DNA of 64,000 nucleotides, from contig MFYT01000039.1 of the NCBI GenBank assembly GCA_001789205.1, positions 85,295 to 149,294 on the forward strand. The letters run 5' to 3'. Shown here in pieces: positions 1 through 64,000 of this stretch. The notes under the pieces are model-generated. The model searched no databases, had not been told where the DNA came from, and was given only the letters and a program-made list of their open reading frames with translations. A program made the translations under genes and the position numbers. The DNA is from Candidatus Raymondbacteria bacterium RIFOXYA2_FULL_49_16 (GTDB lineage: Bacteria; Fibrobacterota; OXYB2-FULL-49-7; XYB2-FULL-49-35). The stretch's first letter is position 1. The number at the start of each line of letters is the position of its first letter.

Positions 1-552
1 GCAATTGCGCGGCGGTGCAATATCCATATTTGGCAGGAAATGGAACGCGGCCGGTTCCAGTACAACCGGTATGAGGAACGTTTTTGCGAATATATCGAAG
101 TGGCGCAGGAAAAGCGGATGATTTTGGGGTCGTTTTTCTCGTCGGACAATTTCCGTCATTTTACGCAAAACCTCGACGAGTGGGCGTCCATGGACCCTGG
201 CGTTCTCGACTATTTCGGCGGCAAATCGCTGTATACCATGTCGCACGGCCAGTCGCTTATCTCGTTTTTCCGCACCCGCTATGCCATTGAGGGGCTTTAC
301 CTGCTTGACGAGCCCGAGACCGCGCTTTCACCGCGCCGCCTCATTGAACTGCTCGCCATTGTCCGCGATATGGCCACGGCAGGCCATGCCCAGTTCATTA
401 TTGCCACGCATTCACCCCTGCTGCTTGCCTGCCCTGGCGCGATCATCTATAATTTTGACACTGTTCCTGTTTCATCCTGCTCTTACGAGGAGACAGACTA
501 CTTCCGGGTGTACAAGGACTTCATGGAACATCGGGAAAAATACCTGGGGTAG
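1..552 (+). CDS. AAA family ATPase (AAA_21/ABC-like), C-terminal fragment; ORF runs off the left window edge
   Basis: Frame 1 is open from nt 1 with no upstream stop. Walker B-like 'LYLLDEPETALSP' and H-loop 'IATHSPLLL' are typical of AAA_21/SMC-type ATPases. Confidence 0.55.
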   Translation, partial: AIARRCNIHIWQEMERGRFQYNRYEERFCEYIEVAQEKRMILGSFFSSDNFRHFTQNLDEWASMDPGVLDYFGGKSLYTMSHGQSLISFFRTRYAIEGLYLLDEPETALSPRRLIELLAIVRDMATAGHAQFIIATHSPLLLACPGAIIYNFDTVPVSSCSYEETDYFRVYKDFMEHREKYLG

Positions 553-554
553 GG

Positions 555-1331
555 CTATTCGTCGTTTTCGCGGGCAGGTTCTTCGGCGGGTGCTGAATGA
601 CCCGCATTTTCAGCCTTGGGCTCGTATTTGTTGAACCCGCTTACCATAAGGACAATATCGACCCTGCGGTTCTGCGCCTTGTTCTCGGGGGTGTCGTTGG
701 GGGCTTTTGGACGGTATTCGCCGTATCCAGCTGCCGAGAGCCGGTCTGGGGAAATACCGCCGGAATGGAGCAGGTATTGGAGTACGTTGGTGGCGCGGGA
801 TGTTGACAGCTCCCAGTTTGAATAGAACCTGGTATTGTGAATGCGGTCAGTATCTGTGTGTCCTTCAACGCGTATGAAATTGGGCATTGGCTGGAGAATC
901 CGGGCAACCCTGCCAACAATCTCCATTGCCGGCCCCGAGAGCTCGCCTGATCCCGAATAGAACAGCACTGAATCCTTTATGCTAATGACTAGGCCCCTTT
1001 CCTCGCGCGAAACCGAGATTTTCCCCTGAAGGCCCATTTGCGCGATCATCCGGTTGATACGCTCCTGGGTGTTAGACATGGCCCGTCGTTCCTTGGAGAC
1101 GCTGGGCCCGGGAACCAGGGACCTGCCGCCGTCGAGTACGCCTGAACGGCCTACCCCGCCGAATGTGATGGCGAGCGATTCAGCCATTTCCTGGAATTTT
1201 TGGGTATCGGTCTGCGCCATGGAGTAGAGCACAATGAAGAGCACCAGGAGCAGGGTGATAAGATCAGCGTAGGTGAGCAGCCATCGTTCCGCGTTTTCTT
1301 TTTCCGCGGGCTTGTTCTTCTTGTGCGCCAT
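555..1331 (-). CDS. motB: MotB-type stator protein (OmpA-like C-terminal peptidoglycan-binding domain)
   Basis: N-terminal plug/TM 'LLTYADLITLLLVLFIVLYSM'. OmpA-like C-terminus 'VEGHTDTD...NWELSTSRATNV'. Lies immediately downstream of motA on the same strand. Confidence 0.8.
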   Translation of the reverse strand: MAHKKNKPAEKENAERWLLTYADLITLLLVLFIVLYSMAQTDTQKFQEMAESLAITFGGVGRSGVLDGGRSLVPGPSVSKERRAMSNTQERINRMIAQMGLQGKISVSREERGLVISIKDSVLFYSGSGELSGPAMEIVGRVARILQPMPNFIRVEGHTDTDRIHNTRFYSNWELSTSRATNVLQYLLHSGGISPDRLSAAGYGEYRPKAPNDTPENKAQNRRVDIVLMVSGFNKYEPKAENAGHSAPAEEPARENDE

Positions 1332-1344
1332 ACGGGCCTACGCC

Positions 1345-2124
1345 TTATTTGCCGCTGCTGACGTTGACGTTTTTGGCTTCGGACTGGGAGAGGAATGAAA
1401 TAAGTTTTTGCGCCACAATGCGCGGGTTGTCGCCCGACTCAATGGAGAGCACACCTTCGACAATAATGCTTTTTACCAGCACCTCTTTCTTGCTTTTATT
1501 TTTAAGCTTGGTGCCGATAGGTATCCAGATGACGTTTGCGGAAAACACGCCGTACAACGTGGCAATAAAGGCAAGGGCGATTGAGGCCGCAAGCGACGCG
1601 GCGTCGGAGATGTTTGACAGCACGTTGATGAGGCCAAGAACAGTGCCAATGATGCCCATGGTGGGAGCAAAACCGCCCGCAGCCTCAAATATTCCCGCGC
1701 CACTGTGGTGGCGTTCCTCAATAGTGGTTATTTTAGTTTCGAGAATGTCACGCACCAACGCGGGTTCAGTGCCATCTACAATGAGCTGGACGCCTTGTTT
1801 TAGAAAAGGATCGTTAATGTTTGTCAGTTCTACTTCAAGGCTCAGGATGCCTTCGCGCCGCGCTTTTTCGGAAAATCCCACAAGCATATTAATGGTTTTA
1901 GTGATGTCGTATTTTTGTTCGGTAAAAGCTATGATGAGCAGGCGGGGGGCTTTTGATAGAGTAGACAAGGGAAAACTGGTGATAACAGCACCAACGGTCC
2001 CGCAGGCGATGATGATGAAGGCTGATACGCCTACATACGCGAGCAGGTTGCCGCCCTCTTCAAGGATACCGACGATCATTCCGCCGACCGCCAAACTAAT
2101 CCCAAAAATGGTGGTAATATCCAT
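1345..2124 (-). CDS. motA: MotA/PomA-type proton-channel stator protein
   Basis: 259 aa, four predicted TM helices, MotA/TolQ/ExbB family sequence. Paired with the OmpA-domain MotB 14 nt downstream. Confidence 0.8.
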   Translation of the reverse strand: MDITTIFGISLAVGGMIVGILEEGGNLLAYVGVSAFIIIACGTVGAVITSFPLSTLSKAPRLLIIAFTEQKYDITKTINMLVGFSEKARREGILSLEVELTNINDPFLKQGVQLIVDGTEPALVRDILETKITTIEERHHSGAGIFEAAGGFAPTMGIIGTVLGLINVLSNISDAASLAASIALAFIATLYGVFSANVIWIPIGTKLKNKSKKEVLVKSIIVEGVLSIESGDNPRIVAQKLISFLSQSEAKNVNVSSGK

Positions 2125-2202
2125 ACGGGTCCTTTTCCTTTATTTCAGCTTAAAAGATTTACAAAAAAAATACACTCAACCTCCGTATATTGGCAATAGT
2201 AA

Positions 2203-2230
2203 TTATCGGCATATTCATTTAGAGTATTTA
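2203..2230 (-). promoter_or_regulatory. Putative sigma-28 (FliA)-type promoter upstream of motAB
   Basis: Minus strand reads TAAA-N16-GCCGATAA (consensus TAAA-N15-GCCGATAA), about 80 nt upstream of the motA start. Confidence 0.35.
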
Positions 2231-2294
2231 ATGATATCTGGCGTAAGATGTTTAAAAATAAGGAAATACTTGAATCGATCCTTGAAGTTTAGCT

Positions 2295-3569
2295 TCAGCA
2301 ACCGTTGTTTTTCAAAAGTTTTGCTGTTACTTTTTCCTGCTTTTCCCATTGGCCAAAAAGTGCCCCTTTGGGAAGGAGTTCCCTTTCAACAATTTTTCGT
2401 ATGGCAGGATTGATTGCGCCACATGGCTCATGTTCAAACCCAGTCCCGGGAAGGGGCATGAATGTATGGGCATGGATTGTCGCCCCCATTTTCACCAAGG
2501 CTTGCATCATACGGACTGTGTGCAGGGCATCGTCCTCGGTTTCACCCGGAAGACCGAAAATGAAGTCCACAAAGGGTTTGAGGCTAGCGGAGCAGGCAAT
2601 GTCAATGGCCTGGTACACGTCATTAACTGTATGACCCCGGTTGCACAGGTCCAGAAGGCGCTGGCTTCCTGTTTGCGCACCCACCACGATGTTCTTGTTG
2701 CACGCGTATTTCAGCACAAGCGCCACAGTGTCAGTTGTAACATGTTCGGGCCGCACCTCAGCTGGAAAATTGCCGAAGAATACACGGCCTTTTTTTCCAA
2801 TGGCCTGGTTTACGCCGGTCAGCAGTTCCTCCATGGCGTGCAGGTTAATGCCAAGGCCGTCCGGCGATCCATACGCAAATGCATCAGCCGAAACAAACCG
2901 TATGTTGTACATGTCCCGTTTGCGCATTTCAGCCACTGCTGCCACAATGGCCTCGCTTTTGCGGTGACGCACTGTGCCTCGCGTCAGCTGTGTTGCCTGG
3001 CAGAAATGGCAGCTGAAGGGGCAGCCGCGGGTGATTTCAATAGAGCCCAATTTATCGTACCGTAGTGAAAAGGGAGGGAATGCGTCAAGATCAACAAGTC
3101 CTGCAGGACCGGTATGCATATATCCGGCTCCTGGCTGGTAAAAGGCAATGCCTTTGATTGCGGTCACATCCCCATCTTCCAGCAATTGTTCCGCAAGCGC
3201 GGGAAAAGTTTCTTCGGCCTCTCCCAGCACAGCATAGTCAAACCCCATTGCCAGGGTGCCTTTTGGATCGCCTGTGGCATGGGGGCCGCCTGCAATGAGC
3301 GTGATCCGGTTTCCATAGGCCATTCGCAGCTGCGCCACCAGCTCCTGGGTCTCCCATTTTTGTGGAGTGCAAAATGAAAAGCAGAGCAGCGCTTTGTCAT
3401 GTGTTTCGAGAATACGGCCGGTTTCGGGGAGCAGGGCGTGGGCATAGTAGAAAAAACAGACATGCGCCTTTGTCGCCACAGGATGGTTTTCGAGCGCGCC
3501 TGCGAGCGCGTTAACGCTGTTTCGATTGAGCGAAGTGTAGAAAAAGGCCAAGCCCGTGCGCATAGGCAT
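2295..3569 (-). CDS. B12-binding-domain radical SAM protein
   Basis: N-terminal Rossmann-like B12-binding region followed by a radical SAM CxxxCxxC motif 'CPFSCHFC'. Length about 424 aa. Confidence 0.75.
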   Translation of the reverse strand: MPMRTGLAFFYTSLNRNSVNALAGALENHPVATKAHVCFFYYAHALLPETGRILETHDKALLCFSFCTPQKWETQELVAQLRMAYGNRITLIAGGPHATGDPKGTLAMGFDYAVLGEAEETFPALAEQLLEDGDVTAIKGIAFYQPGAGYMHTGPAGLVDLDAFPPFSLRYDKLGSIEITRGCPFSCHFCQATQLTRGTVRHRKSEAIVAAVAEMRKRDMYNIRFVSADAFAYGSPDGLGINLHAMEELLTGVNQAIGKKGRVFFGNFPAEVRPEHVTTDTVALVLKYACNKNIVVGAQTGSQRLLDLCNRGHTVNDVYQAIDIACSASLKPFVDFIFGLPGETEDDALHTVRMMQALVKMGATIHAHTFMPLPGTGFEHEPCGAINPAIRKIVERELLPKGALFGQWEKQEKVTAKLLKNNGC

Positions 3570-3571
3570 TA

Positions 3572-4297
3572 TTAAAATGACCAGGAAGCCCGTATGCCCC
3601 CGGGCGCAGGAGCGATTGCCGAGTCAGTGGAAGGCGTTTTGTACAGACGGTATACCAGGTATGTGATCGCAGTGCTCACACACGCGCCTGTGACAATATC
3701 AGACAGGTGGTGCCAGTGCTCGTTGTACCTCGTGTATCCCACATAACCTGCCCATCCGTAGAACGCAATTGGCAGACTGTATTTCAACGCCGGCTGTTTT
3801 ACATGGTCAAGCCAGTAGAGGCTCATATATGTTGCGGAACAGAAACTCATTGATGTATGGCCTGAATAAAAGCTTCTTCGCTGGCCTTCGTACCCATGGG
3901 CAATGGCATCGTCGTAATTGGGACGTTTGCGGCCCACGGTCGATGAAACCGCGCTGTAGATGCCAAAATTTACGGAAAAAGCTGTCATAAACCCCCGGAA
4001 ATTCCTGAGCGCGTCGTTTTTATCAACAGCAAAAGGCGTTGCCGCGTATCCGAGGTGGACAAGGGGGATGACCCAGCAGGGGATGCTTTCGTCGCGATAG
4101 GTTTTTACATCAGAACTGATGAACGGGTGGTCTGGGTTCAAGAGCACTGTCTGGAATAGAGCGCCGGCCGAGAGACCCGCAACATCGATGAGAACATCGG
4201 TGTATTGATGATTAAAAGGCGTACTCGAATTTTGTATGACAGCCTGAGACTGCGGCACATACAAGAGCAACCCCAGGAAGACCAAGGTCAATCGCAT
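3572..4297 (-). CDS. PAP2 family (type 2 phosphatidic acid phosphatase-like) membrane/secreted phosphatase
   Basis: Signal peptide plus PAP2 signature 'KRPNYDD ... SGHTS ... HWHHLSDIVTGA' (KxxxxxxRP / PSGH / SRxxxxxHxxxD). A 3-nt gap separates it from the radical SAM gene. Confidence 0.7.
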   Translation of the reverse strand: MRLTLVFLGLLLYVPQSQAVIQNSSTPFNHQYTDVLIDVAGLSAGALFQTVLLNPDHPFISSDVKTYRDESIPCWVIPLVHLGYAATPFAVDKNDALRNFRGFMTAFSVNFGIYSAVSSTVGRKRPNYDDAIAHGYEGQRRSFYSGHTSMSFCSATYMSLYWLDHVKQPALKYSLPIAFYGWAGYVGYTRYNEHWHHLSDIVTGACVSTAITYLVYRLYKTPSTDSAIAPAPGGIRASWSF

Positions 4298-4363
4298 GGT
4301 GAAGAATATAATTTAATCGGACAATACGCTTCGACTGTGGAGATTGCGCCCACAGCGAGGGGT

Positions 4364-6619
4364 TTATCGCAGCAGCAAGGCCTTTGCTGAATAAAACGCG
4401 TCACCCGCCCGTAACCTGAACAGATAGAGGCCGCTGGACACCCCGACAGCCTTCCAAACAACGCCGTTGCGGCTGATTTTAGCCACTGTGGTTTCCACTG
4501 TGGCGACAGACGAGCCGTTTACCCTGAATATCTCAACCGTGACCAGACCGTCTTTTCCCGGTATTTTGCCGCATTGTATGGTCACCGCAGGGTTGAACGG
4601 ATTGGGAAAAACCATCAGCGATTTTTCTGGTACTTGAGCGGCGGGAATCGAGTATGGACCGCTGGTGCATGATTCAATGCTGTCGGGCTCACGACCGATA
4701 TCCGAATAGCGCCATTGACCTTTTCTGGCAACCAGTGTATCTGTACCGGAAACAAGGGCAAGATCAAAGGAGATGTCCGAACTACCCGATCCCTCTTGGT
4801 GGACTTGGGCCGCGATACTGTTCTGACCATCGTGGAGCAGTGGCAGGCCCTGAGCGGTAATATCAACGGTCGTATAGGTTCCGCCTTCGTGCGCAGTCGA
4901 GGCCCAGGTGTCGTATCCGACCTGACTTGCGGGCATGCCAAGGCGGGCGACCTCGGCGCCATTGAGATAGACAATCACGCCATCGTCGTAATTGAGCTCG
5001 AGCGCAAGTGAAGAGAGGGGTGCCGGATTGGAGACGGACATGCTCTTTCTGAAGTATGCGGTATAGACCCTCGCAATGGTTGTGGCCTCATTCCCATCGC
5101 CGTAACCGAACTCGGCCAGGCCGAGAGGCCAGGAAGAATCGTCATACCCAGGATCTTTCCAGGACATCGAAGTACAGGTTGTGTCCACTGTGAAACTGAT
5201 TACCGCGGAAGTGTCCATGGAGTTTCCGGAATCATCAATGGCGCGCACATAGAAGACATAGGTCTGCCCATGCACACCTGCCACGACCATGGAATGGTTG
5301 AAACCGCCTTCTCCTGACGGAAATTGGGTTGTCATGGTTTCGTAGGGTTGGTCGACAAGACCCCAGCGAACGTACGCAGGCTCGTTTGTTTTCAGTGTTA
5401 CAAGAACAGAGGCAGTGCGAACAGTCCCAGACGGCCCGCTTTCCCTGAAGAACGGCGCGGTCGTGTCAGGTCCCTGCGGCCGCTTGATAATGGTAAGACT
5501 GTCGAGTAGCAGCCCATATGGATCAAGGACGTCCATATGCAAGGTGTCGCCGTGAATCCGGCATTTGCCATAGTTGAGCGCCCACGCGCCTTTTTCCACA
5601 AACCAGTCGGTATTCGAGAAATAGCTGGGGGTCCCGTCATATCCCCCGGAACCCCAGTTGCCCAGGACCATCTCCAGCCTGCCCTGGCCAGGCCCGCTCC
5701 CATACTCTTCCACCGGTGTTTCAGCATTGACGTTTAAATTTATCGGCTTTGAACGCATGTAATAATGAATGTGTCCATTCAACACAAGATCAACGCCGTA
5801 GTCGTCGAACGCCTTCCACCAGGTTTCGCGGTATGCGTCCATGTCCTGCTGATGGACCACGGTTACGAAAAAGGGTTTGTGGAAATAGACGATTTTCCAC
5901 TTTTTTGCCGTGTTCCGGAGCTGGTCAACAAGCCATGCGTACTGGGCCGCGAAGTCGCGTTCGCTATTCAGGGAAATGAACAGCGCATCCCCAAATTCGA
6001 ACGAGTACCATTTCTCTTCACCCGGGAGCACAAATTGATTGTAATAGATGCTGTAATTGTAATCGTGATTGCTGACCGCGTAATAGATCAGGGCTTTTTC
6101 GAAAAGGGAGGCGCCATAGGAATAGATTTCGTCCCAGTCAGTCGCTGAGTTGCCATCGGTCGCTTTGTCTCCCATATGAATGAAAAAGTCGGCGTCCTGC
6201 TGCGCCAGCGTCTCAGCCATGGTCCTCCATCCGGGCAGATTGTAATCGTGGATGTCACCACCAGTGATGAAAGTAAGTCTGTCCGCAATCGTGTCGCAGG
6301 AGGTCTGGAATGTCTTTTCAACGCCCCAAGTTCCGTCGTATATGGAGTAATGGATGGTTGCAGACGGCTGAACCGCGGGAAAGGCGTAATCATAGAGATA
6401 TCCGGAATAATCCGCGCGCTGGGTTCCAGCAAATGTTCCCTGTTCGTACAAGTCCGTATACCCCCAGCGGATACTGTCAGCAGGGCCATAGCTTTGCCAG
6501 GTAACAGTCAGCCCGTTCAATGGATTGTTCTTTGAGCCCCAGTGGATATGCGTGACCGTGCTCCAAAGGAGTGAGGCGCCGCATAAGAGAATTCCCATGG
6601 AAAGTGGTATGCTTTTCAT
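4364..6619 (-). CDS. T9SS-sorted secreted purple-acid-phosphatase-like metallophosphoesterase with beta-sandwich domains
   Basis: Signal peptide. Calcineurin-like motifs 'GGDIHDY','HMGDKATDG','SNHDY','GHIHYY'. Fn3/beta-sandwich region. C-terminal T9SS sorting domain 'MVFPNPFNPAVTI...LYLFRLRAG'. Paralogous to the ORFs at 54163 and 56300. Confidence 0.75.
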   Translation of the reverse strand: MKSIPLSMGILLCGASLLWSTVTHIHWGSKNNPLNGLTVTWQSYGPADSIRWGYTDLYEQGTFAGTQRADYSGYLYDYAFPAVQPSATIHYSIYDGTWGVEKTFQTSCDTIADRLTFITGGDIHDYNLPGWRTMAETLAQQDADFFIHMGDKATDGNSATDWDEIYSYGASLFEKALIYYAVSNHDYNYSIYYNQFVLPGEEKWYSFEFGDALFISLNSERDFAAQYAWLVDQLRNTAKKWKIVYFHKPFFVTVVHQQDMDAYRETWWKAFDDYGVDLVLNGHIHYYMRSKPINLNVNAETPVEEYGSGPGQGRLEMVLGNWGSGGYDGTPSYFSNTDWFVEKGAWALNYGKCRIHGDTLHMDVLDPYGLLLDSLTIIKRPQGPDTTAPFFRESGPSGTVRTASVLVTLKTNEPAYVRWGLVDQPYETMTTQFPSGEGGFNHSMVVAGVHGQTYVFYVRAIDDSGNSMDTSAVISFTVDTTCTSMSWKDPGYDDSSWPLGLAEFGYGDGNEATTIARVYTAYFRKSMSVSNPAPLSSLALELNYDDGVIVYLNGAEVARLGMPASQVGYDTWASTAHEGGTYTTVDITAQGLPLLHDGQNSIAAQVHQEGSGSSDISFDLALVSGTDTLVARKGQWRYSDIGREPDSIESCTSGPYSIPAAQVPEKSLMVFPNPFNPAVTIQCGKIPGKDGLVTVEIFRVNGSSVATVETTVAKISRNGVVWKAVGVSSGLYLFRLRAGDAFYSAKALLLR

Positions 6620-6787
6620 TTTTTATTCCTCCTGATAGCATATGCCGGTATTATCCGCTGACATTAAATAAGATACAATGGGAAATAGAAATCGCCCCAA
6701 CTATTTGGCAATAATGACCGATTTTTCAGGAAAAAACGCCACTTTTTCGGAAATCATAGCTGGTAATGGGGAATATCCAGGCCAGCC

Positions 6788-8392
6788 TCAACCGGTTCTG
6801 TATTTACTGGGGCTTTTTCCGGTCATTTTCTTGAAATTTCTAAGAAAAATGTCAGGATCTGAGTACCCGACCTTATACGATATCTCTGTAATTGAATCAT
6901 TGGAAGAACGAAGCATGTCGCACGCTTTTTCTATCCTGACCTCCCGCAGTTGTTCCATCGGCGACTTGCCGGTGACTGTCTGATATATGGTAAGCAGGCG
7001 CCTGGGGCTTAGTCTGACAGTCCGGGCAATGGACTTGCTGCCCAGTTCCTCGTGGAAATGGGCGGATAAGAAGCTGTCTACTTCAGTGACAATGCTTTTC
7101 CAGTTATCGGGTACAATCCTGAATCTCTTTCTCCATGCCCTGGCCCCCAGGAGTGCGATGGCAACAGCCAGCACACTAGCGCCAACGAAGATCCGAGCCT
7201 TGGAATTGTCCCTGATCGTGAATTCGGTTTTGGGAAAATCAAGCACTTCGCCATTTTCACGCACCAGATATCCTTCAAAGGACCACCCGCCTTTCACCAT
7301 TTTATCATTCAGGACCAGGGGGAGGAGTATTTCACCGGATCCAGGGGAGAGGTCAAGCATGCTGACTGCTATTGCCGAGGTGAAAAAACGATCAGCCAGA
7401 CTATCTTTTTTTAACGCGATGAACTCATTGCTCCCCCGTCTATATTTGAAATAGAGGTCTTGGGTCTCGCTGTTGATGCTGAAGGTAAGGTTGGAGGTTT
7501 CGTCAAAAGGGCCGAACCGGTTGCCGCGATCTCCCGTAAAAATGTCCGCGTGCGCGTTCAGGTCAATGTAGCATTTTTTGGACACCGGAGGTAAGCGCAG
7601 GCGCAGGAACACGGTGTCTCCGCGGCGGAATTCGTGGTTGTCCTGCCGCGGGCGGACAATGTCCATTGCAAGCCCTTCGTGGACACGGCGGGCAGATGAT
7701 ATGATGAAATGGTCGATATCCATGGAAGCAATGCCGAATTCCCGAGCTGTTTTTTTACAGCGGAATTCGATGTACTGATAGTGGCCCACGGGCCGACTCA
7801 GTTCAATTTTCCGGTTTCCGGCCGGGAGCCCATCGATAAAAAGCGAGTCCTCGATTGTTGCGCCGTCCACGCGGATGAATATATCAATGGATATCCATTG
7901 GGAAAGACGCACCAGCGCCAGGCCTGTGTCGGGAATGGTCCAGGTGCGTCCTTTTCCATTGGGCCGCATGAGCAGGAGAAGTCCCGGGGTCCCGTCCGCG
8001 GTTTTCCGCAGGACAAGGCCAGGCGTGGTAAAGGGACTGTCGATTTTGCTTACCACGCGGAACCCCAGAAGGGTCAGGTGCGATGCAGTCGTCTGCGCTG
8101 GCAGTGTGCCGTTTGCCCGGTTCAGACGCATGGCAAAATGACAATACAGGCCCTTGACAAGCTCCGGAGAGGAACCGGTAAGCATGAGCGTCCGTGCCGC
8201 GACCCAGTCTGAATCGGCGCTGATGCGAAGTCCGGACGTGCCCCTGAATGCGGCCTTTTTTGTCACGGCAACGTTCCCCTGGGCCCAGCCGTTGATGGTG
8301 AAACCAGCCGAAACTTCCACGGAATCTTCGAAGTCTTCGGAGAAATAGACAGTGTCCGCGGCATGAGGAAGCGCGGTGAAGAAAAGAACCAT
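6788..8392 (-). CDS. Membrane-anchored AraC-family regulator (extracytoplasmic sensor domain, one TM, C-terminal AraC HTH)
   Basis: C-terminal AraC HTH 'ITEISYKVGYSDPDIFLRNFKKMTGKSPSKYR'. TM 'IFVGASVLAVAIALLGARAW'. About 400-aa N-terminal domain behind a signal-like start 'MVLFFTALPHAA'. The six-frame ORF extends to 8620 but has no signal peptide there. Confidence 0.7.
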   Translation of the reverse strand: MVLFFTALPHAADTVYFSEDFEDSVEVSAGFTINGWAQGNVAVTKKAAFRGTSGLRISADSDWVAARTLMLTGSSPELVKGLYCHFAMRLNRANGTLPAQTTASHLTLLGFRVVSKIDSPFTTPGLVLRKTADGTPGLLLLMRPNGKGRTWTIPDTGLALVRLSQWISIDIFIRVDGATIEDSLFIDGLPAGNRKIELSRPVGHYQYIEFRCKKTAREFGIASMDIDHFIISSARRVHEGLAMDIVRPRQDNHEFRRGDTVFLRLRLPPVSKKCYIDLNAHADIFTGDRGNRFGPFDETSNLTFSINSETQDLYFKYRRGSNEFIALKKDSLADRFFTSAIAVSMLDLSPGSGEILLPLVLNDKMVKGGWSFEGYLVRENGEVLDFPKTEFTIRDNSKARIFVGASVLAVAIALLGARAWRKRFRIVPDNWKSIVTEVDSFLSAHFHEELGSKSIARTVRLSPRRLLTIYQTVTGKSPMEQLREVRIEKACDMLRSSNDSITEISYKVGYSDPDIFLRNFKKMTGKSPSKYRTG

Positions 8393-8820
8393 CAGAAGGG
8401 CCGCGAGGATTTTTAACTTAGTTGAACAATAAGGACACACGAGTCTCTCAAAGAAAGAATCAATATGTTTCCAACGAAACGACTTACTTTTACTGGAAAT
8501 ATTGCTCCCAGCGTTGTATGTGGTGGTTATCAAATGATCACAAAGGGGCATTTGATTAGGTTCAACATTCAGGAGATCCCTTACCTCATTCCAATGCACA
8601 AAACTTCTCCTTGCTATCAAAGGCCTTTAAAAGAGAACTATGACATCAATCCTTATTTCTTTTCATCAGTTGAACTGTATCCTACAAATCCACGATACTC
8701 AACTTCCCTTCCCGCCACAACCCAATCCTGTTTCTGACTATTTTTTTTGCATGATACAGCGCCTTGTCCGCCCTTTAGAGCGCAACAGCACAACTCCTCC
8801 CTTAGAGTAATAGTATGGTT

Positions 8821-9201
8821 TTATGCTGCCTGTGCGCGTGAATGCCGTACTCTGCGTGACCTCCCCCGCGAATGCCGAGACGCGGGTGGATGCACTGTCC
8901 CTGTCCGTTTTATGCTTATCGCGACTTTATGCCCGGTTGCATTGGCGACCTTCCAAAGCGTGGAAAGCCGGATATCTTCGCCATGGTTTTCTAATTTGCT
9001 GACCGCTTGTTTGGTAATATGAATGAAATCTGCAAGCTGTTCTTGATTTAATCCTGAATCTTCCCGGAATTGCTTCAGTAAAACGGATATTTTGAAGGTC
9101 TGGAGGCCTATGTCATAATTTTTCCATCCTTCAGGATCTTTTGCCTTCAATTCTTCAAGGTGCGCCAAGGCGTCATCATTGTAATGGAGATTCTTTTTCA
9201 T
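8821..9201 (-). CDS. HTH XRE-family antitoxin (HigA-like)
   Basis: Cro/C1-type HTH 'LNQEQLADFIHITKQAVSKLENHGEDIRLSTLWKVANATG'. Lies 15 nt downstream of a Gp49/HigB-like toxin gene. Confidence 0.6.
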   Translation of the reverse strand: MKKNLHYNDDALAHLEELKAKDPEGWKNYDIGLQTFKISVLLKQFREDSGLNQEQLADFIHITKQAVSKLENHGEDIRLSTLWKVANATGHKVAISIKRTGTVHPPASRHSRGRSRRVRHSRAQAA

Positions 9202-9216
9202 ATTTGCTCCCGCTAT

Positions 9217-9528
9217 TTATTTCTGTTTCCTCAACAAATGGTCTTTCTTTCTCTGTTCCGCAGTCTCGATTTCCTTAACAGGTGTTTTCTGAGTCTTCTT
9301 GGTAAAAGCATGCGCTAATACAAGAAAGTTTCCCGCTTCGAAAAAGCCCAGGAAACGGAAAATATCTCCTCCATATTCTACCCGAACCTCCCATAAACCA
9401 CTAGTCCCTTCCATTTTCTCAAAAAATTTGCCGGGAACCCTTTCGAAATTACGGACAATGTCAAACACATAAAGGCACTTTTCCTGTTGTTCACGGTGTA
9501 AGCTGTCAATAAAAATCTTGACCGGCAT
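9217..9528 (-). CDS. Type II toxin, RelE/ParE superfamily (phage Gp49-like / HigB-like)
   Basis: 103 aa. Motifs 'LWEVRVEYGGDIFRFLGFF...FLVLAHAFTKKTQKTPVKEIETAEQR' are characteristic of the DUF891/Gp49 killer proteins encoded upstream of XRE antitoxins. Confidence 0.65.
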   Translation of the reverse strand: MPVKIFIDSLHREQQEKCLYVFDIVRNFERVPGKFFEKMEGTSGLWEVRVEYGGDIFRFLGFFEAGNFLVLAHAFTKKTQKTPVKEIETAEQRKKDHLLRKQK

Positions 9529-9741
9529 TTCCCCGGTTCTCGTTCTATATTACAGGACATCCTCGAATGCTCGTACCAGTAATATACGTTATCTCATGAC
9601 ATCTAGCAAATATCACCCTGGCTAATTACTGGGAAAACCGATTGAACAAGACTGTAAGAGTCTGATATTTAGAAATTATTATCCGTCCCGGGGCTTTCCT
9701 GTGATGACCCAGGGAGATTTCTGTGTGCAGGAGGAAAATCC

Positions 9742-10719
9742 CTATTTTTTTCGCGCAACCTCGGACGGGAGCATGCCGAACCGGTGCCTGAAGAGTTTGG
9801 CGAAATACGATGAATGGTTGATGCCAACGCGATAGTGGACCTCGGTCACATTCATGTCCGTGGTCTTCAGTAATTCCATGGCCTTGTCGATCCGGAAATC
9901 ATTCAAATATTGGATGAAATTCGTTCCCGTGTCTTTCTTGAAAATCTTGCCCACGTAATCCTCGCTTAGGCCCGCGAAGCGCGCAAGGTCAGAGAGGGAA
10001 ATTTCCTCGGCATAATGGTCGCGGATGCAGGCCATGGCCTTGTTGGTCACAGCGCTGAACTGCTTTGGCACAACAGGGACTTGTTTTTTTCTTTTCCAGC
10101 GCAGCAAAATAGCAATGAACGCAATGACTGTGGCTGCCACAGGTATGGCCTTTGACCAGGGGATTTTGTGCTGTTTGGGCGCAGTTGTTAGAGGCGCCAG
10201 GGAGTCTCCTGGTACACTATCCGAAGTCTTGAGCGCGATCATGTCTATTTTAGCGCCAACCTCTTTGACTCTAAGAGAAAGCAGATGTTTTCCAAGTTTT
10301 TCAACAATGAAATATGGGGTATTTTTATGGCAGCCGTCGCCGCAGCTTACCTTGGTGGCCCATTGCCATGAGTCCTTTTTATAAAAATAGAGCCCATCTG
10401 TGTAATCTGGATTGTCCGGATTTTTGTTATCAAGCGTGACAAATACCCCGTTATCTCCTGGATTTGTTGCCCAAGTCCTTAAAAAAAGGTAATAGGTGTC
10501 AGCCACAGGCATATCGATGGTGTATTCAATTCTGCCCCTGCTTTCGTAGATGCCGGCAGAAACAATGTATTTTCCTGACGAGGCGTTTTTATACGCGCGT
10601 TCAATGGCCCACCCTGAATTATCGATTCGATTGTAGGTTTCAGCTTCAATGAACAGAGAATTTGTGTCCACGGCATGCAAGACACTGCAAGCAATGAAAA
10701 CGCAGGAAATTACCTTCAT
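9742..10719 (-). CDS. Membrane-anchored AraC-family regulator with N-terminal carbohydrate-binding-module-like sensor domain
   Basis: Signal peptide. 'FIEAETYNRIDNSGWAIE...SGKYIV' resembles CBM6/35-like galactose-binding folds. TM 'AATVIAFIAILLRW'. C-terminal AraC HTH 'MNVTEVHYRVGINHSSYFAKLFRHRFGMLPSEV'. Confidence 0.7.
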   Translation of the reverse strand: MKVISCVFIACSVLHAVDTNSLFIEAETYNRIDNSGWAIERAYKNASSGKYIVSAGIYESRGRIEYTIDMPVADTYYLFLRTWATNPGDNGVFVTLDNKNPDNPDYTDGLYFYKKDSWQWATKVSCGDGCHKNTPYFIVEKLGKHLLSLRVKEVGAKIDMIALKTSDSVPGDSLAPLTTAPKQHKIPWSKAIPVAATVIAFIAILLRWKRKKQVPVVPKQFSAVTNKAMACIRDHYAEEISLSDLARFAGLSEDYVGKIFKKDTGTNFIQYLNDFRIDKAMELLKTTDMNVTEVHYRVGINHSSYFAKLFRHRFGMLPSEVARKK

Positions 10720-10745
10720 CCTGGAATTTCCTCTATTAATTCATC
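10648..10745. repeat. 98-bp direct repeat copy 1 (5' end of the AraC gene plus its upstream region), about 95% identical to 25231-25328
   Basis: Aligned by eye: 'aatgaacagagaatttgtgtccacggcatgcaagacactgcaagcaatgaaaacgcaggaaattaccttcatcctggaatttcctctattaat' against the copy at 25231, with about 5 mismatches. Confidence 0.8.
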
Positions 10746-11993
10746 CTCAAAAATGCGTGAAAAAATGCCTTTTCCCTTCTTAAAAATAATATTTCTCCTC
10801 TGGAACCATGTATAAAGAAAAGAATAAAATCTTCTCCGTGAATACCGCCCTAAAAGTATATTATTCACGGGATGCCGAAATCGATTCAAAAAGTACGGTT
10901 TTCATTCGAGGAAACGGGCCTAACCCACTTTGGCGGGATGTGGCTTATTCAGAGTTTTTGCAAGTTGCTCGGTTTACGCCAGCGTCTTTACGATTATGTT
11001 CGACGTCCCCAAAGAAACCACTTTTACAGTTCCACCGAGTTCATTCTGGCGTTGCTTTATTCCATAATCATGGGACTTCGACGTATCAACAAGACTGATA
11101 TTCGATTTGGACTCTACGGTTATAGTCATTTACGGGGAGCAGCAGAAAGGGGCTGTTGGATACAATCCGAAGAAGCCCGGACGGAGGTCCTATCATCCGC
11201 TTCTATGTTTCGAGGCAAATTTTCAGGAATTCTGGCACGGCAGTCTTCGTCCTGGGAACACAGTGGCCATGACAGGAGCGATACCGTTCATTCGGCGGTG
11301 TCTGGAGAAAGTTTCTTCCACGATATCACGGAGCCGGATACGGTTTCGTATGGACTCTGGTTTTTATTCCAACCGCATCACCAACTATCTGGACGCGCTG
11401 GGATGCGGTTATGTCATTGTCGCCAAGGAATACGCGACCATCAAAGCGCCATGCGTACGCATGCCGGTTCAAAAAGCTCGGCAATGGGTGGGAGGCCGGA
11501 GAATTCTGGGAGAAAGTTCGGCATGTGGACAAGAAAGAGCGCCGTTTCGTTGTGGTGCGACGTCCCATTCCTTCCGACGAGGAGGAGAACCGGCAACTGA
11601 CCTTGTTTAAGCACCAGAAATATGTGTATCATGTTTTCGTGACCAATCTACCGATCAGTCCATGGCGAGTGTATCTGTTTTACAGTCCGCGAGCAACCAT
11701 CGAGAAAAACATACGGGAACTCATGTACGATTACCCCTTGGGCAAGATACCGACGAAAGATTGGACGGCAAATGTGGCGTTCTTCCAGTTGGTTTTGTTT
11801 GCGGCAAATATCGCTCACTGGTTCAAACGCCTGTGTTTGCCCGAGGATTATCACTACCAGAAGGAATTTCTTCAGGCATTCAAAACAATCGAAGGGTTAC
11901 GGTTACCAGGAAATTTTCGAATTTGCAAAAGACCCGAGAGGTCTCTCTCTATGAAAGACCCGAGAAAATAAGTGTTTTCACGCATTTTTGAGG
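10745..11993 (+). mobile_element. IS1380-family-like insertion sequence (about 1.25 kb) with 19-bp terminal inverted repeats and a frameshifted transposase
   Basis: Left inverted repeat CCTCAAAAATGCGTGAAAA (10745-10763) is the perfect reverse complement of the right one TTTTCACGCATTTTTGAGG (11975-11993). The interior encodes a DDE transposase in three frames. Confidence 0.7.
10872..11971 (+). pseudogene. DDE transposase (IS1380/IS4-like), disrupted by at least two frameshifts
   Basis: Three overlapping ORFs (10872-11600, 11107-11610, 11411-11971) together reconstruct one transposase. Contains 'GYNPKKPGRRSYHPLLCF', 'FRMDSGFYS', 'VVRRPIPSDEE...HVFVTNLPISPWRVYLFYSPRATIEKNIRELM'. Confidence 0.7.
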
Positions 11994-12307
11994 TTGATAT
12001 GATGTGACACGGTTGAGCGGGAAAGTTTCAATTGGTTGCATGCGCACGTAAAGGCCTTTTCAATCCCTTGGCAGCAGGATTCGCCAGCCTTTTTTTTCTC
12101 AAATCAGGGGTCTTTGCACCGTAAGAAATAATACGTGTGCAGCGCATCATGCACGATCGCAACAGGGATGAAGCCCTTGATTTCATTATCGGCTGTATCG
12201 GCACGAAGGTAAGGGAGATACTTAACAAACCCCCCTGAAAGCCCGTGTTCAAGCTTCCCGCTTCGGGAAGGAGAATCAGAAGGCCGATGCAGTAACGGCG
12301 TCTAACA

Positions 12308-12970
12308 TTAGGAACATGTTAAATTTCCATCCACAATTTTCACCGTTCGTTGCGCCAATTTCGCAATATTAGGGTCATGGGTTATCATTACAACAGTCGT
12401 GCCTGCCGCATGCTGGAGCTGTATGATATGCATCACCTCTTTCCCGGTATCAGGGTCGAGATTTCCCGTCGGCTCATCAGCGAGAATAAGCCGCGGCTTT
12501 TTGACCAGGGCACGCGCAAGAGCGACCCGTTGTTGCTGCCCTATGCTTAACTCGGACGGCAGATGGTCTTTTCTGTCGGTCAGGTCGACTTCCTCAAGAA
12601 TACTCTCGATGCTTTGTGTACTCGTCAATTCTTTGTTTGCAAGAGAAAGTCCTACGCTGACATTTTCGAACACTGTCAAATAGGGTACCAGATTAAACGA
12701 TTGAAAAACGAACCCGACGCTAGACCCACGCCACTGAGAGCGCTTTGTAATTTTCCAATCATAAATGGATTGATTTTGCCACATGACGGCGCCTTCATCG
12801 GGATGGCTCATTCCGCCAAGGGCAAGAAGAAGCGTGCTTTTGCCGCTTCCACTGGGGCCTACTATGGCCACAAATTCGCCTTCCTTTATTTCGAGGGAAG
12901 CTTTATCGAGCGCTTTTACCGTGCCATGTTTGCGTTTGAATATTCTGGATACGGATGCTGCTTTAAGCAT
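12308..12970 (-). CDS. ABC transporter ATP-binding protein (MacB/LolD-like)
   Basis: Walker A 'GPSGSGKST', signature 'LSIGQQQRVALARAL', Walker B 'ILADEPTGNLD'. Confidence 0.8.
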   Translation of the reverse strand: MLKAASVSRIFKRKHGTVKALDKASLEIKEGEFVAIVGPSGSGKSTLLLALGGMSHPDEGAVMWQNQSIYDWKITKRSQWRGSSVGFVFQSFNLVPYLTVFENVSVGLSLANKELTSTQSIESILEEVDLTDRKDHLPSELSIGQQQRVALARALVKKPRLILADEPTGNLDPDTGKEVMHIIQLQHAAGTTVVMITHDPNIAKLAQRTVKIVDGNLTCS

Positions 12971-12974
12971 TGGT

Positions 12975-14192
12975 TTAGTCCTCTTTCATGATGAGTGATG
13001 GATCTACCTTTGTGGCGCTGATAGCCGGAACGGCGCTGGCCAACAAAGCGATTACCGTTGAAATTATCATACTGTAAACAGCATATACGGGCAGGGGTAA
13101 AACGGGTACGCCGGCAATTCGAGGGCCGAGGATCGTTGCCATGGAGGAACCGAGAATGTATCCGATGATTCCACCGATAAGACCGATTATCAAAGCTTTA
13201 AGCAGGAACAATTTCAGAATCCATTGTGAGTTCGCACCCATGGCCATATAGATGCCTATTTCTCTGCGCCGCTCATACACGTTCGCGAACATATAGTTGG
13301 CAATGCTTGCGCCGCCCACCACCAGAATCACCACGAGCATGATAAGGGAAATACGTTTCATGACCGTGTTTGCTCTGATTTGCGTTGAAACAATCTGGCT
13401 GATTGTGACCACTTTGGCATCGGGAAGCAGTTTATTTATCTGCTGGATCAGCCCTGTTGAAATAGCCGAACAGCAGCCCACAATTTCGATGGAATGCAAA
13501 ACAGAATCTTTTCCGGAGAGTTTCTGTACGGTATGCAAATGAGCGAAAAGACGGCCGTCATCGACTGTCCCGGTAATCGGCAATATGGCTTCTGCGACAA
13601 ACCTCTTGCCGAGTACGGTCAATGAATCACCCTCTTTGATGGCAAGCGACCTGGCGATGTCTGCGCCTACAAGCATGGCATTGAGGGCAAGGTCTTCGAT
13701 GACTCGTTTGCGGACAAGAGTTTTTGTCGTGTCTGTAATACCAGGGATATTCGCAGTAATTCCGCAGCTTTGCGGCTTTGCAAATACCCCAAGGGTCGTT
13801 TGCCATGTCGCCTTTGACTTAAACTCGTTTCGAGGCAGAATTCCGGTTAGTGTGGCCTTCCGGGCTCCAACTTCAACTGGCATGCTGAATTTTGGCGAGA
13901 GGTTGTCAAGTCCCTGTATGCCTGAACTGGTCAGGATTGACACATAGCTTTCTGGGATTTCCGACTGTTGGAAATCCGCGCTATAGTAATCCTGCACAGT
14001 AGCATCCTTGGCCAGCAGTAGAATGTTCGCGCCCAGCGCGTCAAGTTCACCGGCAACGGCCTTTTCGGAATAATACGTGGTGCTTTGAATGGCGACCATA
14101 ACCGCAATACCGAGCGAGACCGCTGCCAGGCTTGATATCAATTGATTGTTGCGCTGGAATATCTCTCGCAAGACCAGCTGTTTAATATTCAT
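12975..14192 (-). CDS. ABC transporter permease, FtsX/MacB family
   Basis: About 400 aa. N-terminal TM, a large periplasmic domain, then three C-terminal TM helices (FtsX-like). Start chosen at 'MNIKQLVLREIF'; the ORF continues upstream to 14264. Confidence 0.7.
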   Translation of the reverse strand: MNIKQLVLREIFQRNNQLISSLAAVSLGIAVMVAIQSTTYYSEKAVAGELDALGANILLLAKDATVQDYYSADFQQSEIPESYVSILTSSGIQGLDNLSPKFSMPVEVGARKATLTGILPRNEFKSKATWQTTLGVFAKPQSCGITANIPGITDTTKTLVRKRVIEDLALNAMLVGADIARSLAIKEGDSLTVLGKRFVAEAILPITGTVDDGRLFAHLHTVQKLSGKDSVLHSIEIVGCCSAISTGLIQQINKLLPDAKVVTISQIVSTQIRANTVMKRISLIMLVVILVVGGASIANYMFANVYERRREIGIYMAMGANSQWILKLFLLKALIIGLIGGIIGYILGSSMATILGPRIAGVPVLPLPVYAVYSMIISTVIALLASAVPAISATKVDPSLIMKED

Positions 14193-14214
14193 CTTGTGAA
14201 ATTCCTTTTCAGGG

Positions 14215-14949
14215 TTATTTTTTCGGGCAGCAACTGCCGCCAGCGCATGATTGAAGGGCGGCAAGTATGTCCGTCTTAATTACTTTTCCCGTAAGAACTT
14301 TTCCTATTCTGCCGGGCGGTAACAAAACAACAACAGTTGCTTCAGCCAAAGGGGAAATCAATTGACACTGTTTTATGAATTCCTGGCTCCCTTGGGCCGA
14401 TGGGTCGGCCTTTATTGCAGCAACGAATTGCTTGTATTGGGGATCATTTGCAAATTCATTGACTCCTGCCCACGATTCTGCGCTGAATCTGGTTGATGCG
14501 TTTTGAAGCGCCACGAGCGTCACTTTTTGTTTCTGAAGAGGTTTAAGCGTTTTAAGCATCAGGTCCGATACACCCATGCTTTGCTTTAGCTGTTCGGCGG
14601 TTATGGTTTTGGGGAAGCCGCCGGTAACGACGCCATTCGGAGCAAGAACGAGCACTAAGGGCAGGTCACCGCCACTTTTGATGCCATAATTATCCGCAAT
14701 CTGCTTATTGGCCGGATCGCCCAATTTTGCTTTGTAAACAGATGCCTTTTTCGCAGATGATTTATTGAATGTTGTGATGGCGGAAGACATACTCGTGAGT
14801 GCTGCATTCTGCGCTTCGTAAAAGATCAGGCATAGAAATTTGCCTGCAGCAGCTGCCTCGCTGATGGCTGCATTCGCATTGGTAGGTACCGCATAGGAAA
14901 CGGTCCCAAGCATGCATAACACAAATAGTTTGAACATCAACTTTTTCAT
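14215..14949 (-). CDS. Hypothetical secreted protein with a Cys-rich C-terminus (CAGGSCCPKK), first gene of the ABC operon
   Basis: Signal peptide 'MKKLMFKLFVLCMLGTVSYA'. No recognisable catalytic motif. Possible thioredoxin-like fold. Confidence 0.4.
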   Translation of the reverse strand: MKKLMFKLFVLCMLGTVSYAVPTNANAAISEAAAAGKFLCLIFYEAQNAALTSMSSAITTFNKSSAKKASVYKAKLGDPANKQIADNYGIKSGGDLPLVLVLAPNGVVTGGFPKTITAEQLKQSMGVSDLMLKTLKPLQKQKVTLVALQNASTRFSAESWAGVNEFANDPQYKQFVAAIKADPSAQGSQEFIKQCQLISPLAEATVVVLLPPGRIGKVLTGKVIKTDILAALQSCAGGSCCPKK

Positions 14950-14965
14950 GAATTTTCCTTTTCTT

Positions 14966-16030
14966 TTAATTATTTGCTGATGGAAACCAGTGGGTTGTAC
15001 GGTTTGCTATTCTCACCAGAGTCAACATGACCGGGACCTCAACCAGGACGCCAACGATTGTCGCCAACACCACAGGAGACGAGGTACCGAATAAAGATAT
15101 AGCTACGGCAACAGAAAGCTCAAAAAAATTGGACGCGCCAATCATACCGGCCGGTGCGGCTATATTGTGGCACAGTTTTAATTTTTTGCTACCAAGGTAA
15201 GCGATGAAGAAAATCAGGAAAGTCTGGATTGTCAACGGAATAGCGATTAGAACAATATGCAAGGGCTTGTTTACAATAACATTCCCCTGGAAAGAGAAAA
15301 TGATAATTAGGGTCAGCAGGAGACCGCCAATCGTCGCATTGTTGAACTTTTTAATAAATATGTTGATGAAATACTCTTCTCCTTTTGCCTTAATGACGCT
15401 TGTCCTGGTCAGTATTCCTCCCACCAACGGAATCACTACAAAAAGCAGAACAGACATTAATAATGTGGCCCAGGGAATGGTTATTCCACCGATTCCAAGC
15501 AGCAGTGCAACGATCGGGGTGAATGCAAACAAAATAATGAGATCGTTGGTTGCCACCTGAACAACCGTATAGGCTGGATTTCCCCTTGTCAAATGACTCC
15601 ACACGAAAACCATGGCCGTGCACGGCGCTGCACCCAGAAGAATTGCTCCTGCAAGATATTCCTTGGCAAGATAGGCCGGAATCAATGCCTTAAAAATTAC
15701 AAAAAAGAAGAACCAGGCTATTGCATACATGGTAAAGGGCTTGATTAACCAATTAGTCACCCACGTTATATACAGCCCCTTTGGATTTTTTCCCACATTC
15801 TTTATGCTAGCAAAATCGACCTTCATCATCATGGGATAAATCATAAGCCAAATCAGGATCGCAATCGGAATGGAGACATTAGCATATTCAAATTGGCCTA
15901 GAAAGGCGGGGATGCCCGGTAAAAACTTGCCGATGAGCACACCGGTTATCATGCAAAGGATGACCCAAAGTGTCAGATACTTTTCAAAGAAACCAATACC
16001 CACGGTTTTATTTTCCGCCATACGTTTCAA
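14966..16030 (-). CDS. acr3: Arsenite efflux transporter, ACR3 family
   Basis: 354 aa and 10 TM. ACR3-type N-terminus 'GIGFFEKYLTLWVILCMITGVLIGKFLPG', with the conserved Cys in TM4 context 'LLGAAPCTAMV'. Confidence 0.8.
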   Translation of the reverse strand: MKRMAENKTVGIGFFEKYLTLWVILCMITGVLIGKFLPGIPAFLGQFEYANVSIPIAILIWLMIYPMMMKVDFASIKNVGKNPKGLYITWVTNWLIKPFTMYAIAWFFFFVIFKALIPAYLAKEYLAGAILLGAAPCTAMVFVWSHLTRGNPAYTVVQVATNDLIILFAFTPIVALLLGIGGITIPWATLLMSVLLFVVIPLVGGILTRTSVIKAKGEEYFINIFIKKFNNATIGGLLLTLIIIFSFQGNVIVNKPLHIVLIAIPLTIQTFLIFFIAYLGSKKLKLCHNIAAPAGMIGASNFFELSVAVAISLFGTSSPVVLATIVGVLVEVPVMLTLVRIANRTTHWFPSANN

Positions 16031-16046
16031 GACTCCTTTCCACGGT

Positions 16047-16490
16047 TTATAGGGTATTCAAAATATCCGGAAGCTTTTCCACAAATCCTCGAATCTCGTC
16101 CCGGACCCTGCTATAATGGATGAGCGCTTCCTCTTCTGTTTTGGCGTTTTTGGCCAGGGAAGGGGGATCGTCAAACCCCATGTGCATATGTCTGGCTTTA
16201 CCGGGAAAAAAGGGGCACGCCTCGCGCGCATTATCACACAAGGTAATTACGTAATCAAAGGGGACAGACATAACTTCGGTCATGTCCTTTGACCGTTGAA
16301 GCGATATGTCAATTCCATTTTCCGCCATTGCACGAACGGCACGGGGATCGAGGCCGTGTGCCACGACGCCAGCGGAATAGGGTTCAATTGACTCTCCTTT
16401 CAGGTGGCGCGCAAGACCTTCTGCCATCTGGCTCCGGCAGGAATTTCCAGTACAGAGAAACAGTATTTTTATCTTTTTGGTTTCGGGCAT
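16047..16490 (-). CDS. arsC: Arsenate reductase, LMW-PTP (thioredoxin-coupled) type
   Basis: P-loop 'ILFLCTGNSCRSQMAEG'. Start taken at 'MPETKKIKILF'. Confidence 0.75.
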   Translation of the reverse strand: MPETKKIKILFLCTGNSCRSQMAEGLARHLKGESIEPYSAGVVAHGLDPRAVRAMAENGIDISLQRSKDMTEVMSVPFDYVITLCDNAREACPFFPGKARHMHMGFDDPPSLAKNAKTEEEALIHYSRVRDEIRGFVEKLPDILNTL

Positions 16491-16825
16491 ATGTTGTCCT
16501 TGATACTTTTTGGAATGCGCACCCCGCAGCACGAATCCTTGTCAACGCAGCGGCCAAGATGGTTTGAAAGCCATTCCAGGATACTTTTGACAGCCGGGGT
16601 TGTTCCCTTCTTTGCCAGTTTATAGTAAATCCATTTTTCATCCCTGCGGCTTTCCACCAGACCTGCGGCCTTAAGTATGCTCATGTGCTTTGATACGGTC
16701 GAAGGCGCAAGCTTCAGGAACTCCACAATCTGGCACACGCACACTTCACGGCCACAAAGCACCATCAGGGCCTTGATCCTGTTTTCATCAGAGAGCGCTT
16801 TGGCTATTGAAACAATTTCTTTCAT
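16469..16825 (-). CDS. arsR: ArsR/SmtB family transcriptional repressor
   Basis: Winged HTH containing 'ELCVCD'-like 'EVCVCQIVEFL...STVSKHMSILKAAGLV'. Confidence 0.75.
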   Translation of the reverse strand: MKEIVSIAKALSDENRIKALMVLCGREVCVCQIVEFLKLAPSTVSKHMSILKAAGLVESRRDEKWIYYKLAKKGTTPAVKSILEWLSNHLGRCVDKDSCCGVRIPKSIKDNICPKPKR

Positions 16826-16833
16826 AAATATCC

Positions 16834-17649
16834 TTATGATTTCTCTCCGTACACGGTAATACTTACTATCTTGGCGCTGCTGCGGACCTCTTTCAGGTCC
16901 TTTTCATTCATATATTGAAGCAACAAATCGTCTGGAATATCAATGTTCTTTTCGCTGCTTATGGATATATTTCCGAAACCGGCGTCTTTTATGATTTGAA
17001 GATATTCTTTCTTTGAAACCGCTCCTGAGATGCAACCCGCATACAGTTCCGCAACTGTTCTCAACTTTGCCGGAAGCTCACCTTCAATGACAATATCGGA
17101 AATGTTGAAATGCCCGTCTTTTTTTAATACCCGAATAATTTCTCCAAAGGCCTTCCTTTTATCGGGAACCAGGTTGAGCACGCAGTTACTGATCACCACA
17201 TCGGCGACAGCATCATCAACCGGAAGCTTTTCTATTTCACCCAGACGGAATTCAACATTATCATAGCCCATCTTTGCATTATTCTTTTTGGCTTTGCCTA
17301 TCATTTCTTCGGTCATGTCTATGCCAATCACATAGCCCGTCTCGCCGACCATGCGGCGAACGATAAAGCAGTCGTTTCCGGCGCCCGAACCAAGGTCAAT
17401 GACCGTTGCGCCCTTTTTGATTTTTGCCGATTCCACGGGTATGCCGCATCCAAGTCCAAGGTCCGCCTCGGGAACATACCCGTCGAGCTTTGAGTAATCC
17501 TGGCTGAACACGGTGTAATCAACCTCTCCGGATCCGCAACACCCCGAAGAGCAGCAGGAACTTTTCTTTGTTTCCGAGGCTTTTGCGATAGTGCCGTATT
17601 TTTCCCGTACCATTGTTTTGATTGAATCAGAACTCATTTTTACCCCCAT
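16834..17649 (-). CDS. arsM: Arsenite S-adenosylmethionine methyltransferase (ArsM-like)
   Basis: SAM-binding motif 'VIDLGSGAGNDCF'. N-terminal Cys cluster 'SSCCSSGCCGSG' and 'VISNCVLNLVPDK' are typical of ArsM. Heads the ars operon. Confidence 0.65.
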   Translation of the reverse strand: MGVKMSSDSIKTMVREKYGTIAKASETKKSSCCSSGCCGSGEVDYTVFSQDYSKLDGYVPEADLGLGCGIPVESAKIKKGATVIDLGSGAGNDCFIVRRMVGETGYVIGIDMTEEMIGKAKKNNAKMGYDNVEFRLGEIEKLPVDDAVADVVISNCVLNLVPDKRKAFGEIIRVLKKDGHFNISDIVIEGELPAKLRTVAELYAGCISGAVSKKEYLQIIKDAGFGNISISSEKNIDIPDDLLLQYMNEKDLKEVRSSAKIVSITVYGEKS

Positions 17650-17720
17650 TTATTATTTCGTTATTTCGACACATAACGAAATATACAAGATTCGGAAAGC
17701 AAAATCAAGCTCTCTGGTTC

Positions 17721-18881
17721 TTAGAACATTGCTTTCACCCTGAATTCAACCTTGTGCTTCGCAAGTTTTGAACCGTATTCGCTCTCCACGTCTCCGGCAA
17801 GGATGATATATCGGGCAGTGAAACCCATGTGCCGGAACCTCGTGTACGTTGCTTCTGCTCCGGCCATCAGGCTGCCATCCTGGATGTTCACAATAGCGTA
17901 GGCAGAGGGCGTCAGATAAACGATTGTGAACGGATCGGGGTGCGATGCTTTCAGATATAAATAGTTTGTCCTGGAAAACTGACCGCTTTCTCCGGCATGC
18001 AGATATTCCATGATGAATGTAGTGTTGAATGAGGCAAGATACCGTGTCCCTGCAACAGCCTCCCACTCAGCCCCTTCTTTAAGCGTCCTGGCATACTCGC
18101 CATGCACCTCCCATTCAGGCGATATGTTGCGGGAAAAATCCACCCCTGCTCTATAGGCAGACCTGCTGTCCCCGTACAAGCACACATCAATGTCCGTATT
18201 GAGCAGGAGAAAATACGCCTGCATTATTCCAGCAAAATTCTTATCCGGCAGGTAACCCTCATTAATCTGCCCGTACACCGGCAGTGCAGCCCCAGTGAAC
18301 GCAGCAGTGGCAAGTGATCCATCATAACTGCGGATGAACTCTGCTTCCGCAGCCCAGTACCCTTCAAGAGACGCGTCAATATCGTTAAGGTCCTTTGGTC
18401 TTCCTGCAAATGCAACCGGGTTGAATGCATACCCCTTGCCCCACTTGAACAGCTTCTTCCCGCCCATCACCGAGAACGCAGGCGCCGGGGAGTATTTTGC
18501 ATAGCACTCATACAAACGCGCGTCGTGGGTTAGGCTAGCGCTGGGACGCACATATCCGCTGCTCAGGACTCCGGCAGCTGTAGCAAGAAGTGCTGTGCGC
18601 TGAAACCGTGCCGAGCCCTCGGCCTTCATGTTGTATGCATCGGAATATCTCACATTGTCCTGTCCGTACTTCAATGCGTATATCGACGACTGCTGGTTGT
18701 ACTGGATGAGCGACGGCCAAAGTTCAATGCTTGCCGCCATTTCCAGGGGCTTTTTTTCCATTGCCGGAATATCGAATGAGTAGTCGTCCGAAGTCAGGGT
18801 ATCACCGGAAACTATGCCGCTCGTAAAAGTACAGGCCAATGCGCCGCACGTGGCAATTAAGCGCCAGAAGTCCCGGTTCAT
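17721..18881 (-). CDS. Hypothetical outer-membrane beta-barrel protein (last gene of the ABC/LolA-like operon)
   Basis: Signal peptide. Alternating hydrophobic pattern. C-terminal aromatic residue '...EFRVKAMF', typical of outer-membrane beta-barrels. Confidence 0.45.
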   Translation of the reverse strand: MNRDFWRLIATCGALACTFTSGIVSGDTLTSDDYSFDIPAMEKKPLEMAASIELWPSLIQYNQQSSIYALKYGQDNVRYSDAYNMKAEGSARFQRTALLATAAGVLSSGYVRPSASLTHDARLYECYAKYSPAPAFSVMGGKKLFKWGKGYAFNPVAFAGRPKDLNDIDASLEGYWAAEAEFIRSYDGSLATAAFTGAALPVYGQINEGYLPDKNFAGIMQAYFLLLNTDIDVCLYGDSRSAYRAGVDFSRNISPEWEVHGEYARTLKEGAEWEAVAGTRYLASFNTTFIMEYLHAGESGQFSRTNYLYLKASHPDPFTIVYLTPSAYAIVNIQDGSLMAGAEATYTRFRHMGFTARYIILAGDVESEYGSKLAKHKVEFRVKAMF

Positions 18882-18888
18882 CCCCTGT

Positions 18889-19626
18889 TTACTCCCTCAG
18901 TTCGCCGATCTTTGACATGTAGTTAATGCTGAATACCTCGTCGCTGAATTTCTTTCGCTTGATCTTCGCGTAGACCATTATAGATTTGTATCCCTTATAC
19001 AGCGGGCTGTCTGTTTCAATAACCGACGGCCGTTTAATGCCTGCGCCGAAATCCTTTGTTTCCTTGAAATACAGCGTTTTAATCAGCATGCCCGCTTCGG
19101 TCATGCACTCAATTTTAATTGGTAGCAATTCCTTTTTCGCAGCCCATAACCGTAATCGGTCATACGCAACGCTTCTTGTCCTCGCCTTTAGGGTAAACAA
19201 ATAGGTCCCTGCCGTATCCAGCATTTGCGCAACCTCGTACTCGGCTGAAAAATCGATACGCAGGATATCCGCGTTGTTGAACACGCCGCCGGTCGCGGAC
19301 TGCAGGCTTGTGATCCGCACGGGTTTTCCCACATTCGGGATATAGAGCCACATATTGTCGCCAAGCCGGAGCATGGAACGATCCTTGTCCGCAGGCGGCG
19401 AAAGAAAGACCCCGGCCACCTTGTCGTTGCCTTTTCTTACCATATAAAGCAAAAATTCTTTCTTTTTTCCATCAGGCTCCACATTGATCAGTTTCCGGTA
19501 CATTTCATATGAATCCGGTTCGAGGTTTCTGTCTATTTTCTGGAGCAATGCGGCCGGATCTTCTGCAAAAATAAGAATTGCGGGTAACAAAACAGCGATG
19601 ATGGTTATTGCATAACGTTGGATCAT
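18889..19626 (-). CDS. LolA-like outer membrane lipoprotein-sorting family protein
   Basis: Signal peptide. 'NMWLYIPNVGKPVRITSLQSATGGVFNNAD' matches the LolA_like/DUF4292-type proteins co-encoded with MacB-type ABC exporters. Paralog of the ORF at 29854. Confidence 0.6.
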   Translation of the reverse strand: MIQRYAITIIAVLLPAILIFAEDPAALLQKIDRNLEPDSYEMYRKLINVEPDGKKKEFLLYMVRKGNDKVAGVFLSPPADKDRSMLRLGDNMWLYIPNVGKPVRITSLQSATGGVFNNADILRIDFSAEYEVAQMLDTAGTYLFTLKARTRSVAYDRLRLWAAKKELLPIKIECMTEAGMLIKTLYFKETKDFGAGIKRPSVIETDSPLYKGYKSIMVYAKIKRKKFSDEVFSINYMSKIGELRE

Positions 19627-19642
19627 GGTCTATTCCTTTTCC

Positions 19643-20881
19643 TTACACGCTTTTCAGCGCTTTGATGGGTTCCAGTCTTGAAGCTTTATACGCCGGGTGA
19701 AGGCTGCCGAGAATGGAAACAACAATCACCACAAGAGAGACCACCACAACATCTTTAGGCGTCATGTGGGGTGAAAGGACAAAACCTTCCTTCATGCCAA
19801 AAGAGAATGTATAATGGGATACGCGGATGGCATTAACCGCCACAACACTTAGAATGGTACCGGCAAGAACACCAAACAGGCCAAGCAACCCTCCCTCGAC
19901 AATGAACATGGCGAGAATACGGCCCGGCAATGTACCAATGGCCGCCAGCGTCCCTATCTCACGGGTCCGCTCATAAACGGACATTATCATGACATCCATG
20001 ATGCTTATAAGAACTATCGCAATGAGCATTATCCGTATAAACACGGTCATGAGGTCGATCATTTTAGCAATATTGGCGAACGGAGAGAGTTTTTCCCAGG
20101 TGTGCAGTTCAAATTTCGGCATGCCTTTCGTGTTCTTTTCCTTATTTAAACGCTCTGTCAGCTGCTCAAAGACCTGATCCAGCCGGTTGAAATCCTTCAC
20201 ATGGACGGCAATCTCGCTGACTTCCGGTTCTTCCATGCGCAACAGTTCTGCTGCGTCCGTGATATGTATGTACCCATCACGCCCGCCCGGTCCGGGTGCA
20301 CTCTCAACAATGCCGCCCACGATGAATTGTTGGCCATTAACGGAACCATCTTTATTAGTCGCAATAATAACAACTGGAGCGCCGACAGTGATGTTTAAAC
20401 CTTTAGCCAAAAACTGAGGCACAAGTATTTGTCCCCGTCTAAGCTCTGAGCTGCCTTCCATGATGCGCTTTTGAAGGAGCGGGACCGTCTTAAATTCCTT
20501 CTCCGGGTCAATGCCGTAAAGCCGGAGGTTGGTAGTTTCGGTAAAGTTGCTTATTACGCCGCCCAATCTGATGCGTGTTGAGTAGGCCTCAACCTCCGGT
20601 ATTCCCTTGAGAATGTCCTCAATGATACCAACGCCATGCGGCATCATGTTCAGGTTCATGGGCACATTTTCAATAGAAACCACATACCCTTTTTTGTGTA
20701 TTTGCATCTGACCGAGCATGGCATCCGTTATCTGACCCACGATGAGCGACTTGTATGAACCGGAAGCGGCCATAAAAACCTGTACGGCGATGACGCCAAG
20801 CGCTATGAGTGCTCCGACAAGCAGTGTCCGGCGTTTGTAGCGCATTAAATTACGGGCTGCTATCTTGATGATTTCAAGCAT
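19643..20881 (-). CDS. ABC transporter permease, FtsX/MacB family
   Basis: 412 aa. N-terminal TM, periplasmic domain, C-terminal FtsX-like four-helix region. Confidence 0.75.
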   Translation of the reverse strand: MLEIIKIAARNLMRYKRRTLLVGALIALGVIAVQVFMAASGSYKSLIVGQITDAMLGQMQIHKKGYVVSIENVPMNLNMMPHGVGIIEDILKGIPEVEAYSTRIRLGGVISNFTETTNLRLYGIDPEKEFKTVPLLQKRIMEGSSELRRGQILVPQFLAKGLNITVGAPVVIIATNKDGSVNGQQFIVGGIVESAPGPGGRDGYIHITDAAELLRMEEPEVSEIAVHVKDFNRLDQVFEQLTERLNKEKNTKGMPKFELHTWEKLSPFANIAKMIDLMTVFIRIMLIAIVLISIMDVMIMSVYERTREIGTLAAIGTLPGRILAMFIVEGGLLGLFGVLAGTILSVVAVNAIRVSHYTFSFGMKEGFVLSPHMTPKDVVVVSLVVIVVSILGSLHPAYKASRLEPIKALKSV

Positions 20882-21578
20882 GGTTTGCAGCCCCTTTCTC
20901 CTGCTGGCCGGTCAGGATGCCGTCCTCTATGGTGTAAATGCATTCAGCCTCTCCGACGATTTTAGGGTCGTGGGTCGAAAAAATGAAGGTCGTGCTGAGT
21001 TCGTCGCGCATCTTTTTCATGAGGCTTAGAATCATATACGCGGTTTTATGGTCCAGATTGGCCGTGGGCTCATCCGCCAACACCAGCTTGGGGCTCGTCA
21101 CAAGCGCCCGCGCGATGGCCACCCGCTGTTTCTGCCCGCCGGATATCTGGTCCGGATATTTTTCGCTTTGATCGGCCATTTCAACAGCTTCCAGAAGGTT
21201 CAGCACAAGCTTCCGCCGTTCCGCCGCCGGAGTGTCCCGCACCATGACGAGTGGGTATTCCACATTCTCGTACACAGTGAGGATGGGCACCAGGTTAAAA
21301 TCCTGAAAAATGAATCCTATGTTGCCCCCCCTGAATTTAGCACTGTTGGTTCTATCAAGTGCCAAAACATTGGACCCGCCTACGTCGAGTCTTCCAGACG
21401 ATGGTTTGTCCAGACAACCGATAAGATTAAGAAGTGTCGTCTTCCCGCTTCCGGACGGCCCAATAAACGAGGTGATGGTTCCTGCCTCTATTGAGAAGCT
21501 GACGTCTTTCAGCGCCTGGACTGTTACTGTTCCAGTCTCATAAAATTTTCCCACGTTCTCAGCCTTAACTATTGTCAT
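20874..21578 (-). CDS. ABC transporter ATP-binding protein (MacB/LolD-like)
   Basis: Walker A 'GPSGSGKTT', signature 'ISGGQKQRVAIARAL', Walker B 'VLADEPTANLD'. Confidence 0.8.
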   Translation of the reverse strand: MTIVKAENVGKFYETGTVTVQALKDVSFSIEAGTITSFIGPSGSGKTTLLNLIGCLDKPSSGRLDVGGSNVLALDRTNSAKFRGGNIGFIFQDFNLVPILTVYENVEYPLVMVRDTPAAERRKLVLNLLEAVEMADQSEKYPDQISGGQKQRVAIARALVTSPKLVLADEPTANLDHKTAYMILSLMKKMRDELSTTFIFSTHDPKIVGEAECIYTIEDGILTGQQEKGAANHA

Positions 21579-21631
21579 GAAATATTTCCTTTTGTGTTAA
21601 ACATAATGCCGTTCATTTTGTTTCTTTAAGT

Positions 21632-22330
21632 TCAAAATCCAAAATACAACCCGAAATTATTTGTCAGCACCAGATAAACCCCGACCAGTATAAACAATAC
21701 CGCTGTCACTCGCCTCACCCACAATTCAATGATCGTCAGCTTGTTGAAAACAGAACCTACAAGGTGTGCTCCGAACGCCAACAACAGCGAAAAACCAATT
21801 ACCGGCAAGGCCGTGCCCACGCCATAAAGCACAGGCATTACAAGCGCTGAATTGTTTTTAATCGCAAGCGGGATAAGCCCTCCAAAGAAAAGACCGGCGG
21901 AAGTTGGACAAAAGGCCATTGCAAAAAGGACCCCCAGAATACCTGCGCCCCACACGCCGGTATTATCTATCCGCGCCTGGAGCCCCTGTGTCATCCCCTT
22001 TCCACCAAAGCCAAATCTGAACAGGTCGAGCAGAAGCACCCCCACTGCAAGGCAAACCGGCCCAATAATCTTACTCATGTTGTTCTGGAGAAAATTCGAT
22101 ACACCGGGAATTGTGAGCAGGCTTTTTATAACCAGCATGCCCACCGTAAGATAGGCAAGCGCACGGCCAAGCGTATAGAGCAATCCCGCGAAAAGGACTG
22201 TCCGCGTGGATCCCACACGCCTGCCCACATACGATATTGCCGCGATGTTCGTGGCAAGCGGGCAGGGGCTGATGGAGGTCAGTATCCCCAACCAGAGAGC
22301 GGCCCCCATGGCCACAAACGTTTCATTCAT
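21632..22330 (-). CDS. CcdA/DsbD_2-family transmembrane thiol-disulfide transporter-like protein
   Basis: 232 aa and 6 TM. Conserved membrane-embedded cysteines 'SISPCPLATN' and 'AFCPTSAG'. Confidence 0.55.
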   Translation of the reverse strand: MNETFVAMGAALWLGILTSISPCPLATNIAAISYVGRRVGSTRTVLFAGLLYTLGRALAYLTVGMLVIKSLLTIPGVSNFLQNNMSKIIGPVCLAVGVLLLDLFRFGFGGKGMTQGLQARIDNTGVWGAGILGVLFAMAFCPTSAGLFFGGLIPLAIKNNSALVMPVLYGVGTALPVIGFSLLLAFGAHLVGSVFNKLTIIELWVRRVTAVLFILVGVYLVLTNNFGLYFGF

Positions 22331-22881
22331 GACTTAAATTCCTTTTCAAACGCTTTAATCTCTTCACGGATGTATACCCTGAAAGCGTTCTCATCTCCCA
22401 GGAGTTCCCATATTTTTGCACAATTTTTCCAGCCCATCTCCTTCCCGTCTTTAACGCAAGAAAGAACAACGGACTTTGAATATAAGCTGTAATCCTTGGC
22501 AAAATGTTCGTTCTGCTTATCCTGAATGTTCAGCATCTTCCATTCCATGCTACCGCTCTTCAGTTCGTCCTTGAACGAAGCTTCGACCTCTGCGCGGGTA
22601 TATTTTTCAATCTTCTGGCACGAAGGGCACCGGTAACTTGTCATGAAATAATAGACGTATATCTTCCCGCCATTTTTCACCTGCTGTTTGGCAGATGCCG
22701 TATCGGTCTTTGCGGGGGTACTCTGCACGATCTTTTGTTTTGCCTGCGGCGCTGCGGTTTTGGGCGCTTCGGCAAACCCGTTGCTGCAACTGCAATTGGG
22801 AAGGCTGAACATCGTAATGCCGATAAGCATGATTGCAACCATTAGACTTTTTTCACTGTTGAACATACCATATCCTTTCAT
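22327..22881 (-). CDS. Thioredoxin-like protein (CxxC 'CPSC')
   Basis: Signal/TM, then the thioredoxin-fold motif 'YRCPSCQKIEKYT'. Overlaps the CcdA-like gene by 4 nt. Confidence 0.5.
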   Translation of the reverse strand: MKGYGMFNSEKSLMVAIMLIGITMFSLPNCSCSNGFAEAPKTAAPQAKQKIVQSTPAKTDTASAKQQVKNGGKIYVYYFMTSYRCPSCQKIEKYTRAEVEASFKDELKSGSMEWKMLNIQDKQNEHFAKDYSLYSKSVVLSCVKDGKEMGWKNCAKIWELLGDENAFRVYIREEIKAFEKEFKS

Positions 22882-22894
22882 TATTTTTAAAACC

Positions 22895-24190
22895 CTACAA
22901 GGTTCCATATATTAATCCGGAAATCGTCGCCATTATAACTACCAGCGAAATGTACGCCATGGTCTTTTTGATTCCCATTATGCTGTTCAGCACCAGCATG
23001 TTCTGCAGCGAAAGTGCCGGGCCTGCCAGCAATAGGGCCAATGCAGGGCCTTTGCCCATTCCGGCAGCCATGAGTCCCTGGAGAATGGGAACTTCGGTGA
23101 GCGTTGCAAAATACATGAACGCACCCACAACCGACGCAAGGAGATTTGCCCGCAGAGAATTGCCGCCAACGGCCGCGGTTATCCATTCGGAAGGAATGAT
23201 GCCTTCGTGACCAACGCGGCCGAGTGCAAATCCGGCAACGAGAACGCCGAAAAGCAGAAGTGGAAAGATCTGTTTTACAAATCCCCAGGTTGCAGAGAGC
23301 CAGTCACCAGCCTCGCCCTTGTCTGTACCTGTAATTACTGTAAGGCCCAGAATACCGGCAATAAACGCAATTATTGGTTGATGCGGGAACAAGAATGCGA
23401 GGACCACGGGTGATATTGTTGCTACTGCGACCTTCCACCATGGTATTTTCAGCCATGCTATTAAGGCCATGCCCAAACCAAGGGCAAAAAGGCCGGTGAT
23501 GGGCCACTTCAGCCCATAAATAAAGTGCCACGGGCCTGTTTCCTGGACTGGTTTGCCCCAGTTTGCAAAAACAAGTATGCCGATCATGGACGCAAAATAA
23601 AGCGCTGTCTGCCACAGGGGCCGGCCAGCTTCTGCGTCCGGCATGGCCATCTGGGCCGCGTTCTTCTGCGCTTCTTCTTTCCTGAAAATGAACTGCATTA
23701 TCAACCCAATGACAACGCTGAACCCGATTGCGCCAACCGCACGGGCCACTCCCATCTCAAGGCCAAGAATGCGGGCAGTTAAAATGATGGCCAGGACATT
23801 GATGGCGGGTCCGGAATACAGAAATGCTGTTGCCGGGCCAATGCCAGCGCCCATCCGGTATATGCCTGCGAAGAGAGGCAGCACGGTGCATGAACAGACC
23901 GCCAGTACTGTGCCTGAAACCGAGGCCACTCCATAGGCCAGGACCTTGTTCGCCTTTGCGCCCAGATACTTCATCACCGATGCCTGGCTCACAAAAACGC
24001 CTATTGCACCAGCTATGAAAAAGGCCGGCACCAGACATAGCAACACATGTTCGCGCGCATACCATTTTACAAGGTTCAGCGCCTCGGATATTGCATTGTT
24101 GAACCGGGGTGCATCAACAGGCAAATAATAGATGCCTATGAACAGCGCAACTACCCAGAATAGCGGTTTTAATTCCTTTTTCAGCAGCAT
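22895..24190 (-). CDS. ArsP-type permease (PF03773/DUF318 family), a putative organoarsenical/metal efflux permease
   Basis: 431 aa and about 8-10 TM. Cys pair in TM context 'VLAVCSCTVLPLFAGIY', analogous to the ArsP TPFcSCS motif. Confidence 0.6.
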   Translation of the reverse strand: MLLKKELKPLFWVVALFIGIYYLPVDAPRFNNAISEALNLVKWYAREHVLLCLVPAFFIAGAIGVFVSQASVMKYLGAKANKVLAYGVASVSGTVLAVCSCTVLPLFAGIYRMGAGIGPATAFLYSGPAINVLAIILTARILGLEMGVARAVGAIGFSVVIGLIMQFIFRKEEAQKNAAQMAMPDAEAGRPLWQTALYFASMIGILVFANWGKPVQETGPWHFIYGLKWPITGLFALGLGMALIAWLKIPWWKVAVATISPVVLAFLFPHQPIIAFIAGILGLTVITGTDKGEAGDWLSATWGFVKQIFPLLLFGVLVAGFALGRVGHEGIIPSEWITAAVGGNSLRANLLASVVGAFMYFATLTEVPILQGLMAAGMGKGPALALLLAGPALSLQNMLVLNSIMGIKKTMAYISLVVIMATISGLIYGTL

Positions 24191-24235
24191 GCGAGCAACT
24201 CTTTTCCTTTTGTTGCAACAGCGGCAATAGCTTCT

Positions 24236-24481
24236 TCAGTAATCTGAAATTGCAATAACCTTCTTTGCTTCTTCGAGCGATGGCACTTTGCCTGTTAATT
24301 TAACCACACCGTCGACAGCCAGGGCAGGGGTCATCATTACATTGAAGGCCATGATCTCGTTAATGTCCGTGACTTTGACCAGTTCATACTCGATCCCAAG
24401 CTCTTTTGCCGCCTGCTCCGCAACTTCTGCCAGTTTTTTGCATTTTGGGCACCCGGTGCCCAGAATTGATAGTTTTTTCAT
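24236..24481 (-). CDS. Small thioredoxin-fold redox-active disulfide protein (glutaredoxin-like, TM0996/MTH895 type)
   Basis: 81 aa with 'LGTGCPKCKKL'. This family is frequently paired with PF03773 permeases. Confidence 0.6.
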   Translation of the reverse strand: MKKLSILGTGCPKCKKLAEVAEQAAKELGIEYELVKVTDINEIMAFNVMMTPALAVDGVVKLTGKVPSLEEAKKVIAISDY

Positions 24482-24500
24482 GAAAACCTCTTTCTGTTAT

Positions 24501-24725
24501 TTACCAGCCCAGTTTTTCCTGGCCATTGCATGGCTGAACGATCTCCTCAACAGCTTTGTTCTTGCATAAGAGCTTGCATTTCAGGCAGCCTGAACAAAAA
24601 TAGAAATCAACCCAGGGCTTGTCTGTTTTATCCTCTTTGAAAACCGCCTTCTTTTCGCATAGTTCCAATACGTCGCACAGGTCGCAATTTGAACATATCC
24701 GGGGATTAATCATCGCGCGTTTCAT
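24501..24725 (-). CDS. Small Cys-rich ferredoxin-like protein (two CxxCxxC(x)nC clusters)
   Basis: 74 aa containing 'CSNCDLCDVLELC' and 'CSGCLKCKLLC'. Confidence 0.35.
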   Translation of the reverse strand: MKRAMINPRICSNCDLCDVLELCEKKAVFKEDKTDKPWVDFYFCSGCLKCKLLCKNKAVEEIVQPCNGQEKLGW

Positions 24726-24730
24726 GGTAT

Positions 24731-25048
24731 TTATCCTACTGATGCGAGCTGCTCTTTTGCCCTGTCATGGATGACCTTTTCAATGCACCCAAGAAACTGA
24801 AGGATGCACGGCACTTTGAGATGGTAAAAAACCATGGTCCCACGTTTGTCGTCAGTCACAATACCGGCGTTCTTGAGAACAGAAAGATGCTTGGATACTG
24901 TCGAGATATCATCCCCGACAAAGTCCGTCAGTTCGCAAACGCAATGCTCTCTCTCCACCAGCTTCTCAATTATAAGCAGGCGGGTAGGATGAGCCATAGC
25001 CTTTATAATATTCGCCCTGGCCTCGTATTTGTACATTACTGATGGCAT
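24731..25048 (-). CDS. ArsR/SmtB family transcriptional regulator
   Basis: 'AHPTRLLIIEKLVEREHCVCELTDFVGDDISTVSKHLSVLKNAGIV'. Confidence 0.75.
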   Translation of the reverse strand: MPSVMYKYEARANIIKAMAHPTRLLIIEKLVEREHCVCELTDFVGDDISTVSKHLSVLKNAGIVTDDKRGTMVFYHLKVPCILQFLGCIEKVIHDRAKEQLASVG

Positions 25049-25217
25049 AAGACTCCTTTGTTGGTTATTTGGTAAAATAGTAAAACAAGCAATTCATAAG
25101 CAAGTTTTTTGGTTCGCCGATACGTATTATATTACGGAAATGTTTAAACAGAACTTACAAATATTTAGCTTTTAAAATGAGGGCCTTGCCTTGGTGACCG
25201 ACCGGCAACTTTCATTT

Positions 25218-25301
25218 TCATAAGTAATTAATGAACGGAGAATTTGTGTCCACGGCATGCAAGACACTGCAAGCAATGAAAACGCAGGAAATTGCCTTCA
25301 T
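25218..25301 (-). pseudogene. 27-codon remnant of a transmembrane AraC regulator gene (5' end only)
   Basis: Minus strand encodes MKAISCVFIACSVLHAVDTNSPFINYL*. Nearly identical to the first 21 codons of the ORF at 9742-10719 (MKVISCVFIACSVLHAVDTNS). Confidence 0.6.
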
Positions 25302-25328
25302 TCTGGAATTTCCTCTATTAATCCATTA
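25231..25328. repeat. 98-bp direct repeat copy 2 (matches 10648-10745)
   Basis: Manual alignment gives about 95% identity in the same orientation as copy 1. Confidence 0.8.
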
Positions 25329-25452
25329 ATTGTGATAATTGTGAAAGTCATTAATAATTTAAAAATACAATAAAAGGCAGAAGGATTAAAACTTGCATTT
25401 TATTGATCGTGTGATTATATTTATACTGATCGATGAGTATGTAAGTCACTAT

Positions 25453-26079
25453 ATGCGAAAAACCAAGGAAAATACAGAGATCTCGAAACTGCGTATTCTT
25501 ATGGCAGCGGATAAGGAATTCTGCCAGCGAGGATTTATTGCTGCCAATATGGATGCCATTGCCGCGGCCGCGGGTATGACAAAAGGCGCCATATTCTGGC
25601 ACTATGAAAGTAAAATCGGGCTTTTTCGTGCCATTATAAAGCGCGCGATCCAAAGGATACAGGCCATTTTCCAGGAGACATTATCAGCCTCTGAACCTGT
25701 GGCAATCCTTGAAAAGTTCAGGGAACTCTTCAAACGAATCAAAAAGGACAATGCTTTTAATGTACTCTTGGTATTGAGCGATGCGGACAAAACAAAGGAC
25801 ATTCCAAAGGACGTGCTTGTTGAGTGCAACAAAGACATAGCAGAAATCATGACAGAGGTGGACCGCATACTATTAGAAGCGAAAAAAAGCGGTGAATTGC
25901 GTGCAGACACAGATGTTCAAAACATCCTTATTACCATGGTCCTTGTTATGAGCGGGTTTGCCAAAATCAAAGAATTTAGGAGTCTGATTGATCCCTTTGG
26001 CAGGAATATTGACGATGAATCTGTTATAAATACTCTGTTCAATGGGTTGCTTTCATTTCAGAAAAAAGGACAAAAATAA
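25453..26079 (+). CDS. TetR/AcrR family transcriptional regulator
   Basis: N-terminal HTH 'RILMAADKEFCQRGFIAANMDAIAAAAGMTKGAIFWHYESKIGLF'. Confidence 0.75.
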   Translation: MRKTKENTEISKLRILMAADKEFCQRGFIAANMDAIAAAAGMTKGAIFWHYESKIGLFRAIIKRAIQRIQAIFQETLSASEPVAILEKFRELFKRIKKDNAFNVLLVLSDADKTKDIPKDVLVECNKDIAEIMTEVDRILLEAKKSGELRADTDVQNILITMVLVMSGFAKIKEFRSLIDPFGRNIDDESVINTLFNGLLSFQKKGQK

Positions 26080-26165
26080 CAGAAAGCCCATTTTTATGTA
26101 CTTTTAACATACTGACCAATATGTATGTATAGGTCAGTAAATGTTTCACACCAGGAGAGGAGTGT

Positions 26166-27524
26166 ATGCGATTTTTAACCGTGGTTTTCAGCATGGTCTT
26201 TTTCCTTATGGTGCAAACCTTCCTTTTTGCGCAAGGGTTATTTGAAAGCGCTGGCCAGGAGGCTTCCAGTGCTGGAAACGAAGAGGCAAATCCGCTTTCT
26301 TTAAGCGGGTATTTAAAAGGTTCTCTCTGTGGCGGGCAAGACAACAACCATGTAATAGTTTCTTCAGGTAATGCCCAGGTATCGCTGAAACTTACGGCTG
26401 AAAGATCCGGATTGGCCAAGGCCTTTTCCGAAGTCCGTCTCAATGGCGGAAAAATCCGTGATTCATCGTCAATTGCGTGTGATGTTCGTGAAGCCTGGGC
26501 TTCTGCTTCTCCAGGGCCCTTTGATATCAAATTGGGGCGGCAAATTATCTCCTGGGGGCGGGCAGATGGCATCAATCCGACCAACACAATTACTCCAAAG
26601 GACGAAACCGCCCTTTCCTCTGAATTGGACGATACGCGACTTGGCAACGAGCTTCTTCAGGTCAGGGCGAAAATAGGGTCTGCAAGCATCCAGGGAATTT
26701 GGGTCCCCTATTTTAGGCCCGATGTATTACCCCTTTCAGGCGCACAAATTCCCTCTGGAATAACATTGGCAGCACCTGCATATCCTGATTCGCGGGTGAA
26801 TCATGCGGGTTATGCACTTCGCATGGAATACGCCTTTCCCTTAGTCGATGGCTCTGTTTCGTATTTCAATGGCTATCCAACGCTTCCGGGTTTTGATTTT
26901 TCAATAGGCCAGAGCGGCCTTTTACTCATGCCGCGCGCGTATCGCATCCATTCTATTGGCGCTGATTTTTCAACAACAATCAACGCAATTGGCCTGCGAG
27001 GCGAGGCAGCCATTAAATACCCTTACGATAACTATGAAAAGTATACCTATGTACCCAATCCCTATGCGCAATATGTCGCAGGGCTCGATAAATCCATTGG
27101 TAATTGGAATATTCTGCTCCAATATTCAGGCCTCTACGTTGTTGATTATCAGAAAATCGCTGACCCTGTGCTGTCCGACCCGTTTAATCCCATGGTCCAG
27201 GCGTTCTATGCCTTTGAATTGGCGCGTGCCAATATCATCCAGATGAACAGGTTGTTTACCGGAACTGCGGACAAATTTAGCCATGCATGCACAGGCAACG
27301 TGCAGTGGAACACGCTCTACGAAACCCTGCATTTCAGATTGGCAGGCATGTATAATTTTACCACAAAAGACTATGCGATCAATCCAAGCGTTTCCTACGA
27401 TATCGCTGATGCCGTCACTCTGGTCGCGGGCGGCCGCTACCTCAATGGGCCCGATGGAAATCTGAATGCCATGATCACCAATCTGATGAGTTTTGTATAT
27501 ACTGAACTCAAGGTATCGTTCTAG
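26166..27524 (+). CDS. Outer-membrane beta-barrel protein (DUF1302-like), partner of the MMPL exporter
   Basis: Signal peptide and C-terminal '...YTELKVSF'. Immediately upstream of, and overlapping, the MMPL gene. Confidence 0.5.
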   Translation: MRFLTVVFSMVFFLMVQTFLFAQGLFESAGQEASSAGNEEANPLSLSGYLKGSLCGGQDNNHVIVSSGNAQVSLKLTAERSGLAKAFSEVRLNGGKIRDSSSIACDVREAWASASPGPFDIKLGRQIISWGRADGINPTNTITPKDETALSSELDDTRLGNELLQVRAKIGSASIQGIWVPYFRPDVLPLSGAQIPSGITLAAPAYPDSRVNHAGYALRMEYAFPLVDGSVSYFNGYPTLPGFDFSIGQSGLLLMPRAYRIHSIGADFSTTINAIGLRGEAAIKYPYDNYEKYTYVPNPYAQYVAGLDKSIGNWNILLQYSGLYVVDYQKIADPVLSDPFNPMVQAFYAFELARANIIQMNRLFTGTADKFSHACTGNVQWNTLYETLHFRLAGMYNFTTKDYAINPSVSYDIADAVTLVAGGRYLNGPDGNLNAMITNLMSFVYTELKVSF

Positions 27525-27558
27525 CCTTCTATGCAATAGAAAGAGAGGATTGTGCGCC

Positions 27559-29841
27559 ATGGATAAAGAATTCTTCGTCATACGTCATAGAGCGCCCATT
27601 ATCGCTGCATGCCTGCTTTTAGCAGGCATAATGGGGTTTCAATTGAGAAAATTGGAAATTAACGCTGACTTTCTTTTCATGTTTTCTCCGACCATGCAGT
27701 CGCGTGTGAATACCGAAAAAATTGAGAAAATATTCGGTTCAAATGACATGCTTTTTGTTCTTCTTGAAACGCAGGATGTGCTGGACCAGGCAACGCTGGT
27801 GCGTGTGAAAAATATTGGTCAGGAACTTAAGAAGGTCCCTGGAATCAAAAATGTAATATCATTGTTCGACACAAAGGACATTCGCGGTGAAAACGGTTCA
27901 ATGATTGTTGAACCAGCGGTTACGGCAATCCCAACGACCGATGTAGAGCGTCGGGCCTTGAGGCAATCCCTGCTGGCCAATGAACTTGCCAAGGAAGTGG
28001 TGGTGTCAAAAGACTTCAAAGTGACTGCCATGCTCATGAGCCTTGATCTCAATGCTTCAAAAAAAGACATATACCAGGCTGTCAAAAACACGGTCCAGGC
28101 GTTTCCAGGCAATGAAAAGACGCTTATTGGCGGCATACCTGCTTTTCAAACAGTGATCATTGACAATATAATCCACGATATCCTCATCCTGCTCCCAGGA
28201 GCGCTGCTTATCATTCTCTTTATTTTATATGCTTTTTTCCGGCAGATGCGCGGCATTGTGCTTCCCTTATGTGTTGTATTATTATCAACAATCTTTGGCA
28301 TGGGCATTTTACCGCTCATGGGCTGGAAAATGACGGTTTTGTCCGCGATCCTTCCAATTATGGTTATCGCCTTTTCCAATAATTACGGTATATACCTGAT
28401 TGCGCGATACCAGGACCTGTGCGCCAGCTCCGGTAGCCTGACAAAAAAACAGATTGCAGTTGATGTGTTCAGGGTTCTGTATAAGCCTATCCTGTTTTCA
28501 GGAATCACCACCATGGTTGGGCTGCTGGGCATGCTTTTCCACGCCATTATACCAGCCAAACAAATCGGTGTAGCAGCGTCCATTGCCATAGGTTTTTCAC
28601 TTGTGGTCAGTTTGGGGGGAATCCCGGCTATTTTATCCATGTTGAAATTGCCCAAAAAAAAGACCAGGAGCGCTGGGCTTGGTTCTGTACCGCTTTTGGA
28701 TTCGGGCCTGCATAAAACAGCGGAAGTAGTTGTGCGGCGCCCTGGAATGGTATTGCTTGCAGCGGCAATCATAGCTGCCGTGGGAATCGGATCAGCAACA
28801 CACGTAATCGTGGACGCAAACCAGGAGAACCTGTTTGGGAAAAACCACCCAATCACCACATGCACACGGCTCATAAACCGACATTTCGGCGGTTCGCAAA
28901 ATGTTTCAGTGCTTTTTGAAGGTGATATAAAAGATCCGCAGCTGCTACGTTTAATGGAGAGCTACAAGGACACGCTGCAGAAGCTGCCTGGAGTGGGACA
29001 GGTCACCTCAATAGCGGACATTATCCGGATCATGAGCAAGGCGCTGAACGATTCGGGCACACCCGGGTACAATAGCATTCCCGATACCCGTGATGCAATT
29101 GCGCAATATCTTGAACTCTATTCCATGAGCGGAAGTCCTGAAGATTTTGAACGCCTAGTTGACTTTAATTACGAAAAGGCCCAATTTATCGTGCGTATTA
29201 CCAATGGCGCAACGCCAATAATCAATACCATTATACGCAAAATAGACACCATGCGTAAAAAGGACAAATCCATAGCGTTTGTAGGCGGTTGGGCAGCCAT
29301 GTTTGCGGAATTGGCAGCAGTCATGTTAAAGGGACAAATCATGTCCATTGTATCTGCTTTGTGCGCCATTGTCATTTTAGTCATGTTCATGTTCCGTTCA
29401 GTGGTTGCCGGGTTGCTATCCGCAATTCCCCTGGTATTTGCCATTGTCGTTGGGTTTGGCACCATGGGTGCGTTTGGCATTTATTTGGATGTTGCCACAG
29501 CGCTTATCACCTCAATTATAATAGGCACTGGCGTTGATTTTACTTTGCAGTTTCTCTGGAGATACCGCAGCATACGCCAAAGCGGCATGTCCTATGGAGA
29601 GGCCATAAAAGAAACCTATGCGACCATTGGAAGGGCCATTGTCTTCAATGCTTTTTGCGTGGCTTCGGGTCTGGGCGTTATGATTTTTTCGTCCATACCG
29701 CCGCTTCGGTATTTTGCCATACTTTTTGGCGTGCTTACCCTTGCGTGCATGTGCGGGGCGCTGATTGTGATACCAGCGCTGTGCCTGGTCTGCAAGCCCA
29801 AGTTTTTAGAACCAATACAAGCGGATAACACTCATTCTTGA
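27559..29841 (+). CDS. MMPL/RND-superfamily exporter (12 TM, two periplasmic loops)
   Basis: Two bundles of 6 TM helices each preceded by a large loop. Sequence typical of MMPL/HpnN-like 'predicted exporters'. RBS AGAGAGGA precedes the ATG at 27559. Confidence 0.75.
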   Translation: MDKEFFVIRHRAPIIAACLLLAGIMGFQLRKLEINADFLFMFSPTMQSRVNTEKIEKIFGSNDMLFVLLETQDVLDQATLVRVKNIGQELKKVPGIKNVISLFDTKDIRGENGSMIVEPAVTAIPTTDVERRALRQSLLANELAKEVVVSKDFKVTAMLMSLDLNASKKDIYQAVKNTVQAFPGNEKTLIGGIPAFQTVIIDNIIHDILILLPGALLIILFILYAFFRQMRGIVLPLCVVLLSTIFGMGILPLMGWKMTVLSAILPIMVIAFSNNYGIYLIARYQDLCASSGSLTKKQIAVDVFRVLYKPILFSGITTMVGLLGMLFHAIIPAKQIGVAASIAIGFSLVVSLGGIPAILSMLKLPKKKTRSAGLGSVPLLDSGLHKTAEVVVRRPGMVLLAAAIIAAVGIGSATHVIVDANQENLFGKNHPITTCTRLINRHFGGSQNVSVLFEGDIKDPQLLRLMESYKDTLQKLPGVGQVTSIADIIRIMSKALNDSGTPGYNSIPDTRDAIAQYLELYSMSGSPEDFERLVDFNYEKAQFIVRITNGATPIINTIIRKIDTMRKKDKSIAFVGGWAAMFAELAAVMLKGQIMSIVSALCAIVILVMFMFRSVVAGLLSAIPLVFAIVVGFGTMGAFGIYLDVATALITSIIIGTGVDFTLQFLWRYRSIRQSGMSYGEAIKETYATIGRAIVFNAFCVASGLGVMIFSSIPPLRYFAILFGVLTLACMCGALIVIPALCLVCKPKFLEPIQADNTHS

Positions 29842-29853
29842 AGGAGGTAATAT

Positions 29854-30645
29854 ATGCGCAGGTCTCTCATGAGTATTTCCCTGGCTGCAATACTGGCCTT
29901 GGCTGCGATTGTGTTTTCACAGGAAAATCCCAAACAGATTGTGCAAAAGTCGCAGGATGCCATGACTGTTGCAGGTTCAGAATCCATCAGTACCCTTACT
30001 ATCAATGATGGTAAAGGCAATCAGCGGGTGCGGAAGTTCTCGTCCGCGCAAAAGGCCGATGCTTCCAAGCAGGTGACAAAGATGGTCATGAGGTTTCTTG
30101 AACCAGCGGATGTAAAAGGCACGGGCATACTCACGTTCGACTATGACAACAAGGACGATGATATGTGGCTGTATATGCCCGCGCTCAGAAAGGTCCGCCG
30201 AATTGTGAGCGGGGAGAAGACAAAAAGCTTTATGGGTTCTGAATTTTCCAATGCTGATATTACCAAGCCGTCGATGTCGGATTTTACCTATGCAATGCTG
30301 GGCAGTGAAACACTTAATGATGTTGCGTGCTGGAAAATAGAGATGACACCCGCGTCTTCGGCCATAGGCGATGCATGCGGATATTCCAAAAAAATCGCCT
30401 GGATTGGGAAAGAGGATTATACTACACGAAAAACGGAGTTCTTTGACCTGGCCGGGTCGCTGACAAAGGTGATGATAACAGACAAAATCACGTGTCTCGA
30501 TGAAAAGCACAAGAAATACCAGCCAGTGGACATTACCATGCAGAACAAGCAGAATGGCCGTTCGTCCAGGTTTGTGATAGAAAAAGTGGTTTTTAATCCG
30601 AATGTTAAAGATGCATATTTTACCACAGATTATTTGGAGAAATAG
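29854..30645 (+). CDS. LolA-like outer membrane lipoprotein-sorting family protein
   Basis: Signal peptide. 'DMWLYMPALRKVRRIVSGEKTKSFMGSEFSNADI' parallels the ORF at 18889. Confidence 0.6.
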   Translation: MRRSLMSISLAAILALAAIVFSQENPKQIVQKSQDAMTVAGSESISTLTINDGKGNQRVRKFSSAQKADASKQVTKMVMRFLEPADVKGTGILTFDYDNKDDDMWLYMPALRKVRRIVSGEKTKSFMGSEFSNADITKPSMSDFTYAMLGSETLNDVACWKIEMTPASSAIGDACGYSKKIAWIGKEDYTTRKTEFFDLAGSLTKVMITDKITCLDEKHKKYQPVDITMQNKQNGRSSRFVIEKVVFNPNVKDAYFTTDYLEK

Positions 30646-30650
30646 ATTGT

Positions 30651-31121
30651 ATGAAGGGAAATAGCAGTCTGCGTCTTAATGCGTGCAGTGTAATCCTGAG
30701 ACTGGTTTTGTTCTGCTTTTCCTGCGTCTGCGCGCAGTCAGAGGGCGATAGTATTCTTGGGCAATGGTATACTGAAAAATGCCAGGCTGCGTTTCATTTT
30801 TACTGTTCTGGTCAGGAATACAAAGCAAAGATGGTTCCTCTTGAAAAACCTGATATGGTGGACACAAAAAATCCGGTTGATTCCCTTAAGACGCGAAAGT
30901 TGAATGGCACAACGACTATTTATGGCCTTGTATACAATTCCAAGAAAAAGCAATGGGAAAATGGGAAAGTGTATAATCCTGAAGACGGGAGAACGTATTC
31001 CTGTTATTGTTTTCTGAAAAAGGGCGGAACTCAGTTGTTTTTCAAGGGGTATCTTGGTGTAAGTGTTTTAGGTGGAAGCCAAATATGGACACGGGAGAAA
31101 TGCACAAAGGGCCGAAGGTAA
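30651..31121 (+). CDS. DUF2147-like small secreted protein
   Basis: Signal peptide, then 'ILGQWYTEK...', and length of about 150 aa, resembling the DUF2147 family. Identification is weak. Confidence 0.35.
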   Translation: MKGNSSLRLNACSVILRLVLFCFSCVCAQSEGDSILGQWYTEKCQAAFHFYCSGQEYKAKMVPLEKPDMVDTKNPVDSLKTRKLNGTTTIYGLVYNSKKKQWENGKVYNPEDGRTYSCYCFLKKGGTQLFFKGYLGVSVLGGSQIWTREKCTKGRR

Positions 31122-31410
31122 TTACTTAGGTTTCTAACGCATGCGCTACCAGAGCCTAGTGGTAAGTGCAGGCTTTCTAAGATGGTATTTAAAACACCTG
31201 GACAAGCTCAAAAAAGCCCTTAATGTGTAAGATGCTGAGAATAAGAAAGATAGCTATCGTGGGCATTTTGCATTATCGGAATAGTGCGAGTCAGTGCGGA
31301 ATTATGCCGGATTTTTCCTGAAATTTGTCACTGTTTTTCAGCCTTTTTTATATCGCCAGAAGGTTTTTCCTGGTATCTTAAAGATGTAATAATCGAAGGA
31401 GATATAACCA

Positions 31411-33432
31411 ATGCTGAAAACAATGCTCATGATCGCGGCGATTTTTCTTCCGGTAATTGTAATGGGTATACCCCAACAGGGTCAGATTGTTGTTGATCCA
31501 GACCATCCTGGCCGCATGGTTTATAATGATGTGTACGAGAACAGCCGCCTTAAACCCTGTTTTTTCGCTGGTCCGGGCGATCCTGAGGATTTTTTCTACA
31601 ACAATACTCAGGCCAATATCGATCTGCTTGTGGCAAAAGGCGCACGCTGCACATATATTACAGCGTATCTGGGTGATTTTGGCGGCGGCGATCCTGGCAC
31701 TGGAACCACACTTGATGCAACCTTGAATACCTGGGAAACATACATAACAGCGCTCGAGAATGCGGAAATCATCACGGTTTTTTTCTTCTACGACGACAGC
31801 AAGGCGCGTCCTTCAACCTGGCAGACAGACGTGGACAAAATTGTAGCAAAATTCAAGCATCACAAGCTGCTTGTCTGGTCTATTGCCGAGGAATACAGCG
31901 AAGAGCTTACAATATCGCAAGTATCGGAAGTGGCCGCGAGAATCAAATCACAGGATGAATACGGCCATGTTGTTGGCGTGCACCAGCTAAATGGCACCAG
32001 CTTCAATTTCAACAACGATGCCAATCTTGAGATGTTCCTGATCCAATACAATGTTTCAACGCCAGACGCCATACATACGGGCATGGTCAATGCGTGGAAC
32101 AATACAGGCGGGAACAAAATCATCAACATGTCTGAGATAGCCAACCACGCAACGCAAACCAGGGCAATGGTACGTAAATGGAACTGGGCCGCGGCCATGG
32201 GCGGCGCCTCGGCCATTCAAATACTTGGCATGGGAAGGGCAAGCGATCCCTCTGCCAACAATGAACAAGGCAAATACGATGACTGCGTTGCGCTCATGGA
32301 TTTCTTTGAAGGTACTGATGTCAATGCCATGGCGCCGCGTGATGACCTCAAATCAGGCGCAACCAAGTGGCTGCTCGCATATCCGGGGCATTCGTATATT
32401 GCTTACACTGACAATCTGAATGGAAACATGGGCGTTGCAGACATGACCGCAGGGTCGTATTCACTGCAATGGCTCGACATCACGACCGGAACCGTTTCGC
32501 AGACACAGGCAACGCTAACAGCCAGCGCAAACACGGTTATTGCTCCGGTTGGTTTTTCCGGGCATGAAGTCGCAGTATGGATCACCAACGGGTCCACTGG
32601 AGCAACCCCAATACTCACATCAGTCGTGGTGAGCCCTCCTGCTGACACAATCCTTGTCAATGGGTCAGCGACATTCATTGGCCAGGCAAAGGACCAGTAT
32701 GGCGCAAATTTCAGTGAAACCCTGGTCTGGTCGGTAAATGGCGGCGGTTCTGTCAGCAATGGAACGTTTACCAGCAATGGAACAGCAGGAACATACCTGG
32801 TAATCGCCCGGGCAGCGTCTGACGCGGGTGTCCGTGATACAGCCATGGTCGTGGCGCGTCAAGAATACCCGGCGCCAGTCGCGGACAACGCGGACCTGAC
32901 CACGCAGGCAAACACCCTAGTGGGAATCTCGCTGCCGTTTCACAGTATTTCCCAGGGCCCATTTTCATTTATTATTATACAGCAGCCCGTCCATGGGACA
33001 GCGACGGCAACAGGTAATGACGCAGAGTATACTCCTGAAAACGGTTTTATGGGTCTGGATACGTTTACGTGGAAGGTGACTGATCTTTCCAATGGCAAGG
33101 AATCAGACACAGCCGTGGTCACCATTACCGTGGAAGGTATGGGAAATGTTTCCCACTATAATGATTTCCCGGAAAATTCTTTACGGATAAGCGCCTGTCC
33201 CAATCCGTTCAATCCTTCAGTGATCATTTCAGTCCCGGGTTTAATATCGCTTCAGCAGCCTTCCCGCGTATGCATATTTGACACTGGGAGCCGTCTGGTC
33301 GCTGATTTGAGCGCGCAGGTTGTGGACGATACGGTATCGTGGAACGCGTCGAATGTACCCTCGGGAATTTATTTTATAAAAGTTACTTATGGCGGGACTG
33401 TGTTCGCAAAGAAGATATCGTTAATCCGGTAA
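31411..33432 (+). CDS. T9SS-sorted secreted multidomain protein (N-terminal hydrolase-like domain, Big_2 and cadherin-like Ig domains)
   Basis: Signal peptide. Ig-like 'VVSPPADTILVNGSATFIGQAKDQYG'. Cadherin-like 'DTFTWKVTDLSNGKESDTAVVTITV'. C-terminal sorting domain 'ACPNPFNPSVIISV...IYFIKVTYGG'. Confidence 0.6.
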   Translation: MLKTMLMIAAIFLPVIVMGIPQQGQIVVDPDHPGRMVYNDVYENSRLKPCFFAGPGDPEDFFYNNTQANIDLLVAKGARCTYITAYLGDFGGGDPGTGTTLDATLNTWETYITALENAEIITVFFFYDDSKARPSTWQTDVDKIVAKFKHHKLLVWSIAEEYSEELTISQVSEVAARIKSQDEYGHVVGVHQLNGTSFNFNNDANLEMFLIQYNVSTPDAIHTGMVNAWNNTGGNKIINMSEIANHATQTRAMVRKWNWAAAMGGASAIQILGMGRASDPSANNEQGKYDDCVALMDFFEGTDVNAMAPRDDLKSGATKWLLAYPGHSYIAYTDNLNGNMGVADMTAGSYSLQWLDITTGTVSQTQATLTASANTVIAPVGFSGHEVAVWITNGSTGATPILTSVVVSPPADTILVNGSATFIGQAKDQYGANFSETLVWSVNGGGSVSNGTFTSNGTAGTYLVIARAASDAGVRDTAMVVARQEYPAPVADNADLTTQANTLVGISLPFHSISQGPFSFIIIQQPVHGTATATGNDAEYTPENGFMGLDTFTWKVTDLSNGKESDTAVVTITVEGMGNVSHYNDFPENSLRISACPNPFNPSVIISVPGLISLQQPSRVCIFDTGSRLVADLSAQVVDDTVSWNASNVPSGIYFIKVTYGGTVFAKKISLIR

Positions 33433-33447
33433 CGCAAGGAGTTGCAC

Positions 33448-34812
33448 ATGAAAACCATCCTCATTATTCTGGTTCTGGTCCTGTCTCAGGCCGCCTTGTG
33501 CGCGGGCGTTTTCCCTGGAAGCGCGTGGCAATCCAGGCGTCCGATCGACGCGGGCCTCGACTCTCTGAAGCTAGTCCAAATCCAAAACTATTTGGGCGGC
33601 AGGGGCTGCATTGTCCGCAACGGGTACATGGTCTATACCTGGGGAAACCAGTCGCAGCGGACCGATGTCGCCTCGGCCTGTAAACCGTGGTTCAGCACTT
33701 TCCTGTTCAAGGCCGTGGAGGACGGAAAACTTTCCAGCGTTGATGAAAAGGTCGTTAACTACTGGTCCTGCCTCAATGATCTGAACGCGTCCCTGGGGTA
33801 CAAGGACCGGAACATAACCTTCCGGCACATGGCCAACCAGATTTCATGCTACGGCGTACATGAGGCGCCCGGCACGGCCTTTGATTATAACGACTGGCAG
33901 ATGGCCTTGTTCTGGGACATACTCTTTACGCATGTTTATGGCGCTACGTATAGTACCGTTGACGCCACCGTATTACACCCCCTTCTCACTGATATCATGC
34001 AGTGTCAGGACAACCCCACGATGATGGCGTTCGGCACTGGTGATCGTCCGGGCAGGGTGGGCGTTTCAGTGCGCGACTTTGCCAGGTTCGGACTTCTTTA
34101 TCTCAACAAGGGCAACTGGAACGGAACGCAGATCATGAGCGAGGCCAATGCCGTAAAGGCCGTGACCGAACCGCTTCCGAATTCCATTCCGCGGACCACC
34201 GGACAGGCCGCATCCATGTGTTCGGACCGGCGGACCATCGGTTCCGGGACCATTCCTGACAATCAGACAGACCACAATGGTAGTTATTCCTGGCTCTGGT
34301 GGCTCAATGGGACCGATAGAAACGGCTATAAGGTGTGGCCTGACGCGCCTGATGATGTCGCTGCCTGCCTGGGCCATGCCAACGGTAAGCGCGGCATGTG
34401 CTTTATTCCCAGCATGGGCATAGTGATGTCGTGGAACGACACCAAACTTGACCAGTATCCGGCCGGCCCGCCCCATCCGCTGAACACGGCCCTGGAATAC
34501 CTGGTGCAGGCTGATGCCAACTCAACCGCGCCTGGCACGCCGCAGGGTTTTGGCGCAATATCTTCAGAAACACCCGCCATCCATATCTTTCCCAATCCAT
34601 TCAATCCTGAGGTCACAATTGTTACAAGGATCCAAAGTAATCTTCCCGCGCGTGTTGAAATGTGCGATATCGCGGGCCGATACATTGCGACGCTGCGGCT
34701 GGAAAATAATACGGCTGTCTGGAATGCGGGAGACAACCCATCCGGCACGTATATCGCCCGCATGGTACAGGGCGGAAACAGCGTTTCGAGAATGGTCACC
34801 CTCAGAAAATAG
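33448..34812 (+). CDS. T9SS-sorted serine hydrolase of the beta-lactamase/transpeptidase superfamily
   Basis: Signal peptide. SxxK motif 'ASACKPW'. C-terminal sorting domain 'IFPNPFNPEVTIVTR...'. RBS AGGAG lies 7 nt before the ATG. Confidence 0.65.
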   Translation: MKTILIILVLVLSQAALCAGVFPGSAWQSRRPIDAGLDSLKLVQIQNYLGGRGCIVRNGYMVYTWGNQSQRTDVASACKPWFSTFLFKAVEDGKLSSVDEKVVNYWSCLNDLNASLGYKDRNITFRHMANQISCYGVHEAPGTAFDYNDWQMALFWDILFTHVYGATYSTVDATVLHPLLTDIMQCQDNPTMMAFGTGDRPGRVGVSVRDFARFGLLYLNKGNWNGTQIMSEANAVKAVTEPLPNSIPRTTGQAASMCSDRRTIGSGTIPDNQTDHNGSYSWLWWLNGTDRNGYKVWPDAPDDVAACLGHANGKRGMCFIPSMGIVMSWNDTKLDQYPAGPPHPLNTALEYLVQADANSTAPGTPQGFGAISSETPAIHIFPNPFNPEVTIVTRIQSNLPARVEMCDIAGRYIATLRLENNTAVWNAGDNPSGTYIARMVQGGNSVSRMVTLRK

Positions 34813-34829
34813 GCCACTGAAAAAAAGTA

Positions 34830-34863
34830 TTGACTTTCCTTTGTAATGTTGCTATATTAGCAA
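34830..34863 (+). promoter_or_regulatory. Sigma-70-like promoter (TTGACT-17-TATATT) overlapped by a 7-3-7 palindrome GTTGCTA-TAT-TAGCAAC, a putative IclR auto-operator
   Basis: The -35 at 34830-34835 and the -10 at 34853-34858 are read directly from sequence. The palindrome is at 34847-34863. The ATG at 34867 implies a near-leaderless transcript. Confidence 0.45.
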
Positions 34864-34866
34864 CAA

Positions 34867-35595
34867 ATGCTTCCGGCACAACCCAACCAGAGCCTCATCG
34901 ACGGCCTTACTGTTATCCAGGCACTTGCCATGCGCGACGCGCCGGTCGGGTGCCGCGAACTGGCCAGGGAGACAGGCATCGAGCTTACCAAAGTCAACAG
35001 GCTGCTTAAAACCCTGGCGCATATTGGCCTGGCCCGCCAGAATCCGGGACGCAAATATATCACTGGCCCGGGAATTCATGTGCTTGCCTCCCAGGCGCTC
35101 CATGGTTCAGGGCTTTTAAAGACCGCTTTTGATCCTCTGGAAAAGCTATCACAGCTCAACCTTATCGTGGCGCTGGGTGTGCTCTGGCGCGACCAGGTGA
35201 GTTATCTCTATTTCCGCACACCCGGCACCAGCGCTGCACAGGCCATTGGCAGCCTGGGGCTGTTTCCTGCGTCGCAGTCAAGCATAGGCATGGTCACGCT
35301 TGCGGGTATGGAAATGGAAGAGGTGAAGTCATTATATGCGGGCAAAGTCATCCCAGGGTACGAGAATTCGCAGGCACTTTTTTTCAAGGAAGTGCAAAAG
35401 ACCCGGGAACAGGGTTATGGTTTGGTGTACCGCGATGATACAAAAGAGACCAGCATGGCAGTGGCAGTGGGAATGCCTCTGGTGGGTGCCATTGCACTTT
35501 CCGGCAGAATGAAAAACAACGAACAGAATACGTATCTGAAAATACTGAAAAACATTGCAAAGGAAATAACAGAAAGGCTGGAAAAAAACTTATGA
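34867..35595 (+). CDS. IclR family transcriptional regulator
   Basis: N-terminal HTH 'CRELARETGIELTKVNRLLKTLAHIGLA'. C-terminal IclR effector domain 'LVYRDDTKETSMAVAVGMP'. Confidence 0.75.
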   Translation: MLPAQPNQSLIDGLTVIQALAMRDAPVGCRELARETGIELTKVNRLLKTLAHIGLARQNPGRKYITGPGIHVLASQALHGSGLLKTAFDPLEKLSQLNLIVALGVLWRDQVSYLYFRTPGTSAAQAIGSLGLFPASQSSIGMVTLAGMEMEEVKSLYAGKVIPGYENSQALFFKEVQKTREQGYGLVYRDDTKETSMAVAVGMPLVGAIALSGRMKNNEQNTYLKILKNIAKEITERLEKNL

Positions 35596-36980
35596 TGACT
35601 CTTGAACAAGTAAAAGGATTTCCGGTTTTCTATGAAACGGATGTTCTTGTGGTTGGAGGCGGGCCAGCAGGCACGGCCGCTGGGCTTGCCGCGTCTCGCA
35701 ATGGTGCGCAGACGTTGATTGTGGAACAGTTCAACTGTCTTGGCGGCGTAGCCACCGCAGGCGGCCACGGTCATATCTCCCGGTTCGATGAAAACGATAC
35801 AGGACGTAGAATCGCGGGCGGTATCGCCCATGAGATCGGGCAGCGAATCGCGCAAAACGGTTTCGGAAATTATGATTCTTACGGGACTTGGTTTGAAGTT
35901 GAAGGACTCAAGCTGATCCTTGAACGGATGGCGGAAGAGTCAAATGTTAATCTGCTGTATCACACTTTTTTCTGTGATGCTGTTGTTGAACATGGTATTG
36001 TCACCGGCGCCGTTGTCCAGAACAAGAACGGCCGCCGGGTGATTCGTGCAAAACGGATCATTGACTGCACCGGGGATGGCGATGCCGCTTTTCATGCGGG
36101 ATGCCCGAATGAAACGGGCAGGCCTTCAGACGGCAAATGCCAACCCGTGACCTTGATGTTTACCATGGGCGGTGTTGATTGGAAGCGGGTGGAAAAATAT
36201 CGGGAGGAATACCGCAAAAAATATCCTGATGATAAAAATCCGTGGAAACTTGAACGCGTATATGCTGAGGCAGCAGCCAAGGGGGACATGCGGCCGTTCC
36301 AGACGGGAAACATGGGATGGTGGTGGACTCCAACGCGTCCAGACCAGGTGGGAGTTAATTTTACGCATATTATCCATATTGATTCCACCAGGGCGGAGGA
36401 TCTTACACGGGCCACTATTGAAGGACGAAAGCAGGCCTTTGAAACCATTGAGGTATATAAAAAATACATACCTGGCATGGCGCACTGTCACATGGTTTCA
36501 ACACCCTGTACTATTGGCGTCCGGGAATCGCGGCGAATTATGGGGGACTATGTCCTTACGGAAGACGACATAAAAAACCAGCGGGAATTTGAAGATGGGA
36601 TCTGCTATAGTTCTTTTTTTGTGGATATTCACCGCATCGATGGTCCGGGTATGGATCCGACTACATGGAATCCGCCCAAAGGATTCAAGTACCAGATTCC
36701 CTATCGTTCGCTTATTCCCCGGGAGGCGGAGAATATCCTGACTGCCGGCAGGTGTGTAAGTTGTACTCATATTGCGCTAGGTTCCATACGGGTCATGGTG
36801 CCGTGCATGGGCATGGGCGAGGCTGCGGGAACTGCGGCGGCGCTTTCATTGAAATATAACGCCAGTCCAAGGGTCCTTGATATATCGGAACTAAAAAAAC
36901 AACTTTGCACGCAGGGCTGTATACTCAGCGAAGAAGATATTGTTAAAGCGGAACAGGACCGCAAAAGGAGAAAGCTTTGA
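35592..36980 (+). CDS. FAD-dependent oxidoreductase (PF12831 family)
   Basis: Dinucleotide-binding motif 'VLVVGGGPAGTAAGLAA'. The 4-nt overlaps with both neighbouring genes suggest an operon. Confidence 0.7.
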   Translation: MMTLEQVKGFPVFYETDVLVVGGGPAGTAAGLAASRNGAQTLIVEQFNCLGGVATAGGHGHISRFDENDTGRRIAGGIAHEIGQRIAQNGFGNYDSYGTWFEVEGLKLILERMAEESNVNLLYHTFFCDAVVEHGIVTGAVVQNKNGRRVIRAKRIIDCTGDGDAAFHAGCPNETGRPSDGKCQPVTLMFTMGGVDWKRVEKYREEYRKKYPDDKNPWKLERVYAEAAAKGDMRPFQTGNMGWWWTPTRPDQVGVNFTHIIHIDSTRAEDLTRATIEGRKQAFETIEVYKKYIPGMAHCHMVSTPCTIGVRESRRIMGDYVLTEDDIKNQREFEDGICYSSFFVDIHRIDGPGMDPTTWNPPKGFKYQIPYRSLIPREAENILTAGRCVSCTHIALGSIRVMVPCMGMGEAAGTAAALSLKYNASPRVLDISELKKQLCTQGCILSEEDIVKAEQDRKRRKL

Positions 36981-38719
36981 TGAATATACAGAAACATACG
37001 GCCGATGTCTGCGTTATCGGCGGCGGCATGGCCGGCTTGTGCGCGGCAATTGCCGCTGCGCGGAACGGTGCTGTTACAGTGCTTATGCACGACAGGCCGG
37101 TCCTTGGCGGTAATGCTTCAAGCGAAATGCGCATTCATATCTGCGGTGCGGACAGGCAAGGCGATATTATTAACATGCGCGAAACCGGAATATTAGAAGA
37201 GATACGCCTTGAAAACCTGTACCGCAATCCCAACAGGAACTTTTCAATCTGGGACACGGTGCTTTATGAAAAGGCCATGCTCCAGCCCAATCTCACGACC
37301 CTGTTCAATTGCAGTTGTGTCAATGCAGGCATGGAGGGGATCACGATAAAATCCGTTACCGGCTGGCAGCTCAATACCTATACCCATCATGAAATTTCAG
37401 CAAAGATATTTATCGATTGCTCAGGCGACAGTGTTCTTGCGTCATTATCCGGGGCCATGTACCGGCAGGGGAGAGAAGGTAATAATGAATTCAACGAGTC
37501 AGTCGCGCCAGAGAAGGCCGATGAAAAGACCATGGGCATGACCTGCCTTTTTCACAGCAGAAAATATGATACGGCCCAGGTGTTTAAGCCTTATGCGTGG
37601 GCCTATACCTTTGAAAAGGACGATGAGTTGCCCTATGGCGCCAAAGGGCATGGCTGGTTTGAGATGGGTTATTGGTGGGTGGAATTGGGCGGTGAGGCTG
37701 ATACTATCCGGGATACGGAAAAACTTCGGCATGAGCTACTGCGCATTGTTTTTGGACTATGGGATCATATTAAAAATCGCGGGGATCACGGAGCTGACAA
37801 TTGGGCCCTTGACTGGGTCCAGTTTCTGCCTGCAAAGCGCGAGAACAGGCGATACATTGGCGATCATATACTCAATCAGAACGATGTTGAGGCTGAGGGC
37901 CGTTTTGACGACCTGGTTGCCTATGGCGGCTGGCCAATGGACGACCACCATCCGGCCGGGTTTTGCGCTGTGAAACTGAGCAACCCTGCCACAATTTTCC
38001 ATTCCGCGCCCAGTCCATTCGGGATTCCCTACAGGTGTCTGTATTCTAAAAATATTTCCAATCTCATGTTTGCGGGCAGGAACGTGAGTTGTACGCATTT
38101 GGCCATGAGCGCAACCCGCGTCATGGGCACAGGCTGTTCCATGGGCCAGGCAGCGGGCACGGCCGCGGCACTTGCGGCAAAGTCCTCACAGACACCGCGC
38201 GACATTCTGGGCCGGATCAGGGAATTGCAGCAGGTTCTTATTCGGGACGATTGTTATTTACCATGGGTAAAACAGGAATTCTCGCAACTCACTAAAGATG
38301 CGGTCATCGAGTCCTCATCGGGCAGTGGTGAGAGTGTTCGTGACGGGATAAACCGGCCAGTGGGTCAGGAGCAGCATGGCTGGTCCTGCAGGCCGGGCGA
38401 GTCACTGACACTTACTTTTTCCCAAGAGCATAGCGTGGAGCAGGCGACCATGCTTCTGGACAGTGCGCTCCACAGGCTCAATGCGCTCAGCTATCATCAG
38501 GGCGATGAGCAGCTTACCAGCGTTCCTCCGGAAATGACCAAGTCATACACCCTTGAAGGGCTTTTTAATGGAACATGGACTGTGATAACCCGAGTGGAGA
38601 ATAATTACCAGCGACTAGTGCGTGTTCCCATACAAAAAAATATTCAGGGTGTTCGATTCACGCTTCATGAAACATGGGGAAGCGATCAGAGCACTGTTTA
38701 TTCGTTCAATGTTGAATAA
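36977..38719 (+). CDS. FAD-dependent oxidoreductase (PF12831 family), paralog of the ORF at 35592
   Basis: 'DVCVIGGGMAGLCAAIAAARNG'. Shared internal motifs 'NVSCTH[IL]A' and 'GAAGTAAAL' with the upstream paralog. Confidence 0.7.
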   Translation: MMNIQKHTADVCVIGGGMAGLCAAIAAARNGAVTVLMHDRPVLGGNASSEMRIHICGADRQGDIINMRETGILEEIRLENLYRNPNRNFSIWDTVLYEKAMLQPNLTTLFNCSCVNAGMEGITIKSVTGWQLNTYTHHEISAKIFIDCSGDSVLASLSGAMYRQGREGNNEFNESVAPEKADEKTMGMTCLFHSRKYDTAQVFKPYAWAYTFEKDDELPYGAKGHGWFEMGYWWVELGGEADTIRDTEKLRHELLRIVFGLWDHIKNRGDHGADNWALDWVQFLPAKRENRRYIGDHILNQNDVEAEGRFDDLVAYGGWPMDDHHPAGFCAVKLSNPATIFHSAPSPFGIPYRCLYSKNISNLMFAGRNVSCTHLAMSATRVMGTGCSMGQAAGTAAALAAKSSQTPRDILGRIRELQQVLIRDDCYLPWVKQEFSQLTKDAVIESSSGSGESVRDGINRPVGQEQHGWSCRPGESLTLTFSQEHSVEQATMLLDSALHRLNALSYHQGDEQLTSVPPEMTKSYTLEGLFNGTWTVITRVENNYQRLVRVPIQKNIQGVRFTLHETWGSDQSTVYSFNVE

Positions 38720-38755
38720 AGACAGGTTGTGCGCGATTCTTAGCGGTTGGTAATA

Positions 38756-40105
38756 CTACAGGTTTGCGCCGTTTTGTTCAATAACCGTCCGGTACCAGTG
38801 CGCTGAATCCTTGAGGATCCGTTTCTGGGTACAATAATCGACAAAAATAAGGCCAAACCGTTCCTTGTATCCTTTTGCCCACTCAAAATTATCCATCACA
38901 GACCATTGGAAATACCCAAGAATTTCAGCACCATCCTTTTGGGCGCGTTTAAGCTCCTTCAAATAGCGGGTAAGGAAGTCAATGCGCTGCGGATCGTGCA
39001 CCTTGCCATCCAGAGAAACAATGTCCCGGTTTGACATGCCATTTTCAGTGATATAGATGGGCAATTTGTAGGTGTCGTAAATAAACTTGGGGCCATAATA
39101 CAGTGCTGAGGGAAGAACGAGCCAGTCTATGCCGGTGAGAGGATGGCCTGCGGGAACACGCGTCTCTTCCAGCTCGCCTTTGCTATTTAGAGTGGTCGGT
39201 TCAGCGCTGTAAATATTCAGCCCGAGAAAATCTATGGGCTGTGCAATGGTTTTCATTTCATCGGCAGAAGGCCGCAACGCCTCCAGCTTCATGGTACTCC
39301 AGAGCTGCTCAGGATAGGCGCCTTTAACTATGGGAGCTGCCCAGTAATGGTGGCTGAAGATGTTGGTAAGCGTATCAACGCCAAAATTGCCATTCATGGC
39401 CTTGAGTGTTGCAGGGTCTTCGTTGTACGGGACCCTGAATTCCATGGCAAGCGCGCTGCCAATGCTGCTCTTTTGCGCGTGCGCACGGAGCGCCTGCACT
39501 GCCTTGCCGTGCGAGAGATTCACATTGTGTATTATGGTAAACAATTGGGGGAATTCAAGTTTGTCGCCGGGCGCATGCTCTCCGATCTGATGGCCGATGC
39601 AGGTAAAGACCGCTGGTTCGTTAAAGGTCATCCAGTTTGAGACATGGTCTCCCAGCTGTTTGGCAACTGTGGTTGCGTATTCAGCAAACCAGTCTGACGA
39701 CTCTTTTCTGAGCCATCCGCCTTTGGCATAAAGATCGAGCGGATAGTCCCAGTGGAAAAGCGTAACATAGGGCGTGATACCCGCTGCACGGAGTTCATCA
39801 ATAAGGCGTTTGTAGAAATCAATTCCCTTGGTATTGACTTTGCCAATGCCTTCGGATAAAATACGGGGCCAGGAAAGGGAAAGGCGATATGCCTGTATGC
39901 CGATCTCCTTCATAAGCGCAATATCTTCTTTATAGCGGTGGTAATGGTCGCAGGCAATGTCACCGGTATGGCCCTTGTAGATTTTCCCTGGTTTTTTGCA
40001 GAACGCGTCCCAGACCGAGAGGCCTTTGCCATCCTCGTTTGCGGCGCCTTCTATCTGGTACGAGGCTGCTGCAACGCCCCAGATGAAATTTTTAGAGAAT
40101 GACAT
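38756..40105 (-). CDS. Glycoside hydrolase family 1 beta-glucosidase
   Basis: 'FIWGVAAASYQIEGA', 'TFNEP' (acid/base), 'YITENG' (nucleophile). Confidence 0.85.
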   Translation of the reverse strand: MSFSKNFIWGVAAASYQIEGAANEDGKGLSVWDAFCKKPGKIYKGHTGDIACDHYHRYKEDIALMKEIGIQAYRLSLSWPRILSEGIGKVNTKGIDFYKRLIDELRAAGITPYVTLFHWDYPLDLYAKGGWLRKESSDWFAEYATTVAKQLGDHVSNWMTFNEPAVFTCIGHQIGEHAPGDKLEFPQLFTIIHNVNLSHGKAVQALRAHAQKSSIGSALAMEFRVPYNEDPATLKAMNGNFGVDTLTNIFSHHYWAAPIVKGAYPEQLWSTMKLEALRPSADEMKTIAQPIDFLGLNIYSAEPTTLNSKGELEETRVPAGHPLTGIDWLVLPSALYYGPKFIYDTYKLPIYITENGMSNRDIVSLDGKVHDPQRIDFLTRYLKELKRAQKDGAEILGYFQWSVMDNFEWAKGYKERFGLIFVDYCTQKRILKDSAHWYRTVIEQNGANL

Positions 40106-40198
40106 GAGAGAGAAAATAATCGATGATAAAGATACTGTGCCAGCTCTTCCCGTAATTGCCTAATTGAATCACGGAAAACACTGCAACTTTGAGCAGGA

Positions 40199-41758
40199 TT
40201 ATCTGACCAGCGCGACCTTTTTGGAAAACCGTTTCCCCTTGGCAAGACAATTCAGAATGTATACGCCTGGAGATATGTCTCGCGCATCCCACACAATAGT
40301 ATTCCGAGGTTTTAATGCTGCGCATTTGATCACTTGTCCCCGTAGGTTTGATAACTTCACTTGAGCATTGGATTCGCAATTCGATAGTGAAACGGTCATA
40401 CTGGCGTTACATGGGTTTGGGGAGACCGCCAGTTCCGTTTCCCGCCCTGTAATTGCTTCTTCAACAGCATCCGGAGAGAACTGGTACGCGCCTGCGGTTG
40501 CTAGGGCGGGCCGCGTCCGGCCTTCAAGGTCATAGACTGCTTCAGCAATGCTCGGTACCTGAAAATCACGCGTGGGATGAAAATCATAGACATCAGAAAC
40601 GCTGTTGAACGCGGACGGGGCCTGCACCCGCACATTATCAGCGTCATAGCACCCGCTGGAAAACGCTCCCCCAAAATACACATTGTTCCGTGCGGGAACC
40701 TGGTTGAAACATGTGCCCAGAGAGCCATCACCCTCCGGGTTCCATATGGTGTTGTGATATATCCATCCATTGGTCACGCTGCTGCCGATCTCAAAACTGA
40801 CATTGTATCTGAACCGCGGATCAGGGTCGTCGGCAACGACGATATTATTCAACGCCCACATGAAATTGCCGCCCGAACCCATGATGGCCATGCGCGCTCC
40901 CATATTGCAATTGATTATCAGATTGCCTTCGGTCAGCACTGAGTCGGTATGGTCCCACATAAGGATTGCGTCTGAATTGCCGCTGCCACCCTGCCTGAAG
41001 TTCCTGAAGAGGTTGTACCTGATGATCCAATTGACGCCCTTGTGGACATCCACACCCTGTGTTTCATACGTGCTTTCCGCGAAAAGCGCGTCGGTATAAT
41101 GCAGGTAGCTGCATTCGACAATGCAGTCCCTACTGCTGATCCCTGTGCCTGCCGCCACTTTTACCATCTGGCTGCCGCAGTCGTGCAGTTCAATGTTGTG
41201 CATGATGATATTCCGCCCCGAGTACCCTGTATTGCCGTCGATCTTGATCATTTTACCGGGGAAATTGCGTATGGTGAGGTCGGCAATGACAAAATGCTGC
41301 ACATCCTGCGTCTGGATGAACGACGCGATGCCGCACGGGCTGGGGCCACCGTATTCACTTGACTTCCAGAAGTTTGGGCTGGTCCTTGGGTCGAGTCCGG
41401 CCAAAACAACGTCTTCCCGGCGGCCGGTTTCGCCGCGTACCATGATGCAGCGCCGCGGTTCGGTGCTGCCGCCAATCGTGATGTTCCGGCAGCCAAGTAT
41501 GTACGGGGCAGTGTCCGCGGCGATCACGTAGGTTGTACTGTCGTCCTTGTTGAGCTGGTTGAGGAACTGCATGAAACTGATGGACCCATTGCCGCCAAAC
41601 CGCGTGACGCGCACGATGCTGTTCTCCGCGCATGGCGCGTAGGATTCAACATGTTCCTGGTGCCATTCGGCGCATCCGCAGGATGCCGGAGGCCAGGATA
41701 CTTGGGCGCTAGCGAACGCACAAGCGCTTGTGACCATTACTGCTGCAATTTTCCCCAA
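40199..41758 (-). CDS. T9SS-sorted right-handed parallel beta-helix protein (pectate-lyase-like fold)
   Basis: Signal peptide. Repeated beta-helix rungs 'NIIMHNIELHDCGSQMVKV'. Degenerate C-terminal sorting domain 'VSPNPCNASMTVSL...KRFSKKVALVR'. Confidence 0.55.
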   Translation of the reverse strand: MGKIAAVMVTSACAFASAQVSWPPASCGCAEWHQEHVESYAPCAENSIVRVTRFGGNGSISFMQFLNQLNKDDSTTYVIAADTAPYILGCRNITIGGSTEPRRCIMVRGETGRREDVVLAGLDPRTSPNFWKSSEYGGPSPCGIASFIQTQDVQHFVIADLTIRNFPGKMIKIDGNTGYSGRNIIMHNIELHDCGSQMVKVAAGTGISSRDCIVECSYLHYTDALFAESTYETQGVDVHKGVNWIIRYNLFRNFRQGGSGNSDAILMWDHTDSVLTEGNLIINCNMGARMAIMGSGGNFMWALNNIVVADDPDPRFRYNVSFEIGSSVTNGWIYHNTIWNPEGDGSLGTCFNQVPARNNVYFGGAFSSGCYDADNVRVQAPSAFNSVSDVYDFHPTRDFQVPSIAEAVYDLEGRTRPALATAGAYQFSPDAVEEAITGRETELAVSPNPCNASMTVSLSNCESNAQVKLSNLRGQVIKCAALKPRNTIVWDARDISPGVYILNCLAKGKRFSKKVALVR

Positions 41759-41875
41759 TTTTCCCCCTTAAATCCATTTTAAAAATAGCCCTTCCTGCCG
41801 GGGAAAACAAGTAAAAAAGGCGGCGTGGCAGGTATTTAAGCCCTGGGACTGTAGGAAAAATTATATTTGAGAAAC

Positions 41876-42961
41876 ATGGCTTCTCCGACTGCAAAGCGAA
41901 TTCTGGTCGCGCCCCTGGATTGGGGGCTGGGCCATGCCACCCGGTGCATACCCATAATCCGGCTGCTGCTCTCGCGCGGCCACGAAGTAATGGTTGCCGG
42001 CGACACTGGTCTTCTCAGCGAGACCTTTCCCGGACTTGCCTCGTTTTCCCTGGTGCGTTACAATATGACGTACGCGGCCACGCCTTTTGGCATGGCGCTG
42101 AAATTCCCTGCCATGGTATTGCGCGTTCTGAGAAAATCGCGGCAGGAGCATCGCGAACTTGAGGCATTGATCGAAAAACACCGCATTGATGTTGTTATTT
42201 CCGACCAGCGGTTCGGCTGTTATTCGGCCAAGGCTAGGTCAATTTACCTTACGCACCAGTTGTGCGTAAAAATGCCCAATGGGTTTGGCTTTTTCGAGGC
42301 CTTGGTTGCCCGCAGCCTGCGGTATGCGGCCAACAGGTTCCATGAAGTATGGGTCCCGGATGTTCCGGGTCAGGATAACCTTACCGGAGACCTTACGCAA
42401 AAATATCCAGCGCCAAACCATCGCCGTTTCATCGGCGTGCTTTCGCGTTTTGGGACCCAAGCCCCTGCTATCGGTGATGGTGAACGGATCGACCTTCTGG
42501 TCATGCTTTCCGGACCCGAACCCCAGCGGACCATGTTTGAGCGGAAAGTGCTGTCGCATTTACGGGCTTTTTCAGGCGCGGCAATTGTTTTGCTCGGCCG
42601 TCCAAATACAATTCTGGCTGAGAAGTATCCGCACAATATCCAGGTTTTTGCCCACTTGCCATCAGCGGACATTGAACGTTTTATCAGGGGAGCGAACGCT
42701 ATTGTGTGCAGAGGCGGATACACGACAATCATGGATCTGGTTTCGCTGAAGAAAAAGGCGCTGCTGGTGCCCACACCCGGTCAGAGTGAACAGGAATATC
42801 TGTGCGCCCGGCTTTCGCGCAGCAGCATGTTCGCGTCAATGGACCAGGAGACGTTTGATTTGCGCAAGGGAATGGACATGCTTCAGCGATACAGCCACTC
42901 TTCTTTGCCTAAGAGCGATACAACCCTTCTTATCGAGGCTTTTGAAGCCAATGGGCTTTAG
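41876..42961 (+). CDS. Glycosyltransferase (MGT/UDP-glycosyltransferase-like, GT-B fold)
   Basis: 'ILVAPLDWGLGHATRCIPII' N-terminal GT-B motif. Length about 360 aa. Confidence 0.6.
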   Translation: MASPTAKRILVAPLDWGLGHATRCIPIIRLLLSRGHEVMVAGDTGLLSETFPGLASFSLVRYNMTYAATPFGMALKFPAMVLRVLRKSRQEHRELEALIEKHRIDVVISDQRFGCYSAKARSIYLTHQLCVKMPNGFGFFEALVARSLRYAANRFHEVWVPDVPGQDNLTGDLTQKYPAPNHRRFIGVLSRFGTQAPAIGDGERIDLLVMLSGPEPQRTMFERKVLSHLRAFSGAAIVLLGRPNTILAEKYPHNIQVFAHLPSADIERFIRGANAIVCRGGYTTIMDLVSLKKKALLVPTPGQSEQEYLCARLSRSSMFASMDQETFDLRKGMDMLQRYSHSSLPKSDTTLLIEAFEANGL

Positions 42962-42982
42962 CGCGACCGCATATATTTTAAC

Positions 42983-44638
42983 TTATTTCATCAATATCAG
43001 ACGTTTTTCCATGGTCTGAGCGCCTATTTGCGCTCTGGCAATGTACATGCCCGAGGGAAGATGAGATGCGTCCCAGGTAATACACGTTGGCAACTGGCAG
43101 TTGGCCCGCGAAGCGAGGCGAGCAGCTGACAGCTTCTGGAGACGCTTCCCATGTATGTTCAAAATATTTATTTCTATCATCTCTTCACCTGCAATCACCC
43201 GCCCGTGTATCGTTATTCTTGTGCTTGGATTAAGGGGATTGGGGCATGCTTCCATAATGGGACAATCCCATTCCGGCGAGGCGGGCGCTGGTGCGGCGCG
43301 GGTATGAGACTGCTTGACAATAAGTACTCGGCGATACCGCGTCAGGGCAGGACTGCCGTTGTCTGTCACGATGAGCACCACGTGGATTGTGTCAGTATCG
43401 TCAATATCTGACGGTACGAGTACATTCGCCGTCTGCGCGGTTGAATCCGCTATATGGACCAGGCCATTGTATGTCCCGGCTTCCCGGTAGTACTCCCAAA
43501 CGTACGATAGCGCATTGCCGTCAGGATCGCTGGAGCCTGCGGCGCTGAGCGGCACCGTGCTTCCCGGAGAAGCCTCAATGGTCAGATGGGTAAGGTCATC
43601 ACTGCCGTTCACCACGGGAACGGGTTCATGATTGGCTTGGGAAAATCCTTTTACGCACCAGTCCATGCGCGCCTTGAAATCGTTCTGCAAATGGACTGCC
43701 CAGCGTTTGAGCGTGTTGTCGCGGTTGGTGCTCCCCTGCCAGGCGTCCTGCTGGTCCGGCCACGTATATTGAGGACCCCTCGCATAGGGTCCATTGTCAG
43801 TGGCACTGTACCGTCCTGCCCATCCTCCCCATTGCGGGCGCATGGGCTCGCACAGTCCGTTGGGAATGACCAGCAGAAATTCATGCGTGTCTCCCTCCTT
43901 CTGGATCGTATATAACGCACCAAGAGGACCATGGTTCGTCAGGACATCCGCGGTAATATTGAACCCGCCCGCGTTATAGGTAAGCGGCTCGAACCGGTGA
44001 TACCATCTGGAGCCGAACGCTTCGCACGGATAGGTCCCGCATTTTGTGTATGTTAGAATTCGCCAGAGCGGTATTATTGAAGTATCATGGGCCCCGAATT
44101 TGGGATCGCCGTTTATCCTGATTTTGTTCTTGAACGCTTCATATCCGGCCTGACCGCGTTCCGCAAGGACCTTGTCGAGTGCGCGCCACAAGCTGGATTT
44201 TGTTCCGTCGTCCGCACCCCAGTTGGAGAACCACACGGGACGCGGGTCAGCCTTATCCACGGCCGCTATGATCAGATTAACGCCGTCGTCAACAGTATTG
44301 TATCCGGCAACGGTACGGTCCCAGAGAAACTGTTTAGCGGGAAAATCCGCCTTATGCTGTTTCAGTGAATCGTACACCTCTCCGTAGGCGTTCACATAGC
44401 TTTGCACAATCGCCAGACCGGTTGGTAGCGGATTGGGATTGTCCGACCGGGTAACAGGCCGCGTGGCAATAATGCCCTCAATGTCCCATTCATTGGCATA
44501 CAAGAACCAGCGTACCAGAGAAGCTTCATCATCAGGGTCGCCACCAGCATCGGTTTCAATAATACAACGAATTTTTTCAGCATAACCGGTTGCCGCGAAA
44601 ACAGTTATGCAAAAAATAATACATATTTTCTTCAGCAT
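42983..44638 (-). CDS. T9SS-sorted DUF1593 (nucleoside-hydrolase-like) domain protein
   Basis: 'IIETDAGGDPDDEASLVRWFLY' is typical of the DUF1593 N-terminal domain. C-terminal sorting domain 'EACPNPLNPSTRITI...'. Confidence 0.55.
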   Translation of the reverse strand: MLKKICIIFCITVFAATGYAEKIRCIIETDAGGDPDDEASLVRWFLYANEWDIEGIIATRPVTRSDNPNPLPTGLAIVQSYVNAYGEVYDSLKQHKADFPAKQFLWDRTVAGYNTVDDGVNLIIAAVDKADPRPVWFSNWGADDGTKSSLWRALDKVLAERGQAGYEAFKNKIRINGDPKFGAHDTSIIPLWRILTYTKCGTYPCEAFGSRWYHRFEPLTYNAGGFNITADVLTNHGPLGALYTIQKEGDTHEFLLVIPNGLCEPMRPQWGGWAGRYSATDNGPYARGPQYTWPDQQDAWQGSTNRDNTLKRWAVHLQNDFKARMDWCVKGFSQANHEPVPVVNGSDDLTHLTIEASPGSTVPLSAAGSSDPDGNALSYVWEYYREAGTYNGLVHIADSTAQTANVLVPSDIDDTDTIHVVLIVTDNGSPALTRYRRVLIVKQSHTRAAPAPASPEWDCPIMEACPNPLNPSTRITIHGRVIAGEEMIEINILNIHGKRLQKLSAARLASRANCQLPTCITWDASHLPSGMYIARAQIGAQTMEKRLILMK

Positions 44639-44731
44639 AGTACCTCCTTACCTCTTCAAACAAATTATCATAATCCATGGTGAAAAGCTTGAGAATTCAC
44701 ATTTTTATACTGTGAATTCGCCGGGAAAATC

Positions 44732-46243
44732 CTAAGATAGGCTTTTTTCCTTCTTCCGATAGTCAGAGGGGGTTGTTCCAACGGCCTTTTTAAATACCGT
44801 GGAGAAGTGTTCCAGGGAATTATACCCAGCTTCCATGGATATTTCCGTTATGGACTTTTCTGTACCGGAAAGAAGGCATTGGGCCAGCGTAATCCGTTCC
44901 GTGTTGAGGTATTGGGGAAAGGTCATGCCGGTTTTCTGGTTGAAGAGTATGGAGAACTTTCCCTTGTTAACCGCAATAATCCTGGCTGCATCCTCAATGC
45001 GCAAATCAGCGTTTCCGAGGTTTTCTTTAATGTGCAGCAATACCGCATCCAGGGGGTCTCCGATCGGGTGCATCTTGGGTGCGCTACGGACCTTCCGCAG
45101 TATTACTATAAACGCAAAAAGGACGATACCCGCGCAGATGAGGAGTACAAGCATGCATGGTCGGTTGTGGTTTCTGACGAAAACCAAGTTTCCCCATTCA
45201 GAGGGAAAATCGTTGGCCGCAATTGAAACGCCGCTCCAGGTGGTCCGTATGCATTTGCCGTCTTCGCGTTCCCAGTTTCCATTGAAAAAATCAAACCCAA
45301 TAGTATCATTGTTTCGGGGAATTGGCATGCGCAATTCGGTCCAGGGAATGAACAACTCAACGGTATATCCGGAATCCCGGTCTGAATAGTTGTTCACGGT
45401 CCCGAGTATTTGAACCGCTTTCCGGACACCTGTTCCCCAGATATACACCTGCCCGTTTTGGTAATCGAAAACATTCCCCTGGGTCGAATCCACAGATATG
45501 ATTATCTCGCAGTCACCGGTGTCGCGATATACGTTCCGGTCGTGGACCCGGTCAAAACACAGTTCAATGTTATCGTCGTACCACAGCGGAATAATCCGTG
45601 TCGCCGACCCTTCGAATTCTTCTGAAAGCGGCAGCCGCGGTGAGATTGCCGTGAGGTGGCGGTCGTGGACCATGCTTGCGAAGTAAAGCCCGGTTTCGTT
45701 CCAGAAAGACCAGAGCGATATCAGGTTGTCGGTTGAGAGCGTCAGTACCGGCGCCAGTTGCCGCCACTCATCGAGTACGCCGTCTATGCGAATATTTTTT
45801 TTCAGATACGGGACGTTTAGGGCAATGGTTTTATATTCCTGGTTCCGGTCAAAAAAGAGGGGGCGTGATGATTCGGGAAAAACCGTGTCTGTCCCAGACC
45901 CCTGCAAAAAAATGACCGCCATAAGCCACTTTTGTTTAAGGTATTGGTCGGGTATGCCGTGGCAGTCCCAGGCAAATTCGTAGGGTGGAACAGCAACCGG
46001 GCCGATCCGTAAAAAAGGGCTGCTCTGCGCGTTGAATGTATTGAAATTTTTTGTTTCGGCCATGCGATAATAAAAGACCACGGAATCGGCCTTCAGGGTA
46101 TCGATATCCACCTCAAGCCTGACCCGGTCGCCTGTAACCACGGAAAACGGTGCGGGTTTAATGAATCGGGGTGCGGCGCAGAGTGTAAGCGCAAAAAGAG
46201 GAATACCGAGGACCCGCAGATATGGCATACGGGTAAAATACAT
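44732..46243 (-). CDS. Membrane-anchored AraC-family regulator with CBM9-like extracytoplasmic sensor domain
   Basis: CBM9/DOMON-like 'IDGVLDEWRQLAPV'. TM 'MLVLLICAGIVLFAFIVIL'. C-terminal AraC HTH 'ITEISMEAGYNSLEHFSTVFKKAVGTTPSDYR'. Confidence 0.7.
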   Translation of the reverse strand: MYFTRMPYLRVLGIPLFALTLCAAPRFIKPAPFSVVTGDRVRLEVDIDTLKADSVVFYYRMAETKNFNTFNAQSSPFLRIGPVAVPPYEFAWDCHGIPDQYLKQKWLMAVIFLQGSGTDTVFPESSRPLFFDRNQEYKTIALNVPYLKKNIRIDGVLDEWRQLAPVLTLSTDNLISLWSFWNETGLYFASMVHDRHLTAISPRLPLSEEFEGSATRIIPLWYDDNIELCFDRVHDRNVYRDTGDCEIIISVDSTQGNVFDYQNGQVYIWGTGVRKAVQILGTVNNYSDRDSGYTVELFIPWTELRMPIPRNNDTIGFDFFNGNWEREDGKCIRTTWSGVSIAANDFPSEWGNLVFVRNHNRPCMLVLLICAGIVLFAFIVILRKVRSAPKMHPIGDPLDAVLLHIKENLGNADLRIEDAARIIAVNKGKFSILFNQKTGMTFPQYLNTERITLAQCLLSGTEKSITEISMEAGYNSLEHFSTVFKKAVGTTPSDYRKKEKSLS

Positions 46244-46385
46244 GTTTCAATGCATTGAAAAAAATGACAATAAGTATATGATTTTAACCAATCGTTGTAT
46301 GTATATGTTCTTACTGAACTGGCTTTTTTTCCCTTGTTATCGTGGTCCAGGAGGGTTATTTTTTTAAAGAAGAGGACGAATTTAC

Positions 46386-47585
46386 ATGCGGAATATGGAA
46401 AGCGTGGGCCTGTCTCGCCATCGTGTCCGCTACGAATCTTTCGGAGGAATACTTTCTTCAACCGACCCGCCTTTTCTTGCATGGGTTGATCGCACATTTC
46501 TCAGAGACGCCGGCTACGAAGAAAGTCCTTTATGGCATACAGATGACCCAGGGTATCTTTCGGCCCCCACTGAAGCGCATTTCTCAATAACAGAAAAGTG
46601 CAGCAGCGGATGTGCGGGGTGCTACATGGATTCTTGCGGAGAGACTGCCGTTGATCTTTCCCTTGAAGAGGTAAAGGCCGTTCTTGATACCTTGCGTGCC
46701 ATGGGCGTCTTTCATGTGGCGTTAGGGGGTGGGGAGGCTTTTGAACGGCCGGACTTTGAGGACATTGCCGCCTACTGCCGCGAAATCGGCCTGGTCCCAA
46801 ATCTTACCACCAATGGACAGCGAATGGGTGACCGCGAAATCGGCATATGCAGAATGATGGGTCAGGTAAATGTGTCCCTGGACGGGCTGGAAAGCCACTA
46901 TGGAGTAAACGGAAGAGCCGGGAGCTTTGAGCGGGCAGACCAGGCGTTGCGGAAACTCCGCGCCGCTGGCATTGCGGCAGGTATAAATTGTGTTGTATCT
47001 GTGAAAAATTATTCCCATATCAAAGATATAGCGGAATACGCCTGCACCCGCGGACTGGCGGAAATTGAATTCCTTAAATACAAGCCCTCGGGCAGAGGAA
47101 AAGACCGGTACCCGGATTTCGCGCTCAGCCAGGAGATGATCCGTTCTTTTTATCCGCGTATCCAGGAAATCGCCGCATCCCTGCCTGTGGAAATTAAAAT
47201 TGACTGTTCCTTTATTCCGGCAATGATGTACCATCACCCTCCTCTTGAAGAACTGGAGAAATGGGCGGTGGCTGGCTGTGACGGAGGAAACATGCTTTTG
47301 GGAATACGAAGCAGCGGTGTTTTTTCCGCCTGTTCTTTTATTTCAAACAATGACGCCGAAAGCGCTTTATCCCTTAAAACACACTGGCACACCTCAGCGC
47401 ACCTTTCACGATTCAGACGATGGACACAAAACCCTCCCGAACCCTGCGCGTCGTGCACCTATCTAACCATCTGCAGGGGTGGATGCCGGGCAGTGGCATT
47501 ATATTATAACCATGATTTCTCCTCGCCCGACCCTGAATGTCCGTTCGTATACGATTATATGTGCTGTAAAGGAGCCCTTAAATGA
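46386..47585 (+). CDS. Radical SAM / SPASM-domain protein (putative peptide-modifying maturase)
   Basis: Cx3Cx2C 'CSSGCAGC'. C-terminal Cys-rich SPASM-like region 'CASCTYLTICRGGCRAV'. Its stop overlaps the next start (ATGA). Confidence 0.75.
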   Translation: MRNMESVGLSRHRVRYESFGGILSSTDPPFLAWVDRTFLRDAGYEESPLWHTDDPGYLSAPTEAHFSITEKCSSGCAGCYMDSCGETAVDLSLEEVKAVLDTLRAMGVFHVALGGGEAFERPDFEDIAAYCREIGLVPNLTTNGQRMGDREIGICRMMGQVNVSLDGLESHYGVNGRAGSFERADQALRKLRAAGIAAGINCVVSVKNYSHIKDIAEYACTRGLAEIEFLKYKPSGRGKDRYPDFALSQEMIRSFYPRIQEIAASLPVEIKIDCSFIPAMMYHHPPLEELEKWAVAGCDGGNMLLGIRSSGVFSACSFISNNDAESALSLKTHWHTSAHLSRFRRWTQNPPEPCASCTYLTICRGGCRAVALYYNHDFSSPDPECPFVYDYMCCKGALK

Positions 47586-47755
47586 ATAAACCAGTCATTC
47601 TGCCTGAAGGCGTCTTAAAAATTAAAAGAGGATATAATCCCAACTCAAGCAGTATCGGCAGCGTTGTATACAGTTTTCCCTATGCCTTTATAGCTTTAAG
47701 CGCGGTTCTCGCCGTGATCGCGCTTTTAAAAAAGAAGAAAGATAAAACCCCATGA
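47582..47755 (+). CDS. 57-aa membrane peptide A (conserved 'LKIKRGYNPNSSSIG' core, C-terminal TM helix and Lys-rich tail)
   Basis: MNKPVILPEGVLKIKRGYNPNSSSIGSVVYSFPYAFIALSAVLAVIALLKKKKDKTP. ATGA overlaps on both sides. Paralog at 50983. The core is conserved at the protein level despite synonymous codon differences. Confidence 0.5.
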   Translation: MNKPVILPEGVLKIKRGYNPNSSSIGSVVYSFPYAFIALSAVLAVIALLKKKKDKTP

Positions 47756-49179
47756 GTCTTCCAAACGCCGCGGCAATTGCCGCGTGCCTTTTCTGCGGGG
47801 TATACGCTCAGCCTTTTTCAGCCCTCAGCCAGGGGACCGCGAAAGACGTGTTTTCTTTTCAAAAGGAACTGCGCACTGCTCTGGAAAACCCATACAAATA
47901 TTTTCATACCGGCGCTTTTATTGCTCTCATAGATCCGGTCATCAGCGATAGTACCGCCATTGTGAGCGATATTCCAGCCGATTCCATAAAGACGCTGCTG
48001 GAACAGGCCCGCGCCCGGCACTCCTATCCCCTTGTATTTGTCTTTAGTCTTCTGTATGCGTCGGCCAGCGCTGGTACGTCCTCTAAAACCGAATGCGCCT
48101 GTTTAAACGAAGCGGCAAGCCTCGCCTTCCGACGGCTCAGCAGGCCCCATGAAGCGCTTCGCATTTTCAAAGCAGCTTCTTTACGGGGATGCGAAGGGTC
48201 GTATGATTCAGCCGAAACGGTTGACCGCTATATCGAAAGCGATATGAGCATTGACGCCCTGTTAAAGGAAAAGTTCTACCGGAAGGACAGTGTGGAAAAA
48301 GAGCGGTATGTATCAGCCCTCATCGCCGATCTCACCGCCCATCCGCATTCCTCTCTCCGAATGGAAGCGATGAAACGGCTGGGCGATGTCTATTTTGATC
48401 TTAAAAATTATCCGAAAATGAAACGATGGTATTTGAAAGTCCTGCAGACCGACCCGTCCCTGCGCAAGACTACGCCAATCGGATACCGGCTTACTATCGG
48501 AGACAGCCATATCAAACGCACTACCATACTGTATTTATTTTACGCATCCTACCTGTTTCTGGGATTTTTTCTTTTACGGCGCATACGGAGCGGGGGTGGC
48601 ATTGATACAGCCTTTCTGTTCAAACGCTTCTCCCTATTCGCCCTAGCGCTACTACTGTTCGGCATAGTGCTGTTCTTGGCCGACCTGATACTTTTTAAGC
48701 GGACAATCGGCGAACTGCTCAAGCAGGAGTCGTTCGCCTTGCGCTTCACCGATCCGGTAGTCCCGCTGAGCTTTCTTGATGTTGTTCCGCGAATCCTCCT
48801 GATAAAAATATTCTGTATTGGCCTGGCACCGCTTCTGTTCGCCACGCTCTGCAGCGCCACGAACAAATCCCGCTCCCGGCTTACCGGAAGTGCGGCGCTG
48901 CTGGTTTTCACCGCTGTACTATGGGGGCATTTTACCGTCGCCAGTTTCTATAACGAATACCTGTATAATGACGGCATCATCCTCAAGAGCCGCTACCTCT
49001 ACTCAGGCGAAATTGAATCGCTGCTGATGAACGACCTGGATAAAGTGATTAAAGCAAACCCGGATTTTTTCTTTAAAAGCAAAAATTCCGATCTTCGGGT
49101 TTTTATACGCAAGAACTTTTCAGAAGAGATGCGCAGCAAAACGCCCATGGGAGACTATTATCGTGAACAGAGACGCTGA
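47752..49179 (+). CDS. Membrane protein: periplasmic TPR-like N-terminal domain plus a C-terminal polytopic TM region
   Basis: Signal peptide 'AAIAACLFCGVYA'. About 250-aa helical/TPR-like domain. Four to five C-terminal TM helices. Confidence 0.5.
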   Translation: MSLPNAAAIAACLFCGVYAQPFSALSQGTAKDVFSFQKELRTALENPYKYFHTGAFIALIDPVISDSTAIVSDIPADSIKTLLEQARARHSYPLVFVFSLLYASASAGTSSKTECACLNEAASLAFRRLSRPHEALRIFKAASLRGCEGSYDSAETVDRYIESDMSIDALLKEKFYRKDSVEKERYVSALIADLTAHPHSSLRMEAMKRLGDVYFDLKNYPKMKRWYLKVLQTDPSLRKTTPIGYRLTIGDSHIKRTTILYLFYASYLFLGFFLLRRIRSGGGIDTAFLFKRFSLFALALLLFGIVLFLADLILFKRTIGELLKQESFALRFTDPVVPLSFLDVVPRILLIKIFCIGLAPLLFATLCSATNKSRSRLTGSAALLVFTAVLWGHFTVASFYNEYLYNDGIILKSRYLYSGEIESLLMNDLDKVIKANPDFFFKSKNSDLRVFIRKNFSEEMRSKTPMGDYYREQRR

Positions 49180-49180
49180 T

Positions 49181-50986
49181 ATGCGATTCCTGCCGCTTTT
49201 GGCCTGTTTTCTTCTGCTTGTCTGCGGACCGCAAAGGCACGGGGGTACGCTGCCTGAACTCACCGTCATCGACCGCTTTTCCGCCAGCATAGAATGGAGC
49301 ACGGCAAACGCGATCCGGGGTATGCTGTTGTATGCCGCGGAAGGCGAGACCGAACGGACCATAACCGAAGAAACCCGGACAACGTTTCATCACATAACCA
49401 TATCAGGCCTGCTTCCCGATAAAGTGCATACCTACCGGATCAACAGTGGTCCTGATCATACATACCGTTTCCGCACTGCTCCGGGAGCCACATCGTCTTT
49501 CAGGTTCGCGCTTATTGAGACATATGAGAAAACCCTGCAACAGGCATATCCCGATTTTGTCATTATTACTAGCGCCGATTCACACGTCTGCCGTGAAATC
49601 ATAAAAAAATATGCGGACCTCCATACCGGAACCGCCTTTTATTATGGAACGTTTGCCTTTACCTGGGGAAACAGCACATTTTCTTCAGATACAATAATCG
49701 ACTCAAAAAGTGAAAATCGTTTTTTGCTGGCTGCCACACAGTTGCCCGAATCCGCTGACAGCAATACGGCCTTGATTGTCCTTGATAAAAAAGCCCCATT
49801 GGGGATTGATACAACAGACCAGGCAATAACGGTGCATACCGCCGGGACAGCGTTGCTGTTTGAAGTGCAGGGTCCTGAAATTATCGCATCATTGATTAAC
49901 ACTGCATCCAACAACCCTGCCGAACTTACTGTGCGCCGGGGAAGCCTCGATTATAAGAAAAGCTGCGTCTATTGCCGCCGTCTTCTTGAAGACCGGAAAT
50001 ACCATGAAAGCATCAGGTGGTATCGGCGGTTCATGGAGAACGATACCGCTACTTCGCGTATCGACGATGCGTTATACCAGGTAGCCTATATATACGATCA
50101 TTATCTCTTTGATTATCCCAATGCGGTTTCTTCCTATCAGGAACTGGTGGACCGGTTTCCAGAAAGCAGCAAGGTCCGTACCGCCAGGTTCAGGATATCT
50201 TATATCAGCACTCATGCTGACCACGGATTTGAACCGCTTAAAGTGTTTGAGCGCGCCCGGCTTTCCCGTTTTCAGATAAATAGTGAGGAGTCTGCCCGTG
50301 AAGTAGAGGAACTTTTATCGAAATATCCGGGGACCTCCCTTGAAAAGGACATTCTTTTCTGGCTTGGTAATGTCTATGCTCCGGCGCATTCTGAGAAAGC
50401 GCTTTCCTGCTTTCTCCGCCTGGCCAAAGACAGCAATGCGGAGACCGCGTGGCGCGGAGGAATGGCCGCAGCAGACCTGTATTATCGCGACAGCAGATAT
50501 ACAGAAGCGCGACAGCAGTATATATTGCTCAGGTCTTACGCCGGCCAGGACCGGGCGGCCCTGGAAATAAAAATCAGCAGGTGCATACGAAATGCCCGTA
50601 GAGAAGTTGTCAGAATAGTTTTCCTGATATTCACCCTTGCCGTCATGCTCGCGTCACTTTGTATAAAGCCCCGTCCCGCGGCTGCCGCTCTATGTACGCG
50701 GTTCCTCGCTTTTCTTGCGGTTTACGCTGTGGCAGCAGCGCTGCCCTTTTTGATCTGGAAAGACTTTCTCATGCAAGCAAAGAACTTTACCCTCGCGGCA
50801 ATACCCGTACTGGCGTTTTCCTCAACGCTGATCAAAGAACGGTTTCCGCTTTTTTTTGCTGGAATAGACAACACGGTTTTACGCCTTTGCGTATCTCTTG
50901 CCGCGGCGTGTATGTTTACGCTGGGTATAATATACCTTTTGTTGTATTATTTTCATTATCTCTTTATTGTTGAAGGCATAGTATGA
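49181..50986 (+). CDS. Membrane protein: PAP-type N-terminal Fn3-like domain, degenerate phosphoesterase-like domain, TPR repeats and C-terminal TM helices
   Basis: Signal peptide. 'SIEWSTANAIRGMLLY...HHITISGLLPDKVHTYRI' resembles the N-terminal domain of purple acid phosphatases. Metal-binding motifs are not evident. TPR-like 'ALYQVAYIYDHY'. Polytopic C-terminus. Confidence 0.5.
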   Translation: MRFLPLLACFLLLVCGPQRHGGTLPELTVIDRFSASIEWSTANAIRGMLLYAAEGETERTITEETRTTFHHITISGLLPDKVHTYRINSGPDHTYRFRTAPGATSSFRFALIETYEKTLQQAYPDFVIITSADSHVCREIIKKYADLHTGTAFYYGTFAFTWGNSTFSSDTIIDSKSENRFLLAATQLPESADSNTALIVLDKKAPLGIDTTDQAITVHTAGTALLFEVQGPEIIASLINTASNNPAELTVRRGSLDYKKSCVYCRRLLEDRKYHESIRWYRRFMENDTATSRIDDALYQVAYIYDHYLFDYPNAVSSYQELVDRFPESSKVRTARFRISYISTHADHGFEPLKVFERARLSRFQINSEESAREVEELLSKYPGTSLEKDILFWLGNVYAPAHSEKALSCFLRLAKDSNAETAWRGGMAAADLYYRDSRYTEARQQYILLRSYAGQDRAALEIKISRCIRNARREVVRIVFLIFTLAVMLASLCIKPRPAAAALCTRFLAFLAVYAVAAALPFLIWKDFLMQAKNFTLAAIPVLAFSSTLIKERFPLFFAGIDNTVLRLCVSLAAACMFTLGIIYLLLYYFHYLFIVEGIV

Positions 50987-51156
50987 ATCATTCCAAAGGC
51001 CGCATTCTTAAAATTAAAACCGGGTATAACCCGAATTCCAGTTCAATAGGAACGCATGTTTCTTATTTTATAAAAGGCATGTCCGCGTTCGCGGTACTCA
51101 TTAACGGCATCATGGCCGTTCTGTACACGTTCCGCGAGAAAAGGAAAAAGAAATAG
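50983..51156 (+). CDS. 57-aa membrane peptide B (paralog of peptide A)
   Basis: MNHSKGRILKIKTGYNPNSSSIGTHVSYFIKGMSAFAVLINGIMAVLYTFREKRKKK. The start overlaps the upstream stop (ATGA). Confidence 0.5.
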   Translation: MNHSKGRILKIKTGYNPNSSSIGTHVSYFIKGMSAFAVLINGIMAVLYTFREKRKKK

Positions 51157-51161
51157 CCGCT

Positions 51162-51668
51162 ATGAGCTTTTTTAAGATCATGAGTGTCTTTGCTATCTGC
51201 GCCGGCTGCATAGGCTGCGCCGGCCGCCGGGAACAAACAGTGGCCCCTGATTTTCTTCTGAATGATCTGCAGGACCGGAGATTTTATCTGAGCAGCTGCA
51301 AAGGAAAGGCCGTGCTTCTGAATTTCTGGTCTACTCATTGCGCACCCTGCATGGAAGAAATGCCCCATTTGGAAAAACTCTATGGGGAATTCTCGAAACA
51401 GGGAGTGGTGTTTGCGGGAATATGCATTGATCCGGCGGAAGCAGGATATCTGGAAACGCTGGTACATGGTCTTGGCGTCACGTATCCTGTGCTTGCCGAT
51501 ATTTCAGGCCGGACAGCGGCGCTGTATGCGGTAACAGCCGTACCCGTAACCATTATCATCTCTCCGGAGGGTATGATACACAGCAGAACAACAGGATATA
51601 GGGAAGCGTATATACAGCGTTTCAGAGAACAGCTTGCCTCTCTGACAGGCGCATCCGGGACACCATGA
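51162..51668 (+). CDS. TlpA/ResA-like thiol-disulfide oxidoreductase (AhpC/TSA-redoxin fold)
   Basis: Lipoprotein-like signal 'FAICAGC'. 'LLNFWSTHCAPCMEEMP' contains a CxxC. Confidence 0.65.
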   Translation: MSFFKIMSVFAICAGCIGCAGRREQTVAPDFLLNDLQDRRFYLSSCKGKAVLLNFWSTHCAPCMEEMPHLEKLYGEFSKQGVVFAGICIDPAEAGYLETLVHGLGVTYPVLADISGRTAALYAVTAVPVTIIISPEGMIHSRTTGYREAYIQRFREQLASLTGASGTP

Positions 51669-53233
51669 AGCGTTTCATTGTAACCAGTGCCCTTGCATGC
51701 GTCCTTGTCGCCGGACCCAAAGCCGCATCTGAATTTCTTATCAGGCCTTTTGTCCAATCCATAACCAAGGAGTCCGCCGCTATCTGCTTCTCTCTGCCGA
51801 ACGATGCTGTTTCGCGCACGGTAATCGGCACGGCCGACAACGCTGAAACAGCCGTTTATACGGCGCATGAATCCTTAGTAAAAGCGCGTTTCACCGGTCT
51901 TAACCCGGAAACGAAATATTATTATACTGTTTCAGTCAATGGTACAGAACTTCTATCGCCGCCAGGAGAGTACTATTTTTTTACCGGATCCGCGGCATTG
52001 GAAACGCCGGTGACCATCGCGGTATATGGTGATACGCGCAGCGGCGAGGAAAGTTTTGATCTTGACCATCGGTCGGTCGTGGAAAGCATACGTCATTATT
52101 CGTCTCCCGATCTTCTCCTGCATACCGGAGATGTGGTCAATACGCAGGATCCCGAAGGGTGGAACCGGTTTTTTCACATCGAACATGAGCTTTTAAAAAA
52201 CACGCCGCTATATCCGGTACGGGGCAACAGTGACGGCGACCGGACTGATATCCTGCATATGTTCGCGCTTCCCGGAGATACCACCTGGTATTCCTTCTCC
52301 GCGGGACCGGTATACTGCATCGCCCTTGATCTGCAGAATAATATGACCGACAGCTATTATGCAAAACATATCGGCCCCGCAAGCGATCAGTGGAACTGGC
52401 TGACTCGCATGCTGGCCTCTGATGAACGGAAACGCTGCCCGTTTACACTGGTCTATTTTCACGCCCCGCTTTTCCCTCCGGATGACGAAACCAGCCCGGC
52501 AATGAAAGACCATCTTGTTTCACTGTTTGAAAAAAGCAATGTGGACCTTGTAATCAACGGCCAGCACTATTTTTCGTATGCCCAGCGGAATGGCGTAACC
52601 TATATGATAAGCGGCGGCGGGGGCGCCCTCCTTGACCGGTATCAGGCCAAACGATCAGCGTCGGTACGGGTGTATGAACCTGTTTTTCACCATCTGCGGA
52701 TCACGGCAAACTATCCCGCGCTCACCATAGAAGCGGTAGACAATGCGGGAACCGTCTTCTTCTCGCATTCCATTATCGCCTCTTCGCCTTCCCCGGGAAA
52801 AGAACAACCCCAGCCGGGCCTCACCGAAAACAGGATACCACTGCATATTTTCGGCAGTAGTGGCTGCGCCGAATGTGATTTACTTAAAAACGTGCTGCTT
52901 CCTGAAATTGAAAAGTCGCTCGCGCCCTATACCTTCTCCATTACTTTCTATGACACTGATATTCCCGAACACTATGAGCGGTTTCTCGTGTACGAGTCCC
53001 GTCTGGGCGACCGTAAGCACACCCTTCCTGCACTGTTATATGCCGACAGAATCCTGAGCGGCCCTGAACTTGACCTGCTTTCCCTGAAAGAGTTTTTTAA
53101 AAGCCGCGTCATGAGACAGGATAAAAACAGCGTCAAATCCCTTGGTTCCGAGAGGTATCCGATGTATCTTTATTTTATATTGGTTGCCGCAGGCATAGGG
53201 TTGTTCGTGTTTATTAAGAAAAGGAACGGATAA
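51665..53233 (+). CDS. Membrane-anchored purple-acid-phosphatase-like metallophosphoesterase with a thioredoxin-fold C-terminal domain
   Basis: Signal peptide. PAP N-terminal domain 'KYYYTV'. Metallophosphoesterase motifs 'AVYGDTRSG','HTGDVVN','RGNSDG','YFHAPLF'. 'GSSGCAECDLL' contains a CxxC. C-terminal TM 'MYLYFILVAAGIGLFVFI' followed by a KKRNG tail. Confidence 0.65.
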   Translation: MKRFIVTSALACVLVAGPKAASEFLIRPFVQSITKESAAICFSLPNDAVSRTVIGTADNAETAVYTAHESLVKARFTGLNPETKYYYTVSVNGTELLSPPGEYYFFTGSAALETPVTIAVYGDTRSGEESFDLDHRSVVESIRHYSSPDLLLHTGDVVNTQDPEGWNRFFHIEHELLKNTPLYPVRGNSDGDRTDILHMFALPGDTTWYSFSAGPVYCIALDLQNNMTDSYYAKHIGPASDQWNWLTRMLASDERKRCPFTLVYFHAPLFPPDDETSPAMKDHLVSLFEKSNVDLVINGQHYFSYAQRNGVTYMISGGGGALLDRYQAKRSASVRVYEPVFHHLRITANYPALTIEAVDNAGTVFFSHSIIASSPSPGKEQPQPGLTENRIPLHIFGSSGCAECDLLKNVLLPEIEKSLAPYTFSITFYDTDIPEHYERFLVYESRLGDRKHTLPALLYADRILSGPELDLLSLKEFFKSRVMRQDKNSVKSLGSERYPMYLYFILVAAGIGLFVFIKKRNG

Positions 53234-54123
53234 TGAAATCACGAAACGTTTCATCAATAGCGGAAACACGGACTGTTTTTGTTGATCTGAAATGGATAAA
53301 GGGAATATTGTTTGGAATTCTTTTTATGTTTATTGTCCCGCTGGCGCTATCATGCTCAAAAGAAACTTCCGGTACATTCAATCCCGCAGACCATTATTTA
53401 AAAATAGAAGAACTCAGGGCCGCTAAACCGCTGGACTTGCACAAAATTGAAAGCATATACACCACACAACTTGCACCGCGATATCACACGGCCTATCCCG
53501 CTATTCACGCATCCATCCTTGAAGCTATGAGGAAAGGGGAGGCCGGAGAAAACGTGCGTGTGCAATCGCAGACCATAAGCAAGGAGCTGCAGAAGATTTT
53601 CTACCGGGAGCTTGCCGCCTCGCTCAGCGCGCTTGAAGCGGAAGCAGACCCTGCGATGTATGCGCAGGAACTTGAAAGGGCGAAATCCGCGTATGCGTGT
53701 TTAAAACCGCTGTCTAAGCGCAGGAGCGAATGGCTGAAGAACGGCACAGCGTTTGACGACCTTTTCGCGTCAGCCTTCAGCACTTTGGCCTCAATGCCTG
53801 GCAAAGAAACCGTAAAAAAAACATGTGATCGGATCATTTTATTATTTCGCGACATTTTCATTTACTCTGTTTTTTATGAACTGTTCGGCATAGAGACGTC
53901 ACGGGGAACAGATAACATCACATGCGAAGAGAAAATGGCTGAAGCAAGGATCTTTCTGGAATCAGCTCTGCCATTCTGCAGGCAACAGCAGTTCTGCGTG
54001 CCGCTGGCAACAGCGTTTCATAAGGACTATAGGGACCTGGATATTGAAAAAACCAGGGAAGACTTGTTTGCCGCGTTCCCAGGGCTGGATACGCACGCAG
54101 TGTTGAAAGCGTCCGGGAAATAA
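53233..54123 (+). CDS. Hypothetical membrane/lipoprotein (last gene of the coupled operon)
   Basis: TM region with lipobox-like 'LALSCSKE'. The start overlaps the upstream stop (TAATG). Confidence 0.4.
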   Translation: MKSRNVSSIAETRTVFVDLKWIKGILFGILFMFIVPLALSCSKETSGTFNPADHYLKIEELRAAKPLDLHKIESIYTTQLAPRYHTAYPAIHASILEAMRKGEAGENVRVQSQTISKELQKIFYRELAASLSALEAEADPAMYAQELERAKSAYACLKPLSKRRSEWLKNGTAFDDLFASAFSTLASMPGKETVKKTCDRIILLFRDIFIYSVFYELFGIETSRGTDNITCEEKMAEARIFLESALPFCRQQQFCVPLATAFHKDYRDLDIEKTREDLFAAFPGLDTHAVLKASGK

Positions 54124-54162
54124 ACCGCCTGGTTCGAAAAAACCCCCGGTTTTCTCCACACA

Positions 54163-56211
54163 TTATCTTAGCAGCACCGCGCGCTTGGTATACACAATTC
54201 CATTGACGCATATGCGGATTATGTACGTTCCGGATGGCATGTTTCGGGCGTTCCAGGTGTATGCGTGCGTACAAGCGGTATTCACAGTACGTTTATTGTA
54301 CAGGAACGAGGTCCCCGCATTGTGTACGCATACGCCTTGCACATTATAAATGCGCAAGGTTGGGCTGGTTGCGGCGGGTAATCCATTTGTTGGATCAGGT
54401 GATAAACCCGCCCCAATAAATATGGATATCACCATAACTGGATTAAACGGGTTTGGTTCCACTGTTACAGCCATATCATTCTGCGTTGAGGCCGATATGC
54501 CCGCTCCGGTTGTTCCTCCGCACGAGCTTTTGTCTTCGGGCGTATTATAATCGGCAGAATAAAACCACACTTCCTGTGGAGCAACAAGCGTATCATTACC
54601 TGAATAGAGTTCAAGATCAAAGGACAGGTCAGAGCTTGTAGAGCTCACCTGATGGACCTCTGCCGCAATGACATTCCCGCCATTCCGGAAATGCGATATA
54701 AAAGAGGTGATGTCGTTGACCGCGAATGCCGATCCCTCGTGATCTCCGGAAGCAAAAGTGCTGTACGTCACTTCACCCGGAAGCATGGATCTGCGGGCGA
54801 TCTCGTATCCATTCAAATAGACCACAACACCATCATCATATTTTACTCCTAGCGAACAGGACGAAAAGGCGGACGCATCATCAATAAAAAAACTTTTCCT
54901 GAAATAGGCCGCATCCACATGAGGTATCACGGTGTTTTCGTCCCCATCGCCATAGCCGATTTCAGCCGTCCCCGTTGACCAGCTTCCATCGTCATATCCC
55001 TGGTCTTTCCATGTAACGGTATAACAGAGTGTGTCAATGGTAAAAGTAATAACACGGCTTGTATCCATCACATTGCCTGAATCATCGACCGCGCGCACAT
55101 AGAAGGTATATGCCATGTCATTTTCCAGAGAAAGAGTTGTTGTATGGATTTTTGCGCCCTCTCCGGTGACAAACTGATTGGCCATTTCATAATAAGATTG
55201 GTCGGACATGCTCCAGCGAACAAAGGCGTTTTCCTGCGTCTCAACCAGCACTATCACTTCCGTGGTGTTTACGGTACCCGATGGTTTGCTATCTGTAACA
55301 TACGGCGCCAATGAATCGGGGCCTAGTATCCAGTAATCGGTCATGGCCCAGGAATCATTATTAAAAGGGCAGGCCACCGTCATAAATCTCAGATTTGCCC
55401 CATCAACCTCGACATATACAATAGTATTATTATTATCACCACCCGTAATGCCCAAGGCGCCCGCGTCAATCTGGTATATGCCTCCGGGTTCATCCGGATA
55501 GCACAGACCGTCAAACGCACAGGCGGAATGGGGGTCAAGCACCCTCATTCTGCAGAAGGAATGGGTATGTCCGACCATAATACCCTTGACTTTTGTACCG
55601 TGTGAAAGCAGCATGTTCCACAGATCGTCCGCCCAGGCAGCTGGTGGTCCGGCATATCTTCCGCGGGGAAACGCCGGACCATGAAATGAAATGAATACAT
55701 GATCTGCGAAATCCGCATCCGTGATCAGGCTGTCCATCCAGTTGATCCAGGTTGCCTGACCAAGCCCGGAATACTGGTCAAAAACAATGATTCTCACGTT
55801 TTTCCAGTCCACGTAATAATTACACCTGTTGTCTCGCAGGACAACACTGTCAAGAGACGGGAGTATTGTATCGAGCATAAGGTCAACATCAGCAGGGGTC
55901 TCGTCATCATGATTACCCATGACCGGATAATAGGGGGGCGCCTGGTATTGCGGATCCTGTACGATGCCCCAGTTTTCATTTGCCAGGTCCAGATCACCGG
56001 CAGCGACAATGAATTCCGCTTTGGGAAATGGAACGGTCTCGTTAATGGTCATATCCCTGATTTCGGTGAGCATATACCGTACGCCAGTATGCCATCCGCA
56101 ATTGTCGGCCACAAGTGCAAAGGTCCACTTTTGGCAGAATGCCGACACTGTCAGAAGATATATACAAAGTGTTATAAGGATGTGCTTCATACTATATTGA
56201 TTCAGCCTCAT
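54163..56211 (-). CDS. T9SS-sorted secreted purple-acid-phosphatase-like metallophosphoesterase (paralog of the ORF at 4364)
   Basis: 'AAGDLDLANENW','MGNHDDE','GHTHSF'. Shared domain 'YTFYVRAVDDSGNVMDTSRVITFTIDT...GYGDGDENTVI'. C-terminal sorting domain 'VEPNPFNPVMVISI'. Confidence 0.7.
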   Translation of the reverse strand: MRLNQYSMKHILITLCIYLLTVSAFCQKWTFALVADNCGWHTGVRYMLTEIRDMTINETVPFPKAEFIVAAGDLDLANENWGIVQDPQYQAPPYYPVMGNHDDETPADVDLMLDTILPSLDSVVLRDNRCNYYVDWKNVRIIVFDQYSGLGQATWINWMDSLITDADFADHVFISFHGPAFPRGRYAGPPAAWADDLWNMLLSHGTKVKGIMVGHTHSFCRMRVLDPHSACAFDGLCYPDEPGGIYQIDAGALGITGGDNNNTIVYVEVDGANLRFMTVACPFNNDSWAMTDYWILGPDSLAPYVTDSKPSGTVNTTEVIVLVETQENAFVRWSMSDQSYYEMANQFVTGEGAKIHTTTLSLENDMAYTFYVRAVDDSGNVMDTSRVITFTIDTLCYTVTWKDQGYDDGSWSTGTAEIGYGDGDENTVIPHVDAAYFRKSFFIDDASAFSSCSLGVKYDDGVVVYLNGYEIARRSMLPGEVTYSTFASGDHEGSAFAVNDITSFISHFRNGGNVIAAEVHQVSSTSSDLSFDLELYSGNDTLVAPQEVWFYSADYNTPEDKSSCGGTTGAGISASTQNDMAVTVEPNPFNPVMVISIFIGAGLSPDPTNGLPAATSPTLRIYNVQGVCVHNAGTSFLYNKRTVNTACTHAYTWNARNMPSGTYIIRICVNGIVYTKRAVLLR

Positions 56212-56299
56212 GCAAGGCGCCTATACATGGAATATTAAAATTGCCAATTTTCATTTGCAAGAACCGTAATAAATAATCACTAAAGTCACGAACCTGTTT

Positions 56300-58675
56300 T
56301 TAGTTTAGCAATATCAATTTTTTTGACATCATTACCTTGCCATTACAATGAACTTTTAATACATATATGCCTGCCGGCATATCAGATGCGTCCCATACGG
56401 CTGTTAACGAGCTTTTTATTGCCGCAGTTACTGAAGCAATCGAAGCAACCCTCCTCCCTTTTACATCAAACACGTCAAATCGCGGGGTGGCATTCTTGCC
56501 GTTAGGATTTTGCATTATAAAGCCCATGTTTTTAATCGATATTGTTGTTGATGGATTGAAGGGGTTTGGAGAAACGTCAACCCCTATGTCCGATAAAAAC
56601 CCGTTAGAAGTATATGCCTCAGTAACAAGATCCGGGGGCATGCAACCCTCGTCATGATAGGACCATTCGCTCTCAAGACCAAACAGATCGCTGTTGTTTA
56701 TTGCCAATCTGGCGGCAAAGGTAAAAAAAGTATTATTGGCCGGTTTTTTATGCACTTCTATTGCCAGGGTATTTGTTCCGTTTATTAAAAGATCTGAATA
56801 TTCTGAAATATCCGCATTTAAAAACAACCATCCTGCCGTATCAGCGGCCCAGGTGTCGTATGTCACCGGCCCTTCGGACATTTCAGCCCTCAGCACTTCG
56901 CGGCCGTTAAGATATGCCACCGAACCATAATGCAAATTCTGGTACAGCTGCAACCTGGTCACCTCGGAAACATCAGGTATGTTAAAAAGTTTCACGAAAT
57001 ATGCCGCATTTATCCCTGATGCAAGAGGCGTATTGCTGCTGTAATTACCGAAACGGGCCAGCCCGGCGCTCCAGCCGGGTCCGGTGGTAGTATAACCTGG
57101 ATTTTTCCATTGCGGTCCGCTAATGGAAGTGTCATAGACAAAGGTAATGATCTCAGGGGCTGATTCATTGCCCGAATCATCTTTCGCGCGTAGATACACT
57201 GTTTTGGTGGTTGAATATTGACAATCAACATTTGCCGTATGAACAACACCGCCGGTAATGGTAAACATATTTTCCATCTCTGCATACGATCGGTCTTCGA
57301 GGTCCCACTTTACTGTGGCATTTTCATTCGTTGCTGCCATAAGCTCCGCAGGACAGGCATGTATTACTCCTCGAGGCCCGGCCGAGACAAAGCGCGGGTC
57401 ATAATAGTCGTTTGTGTCCGCCAGAAACGTAATGACCGCGGACGTGTCCATTATATTTGGCGTTGGTTCATCATCAGCCGCCCGGATATAAAGAGTCTTT
57501 GTTTCCCCCTGCAGACAGGTAATGACCGTGCTGTGTAAAACGTCTCCGGTAATAGAAAATGTATTGGCCATACTGCCGTATTCCTGGTTGGTATAGCTCC
57601 ATTTTACCGTAGAGTTCTCATTCGTATTTACTGTAATGACCGCATCAAGAGATCGTACGGTATCAATCATGGACAGGCCCGGAGAAAAAACGGTAAAATA
57701 AGGCGCCTCCCTGTCCGGTGCGTCATTTACCGTCCAGAGATTCGCTATCTGCCAATCAGGATCATCGGCCTCCCAATTCCACAGACCTTTTTTCACCATA
57801 AAAGTAACGCTGTCATCATCAACCTGGATCCAGACAATTCCCATTCGCGGATCGTTCATTGCTATGCCGACATGTCCTGGATCTATCTGCCATATGCCGT
57901 CATCTTCATGCGCCCTGATATCAGTCCTCTCCGCGGTCTCATAACATCCGGTATCAGTTGCGCAGGGTCCGTCAGGATCTTTTATACGAAGAATATCGTA
58001 CCAGTGGGTGTGGCCCACAAGAACACCTTTAACTTTATTGCCGTGAGAGATAAGCATGTTCCAGAAATCTGGGACCCAGCTCCCTCTGCCTTCGATTGAT
58101 GTATGGCGCTGCCGTGCAAATGCGGGACAATGAAAAGCGATAAAAACATGTTTATTATTACCGGCTCCCGCAATCATGCTGCTGACTGAGTCTATCCAGC
58201 CGGTTTCTCCCCAGAAAGCGGTATACTGATCAAGGACAATCAGGCGAACGTTTTTCCAGTCTACATAATAGTTAAGGCCATCGCTAAAAACCGTCGTGCT
58301 GTCCTGCTTAACAAGAATGGAATCAACCATATATTCAACACAGGTCACGCCGCTCACTGCCGAACACCCTGATTCAACATCATGGTTCCCGTTAACAGGG
58401 AAATAGGCAACGCCATTGCTGTTGGCCCTCACCACATCATATAGAAGGCTATCTCCCACGGAGCTTGCTAGGCTAAGGTCGCCCCCAGCCACAATAAACT
58501 CAGCTTTCGGAAACGCAGGAGATGTATTTACCGTAGCATTAGTCAGTTCTTTGCAGGCCCATCGTACTGGTTTTTCACTGGTCAGATTATCGGCATAATA
58601 ACCGAAGCTCCATTTTTCACCAAACGCAACGGTGCTCAATAGAAGAATAATTGTAATCAGCAGGTAATTTGTCAT
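56300..58675 (-). CDS. T9SS-sorted secreted metallophosphoesterase with duplicated beta-sandwich domains (paralog of the ORFs at 4364 and 54163)
   Basis: 'VAGGDLSLAS','NGNHDVE','VGHTHWY'. Two 'TITGxVxHST' repeat domains. C-terminal sorting domain 'VSPNPFNPSTTISIKN...KVMMSKKLILLN'. Confidence 0.7.
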   Translation of the reverse strand: MTNYLLITIILLLSTVAFGEKWSFGYYADNLTSEKPVRWACKELTNATVNTSPAFPKAEFIVAGGDLSLASSVGDSLLYDVVRANSNGVAYFPVNGNHDVESGCSAVSGVTCVEYMVDSILVKQDSTTVFSDGLNYYVDWKNVRLIVLDQYTAFWGETGWIDSVSSMIAGAGNNKHVFIAFHCPAFARQRHTSIEGRGSWVPDFWNMLISHGNKVKGVLVGHTHWYDILRIKDPDGPCATDTGCYETAERTDIRAHEDDGIWQIDPGHVGIAMNDPRMGIVWIQVDDDSVTFMVKKGLWNWEADDPDWQIANLWTVNDAPDREAPYFTVFSPGLSMIDTVRSLDAVITVNTNENSTVKWSYTNQEYGSMANTFSITGDVLHSTVITCLQGETKTLYIRAADDEPTPNIMDTSAVITFLADTNDYYDPRFVSAGPRGVIHACPAELMAATNENATVKWDLEDRSYAEMENMFTITGGVVHTANVDCQYSTTKTVYLRAKDDSGNESAPEIITFVYDTSISGPQWKNPGYTTTGPGWSAGLARFGNYSSNTPLASGINAAYFVKLFNIPDVSEVTRLQLYQNLHYGSVAYLNGREVLRAEMSEGPVTYDTWAADTAGWLFLNADISEYSDLLINGTNTLAIEVHKKPANNTFFTFAARLAINNSDLFGLESEWSYHDEGCMPPDLVTEAYTSNGFLSDIGVDVSPNPFNPSTTISIKNMGFIMQNPNGKNATPRFDVFDVKGRRVASIASVTAAIKSSLTAVWDASDMPAGIYVLKVHCNGKVMMSKKLILLN

Positions 58676-58830
58676 AACGTGCGTCCGAATAAAAAATTTT
58701 AGTTTAAAAACAGATGTTCATTATAAAATATAATTAATATTGGCCTTTTTATTAGCAAAAATCGAGTTAAATATTTAATAAGTATAGATAAGAATAGATA
58801 TGTTGCTTATTTTTGTGTATATTTATTTTA

Positions 58831-59889
58831 ATGAAATATATTCATTTGTATGAATTATTGAAAAAAGAGATTTTAGAACAAAAATTCGCTCCTGGAGCAA
58901 AGCTACCGCCAATCAACCATCTCATCACAGACCTAAAAGCTTCATATGTTACTGTTCGCCACGCCTTGAAACTGCTCCAGCAGGAAGGGCTGATAAAAGG
59001 CGTGCGTTCAAAAGGGACCTTTGTCCGGGATTTGTCAGGGTTTGCGCCCTTTCCCCAGGAAAAAGAACGTTACCGCGTGGCTGTGCTTACTCCTGAACAG
59101 TTGTCCCGATCCATGACCGAACCCTACTTCAATAAGATATTCTGGGGCATTGAAGACGCGCTTTCGGAAATGAAGGGGTTGGCCTATGCGTTTTCAAACA
59201 AGGACAAAAATTTGCGAGAGATACTTAGGGAGCTAAATGTGCTCCAGATACATGCACTTATCACGGTCGGCCTGGAAGAAACAGGCTTCCGTACTGAACT
59301 GGACCGGATTGCCATGCCTGTTGTACATACTGATATTGAAGAAAAGTGCCATACCCGGTCAATTATAACAGCGGACAACCGGCAGGGTGGCCGCCTGGCC
59401 TTTGAAAAGCTCCGCTCCCTGGGCCACAGTAAGATCCTTTTTATCGAGGCATTCAACCAGAATATTAAAAAGATCGATTCCACCACTCTGCAGCGGTTCA
59501 AAGGGGCACGCGAGGCCGCGCGGCGCATAGGTTTCAGAGGACTCATGCGACGTAGTGTTTCGCACGAGCGCACCACGCGTGTGCGCGATATGCGTGCGCT
59601 GCTTGAGGAATGCGGCGCTTTTACAGGACTTGTCTTTTGTTCCTCAACGCTTTTCGGAATTGCCAAAGAGTATCTTGAAAATAAGCCGGTAGATCAGACA
59701 AAGCCGCTGGACATTGTCCTGTTTGACCTGAATGACGATCCTGAATTCATCCACCGCAAGCCAGTATGGTTCTGCAAGTGGGACGGGCAGGCCATGGGGA
59801 AGAAAGCAGTGCAGCTTGCTTTTGGACCCCGGAGCGCCCCCGGTCAGACGCATTATTTCCCTATGTTTTTACAAAGAAATATTCAGTAG
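58831..59889 (+). CDS. GntR-family HTH regulator fused to a LacI/periplasmic-binding-protein-like sugar-binding domain
   Basis: N-terminal winged HTH 'LPPINHLITDLKASYVTVRHALKLLQQEGLI'. C-terminal PBP-like region. A TTG at 58813 is a possible alternative start. Confidence 0.65.
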   Translation: MKYIHLYELLKKEILEQKFAPGAKLPPINHLITDLKASYVTVRHALKLLQQEGLIKGVRSKGTFVRDLSGFAPFPQEKERYRVAVLTPEQLSRSMTEPYFNKIFWGIEDALSEMKGLAYAFSNKDKNLREILRELNVLQIHALITVGLEETGFRTELDRIAMPVVHTDIEEKCHTRSIITADNRQGGRLAFEKLRSLGHSKILFIEAFNQNIKKIDSTTLQRFKGAREAARRIGFRGLMRRSVSHERTTRVRDMRALLEECGAFTGLVFCSSTLFGIAKEYLENKPVDQTKPLDIVLFDLNDDPEFIHRKPVWFCKWDGQAMGKKAVQLAFGPRSAPGQTHYFPMFLQRNIQ

Positions 59890-59933
59890 TATTTCTTCTT
59901 GAATTAATATATATTACCAATAGATAAACACAT

Positions 59934-59963
59934 ATACGCATAGATATGCATAGAAATACATAG
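59934..59963 (+). promoter_or_regulatory. Three tandem 10-bp repeats (ATACGCATAG / ATATGCATAG / AAATACATAG) ending 7 nt before the MerR-fusion start codon
   Basis: Read directly from sequence. A related ATAGATA pair sits at 58785-58801, upstream of the GntR gene. Confidence 0.4.
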
Positions 59964-59970
59964 GTTTACT

Positions 59971-60741
59971 ATGGAAAAAGAATTACTATCGATTGGTGAA
60001 ACAAGCAAGCTGATAGGCATATCTATCGATACTATCCGGCGCTGGGAAAAGGATGGGATGCTGAAATCATTCCGGCCATCGCCAAGCGGTAACCGGTATT
60101 TCCGCAAAAAGGACATTACTGCTTTTCTTGCAAGGGAAAATCCTTTGGCAATCGGTTCCCTGGCGGGAAAAGCACGGGATTGGGTACTTGGTGCAACACC
60201 GGCCCCGCTTCCATCAACATTGCATTGCGAAACGAGCGATATCTTTAATGCGCGTCTCACCCTATTCGGACATGAGATCGGAAGCCTTCCGTATCTAAAG
60301 GATATTTTTCCGCTTGTCGTGGCAATTGCAGGTGAAATAGGGAACAATTCATACAACCATAATCTGGGAAATTGGCCCGATATGCCCGGCGCTTTTTTTG
60401 GCTACAATTTGTCAGAAGGCCTGGTTATGCTGGCAGACCGGGGGCAGGGGGTCTATGCGACGTTAAAACGTGTTTTGCCCGATTTGAAGGATGACAAGGA
60501 CGCGCTTGACGTTGCATTCACGCAGCACGTCTCGGGCCGTGCGCCTGAAAACCGGGGAAATGGATTGAAATTTGTCAAGGATGTGGTTCTGGCCAACCCC
60601 TTATCGCTTCAGTTCGCATCGGGTTCCGCTGAACTGATATTGAACCGTGTGCCGGGAAAAATGGAAAACATTGAGGCCGGGGTTCCGGTTCACGGATGTC
60701 TGGCTCGTATCGTTTTTCCTCGGAAAGGAATTAATCCATGA
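59971..60741 (+). CDS. MerR-type HTH fused to a GHKL/HATPase_c-like (anti-sigma-factor-kinase-like) domain
   Basis: MerR HTH 'LSIGETSKLIGISIDTIRRWEKDGML'. C-terminal 'LADRGQGV' (G1-like) and 'NRGNGLKFV' (G2-like). The stop overlaps the next start. Confidence 0.55.
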   Translation: MEKELLSIGETSKLIGISIDTIRRWEKDGMLKSFRPSPSGNRYFRKKDITAFLARENPLAIGSLAGKARDWVLGATPAPLPSTLHCETSDIFNARLTLFGHEIGSLPYLKDIFPLVVAIAGEIGNNSYNHNLGNWPDMPGAFFGYNLSEGLVMLADRGQGVYATLKRVLPDLKDDKDALDVAFTQHVSGRAPENRGNGLKFVKDVVLANPLSLQFASGSAELILNRVPGKMENIEAGVPVHGCLARIVFPRKGINP

Positions 60742-61016
60742 AAATCCAGGTGGGCAAATTCGGGACCATGCTTTTCGCGCGACCGGCTGGCAAAGAGGCT
60801 TTTCTGGCATTGCAACCCCTGCTCAGAGGCATGGACGATTCCGAGGAGGTTGTGGTTGATTTTTCCGATGTCGCCGTGATGACCCCATCGTGGGCCGATG
60901 AATTCGTGACCCCTTTGCGGAGTCAATTTCAGGGGCGCGTGCGTCTGCTGAATACGGAGAATCCTTCTGTCAAAGCAACGCTTGAGACACTTAAAAAGGC
61001 TTGCCGACGGCCATGA
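60738..61016 (+). CDS. STAS-like (DUF4325-type) small protein, putative partner of the HATPase domain
   Basis: 92 aa. 'EEVVVDFSDVAVMTPSWADEF' matches the DUF4325/STAS pattern. Translationally coupled on both sides. Confidence 0.5.
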   Translation: MKIQVGKFGTMLFARPAGKEAFLALQPLLRGMDDSEEVVVDFSDVAVMTPSWADEFVTPLRSQFQGRVRLLNTENPSVKATLETLKKACRRP

Positions 61017-63169
61017 CCATGGCACGCGGCATCCTGCAGGTTCTATTGATTGTTCTGACATGCATGACTTTTATTCCGGCAAGCGTTCTAAAAAATTCTT
61101 TTTTCACCTCCTCATTTGAAAGCGGCCCTGCCCTTATACAAGAGTCTTCGGTACAGAACAAAAAGAGTATGCTATACGAAGCCAGCGGCTTGGACCAATG
61201 GGTTTCACAGAATGGCCAGGGTTGGATTACTGTGCCGGAAAATATCGAACCGGTTTACTTTACCTATGCCCGTAGAACCGGAAATGTTTTCCAAGGCGTT
61301 TCCGGTCTCACGGGAAAATGGTCGGAATATTCAGAGGTGCGGACACGTGGATTCTACGGATGGGATGATATACCCACGGCCTGCGTGTCGCTTGTCCAGG
61401 GTATCCATGGACCAGGAGCCGCAAAGATCACCTTTCATACCAGCGACAAATATTGCCACCTTTTTGCCGCCATTCAGCCTCGAACAGAGTTGTACGGACG
61501 CTTTTACGTCAGGGTGTCCGAAGAGGCGATCAACTCGCTGTCAAAAGACCACGCGATTGCATGGTTCTACGAGCATATGTCCGACATTCACGGCCATTTC
61601 CGTATCGGGTGCGTGTTCCGGAACAATGAACCGGTTTTGTGTGCGCGGTTCCATATTTATACTGGAACGGAGAATGAGAAGCATGATGTGTATATGTACG
61701 GAAAAAATGCCGTTATTTCCGGGCAGGATTACTGTGTGGAGTTTTATTATCAGTGTGAATCCGACAACACCGGAGGTGCGCGTTTCTGGATAGATGGCGT
61801 GCTTGCGGCCGACAGTGCACGGTATCGTCTCCGGAACATGGGTGCTGTACAGCGCGTTCATTTCGGCGCTTTTTCGCGGGCAAAGTTTGATACCGGAAAT
61901 ATCATTATCGACGATATCGCATTTTCCAGCGAACGCGTTGGCCCTATCCCAGGGGTCGATTCCCTTTCTTTCCAGGACAATGTTTTTTCCCTGTTCTCTC
62001 GCGACCCATATATCCACATGCAGGTTCAGGCCGTGGATTCGTGCGTTCCCTGGTTTTTGGCTGGTTTCAACAGCGGGATTCTGAAAAAAGGAGACTCGCG
62101 ACTGTCCCATGCTTTAAACAACGCGGCTTTTATCAGGGCCCGTATACAAAACGCCTATGGGACCTGGAGCGAGTGGCGCGCTATCGCATCAGGCAGGAAC
62201 GTGGGTGCTTTCCCTCTCCAGAAGAGGGATTCCCTGGTGTGCGGCATTACGCTGACAGCGCTTGGAAAGGAAAAGCCTTTAAACTCGCTGCGGCCGGGCG
62301 AATGGGTCACGCTCCATATGAATTTTTCAGAGCTTCCCACGCGGGCGGATGTACTGTTGTCGCAATTCACCAACCGATCAGCATCGCTTCCTGGAAATTA
62401 CGGAAACGGTGATAAGAGGTCGAATTATTATTTTAGAATTTCATTGGGAGAAAGTCTTTTATGGACGCACAAGTTCGAAGGCGAAAGCGTGTTGTACGAG
62501 ATAAGCGGGCAAAAGCACGAGTATGTCAGGGACCATGGACTTGTCATAGACACGGTCGCCAAATCTATCTTGCTTACCTTCAGACTTTCTGACAGCGCAA
62601 AGACCGGGCCTTGGCTGTTGCAGGCTGTTGCCTATGATTCCATTGGGATGACTGGCGCAAAACCAATGCTGGTACCTTTCAACGTATCTGATATCCAAGA
62701 AGGAACAAAAAGAGTTCCCTTCGGGGGCATCGCGGTCATGATTGCGCTTGTCGTTGCCCTTGGCGCGGGCCTCATATTTGTTTTCAGAAAGGTACGTCCG
62801 GGAAAAACAGAGGGCGTGTCTTATTCAAGCAATCCGACTATACGACGGGCGCAGGAGATTATCAGCGAAGAGATCAGTAATCCAGCGCTTGATGTGGAAT
62901 TGGTTTCGGAAAAACTCAAGATAAGCAAAAGCAATCTCAGTTCGCAGTTTAAAAAAGAGACTGGACATTCGTTTCCTCAGTATTTAAATATGCTAAGAAT
63001 AGAAAAAGCAAAAGAATTGTTAAAAACATCAAATTTGAATGTTTCGGAAATAGCATTCCATGTCGGATACGGCACATATGAGCATTTCAACTATATTTTC
63101 AATCAGTATGAGAAGATACCTGCGAGCGAATTCCGCAAAAAAGCTGGCATGGAAAGGCTGAATAGATAA
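61013..63169 (+). CDS. Membrane-anchored AraC-family regulator with a large (about 570 aa) extracytoplasmic N-terminal domain
   Basis: Signal/TM 'GILQVLLIVLTCMTFIPA'. TM 'GGIAVMIALVVALGAGLIFVF'. C-terminal AraC HTH 'VSEIAFHVGYGTYEHFNYIFNQYEKIPASEFR'. The ATG overlaps the STAS gene stop (ATGA). Confidence 0.7.
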   Translation: MTMARGILQVLLIVLTCMTFIPASVLKNSFFTSSFESGPALIQESSVQNKKSMLYEASGLDQWVSQNGQGWITVPENIEPVYFTYARRTGNVFQGVSGLTGKWSEYSEVRTRGFYGWDDIPTACVSLVQGIHGPGAAKITFHTSDKYCHLFAAIQPRTELYGRFYVRVSEEAINSLSKDHAIAWFYEHMSDIHGHFRIGCVFRNNEPVLCARFHIYTGTENEKHDVYMYGKNAVISGQDYCVEFYYQCESDNTGGARFWIDGVLAADSARYRLRNMGAVQRVHFGAFSRAKFDTGNIIIDDIAFSSERVGPIPGVDSLSFQDNVFSLFSRDPYIHMQVQAVDSCVPWFLAGFNSGILKKGDSRLSHALNNAAFIRARIQNAYGTWSEWRAIASGRNVGAFPLQKRDSLVCGITLTALGKEKPLNSLRPGEWVTLHMNFSELPTRADVLLSQFTNRSASLPGNYGNGDKRSNYYFRISLGESLLWTHKFEGESVLYEISGQKHEYVRDHGLVIDTVAKSILLTFRLSDSAKTGPWLLQAVAYDSIGMTGAKPMLVPFNVSDIQEGTKRVPFGGIAVMIALVVALGAGLIFVFRKVRPGKTEGVSYSSNPTIRRAQEIISEEISNPALDVELVSEKLKISKSNLSSQFKKETGHSFPQYLNMLRIEKAKELLKTSNLNVSEIAFHVGYGTYEHFNYIFNQYEKIPASEFRKKAGMERLNR

Positions 63170-63223
63170 AATTTCATGTTTTTGTAAGAATTCCCACCTC
63201 TTTCCTGAAGAAATCTCACTCGT

Positions 63224-63345
63224 CTCCCTGCACTTTGAAGCTATTATTACAACTGGTGAAAGTCCAGTCAGGGGAAAGGTGGAATTGATGAGCCCGCGCA
63301 TCACGGTAAAGAGTCGTAATGGGTAGAAACTTTATTTAGGAGGTT
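63224..63345 (+). ncRNA. Possible structured 5' leader with cobalamin-riboswitch-like core elements (weak)
   Basis: 'ACTGGTGAAAGTCCAGT' fits the GGUGxAAxUCC element. 'GAGCCCGCGCATCACGGTAAAG' resembles 'GCxGCCCCCGCAACUGUAAG'. The B12 box is poor or absent. Confidence 0.2.
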
Positions 63346-63349
63346 AACG

Positions 63350-64000
63350 ATGCTGTCAGTACACAAGCGAGTAGTAGCGAATAGCCCTGTGCGAGAAAAC
63401 CGCACGCAAGGATCCGTGGGAGGGGTGCCGGGTAACCGGCGTTCCTATCCCAATCGTATCTTTTTTTTAATTTTTTTGTCCGTTTCCTTAAGCTTTGGCC
63501 AGCTATATGAATATATAAACGACCCATTGACAGATGGCGCTACCTTAGCCAAGGAAACGCAGGAAGGCTCGTTGGGGGCCGACGGCTGGAAGAGCCTCAC
63601 AAACACAGCATATCTGATGTATGAATTGCCTGAAAATACAAAATCCGGGAAATTGATATTTGAAGTCAAGGGATTCGAAGAGAATGCCGGAGAAGGCAAC
63701 GCGCGCCAGAACTGTATTGCATTGTATAATCTGTATCAGGCAACTGGCAACTATGTGGTAAAATCCAACACCGGCCAAGCCGGTATTATGTGGCGCTATT
63801 ATTATACAGATTTAGATGCGCACGGGCCTGGCGATGTACGGTTCAGGATCGAAGGACTCAATGTCTATGCGGAAGTGCAGCGTGATACCGAAAACCCGGG
63901 CTGGGACCAGAATACATGGTACACCATAGAGTTTGGCTGGAGCCAGACCAATGCGTACTGGAAGCGGAACGGTCAACAGTTCGCTACAATGTCATTTCCA
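63350..64000 (+). CDS. Hypothetical secreted protein, N-terminal fragment; ORF runs off the right window edge
   Basis: RBS GGAGG 8 nt upstream of the ATG. Open frame to the window end. Hydrophobic segment 'IFFLIFLSVSLSF'. Not in the six-frame track because there is no in-window stop. Confidence 0.5.
   Translation, partial: MLSVHKRVVANSPVRENRTQGSVGGVPGNRRSYPNRIFFLIFLSVSLSFGQLYEYINDPLTDGATLAKETQEGSLGADGWKSLTNTAYLMYELPENTKSGKLIFEVKGFEENAGEGNARQNCIALYNLYQATGNYVVKSNTGQAGIMWRYYYTDLDAHGPGDVRFRIEGLNVYAEVQRDTENPGWDQNTWYTIEFGWSQTNAYWKRNGQQFATMSFP

Follow-up and report, generated by a model that had tools for sequence, protein, structure and literature searches.

Two predicted 57-residue peptides of a Candidatus Raymondbacteria locus belong to a widespread family of single-helix mini-proteins linked to a radical SAM/SPASM enzyme

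Gene callers routinely overlook genes of fewer than 60 aa. In a stretch of 64,000 nucleotides from Candidatus Raymondbacteria bacterium RIFOXYA2_FULL_49_16 (here called the window), two open reading frames of this size lie in an operon together with genes for a radical SAM/SPASM enzyme and for membrane proteins, all on the forward (+) strand. This raises the question of whether the two reading frames are genuine genes and, if so, which role such small peptides could have next to a radical SAM enzyme. A preliminary description of the locus had reported two 57-aa reading frames with a shared core, and both translate as described: pepA (57 aa plus stop; 47582..47755) encodes the peptide type on the radical SAM side of the locus (peptide A) and pepB (57 aa plus stop; 50983..51156) the type on the thioredoxin side (peptide B). 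The conserved cores VLKIKRGYNPNSSSIG of peptide A (residues 11-26; 47612..47659) and ILKIKTGYNPNSSSIG of peptide B (residues 8-23; 51004..51051) are identical at 14 of 16 residues and have [VI]LKIKxGYNPNSSSIG in common. In peptide A, the core is followed by a hydrophobic helix (residues 27-49; 47660..47728), assigned from hydrophobicity and an AlphaFold2 (AF2) model, and by the tail KKKKDKTP. The two peptides match each other in BLASTP with E = 3e-11, and a profile of the family recovered pepA and pepB as the sole matches among the open reading frames of the window (E = 1e-23 and 2e-25). The ATGA overlaps noted earlier, of the pepA start with the stop of the radical SAM gene and of the pepB start with the gene for the TPR membrane protein p607, are both present; moreover, the stop of pepA forms another ATGA overlap with the start of the next gene, and an AGGAG lies 7 nt 5′ of the pepA start. 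The likeness between A and B is far beyond chance, and the two predicted genes are genuine.

At the DNA level the two cores have diverged, with 31/48 nucleotides identical. The ten residues counted earlier as identical but differently encoded could be reproduced, although the denominator is 14 rather than 13 identical residues, a small miscount. A and B had been interpreted as paralogs under purifying selection on the peptide rather than as a recent DNA duplication. This is supported: the two are real paralogs, and selection on the protein is strong. In most complete loci, from one phylum to the next, the peptide gene is present as two paralogs, so that the duplication behind A and B must be ancient.

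Matches to the family comprised 457 proteins in an indexed profile search and 497 clusters at 50% identity in an index-free search (a family of ~500 clusters), nearly all of 50-130 aa and present in at least 14 phylum-level groups. Members share a short basic N-terminal tail, the motif G[KR][IV]L[KR][IV]KxG[YF]NPNSSS[IVML]G, a single hydrophobic helix and a charged tail that varies; the helix is conserved within each of the two peptide types. The segment G[YF]NPNSSS[IVML]G is kept in 135 of the 143 top matches of the index-free search, and the aromatic position is also occupied by F, T, V, C and H. Among 107 distinct gene copies, the amino acids of the motif are constant, whereas its third codon positions are scrambled; the loci of these copies were fetched by a pattern forcing KxGYNPNSS, of which the index-free search is independent. 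Most copies bear no annotation or the label "hypothetical". We found no name or description of the family in Pfam, NCBIfam or the literature, and none of the NCBIfam and Pfam models matched any of 34 family members. The family is carried by anaerobes from many phyla, among them sulfate reducers, Geobacterales, anammox-related Planctomycetota, Fibrobacterota, Nitrospirota and Aminicenantes. Judged by sequence comparison, these data show that pepA and pepB belong to an ancient, widespread and hitherto unnamed family of single-helix mini-proteins.

An adjacency of the peptides to radical SAM/SPASM or TPR proteins had been put forward as a check in the preliminary description, and for the enzyme it held in both directions. 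Around 62 of 77 loci selected by the peptide carry a radical SAM homolog within ~1.5 kb (tblastn E ~1e-40 to 1e-165, the weaker values coming from contig-truncated copies), and most of the others lie at contig ends. Conversely, a same-strand peptide was found within 2.2 kb in 65 of 80 metagenome loci selected by radical SAM similarity alone. Since 13 of the remaining 15 are without the needed upstream sequence, this corresponds to 65/67 loci with adequate flank, and two radical SAM orthologs (L098 and L131) are without a nearby peptide. Minimal loci consist of the radical SAM gene and the peptide alone (L083, L054 and L056), and peptide/TPR-membrane pairs also occur without a nearby radical SAM gene (L044, L049, L068 and L074). 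The comparison across genomes thus shows a reciprocal linkage of the peptide family to one dedicated, predicted radical SAM/SPASM subfamily. This near-constant adjacency points to an undescribed peptide-maturation system.

The enzyme itself (399 aa; 46386..47585; Pfam Radical_SAM E = 1.2e-16) belongs to a family of more than 1000 members and has the full set of radical SAM and SPASM cysteines. These are the cluster cysteines C72/C76/C79 (CX3CX2C) and eight further cysteines (C274, C298, C316, C354, C357, C363, C367 and C385), including the SPASM CX2CX5CX3C, all of them invariant in 12- and 58-sequence alignments. A conserved, family-specific N-terminal extension, RYExFGGI..PP.L..VDR, forms three beta-strands at residues 12-35, and residues 1-65 gave no Pfam match, PqqD/RRE included. 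In Foldseek searches with the AF2 model (pLDDT 93.4), the top 16 PDB matches were all chains of SuiB, SkfB, PqqE, CteB or anSME, which modify peptides or proteins. The best NCBIfam matches, MftC and GeoRSP, are far below their cut-offs (133 bits vs 265 and 132 vs 400, respectively), as is the score against the PqqE model (78 vs 381).

Peptides A and B each adjoin one of two membrane proteins. p475 (47752..49179), the partner of peptide A, is built from a signal peptide, a helical region with homology to families of TPR (tetratricopeptide) repeats, and a multi-pass membrane domain at the C-terminus. It gave no match in Pfam but an HMM match with E = 7e-8, and hhalign relates it to the p607 family (96.6%) and, in other phyla, to the ~427-aa gene located after the type-1 peptide (98.4%). 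p607 (49163..50986; alternative ATG at 49181), the partner of peptide B, combines a signal peptide, a purple-acid-phosphatase N-domain, a degenerate phosphoesterase-like part, a conserved CxxC, TPR repeats (TPR_6) and C-terminal TM helices; its homolog in locus L025 likewise contains Pur_ac_phosph_N and TPR. The N-terminal half of p607 shows homology to the phosphoesterase family (99.4%) without having the GD motifs, and hhalign shows its C-terminal half to be a homolog of the p427 family (99.2%). These profile comparisons show that each peptide gene is paired with one of two paralogous, predicted TPR-plus-membrane-domain proteins. Further downstream follow a TlpA/ResA-like periplasmic thioredoxin, which has CAPC as its active site and probably carries a lipoprotein signal (51162..51668; AhpC-TSA E = 1e-23, ResA subfamily E = 4e-29) and a purple-acid-phosphatase-like metallophosphoesterase (51665..53233; Metallophos E = 6e-12, PDB matches to purple acid phosphatases). 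The latter ends in a thioredoxin/glutaredoxin-like CAEC segment and one TM helix, and its counterparts in other phyla carry a CcdA/DsbD-like membrane domain at the end. The last gene of the operon, p296 (53233..54123; HMM E = 1e-70), has one N-terminal hydrophobic segment and no Pfam or NCBIfam match and is conserved in 23 loci of the system. Chitinivibrionales have the same gene set in a different order, and Desulfobacter curvatus the same core components with other accessory genes. Overall, the conserved families are the radical SAM enzyme, the peptide, the TPR-membrane proteins, the thioredoxin, the phosphoesterase, p296, a DUF2950-like protein and a HupE/UreJ protein. No peptidase, exporter or ABC transporter is among them, and no sulfatase was found in the gene cluster with Pfam.

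AlphaFold2 modelling of the peptide from a 34-sequence alignment predicted one long helix (residues 25-54, pLDDT 96), with the motif-bearing N-terminal tail unstructured when modelled alone. Lysine and arginine are more frequent in the 15 residues after the helix than in the 15 before it (3.3 vs 1.3), which under the positive-inside rule would place the motif outside the cell; the N-terminal tail as a whole, however, is the more positive side (+3.9 vs +0.9). A natural fusion of PqqD to the peptide (P0222; Pfam PqqD E = 2.6e-14) occurs once, on a 1.2-kb contig; it would imply that the peptide is recognised by a peptide-binding chaperone and has its N-terminus in the cytoplasm. No stand-alone PqqD gene was found in the fetched loci.

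How could these elements work together? The reading that we favour, and to which we give about an even chance, is that the enzyme modifies the invariant NPNSSS and that the peptides, as small subunits of an envelope complex, remain anchored in the membrane. Located in the cytoplasm, the radical SAM enzyme would bind the ILKIK/ILRVK segment, which is basic and strand-like, perhaps by means of the three-stranded sheet at its own N-terminus, and would then abstract a hydrogen atom within the N-P-N-S-S-S segment. Possible outcomes include a cross-link, an epimerisation or an anSME-like oxidation of Ser; since other residues are tolerated at the aromatic position, it is an improbable target. Since the peptides are too short for co-translational targeting, the modification would take place before or at membrane insertion. 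Without a conserved peptidase or exporter and with a helix conserved within each type, the product probably stays membrane-anchored. The matured peptide may then act as a small subunit of its cognate TPR-membrane protein, in an envelope complex that would also contain the phosphoesterase and a thiol-redox relay. More tentatively, and with the balance tilted against it, the peptides could represent a new kind of product: a membrane-anchored mini-protein whose modified NPNSSS is a built-in cofactor or a catalytic or structural residue for a purple-acid-phosphatase-like, TPR-membrane envelope complex, conserved among anaerobic bacteria from over a dozen phyla, mostly of diderm lineage. Such a prosthetic group would be derived from a peptide and would never leave its membrane helix.

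Several of these observations also fit peptides that are never modified. They could be accessory subunits or tethers that dock the soluble enzyme onto a membrane complex via the ILRVK strand and the GYNPNSSS turn, or that just stabilise the TPR-membrane proteins, with the substrate of the enzyme elsewhere (the phosphoesterase-like proteins, a lipid or a cofactor). The conservation of the helix per type, the pairing of each peptide with a paralogous TPR-membrane protein, the pairs without an adjacent radical SAM gene and the lack of a conserved protease or exporter are all compatible with this, and the second-tier NCBIfam matches of the enzyme include NirJ2 and AhbD, which are SPASM enzymes of non-peptide substrates. 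However, nothing else conserved lies nearby in the minimal loci that could serve as substrate, all of the closest solved structures belong to enzymes acting on peptides or proteins, and the PqqD-peptide fusion is the arrangement expected of a substrate handed to a radical SAM enzyme. Moreover, ten residues that hardly vary from phylum to phylum are more typically found where an active site reads the sequence than in a docking strand, and we consider unmodified peptides unlikely, if worth serious attention. Alternatively, the motif could be modified and then cut from the helix, which would serve as follower or carrier, to yield a diffusible peptide natural product or a redox cofactor similar to PQQ or mycofactocin. 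Such a release appears quite improbable, as the conserved gene set contains neither a peptidase or transporter nor tailoring enzymes equivalent to PqqB/C or MftD/E/F, the enzyme scores far under the MftC and PqqE cut-offs, and two paralogs with conserved helices are kept, each with its own membrane partner. The best family matches of the enzyme to MftC, GeoRSP and PqqE, a core that is invariant rather than hypervariable, as in cofactor precursors, and the one known PqqD fusion would speak for it.

The preliminary description had also offered the alternative that the peptides are substrates of a sortase-like system, that is, sorting signals of the PEP-CTERM, GlyGly-CTERM or LPXTG type. The tripartite arrangement of short signature motif, hydrophobic helix and basic tail is real and common to both, with K/R clustered just past the helix, and isolated weak matches to CTERM/LPXTG models (E 0.003 to 0.8) occur in 1-3 of 34 members but are not significant. 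Sorting signals, however, sit at the end of large secreted proteins and need a sortase-type enzyme, whereas the peptides have no cargo domain or signal peptide, so that the entire protein would be "signal". The 150 top index-free matches listed are nearly all 50-130 aa and include no larger protein that ends in the motif, the two long exceptions being the PqqD fusion and P0153 (331 aa), an apparent ORF-extension artefact. Furthermore, a search of the conserved neighbours, and of the window up to 10 kb away, found no exosortase, rhombosortase or sortase, and a sorting signal would leave unexplained why the peptides are linked to a cytoplasmic radical SAM enzyme. We therefore regard a sorting function as extremely improbable.

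Under the favoured reading of modified, membrane-anchored peptides, the family would represent a new class of radical SAM substrates, probably with new chemistry on an Asn/Ser-rich site, and the first case in which such a product remains membrane-anchored. The ten-residue motif is conserved like an enzyme active site, and the large family that bears it is carried by environmentally important anaerobes of many phyla. The peptides also provide a handle on an uncharacterised envelope system of 7-9 genes with phosphoesterase, TPR and thiol-relay parts, for which two cultured carriers exist, Desulfobacter curvatus DSM 3379 and Geomesophilobacter sediminis.

Parts of the system resemble known ones. 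Like System I/II cytochrome c maturation, it includes a TlpA/ResA-like thioredoxin (compare CcmG/ResA), a CcdA/DsbD-like domain in other phyla and membrane-anchored periplasmic TPR proteins (compare CcmI). However, there is no heme-handling protein and no CXXCH substrate, and matches to ResB and CcmH are weak and below cut-off, so that this is a resemblance of parts, not membership. With PqqA/PqqD/PqqE and MftA/MftB/MftC the system shares a short peptide with an invariant, here putative, modification site beside a radical SAM/SPASM enzyme, and MftC and PqqE are among the best sequence or structure matches of the enzyme. In contrast to PQQ and mycofactocin precursors, the peptides have no E-x3-Y or C-terminal GVY, and their motif is N-proximal and followed by a membrane helix; equivalents of PqqB/C/F or MftD/E/F are missing and a PqqD partner is normally absent. 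The closest solved folds are SuiB, CteB, SkfB and anSME (Foldseek E = 2e-20 to 1e-13) at an identity of just 14-20%, with a near full-length alignment for SuiB (TM 0.73). These maturases of streptide, sactipeptides and sporulation killing factor and anSME all abstract hydrogen from a peptide or protein substrate. They have either a full RRE domain of ~100 aa or none, in contrast to the 55-aa three-strand extension found here, and the substrate motifs Lys-Trp, Cys-Xaa and C/S-x-P-x-R are absent from the peptides. An anSME-type substrate was rejected, as (C/S)-x-(P/A)-x-R is absent from the peptides and the cluster has no sulfatase; anSME is a mid-ranked fold match.

A further comparison is QhpD, a dedicated cytoplasmic SPASM radical SAM enzyme that matures QhpC, the small gamma subunit of quinohemoprotein amine dehydrogenase. 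QhpC is Cys-rich and thioether cross-linked and is exported by a dedicated transporter/peptidase, whereas the two paralogous peptides described here contain a membrane helix and lack conserved Cys residues, with neither an exporter nor a peptidase in their gene set. QhpC is not released as a natural product but becomes a subunit of an envelope enzyme complex, and the logic of the system proposed here would be closer to this maturation of a small subunit than to antibiotic RiPP biosynthesis.

Both peptide genes of the window are real. Translation gave exactly the two 57-aa products that the preliminary description had placed at 47582–47755 and 50983–51156, namely pepA (MNKPVILPEG-VLKIKRGYNPNSSSIG-SVVYSFPYAFIALSAVLAVIALL-KKKKDKTP) and pepB (MNHSKGR-ILKIKTGYNPNSSSIG-THVSYFIKGMSAFAVLINGIMAVLYTF-REKRKKK), and the ATGA overlap with the upstream stop codon, also described there, is present at both start codons. 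The pepA stop overlaps the start of the next gene, again as ATGA, and an AGGAG lies 7 nt upstream of pepA. The peptides match each other with E = 3e-11 (BLASTP) and share 14 residues of their 16-residue core, at a nucleotide identity of 31/48. Different codons are used at 10 of these identical residues, as counted before; the earlier total of 13 identical residues was a small miscount. An AlphaFold2 model based on an alignment of 34 sequences has a confident helix spanning residues 25–54 (pLDDT 96), preceded by an unstructured, motif-bearing N-tail (pLDDT 57–66).

The two peptides belong to a large family. Their profile matched 457 proteins in an indexed search of 5.8 billion proteins, and an index-free HMM search returned 497 clusters (50% identity), of which 71 had E <= 1e-10. 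Nearly all peptide-family matches listed are 50–130 aa long, and members with a database name are called “hypothetical protein”. Pfam and NCBIfam (June 2026) gave no significant family for pepA, pepB or 34 family members, and full-text literature searches with the motif GYNPNSSS, its fragments and keyword combinations returned nothing relevant. The motif G[YF]NPNSSS[IVML]G is unbroken in 135 of the top 143 index-free matches; rare variants carry T, C, H or V in place of the aromatic residue or read NANSSS, NSNSGS or NPNSSG. Across 107 distinct gene copies (loci L004–L080 and the window) the residues of the motif are fixed and the third codon positions scrambled; the fetch pattern had pre-selected KxGYNPNSS in these copies, and independent support for the invariance of the motif therefore comes from the index-free matches. 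Scrambled third positions over fixed residues, together with the intact motif, exclude chance ORFs. An RNA element is ruled out as well, as there is no Rfam match in 46000–54400 and conserved residues over scrambled third positions speak against it too. Within N-S-S-S, the first Ser is encoded by TCN in 107/107 copies, the second by AGY in 102/107, and the third by a mixture. This pattern has been frozen since the origin of the family, because no single synonymous change can interconvert the TCN and AGY families of Ser codons.

A scan of one genome per species yielded 149 relatives, and 77 loci were kept. These come from Fibrobacterota and Chitinivibrionales, Desulfobacterota (including the isolate Desulfobacter curvatus DSM 3379), Geobacterales, Planctomycetota (including Phycisphaerae and Brocadiaceae), Aminicenantes and other Acidobacteriota, Bacteroidota, Kiritimatiellota, Spirochaetota, Elusimicrobiota, Hydrogenedentota, Nitrospirota, Myxococcota, Bradymonadia, Delongbacteria, FCPU426 and others. 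The genome of the window itself originates from the Rifle aquifer.

The check proposed earlier, whether the peptide sits beside the radical SAM/SPASM enzyme (46386–47585 in the window), was run both ways, and at the level of gene neighbourhoods the linkage holds in both directions. Among the peptide-selected loci, ~62 of 77 have a radical SAM homolog within ~1.5 kb of the peptide (tblastn E ~1e-40 to 1e-165, the weaker values being those of contig-truncated copies), and most of the remainder stop at a contig edge. Conversely, 80 metagenome loci chosen by similarity to the enzyme alone (44–64% identity) contained a same-strand family peptide in 65 cases, directly adjacent or ~1.4 kb upstream. 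Upstream sequence is shorter than 1.2 kb in 13 of the 15 enzyme-selected loci without a peptide, and only L098 and L131 truly lack one. Their radical SAM orthologs (~46–47% identity) have at least 3.7 kb of flank on each side; L131 retains the TPR-membrane gene and the DUF2950-like gene, and the DNA at the expected place of the peptide is AT-rich and non-coding. Some loci are minimal and consist of enzyme and peptide only (L083, L054 and L056), and four carry a peptide/TPR-membrane pair with no radical SAM gene nearby (L044, L049, L068 and L074). In L049 (Fibrobacteria nGRbin1, JADFYW010000018.1, ~5091–11415) this pair is a third family peptide with its TPR-membrane partner, adjoined by two divergent phosphoesterase genes (737 and 738 aa). 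Since the same MAG also holds the full system, in locus L008, one radical SAM enzyme may serve several peptides in trans.

The enzyme carries CX3CX2C at C72/76/79 and eight more invariant Cys, including CX2CX5CX3C, which amounts to a full SPASM domain, and is closest to SPASM enzymes that modify peptides or proteins. Its best NCBIfam matches all fall short of their cut-offs, with 133 bits against 265 for MftC, 132 against 400 for the GeoRSP enzyme and 78 against 381 for PqqE, and it belongs to none of these families. The solved structures closest to it in sequence are those of SkfB, PqqE and SuiB. Foldseek comparison of its AlphaFold2 model (pLDDT 93.4, pTM 0.91) with the PDB ranked SuiB first (E = 2e-20, TM 0.73, near full length), followed by SkfB, PqqE, CteB and anSME, all five of which modify peptides or proteins. 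A highly conserved, family-specific N-terminal extension (RYExFGGI..PP.L..VDR) is modelled as three beta-strands at residues 12–35 followed by short helices. This extension has no PqqD match, and searches with tblastn and with phmmer, using the PqqD part of the family peptide P0222, found no stand-alone PqqD gene in any locus. P0222, from a single 1176-bp contig of JGI sample 3300042731, is an apparently natural 185-aa fusion in which a PqqD domain (E = 2.6e-14) is directly joined to a family peptide, the sole fusion to another recognisable domain among the top 150 index-free matches listed.

We derived the gene set by clustering the ORFs of the loci all-against-all and then comparing profiles with one another. 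The canonical order in most phyla is p680 – (p296) – peptide type 2 – TlpA-like thioredoxin – phosphoesterase (~770 aa) – peptide type 1 – p427 (TPR + TM) – radical SAM – DUF2950-like protein (~213 aa). The p680 protein combines a purple-acid-phosphatase N-domain, a degenerate phosphoesterase, CxxC, TPR and TM helices. At its C-terminal end, the ~770-aa phosphoesterase has a glutaredoxin-like segment and a membrane domain of CcdA/DsbD type (cysteine motifs NPCA and CTGQVY.P), and its family has the unusual motifs GD.R, GD.V, G..D, H.P and H.Y.R instead of the classic DxH, GDxxD, GNHE and GHxH. The window and the Chitinivibrionales locus L081 hold the same genes with the two modules reordered and without the CcdA-like domain. 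The duplication that gave rise to pepA and pepB is ancient, because two peptide paralogs per locus are the rule where the contig is long enough, pepA bears the signature of type 1 (S[IV]V[FY]..P) and pepB stands where type 2 does, ahead of the thioredoxin (51162–51668). Such an age explains protein-level conservation with saturated synonymous sites, and it accounts for the conservation of protein but not DNA that had been described before.

The genes adjoining the two peptides are paralogs of each other. In profile-profile comparisons, the p427 family matched p475, the partner of pepA (47752–49179), at 98.4%, a Nitrospirota 375-aa family at 98.7% and the C-terminal half of the p607/p680 family at 99.2%, so that each of the two peptides has one of the paralogous TPR-membrane proteins as its partner. 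A homolog search with p475 recovered p475 alone. The N-terminal half of p607, the partner of pepB (49163–50986), is a paralog of the phosphoesterase (51665–53233; hhalign 99.4%) and probably a pseudo-enzyme, since it is missing the GD metal-binding motifs. We also considered whether the TPR-membrane domain could be an intramembrane protease or a sortase and rejected this, as no polar catalytic set is conserved in the p427 family; a few E/S/H residues are conserved in the p607 family. Three further phosphoesterase-like genes lie on the minus strand of the window (4367–6622, 54163–56211 and 56300–58675). One, of 752 aa and ~40 kb from the operon, matches the phosphoesterase profile of the system with E = 8e-36; two weaker ones lie directly downstream of the operon on the opposite strand, the second with a weak match to a type IX secretion tail domain (Por_Secre_tail).

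In a second architecture, seen in Nitrospirota, Acidobacteriota and Geobacterales (the isolate Geomesophilobacter sediminis among them), a single peptide gene lies between those of the TPR-membrane protein and the radical SAM enzyme, with a purple-acid-phosphatase-like enzyme, a HupE/UreJ-domain membrane protein and sometimes a small cytochrome c7-like protein nearby. In the one-peptide loci L082 and L164 (G. sediminis), L061, L069 and L071, the membrane protein has 430–490 aa and a HupE/UreJ_2 (Ni/Co-transporter-like) domain, and L082 also contains the cytochrome c7-like protein. These neighbours hint at a metal connection.

The system also appears to carry a thiol relay in the periplasm. A TCxxCR is conserved in the p607 family (SCVYCRR at about aa 266–272 in the window), the window phosphoesterase has a glutaredoxin-like CAEC segment (aa ~425–430), and the TlpA-like thioredoxin, whose gene lies beside those of other thiol proteins, a CAPC active site. 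In other phyla (e.g. L025:7578–9968) the CxxC segment of the phosphoesterase is fused to the CcdA/DsbD-like membrane domain. Conserved Cys are absent from the peptides. These periplasmic parts, from thioredoxin to CcdA-like domain, suggest that the complex acts in the envelope, together with a thiol-redox relay. Promoter and terminator counts were not above shuffled expectation. The only strong promoter-like match (10/12, 46255–46282) lies upstream of the radical SAM gene, within the 142-bp intergenic region that the operon shares with a divergent gene for an AraC-type regulator with a CBM9 domain (44732–46243, minus strand).

We propose that the radical SAM enzyme would recognise the basic, strand-like ILKIK/ILRVK segment and modify the invariant N-P-N-S-S-S stretch. 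The target is unlikely to be the aromatic residue, as this position accepts F, T, V, C and H with the partner enzyme still intact. We think that the product is not released but stays membrane-bound, serving as a matured small subunit, because the gene set has no conserved peptidase or exporter, the helix is conserved within each peptide type, and the two paralogs each have their own membrane partner. Peptides that serve as an unmodified tether or subunit would fit the pairs that have no radical SAM gene close by; the loci reduced to enzyme and peptide argue against this, as does the PqqD fusion, and we consider it doubtful. Still less probable is a released RiPP or cofactor, to which the affinity of the enzyme to MftC and PqqE and the invariant core might point, given the conserved helix and the absence of protease, exporter and tailoring genes. 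The preliminary description had further raised a sorting signal, which the peptides resemble in architecture; with no cargo protein among the top 150 index-free matches listed, no signal peptide, no significant model match and no sortase among the conserved neighbours, this alternative is hardly credible.

For the proposed membrane-bound subunit, the topology evidence from charges is contradictory. K/R residues in the 15-residue flanks (3.3 after the helix vs 1.3 before) favour the motif outside, whereas the N-tail as a whole, ~45 residues long in some lineages, is more positive. The PqqD fusion P0222 implies a cytoplasmic N-terminus. A dual-topology pair, with the paralogs in opposite orientation, was rejected, as the K/R bias is the same in the two peptide types.

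Overall, a short peptide beside its maturase is the general kind of arrangement that our system shares with known radical SAM/SPASM maturase systems. New are the peptide family itself, its invariant Asn/Ser-rich site, which has neither Cys nor an essential aromatic residue, the membrane helix on a peptide beside such a maturase, the fixed pair of peptide paralogs, each with a paralogous TPR-membrane partner, and the association with purple-acid-phosphatase-like and thiol-relay proteins.

Follow-up and report, generated by a model that had tools for sequence, protein, structure and literature searches.

A widespread HTH-GHKL and STAS-like gene pair predicted to form a self-regulated kinase/substrate switch

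Introduction

What a DNA-binding domain does on a kinase-like ATPase, and what such a fusion does with the small STAS-like protein encoded directly behind it, are questions raised by three genes in a 64,000-nucleotide stretch of contig MFYT01000039.1 from Candidatus Raymondbacteria bacterium RIFOXYA2_FULL_49_16 (the window; positions are counted from its first letter). A sequence-only reading of the window had proposed that a MerR-type helix-turn-helix (HTH) is fused to an ATPase domain of the RsbW/SpoIIAB anti-sigma-factor-kinase type, that this protein and a DUF4325/STAS-like protein form a partner-switching module coupled to a transmembrane AraC regulator, and that the combination is uncommon. 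Here we report that the first two genes are a two-gene module that is widespread, previously undescribed and found mainly in bacteria of the candidate phyla radiation (CPR). We favor, with a probability of roughly 60%, the reading that this pair is a kinase/substrate switch of the CapK/CapS-VapK/VapS kind, self-contained and self-regulated, with a new architecture.

Results

All three genes lie on the forward strand. Gene 1 (59971-60741) encodes P1, a 256-residue protein with a MerR/BldC-like winged HTH (wHTH) and a divergent GHKL kinase/ATPase domain; gene 2 (60738-61016) encodes P2, a minimal STAS-like DUF4325 protein of 92 residues; and gene 3 (61013-63169) encodes P3, which has 718 residues from the ATG at 61013 and carries an AraC HTH. 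The stop of gene 1 and start of gene 2 share an ATGA at 60738, as do the stop of gene 2 and start of gene 3 at 61013. These overlaps had been read from the sequence beforehand, and independent gene callers returned the same three genes in the same species. No terminator-like site was found between genes 1, 2 and 3.

The wHTH occupies P1 residues 5-55 (59983-60135), where the Pfam families MerR (36.9 bits, cut-off 28.2), MerR_1 (32.2 bits, cut-off 21.6) and HTH_17 all scored above cut-off and where PDB profile matches were MerR-family proteins. In Foldseek comparisons, this domain matched BldC (6amk_B/6ama) with a probability of 1.0, a TMt of 0.70-0.78 and 32-34% identity. In the AF2 model of P1, the HTH runs to about residue 54; a disordered linker (residues 55-61, pLDDT <50), a 10-residue helix and then the GHKL domain follow, in place of the long C-terminal coiled-coil dimerization helix and effector-binding region of classical MerR regulators. 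BldC of Streptomyces is likewise a MerR-type wHTH without such a helix, and its multimers assemble head-to-tail on direct repeats (Schumacher et al. 2018, PMC5859096). However, BldC stands alone at 68 residues and its repeat is 9 bp long (AATTxxxxC), whereas the P1 unit is 10 bp (TGYATAGRTTT) and P1 continues into a kinase-like domain at its C-terminus; the NCBIfam model HTH_BldC (NF033787), with a cut-off of 77 bits, scored P1 at only 22.1. The MerR-type assignment made from the sequence is thus upheld by Pfam, but it does not extend to classical MerR behavior, given the BldC-like wHTH, the missing coiled coil and the direct-repeat sites. A classical MerR operator, i.e. a palindrome within a 19-20 bp spacer, was not found either; the sites are direct repeats, and the promoter spacers are 16-18 bp.

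Three tandem 10-bp repeats had also been noticed directly upstream of gene 1, and Tandem Repeats Finder recovered them (10-bp unit, 3.0 copies, 59934-59963). They proved to be copies of a conserved family motif, WWTGYATAGRTTT, present as three direct, 10-bp-phased 14-mers on the forward strand at 59935, 59945 and 59955 (position weight matrix scores of 11.9, 8.7 and 15.6); this putative operator (59935-59968) ends 2 nt ahead of the gene 1 ATG. Phased direct repeats of the motif precede 75 of 81 HTH-bearing genes of the family but none of 7 genes lacking this type of HTH (Fisher p = 2.7e-7). Within 160 nt upstream of the 81 genes, 173 sites are in forward orientation versus 5 in reverse, spaced 10 or 20-21 bp apart. 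Their rate of 13.3 sites/kb represents a 233-fold enrichment over flanking DNA (0.057 per kb per strand across 663 kb); the rate in 355 other intergenic regions was 0.074 per kb per strand, with none of these regions holding two or more sites, and shuffled upstream regions gave 2.15 sites compared with 169 observed. The sites cluster at the -35 element, at the -10 element and just downstream of the -10. Across the genomes compared, the helically phased TGYATAGRTTT direct repeats either overlap the operon's core promoter or come directly after it, and they are confined to loci whose kinase has the MerR/BldC-type HTH. The BldC-like trait of these putative P1 sites is that they are short, AT-rich direct repeats of variable number, and their co-occurrence with the HTH fits BldC-like binding and self-repression by P1.

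The remainder of P1 proved harder to place. Approximately 35 residues (56-91) separate the HTH from the first GHKL helix, and no STAS domain was found in P1 N-terminal to the GHKL domain (residues ~85-250, 60223-60720). A HMMER search for HATPase_c, which the sequence-only reading had suggested as a check, gave no Pfam match in P1, and no Pfam HATPase family matched P1 or its ~35-36 close relatives even at E<=10, so it is structure and more distant relatives that underpin the GHKL assignment. The model of the domain (pLDDT 89.7, pTM 0.88) matched only GHKL ATPases among its top 50 PDB hits in Foldseek, with probabilities of up to 1.00. Eight residues are invariant across 36 close and 42 diverse P1 relatives: E122 and N126 in the N box (EIGNNSYNH, residues 122-130, 60334-60360), D156, G158 and G160 in the G1 box (DRGQG, residues 156-160, 60436-60450), and G196, G198 and L199 in the G2 box (GNGLKF, residues 196-201, 60556-60573). 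The G1 and G2 strings are those from which the ATPase domain had originally been recognized. Taken together, the Pfam HTH matches, the domain model, the Foldseek matches and the invariant boxes support a fusion of an HTH and a GHKL-fold domain in P1. The GHKL family to which P1 belongs is invisible to Pfam, and present annotations of its members read no more than "MerR family transcriptional regulator" or "hypothetical protein".

The assignment of gene 2 to the DUF4325/STAS-like proteins was confirmed by Pfam (30.6 bits, cut-off 23, E 2.7e-7), and VapS belongs to the same Pfam family (E 2.7e-17). P2 Ser51 (codon at 60888-60890), the predicted phospho-acceptor, is invariant in 31 homologs within the motif PSWADEF and aligns with Ser54 of CapS, whose phosphorylation has been demonstrated experimentally (PMC13373217). 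The alignment to VapS is off by one, with VapS phospho-Ser48 opposite P2 Pro50 rather than Ser51. P2 and its homologs (84-113 residues) consist of the STAS domain only, and no output domain was found on P2, neither a wHTH as in CapS nor an inhibitory C-terminal helix as in VapS.

Which kind of GHKL protein P1 might be was addressed with profiles as well as structure. Among the 42 diverse relatives, HATPase_c_2 matched 22 and HATPase_c 13, none reaching the gathering score (best E ~6e-4). P1-family profiles matched VapK best (hhalign E 3e-6 and 88% probability with profile A5; hmmsearch 24 bits), in an alignment that starts at VapK residue 123, past the VapK STAS domain. CapK followed (hhalign E 1.7e-4 at 50% probability with profile A1 and 8.5e-4 with A5; hmmsearch 13 bits), and then SpoIIAB (hhalign E 0.29 with A1 and 0.021 with A5, the N boxes being aligned correctly; hmmsearch 5.6 bits); the best pairwise BLAST value for a relative was 3e-4 in a three-sequence database. 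Since the CapK and VapK templates are single sequences, matched at 50-88% probability, support for homology to these kinases is moderate. The nearest structural neighbors were instead GyrB, TopoII and Hsp90, at modest values (E ~5e-4, TM ~0.4), and none of the first 50 Foldseek matches was SpoIIAB, RsbW or a histidine kinase. For the RsbW/SpoIIAB subtype originally proposed, the only hints are accordingly the sub-threshold HATPase_c_2 matches and the CapK/VapK link, with none from the structural neighbors.

These neighbors, all GHL-class ATPases, together with the invariant general-base Glu of the ExxxN motif, could instead place P1 with the GyrB/MutL/Hsp90/MORC proteins, as an ATP-driven DNA clamp or ATPase, and not with the protein kinases. 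ATP-dependent dimerization would then set the spacing of the HTHs on the repeats, and P2 would be no substrate but a cofactor. We consider this improbable: the sequence profiles point to HATPase_c_2, VapK and CapK, the P1 domain is small (~165 residues) and lacks the transducer domain of GHL ATPases, and the invariant P2 serine lies at the phospho-site of CapS.

The pairing of P1 with P2 is strictly kept. A P2 homolog lies directly downstream of the P1 homolog in all 78 related loci with room for one, with a gap of -4 to +27 nt in 76 loci, and the pairing persists in 6/6 variant loci with room, of which five lack the HTH and one has a different wHTH. The search for MerR-HATPase fusions next to DUF4325 genes that had been proposed thus found the adjacency to be invariant, as expected of a conserved module of kinase-like and antagonist-like proteins. 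The combination is not uncommon, contrary to what had been supposed: the HTH-GHKL and DUF4325 pair occurs in at least 557 species genomes, mostly Patescibacteria.

Neither a sigma factor gene nor any other recurrent third gene was found in 79 loci. The conserved pair fits the partner-switching proposal, but with neither a sigma factor nor another switching target linked to it, strict partner switching is unproven. SpoIIAB-SpoIIAA and RsbW-RsbV resemble P1-P2 in pairing a GHKL serine kinase with a single-domain STAS antagonist that has a phosphorylatable serine. Classical anti-sigma switching, with the P1 GHKL domain sequestering an unlinked sigma factor, P2 acting as anti-anti-sigma factor and the HTH serving self-regulation only, would be in keeping with this resemblance, with HATPase_c_2 (the family of RsbW/SpoIIAB) being the commonest, albeit sub-threshold, Pfam match of P1 relatives, with the invariant serine of STAS-like P2 at a SpoIIAA-like position, and with the alignment of its N box to that of SpoIIAB by hhalign. 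It is unlikely all the same, given the lack of a linked sigma factor gene near P1-P2 and the family profiles, which score SpoIIAB well below VapK and CapK. The gene order argues against it as well, in that spoIIAA-AB and rsbV-W are the reverse of the kinase-then-STAS order shared by capK-capS, vapK-vapS and P1-P2. Further differences from the SpoIIAB and RsbW modules are that P1-P2 has no PP2C phosphatase gene nearby, that sequence similarity is marginal (hhalign E 0.02-0.29) and that P1 is fused to a DNA-binding domain.

By sequence comparison, the closest characterized relatives of P1-P2 are CapK/CapS and VapK/VapS (Chambers et al., EMBO J 2026, PMC13373217). Kinase activity and phosphorylation-driven release were shown experimentally for CapK/CapS and are supported by phosphomimetic and alanine mutants for VapK/VapS, and the STAS domain of CapK and VapK is a proposed ssDNA sensor (PMC13373217). 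Like CapK, P1 has an N-terminal HTH and its gene is followed by a STAS gene, and direct inspection of the sequences shows that the two share the motifs DxGxG...TLKR and APxE..RGxGLK. The CapK-CapS pair regulates transcription of its own and the adjacent operon. However, the DNA-binding repressor of CapKS is the substrate, a STAS-wHTH protein acting on palindromes, whereas the sole DNA-binding domain of P1-P2 is on the kinase and is associated with direct repeats; the HTH of CapK is not MerR-type and a STAS domain lies inside CapK, while P1 has a MerR-type HTH and no STAS domain; and CapKS lies upstream of immune operons in 348/443 cases, a placement that the P1-P2 family does not share. In VapK-VapS(-VapC), as in P1-P2, a GHKL kinase gene is followed at once by a small STAS gene; VapK is the best profile match to the P1 GHKL domain, and the DUF4325 proteins VapS and P2 have in common a conserved Ser/Thr starting a STAS helix. 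The differences are that VapK has an N-terminal STAS domain and no HTH, the converse of P1, and that VapS has a C-terminal helix inhibiting VapC, whose PIN toxin gene is always present, whereas neither was found for P1-P2.

We also weighed whether the pair is a toxin-antitoxin or anti-phage module like VapKSC, with P2 neutralizing a toxic partner (an unlinked protein or P1 itself) until phosphorylated. VapS, the closest characterized DUF4325 protein, is an antitoxin freed by VapK phosphorylation (PMC13373217), and a PIN subfamily is transcriptionally coupled to DUF4325 genes (PMC5499597). The variable neighborhoods, patchy phyletic spread and tight self-regulation of the cassette agree with such a role, as does the occasional presence of PIN-MazE, HicB and AbiEii nearby. 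Most neighbors are housekeeping genes, however, and no PIN gene, other conserved toxin or immune operon recurs beside the pair; PADLOC returned a match to mad1 at the HTH level only; 2.9 million viral contigs yielded only one relative, and phage genomes gave HTH-only matches and nothing further; and P2 lacks the helix by which VapS inhibits VapC. On balance, we judge a toxin-antitoxin role to have a slim chance, the least slim among the alternatives weighed here.

P3 has hydrophobic segments at residues ~6-26 and 571-592, the latter (nt ~62723-62788) ahead of a C-terminal AraC HTH (Pfam HTH_18/AraC, 66 bits; nt ~62822-63145), a layout consisting of a signal/anchor segment, an extracytoplasmic domain of ~540 residues, a transmembrane helix and a cytoplasmic AraC HTH. 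The proposed coupling to a transmembrane AraC regulator is borne out within this operon by the 4-nt ATGA overlap of genes 2 and 3, the absence of a terminator between them and an arrangement that is identical in all contigs of the source species, and these features would suit a three-gene system in which P1-P2 is a dedicated accessory of a membrane AraC sensor. Outside it, however, no P3 homolog was found in the ~79-80 other related loci, the sole homolog among 5.8 billion proteins (62% identity) is preceded by a different AraC regulator, and only 15/69 loci have a same-strand gene within 50 nt downstream of P2, making a dedicated three-gene system very unlikely. P3 is a lineage-specific operon passenger and not a conserved member of the module.

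Discussion

In the kinase/substrate switch that we favor, the HTH of P1 would bind the repeats head-to-tail as BldC does, and P1 probably represses its own promoter. P2 is most likely phosphorylated by P1: by homology to CapK/VapK and CapS/VapS, the GHKL domain would bind ATP, dock P2 and phosphorylate Ser51. More speculatively, the phosphorylation state of P2 could alter the P1-P2 complex and with it operator occupancy, or could alter binding of P2 to an unlinked target. In this genome, translational coupling to P2 would place expression of the P3 gene under the operator too, which would resemble the control of a neighboring pathway by CapKS, described as a "controller of the adjacent pathway" (PMC13373217). 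Because pairs without an HTH exist, however, DNA binding by the kinase cannot be the core function.

Several observations speak against the switch. Pfam detects no HATPase domain in P1 or its 35 closest relatives, the top Foldseek matches are ATPases such as GyrB and Hsp90 rather than protein kinases, P1 lacks a kinase-internal STAS domain and P2 an output domain, VapS phospho-Ser48 faces a proline in P2, and deletion of the CapK HTH had no phenotype in the published reporter (PMC13373217).

A more specific version of the switch, which we advance tentatively and hold to be doubtful, is that the kinase is itself the repressor, with a BldC-type HTH-GHKL filament on the phased direct repeats that would be assembled or disassembled depending on whether the minimal STAS substrate is phosphorylated, providing genome-reduced CPR bacteria with a stress-responsive switch in one operon. 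P1-P2 could, in addition, represent a minimal ancestor of the CapKS and VapKSC immune regulators.

CPR/Patescibacteria have very few recognizable regulators and almost no experimentally understood signaling. The module described here is present in hundreds of their species and comes with a predicted operator, phospho-acceptor and catalytic residues, all of which are open to testing in vitro or in E. coli with no need to culture the host organisms. It extends the kinase-STAS principle of CapK/CapS and VapK/VapS past anti-phage loci, and it suggests what an HTH on a kinase may do, a point left unexplained for CapK.

Overlapping genes P1, P2 and P3

Three open reading frames overlap on the same strand: P1 (256 aa, 59971-60741), P2 (92 aa, 60738-61016) and P3 (718 aa, 61013-63169). 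The ATGA stop/start overlaps described in the sequence-only reading are present at 60738 and 61013, the same three genes appear in public gene calls of the same species (Candidatus Raymondbacteria, RifOxy bins), and no terminator-like sites were found between them. Pfam matches above threshold bore out the earlier assignment of a MerR-type HTH to P1 (residues 5-55), of P2 to DUF4325 (STAS-like) and of an AraC HTH to the P3 C-terminus. P3 carries hydrophobic segments at its N-terminus and at residues 571-592, the latter directly ahead of the HTH, which gives the transmembrane topology that had been predicted; its extracytoplasmic domain of ~540 aa (residues 27-570, window 61013-62720) had no Pfam match.

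The NCBI annotation of the same species (GCA_001787835.1) starts P1 29 codons late (window 59971-60057; locus L083, 5321-6004). This 227-aa call loses the HTH and carries the product name "hypothetical protein"; the ENA and Logan calls have the full 256 aa. The upstream neighbor (58813-59889, plus strand) encodes a hybrid regulator that joins a GntR HTH to a LacI-type periplasmic-binding-protein-like sensor domain, and it is flanked by genes for large secreted proteins bearing Por_Secre_tail (T9SS) and Metallophos domains (minus strand at 56300-58675, and after 63341). The P1-P2 module looks to be located within a secreted-enzyme or glycan-utilization cluster.

P1 and P2 form a conserved pair

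When a single genome was scanned for each species, P1 relatives turned up in at least 557 genomes, overwhelmingly from Patescibacteria/CPR with a few from Fibrobacterota, Saprospiraceae and others, so the combination is common rather than uncommon as had been supposed. We examined pairing at the best 80 of these loci, 78 of which had room downstream, and a same-strand P2 homologue lay directly 3' of the P1 homologue in all 78, showing that the adjacency is kept elsewhere. At 76 loci, the gap between the P1 stop and the P2 start measured -4 to +27 nt. One Peribacteria MAG (CAZWLI01) carries two separate P1-P2 copies (contigs L042 and L069).

An exhaustive HMMER search with the C-terminal (GHKL) domain of P1 gave 287 clusters at 50% identity, including ~195-aa versions lacking the HTH and one with an N-terminal wHTH of another type; DUF4325 followed in 6/6 such loci with room, often with a 4-nt overlap. 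Since the pairing is kept with and without the MerR-type HTH, it is GHKL plus DUF4325 that forms the conserved core, to which the DNA-binding domain is an add-on. Two relatives have other N-terminal domains: P0262 (276 aa; L092, 3001-3831) joins an ArsR/TrmB-like wHTH to the GHKL domain, with DUF4325 still next, and P0265 (320 aa) has a cytidylyltransferase-like domain, perhaps through fusion or because two genes were called as one. At locus L089, a gene for a protein with a HARE-HTH domain, which is typical of restriction/modification contexts, lies at 3-851, 40 nt 5' of an HTH-less GHKL-DUF4325 pair, with an LPD3-like gene 3' of the pair.

No P3 homologue was found in the 80 related loci. 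Among 5.8 billion proteins there was a single one (62% identity), and the gene ahead of it encodes a different AraC regulator, not P1-P2. When all flanking ORFs were clustered against one another and the 143 immediate neighbors were scanned with Pfam, no conserved third gene emerged: the next commonest neighbor family occurred at only 7/79 loci, the neighbors were a housekeeping mix with occasional toxin-antitoxin (TA) genes, and a same-strand gene followed within 50 nt of P2 at only 15/69 loci. A dedicated three-gene system of P1-P2 plus AraC sensor is contradicted by this lack of conservation. Coupling to P3 is thus a feature of this lineage only; the AraC gene is not a conserved part of the module, as had been suggested, but its co-transcription with P1-P2 in this genome is probably real.

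P1 contains a highly divergent GHKL domain

Residues 60-256 of P1 had no match in Pfam, NCBIfam or PDB sequence searches, and the C-terminal domain of each of 36 close homologues was likewise without a match, even at E<=10. With profiles built from the P1 family (A1 and A5), neither HATPase nor PDB matches reached significance, and only the HTH was matched. The HATPase domain claimed for P1 thus found no profile support in P1 itself, but the modeled fold argues for it. AlphaFold2 models reached a pLDDT of 84 for whole P1 and a pLDDT of 89.7 with a pTM of 0.88 for residues 62-256, and the best 50 Foldseek PDB matches of the domain were all GHKL ATP-binding domains (TopoII, GyrB, ParE, Hsp90/TRAP1), with probabilities up to 1.00, yet E-values of only ~5e-4 and TM-scores of ~0.4. 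The motifs picked out earlier fall where this fold requires them, with ExxxN on the long helix, DxGxG past the second strand and GxGL past the lid, and these residues are invariant in the 36 close and 42 diverse P1 relatives. Sub-threshold Pfam matches to HATPase_c_2 (the RsbW/SpoIIAB family) and HATPase_c were obtained in 22 and 13 of the 42 diverse relatives, respectively. We conclude that the P1 C-terminal domain is of the GHKL type, though highly divergent. The weak profile evidence makes the proposed RsbW/SpoIIAB subtype plausible, although the structural ranking does not back it; that P1 is instead a non-kinase, GHL-type ATPase clamp is favored only by the Foldseek ranking.

Just ahead of the N-box helix, P1 residues 62-96 (window 60154-60258) contain an invariant Trp71 and a YCETxD[VI]FxARL motif that are kept even in HTH-less relatives. 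No counterpart of either was identified in SpoIIAB or in the kinases CapK and VapK, and together they may make up a P2-docking, dimerization or signal-sensing surface.

P1-P2 resembles the CapK/CapS and VapK/VapS switches

CapK is an HTH-STAS-GHKL kinase activated by ssDNA, and phosphorylation of its partner CapS, a STAS-wHTH repressor, at Ser54 releases CapS from DNA; in the related system VapK is a STAS-GHKL protein, VapS a STAS antitoxin and VapC a PIN toxin (PMC13373217). Using sequences from the supplementary files of that study, we found that the P1 family profile matched VapK best (hhalign E 3e-6, 88%; 24 bits), CapK more weakly (E 1.7e-4 to 8.5e-4; 13 bits) and SpoIIAB clearly more poorly than either (E 0.02-0.29; 5.6 bits). 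By eye, P1 and the Cap/Vap kinases have in common the strings D-x-G-x-G-[IV]-x-[AT]-T-L-K-R and A-P-x-E-..-R-G-x-G-L-K. VapS clearly belongs to DUF4325 (E 2.7e-17), as does P2, whose family profile matched nothing in the PDB. The invariant Ser51 of P2, in a PSWADEF motif, aligns exactly with the phosphorylated Ser54 of CapS and is one position off Ser48 of VapS. Classical anti-sigma switching by P1-P2, to which the sub-threshold HATPase_c_2 matches might point, is unlikely given the weaker similarity to SpoIIAB and the lack of a linked sigma gene.

The profile matches of P1 and the DUF4325 and Ser51 matches of P2 therefore place the pair among kinase/STAS systems, minus three defining features: P1 lacks the proposed ssDNA sensor, a STAS domain within the kinase, just ~35 residues separating its HTH from the GHKL domain; P2 lacks an output element; and the pair has neither an immune operon nor a toxin linked to it. 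DNA binding is also placed differently, being a property of the substrate in CapS, which binds palindromes, and probably of the kinase in P1, with direct repeats as the putative sites. The occasional TA neighbors and variable context would fit a TA or defense module like VapKSC, but this is unlikely given that there is no toxin, that the PADLOC match extended no further than the HTH and that the family is nearly absent from viral data. We rejected assignment to a known defense system, the PADLOC match being an HTH-level one to mad1, and also a phage origin, as phage genomes gave only HTH-level matches to excisionase-like genes and IMG/VR a single relative. The IMG/VR relative (L096, IMGVR_UViG_3300022555_001665; 43% identity) was the only one among 2.9 million viral contigs; its contig may have been misclassified or may come from a CPR phage or prophage.

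A putative operator accompanies the MerR-type HTH

The three 10-bp repeats reported upstream of P1 are present at 59934-59968 and match a motif found, in different phyla, ahead of nearly all P1 homologues. A position weight matrix of this motif (WWTGYATAGRTTT), searched within 160 nt upstream of 81 genes, identified 173 forward and 5 reverse sites, with at least one in 75/81 regions and at least two in 66/81. Site density was 13.3/kb upstream, compared to 0.057/kb per strand in 663 kb of flanks and 0.074 in 355 other intergenic regions, none of which contained two sites; 169 sites were observed versus 2.15 in shuffled upstream regions. Neighboring sites are spaced 10 or 20-21 bp apart and abut the -35, overlap the -10 or fill the stretch from the -10 to the start codon. 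The motif was found in 0/7 independent loci without the MerR-type HTH (six HTH-less kinase genes and one with a different wHTH; Fisher p = 2.7e-7).

No further arrays were found in the 663 kb of flanks, and the 64-kb window holds this one only, so a large local regulon is unlikely. Lone matches outside arrays at 30283-30296 (minus strand, score 12.0) and 63801-63814 (plus strand, score 10.1) are probably due to chance. At locus L091, the region ahead of an HTH-less GHKL gene contains an unrelated tandem direct repeat of ~22 bp (GTAGCCCTCCTGGAAT[TG]CTG, two copies) at ~2890-2960.

The P1 HTH, which has no MerR coiled coil, superposes on BldC, a Streptomyces MerR-type regulator (TMt 0.70-0.78, 32-34% identity). 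On direct repeats, BldC assembles into head-to-tail multimers (PMC5859096). The best reading of the upstream repeats is that they are a conserved operator, with the P1 HTH predicted to bind them and to repress its own operon.

Proposed mechanism

Taken together, these comparisons show an obligate bicistronic P1-P2 unit whose promoter carries a direct-repeat array linked to the HTH. The observation made in the sequence-only reading was confirmed and its interpretation was right in part. The pair fits best as a variant architecture of the kinase-STAS switches CapK/CapS and VapK/VapS, its HTH being BldC-like and probably self-repressing. The module has been missed by domain databases, and we found no description of it in the literature searched on DUF4325, on STAS-like proteins with ATPases or on Patescibacteria with MerR.

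We infer that P1 multimerizes on the repeats and represses itself, and that its GHKL domain would bind ATP and phosphorylate P2 on Ser51. More speculatively, whether P2 is phosphorylated could affect its complex with P1 and the occupancy of the operator, its binding to an unlinked target, or both. That some pairs lack the HTH means that the kinase-STAS reaction must do more than regulate its own operon. The HTH itself probably holds the pair at a poised level, as has been argued for CapS self-regulation (PMC13373217), and here the transmembrane AraC regulator, being co-transcribed, would come under this operator as well.
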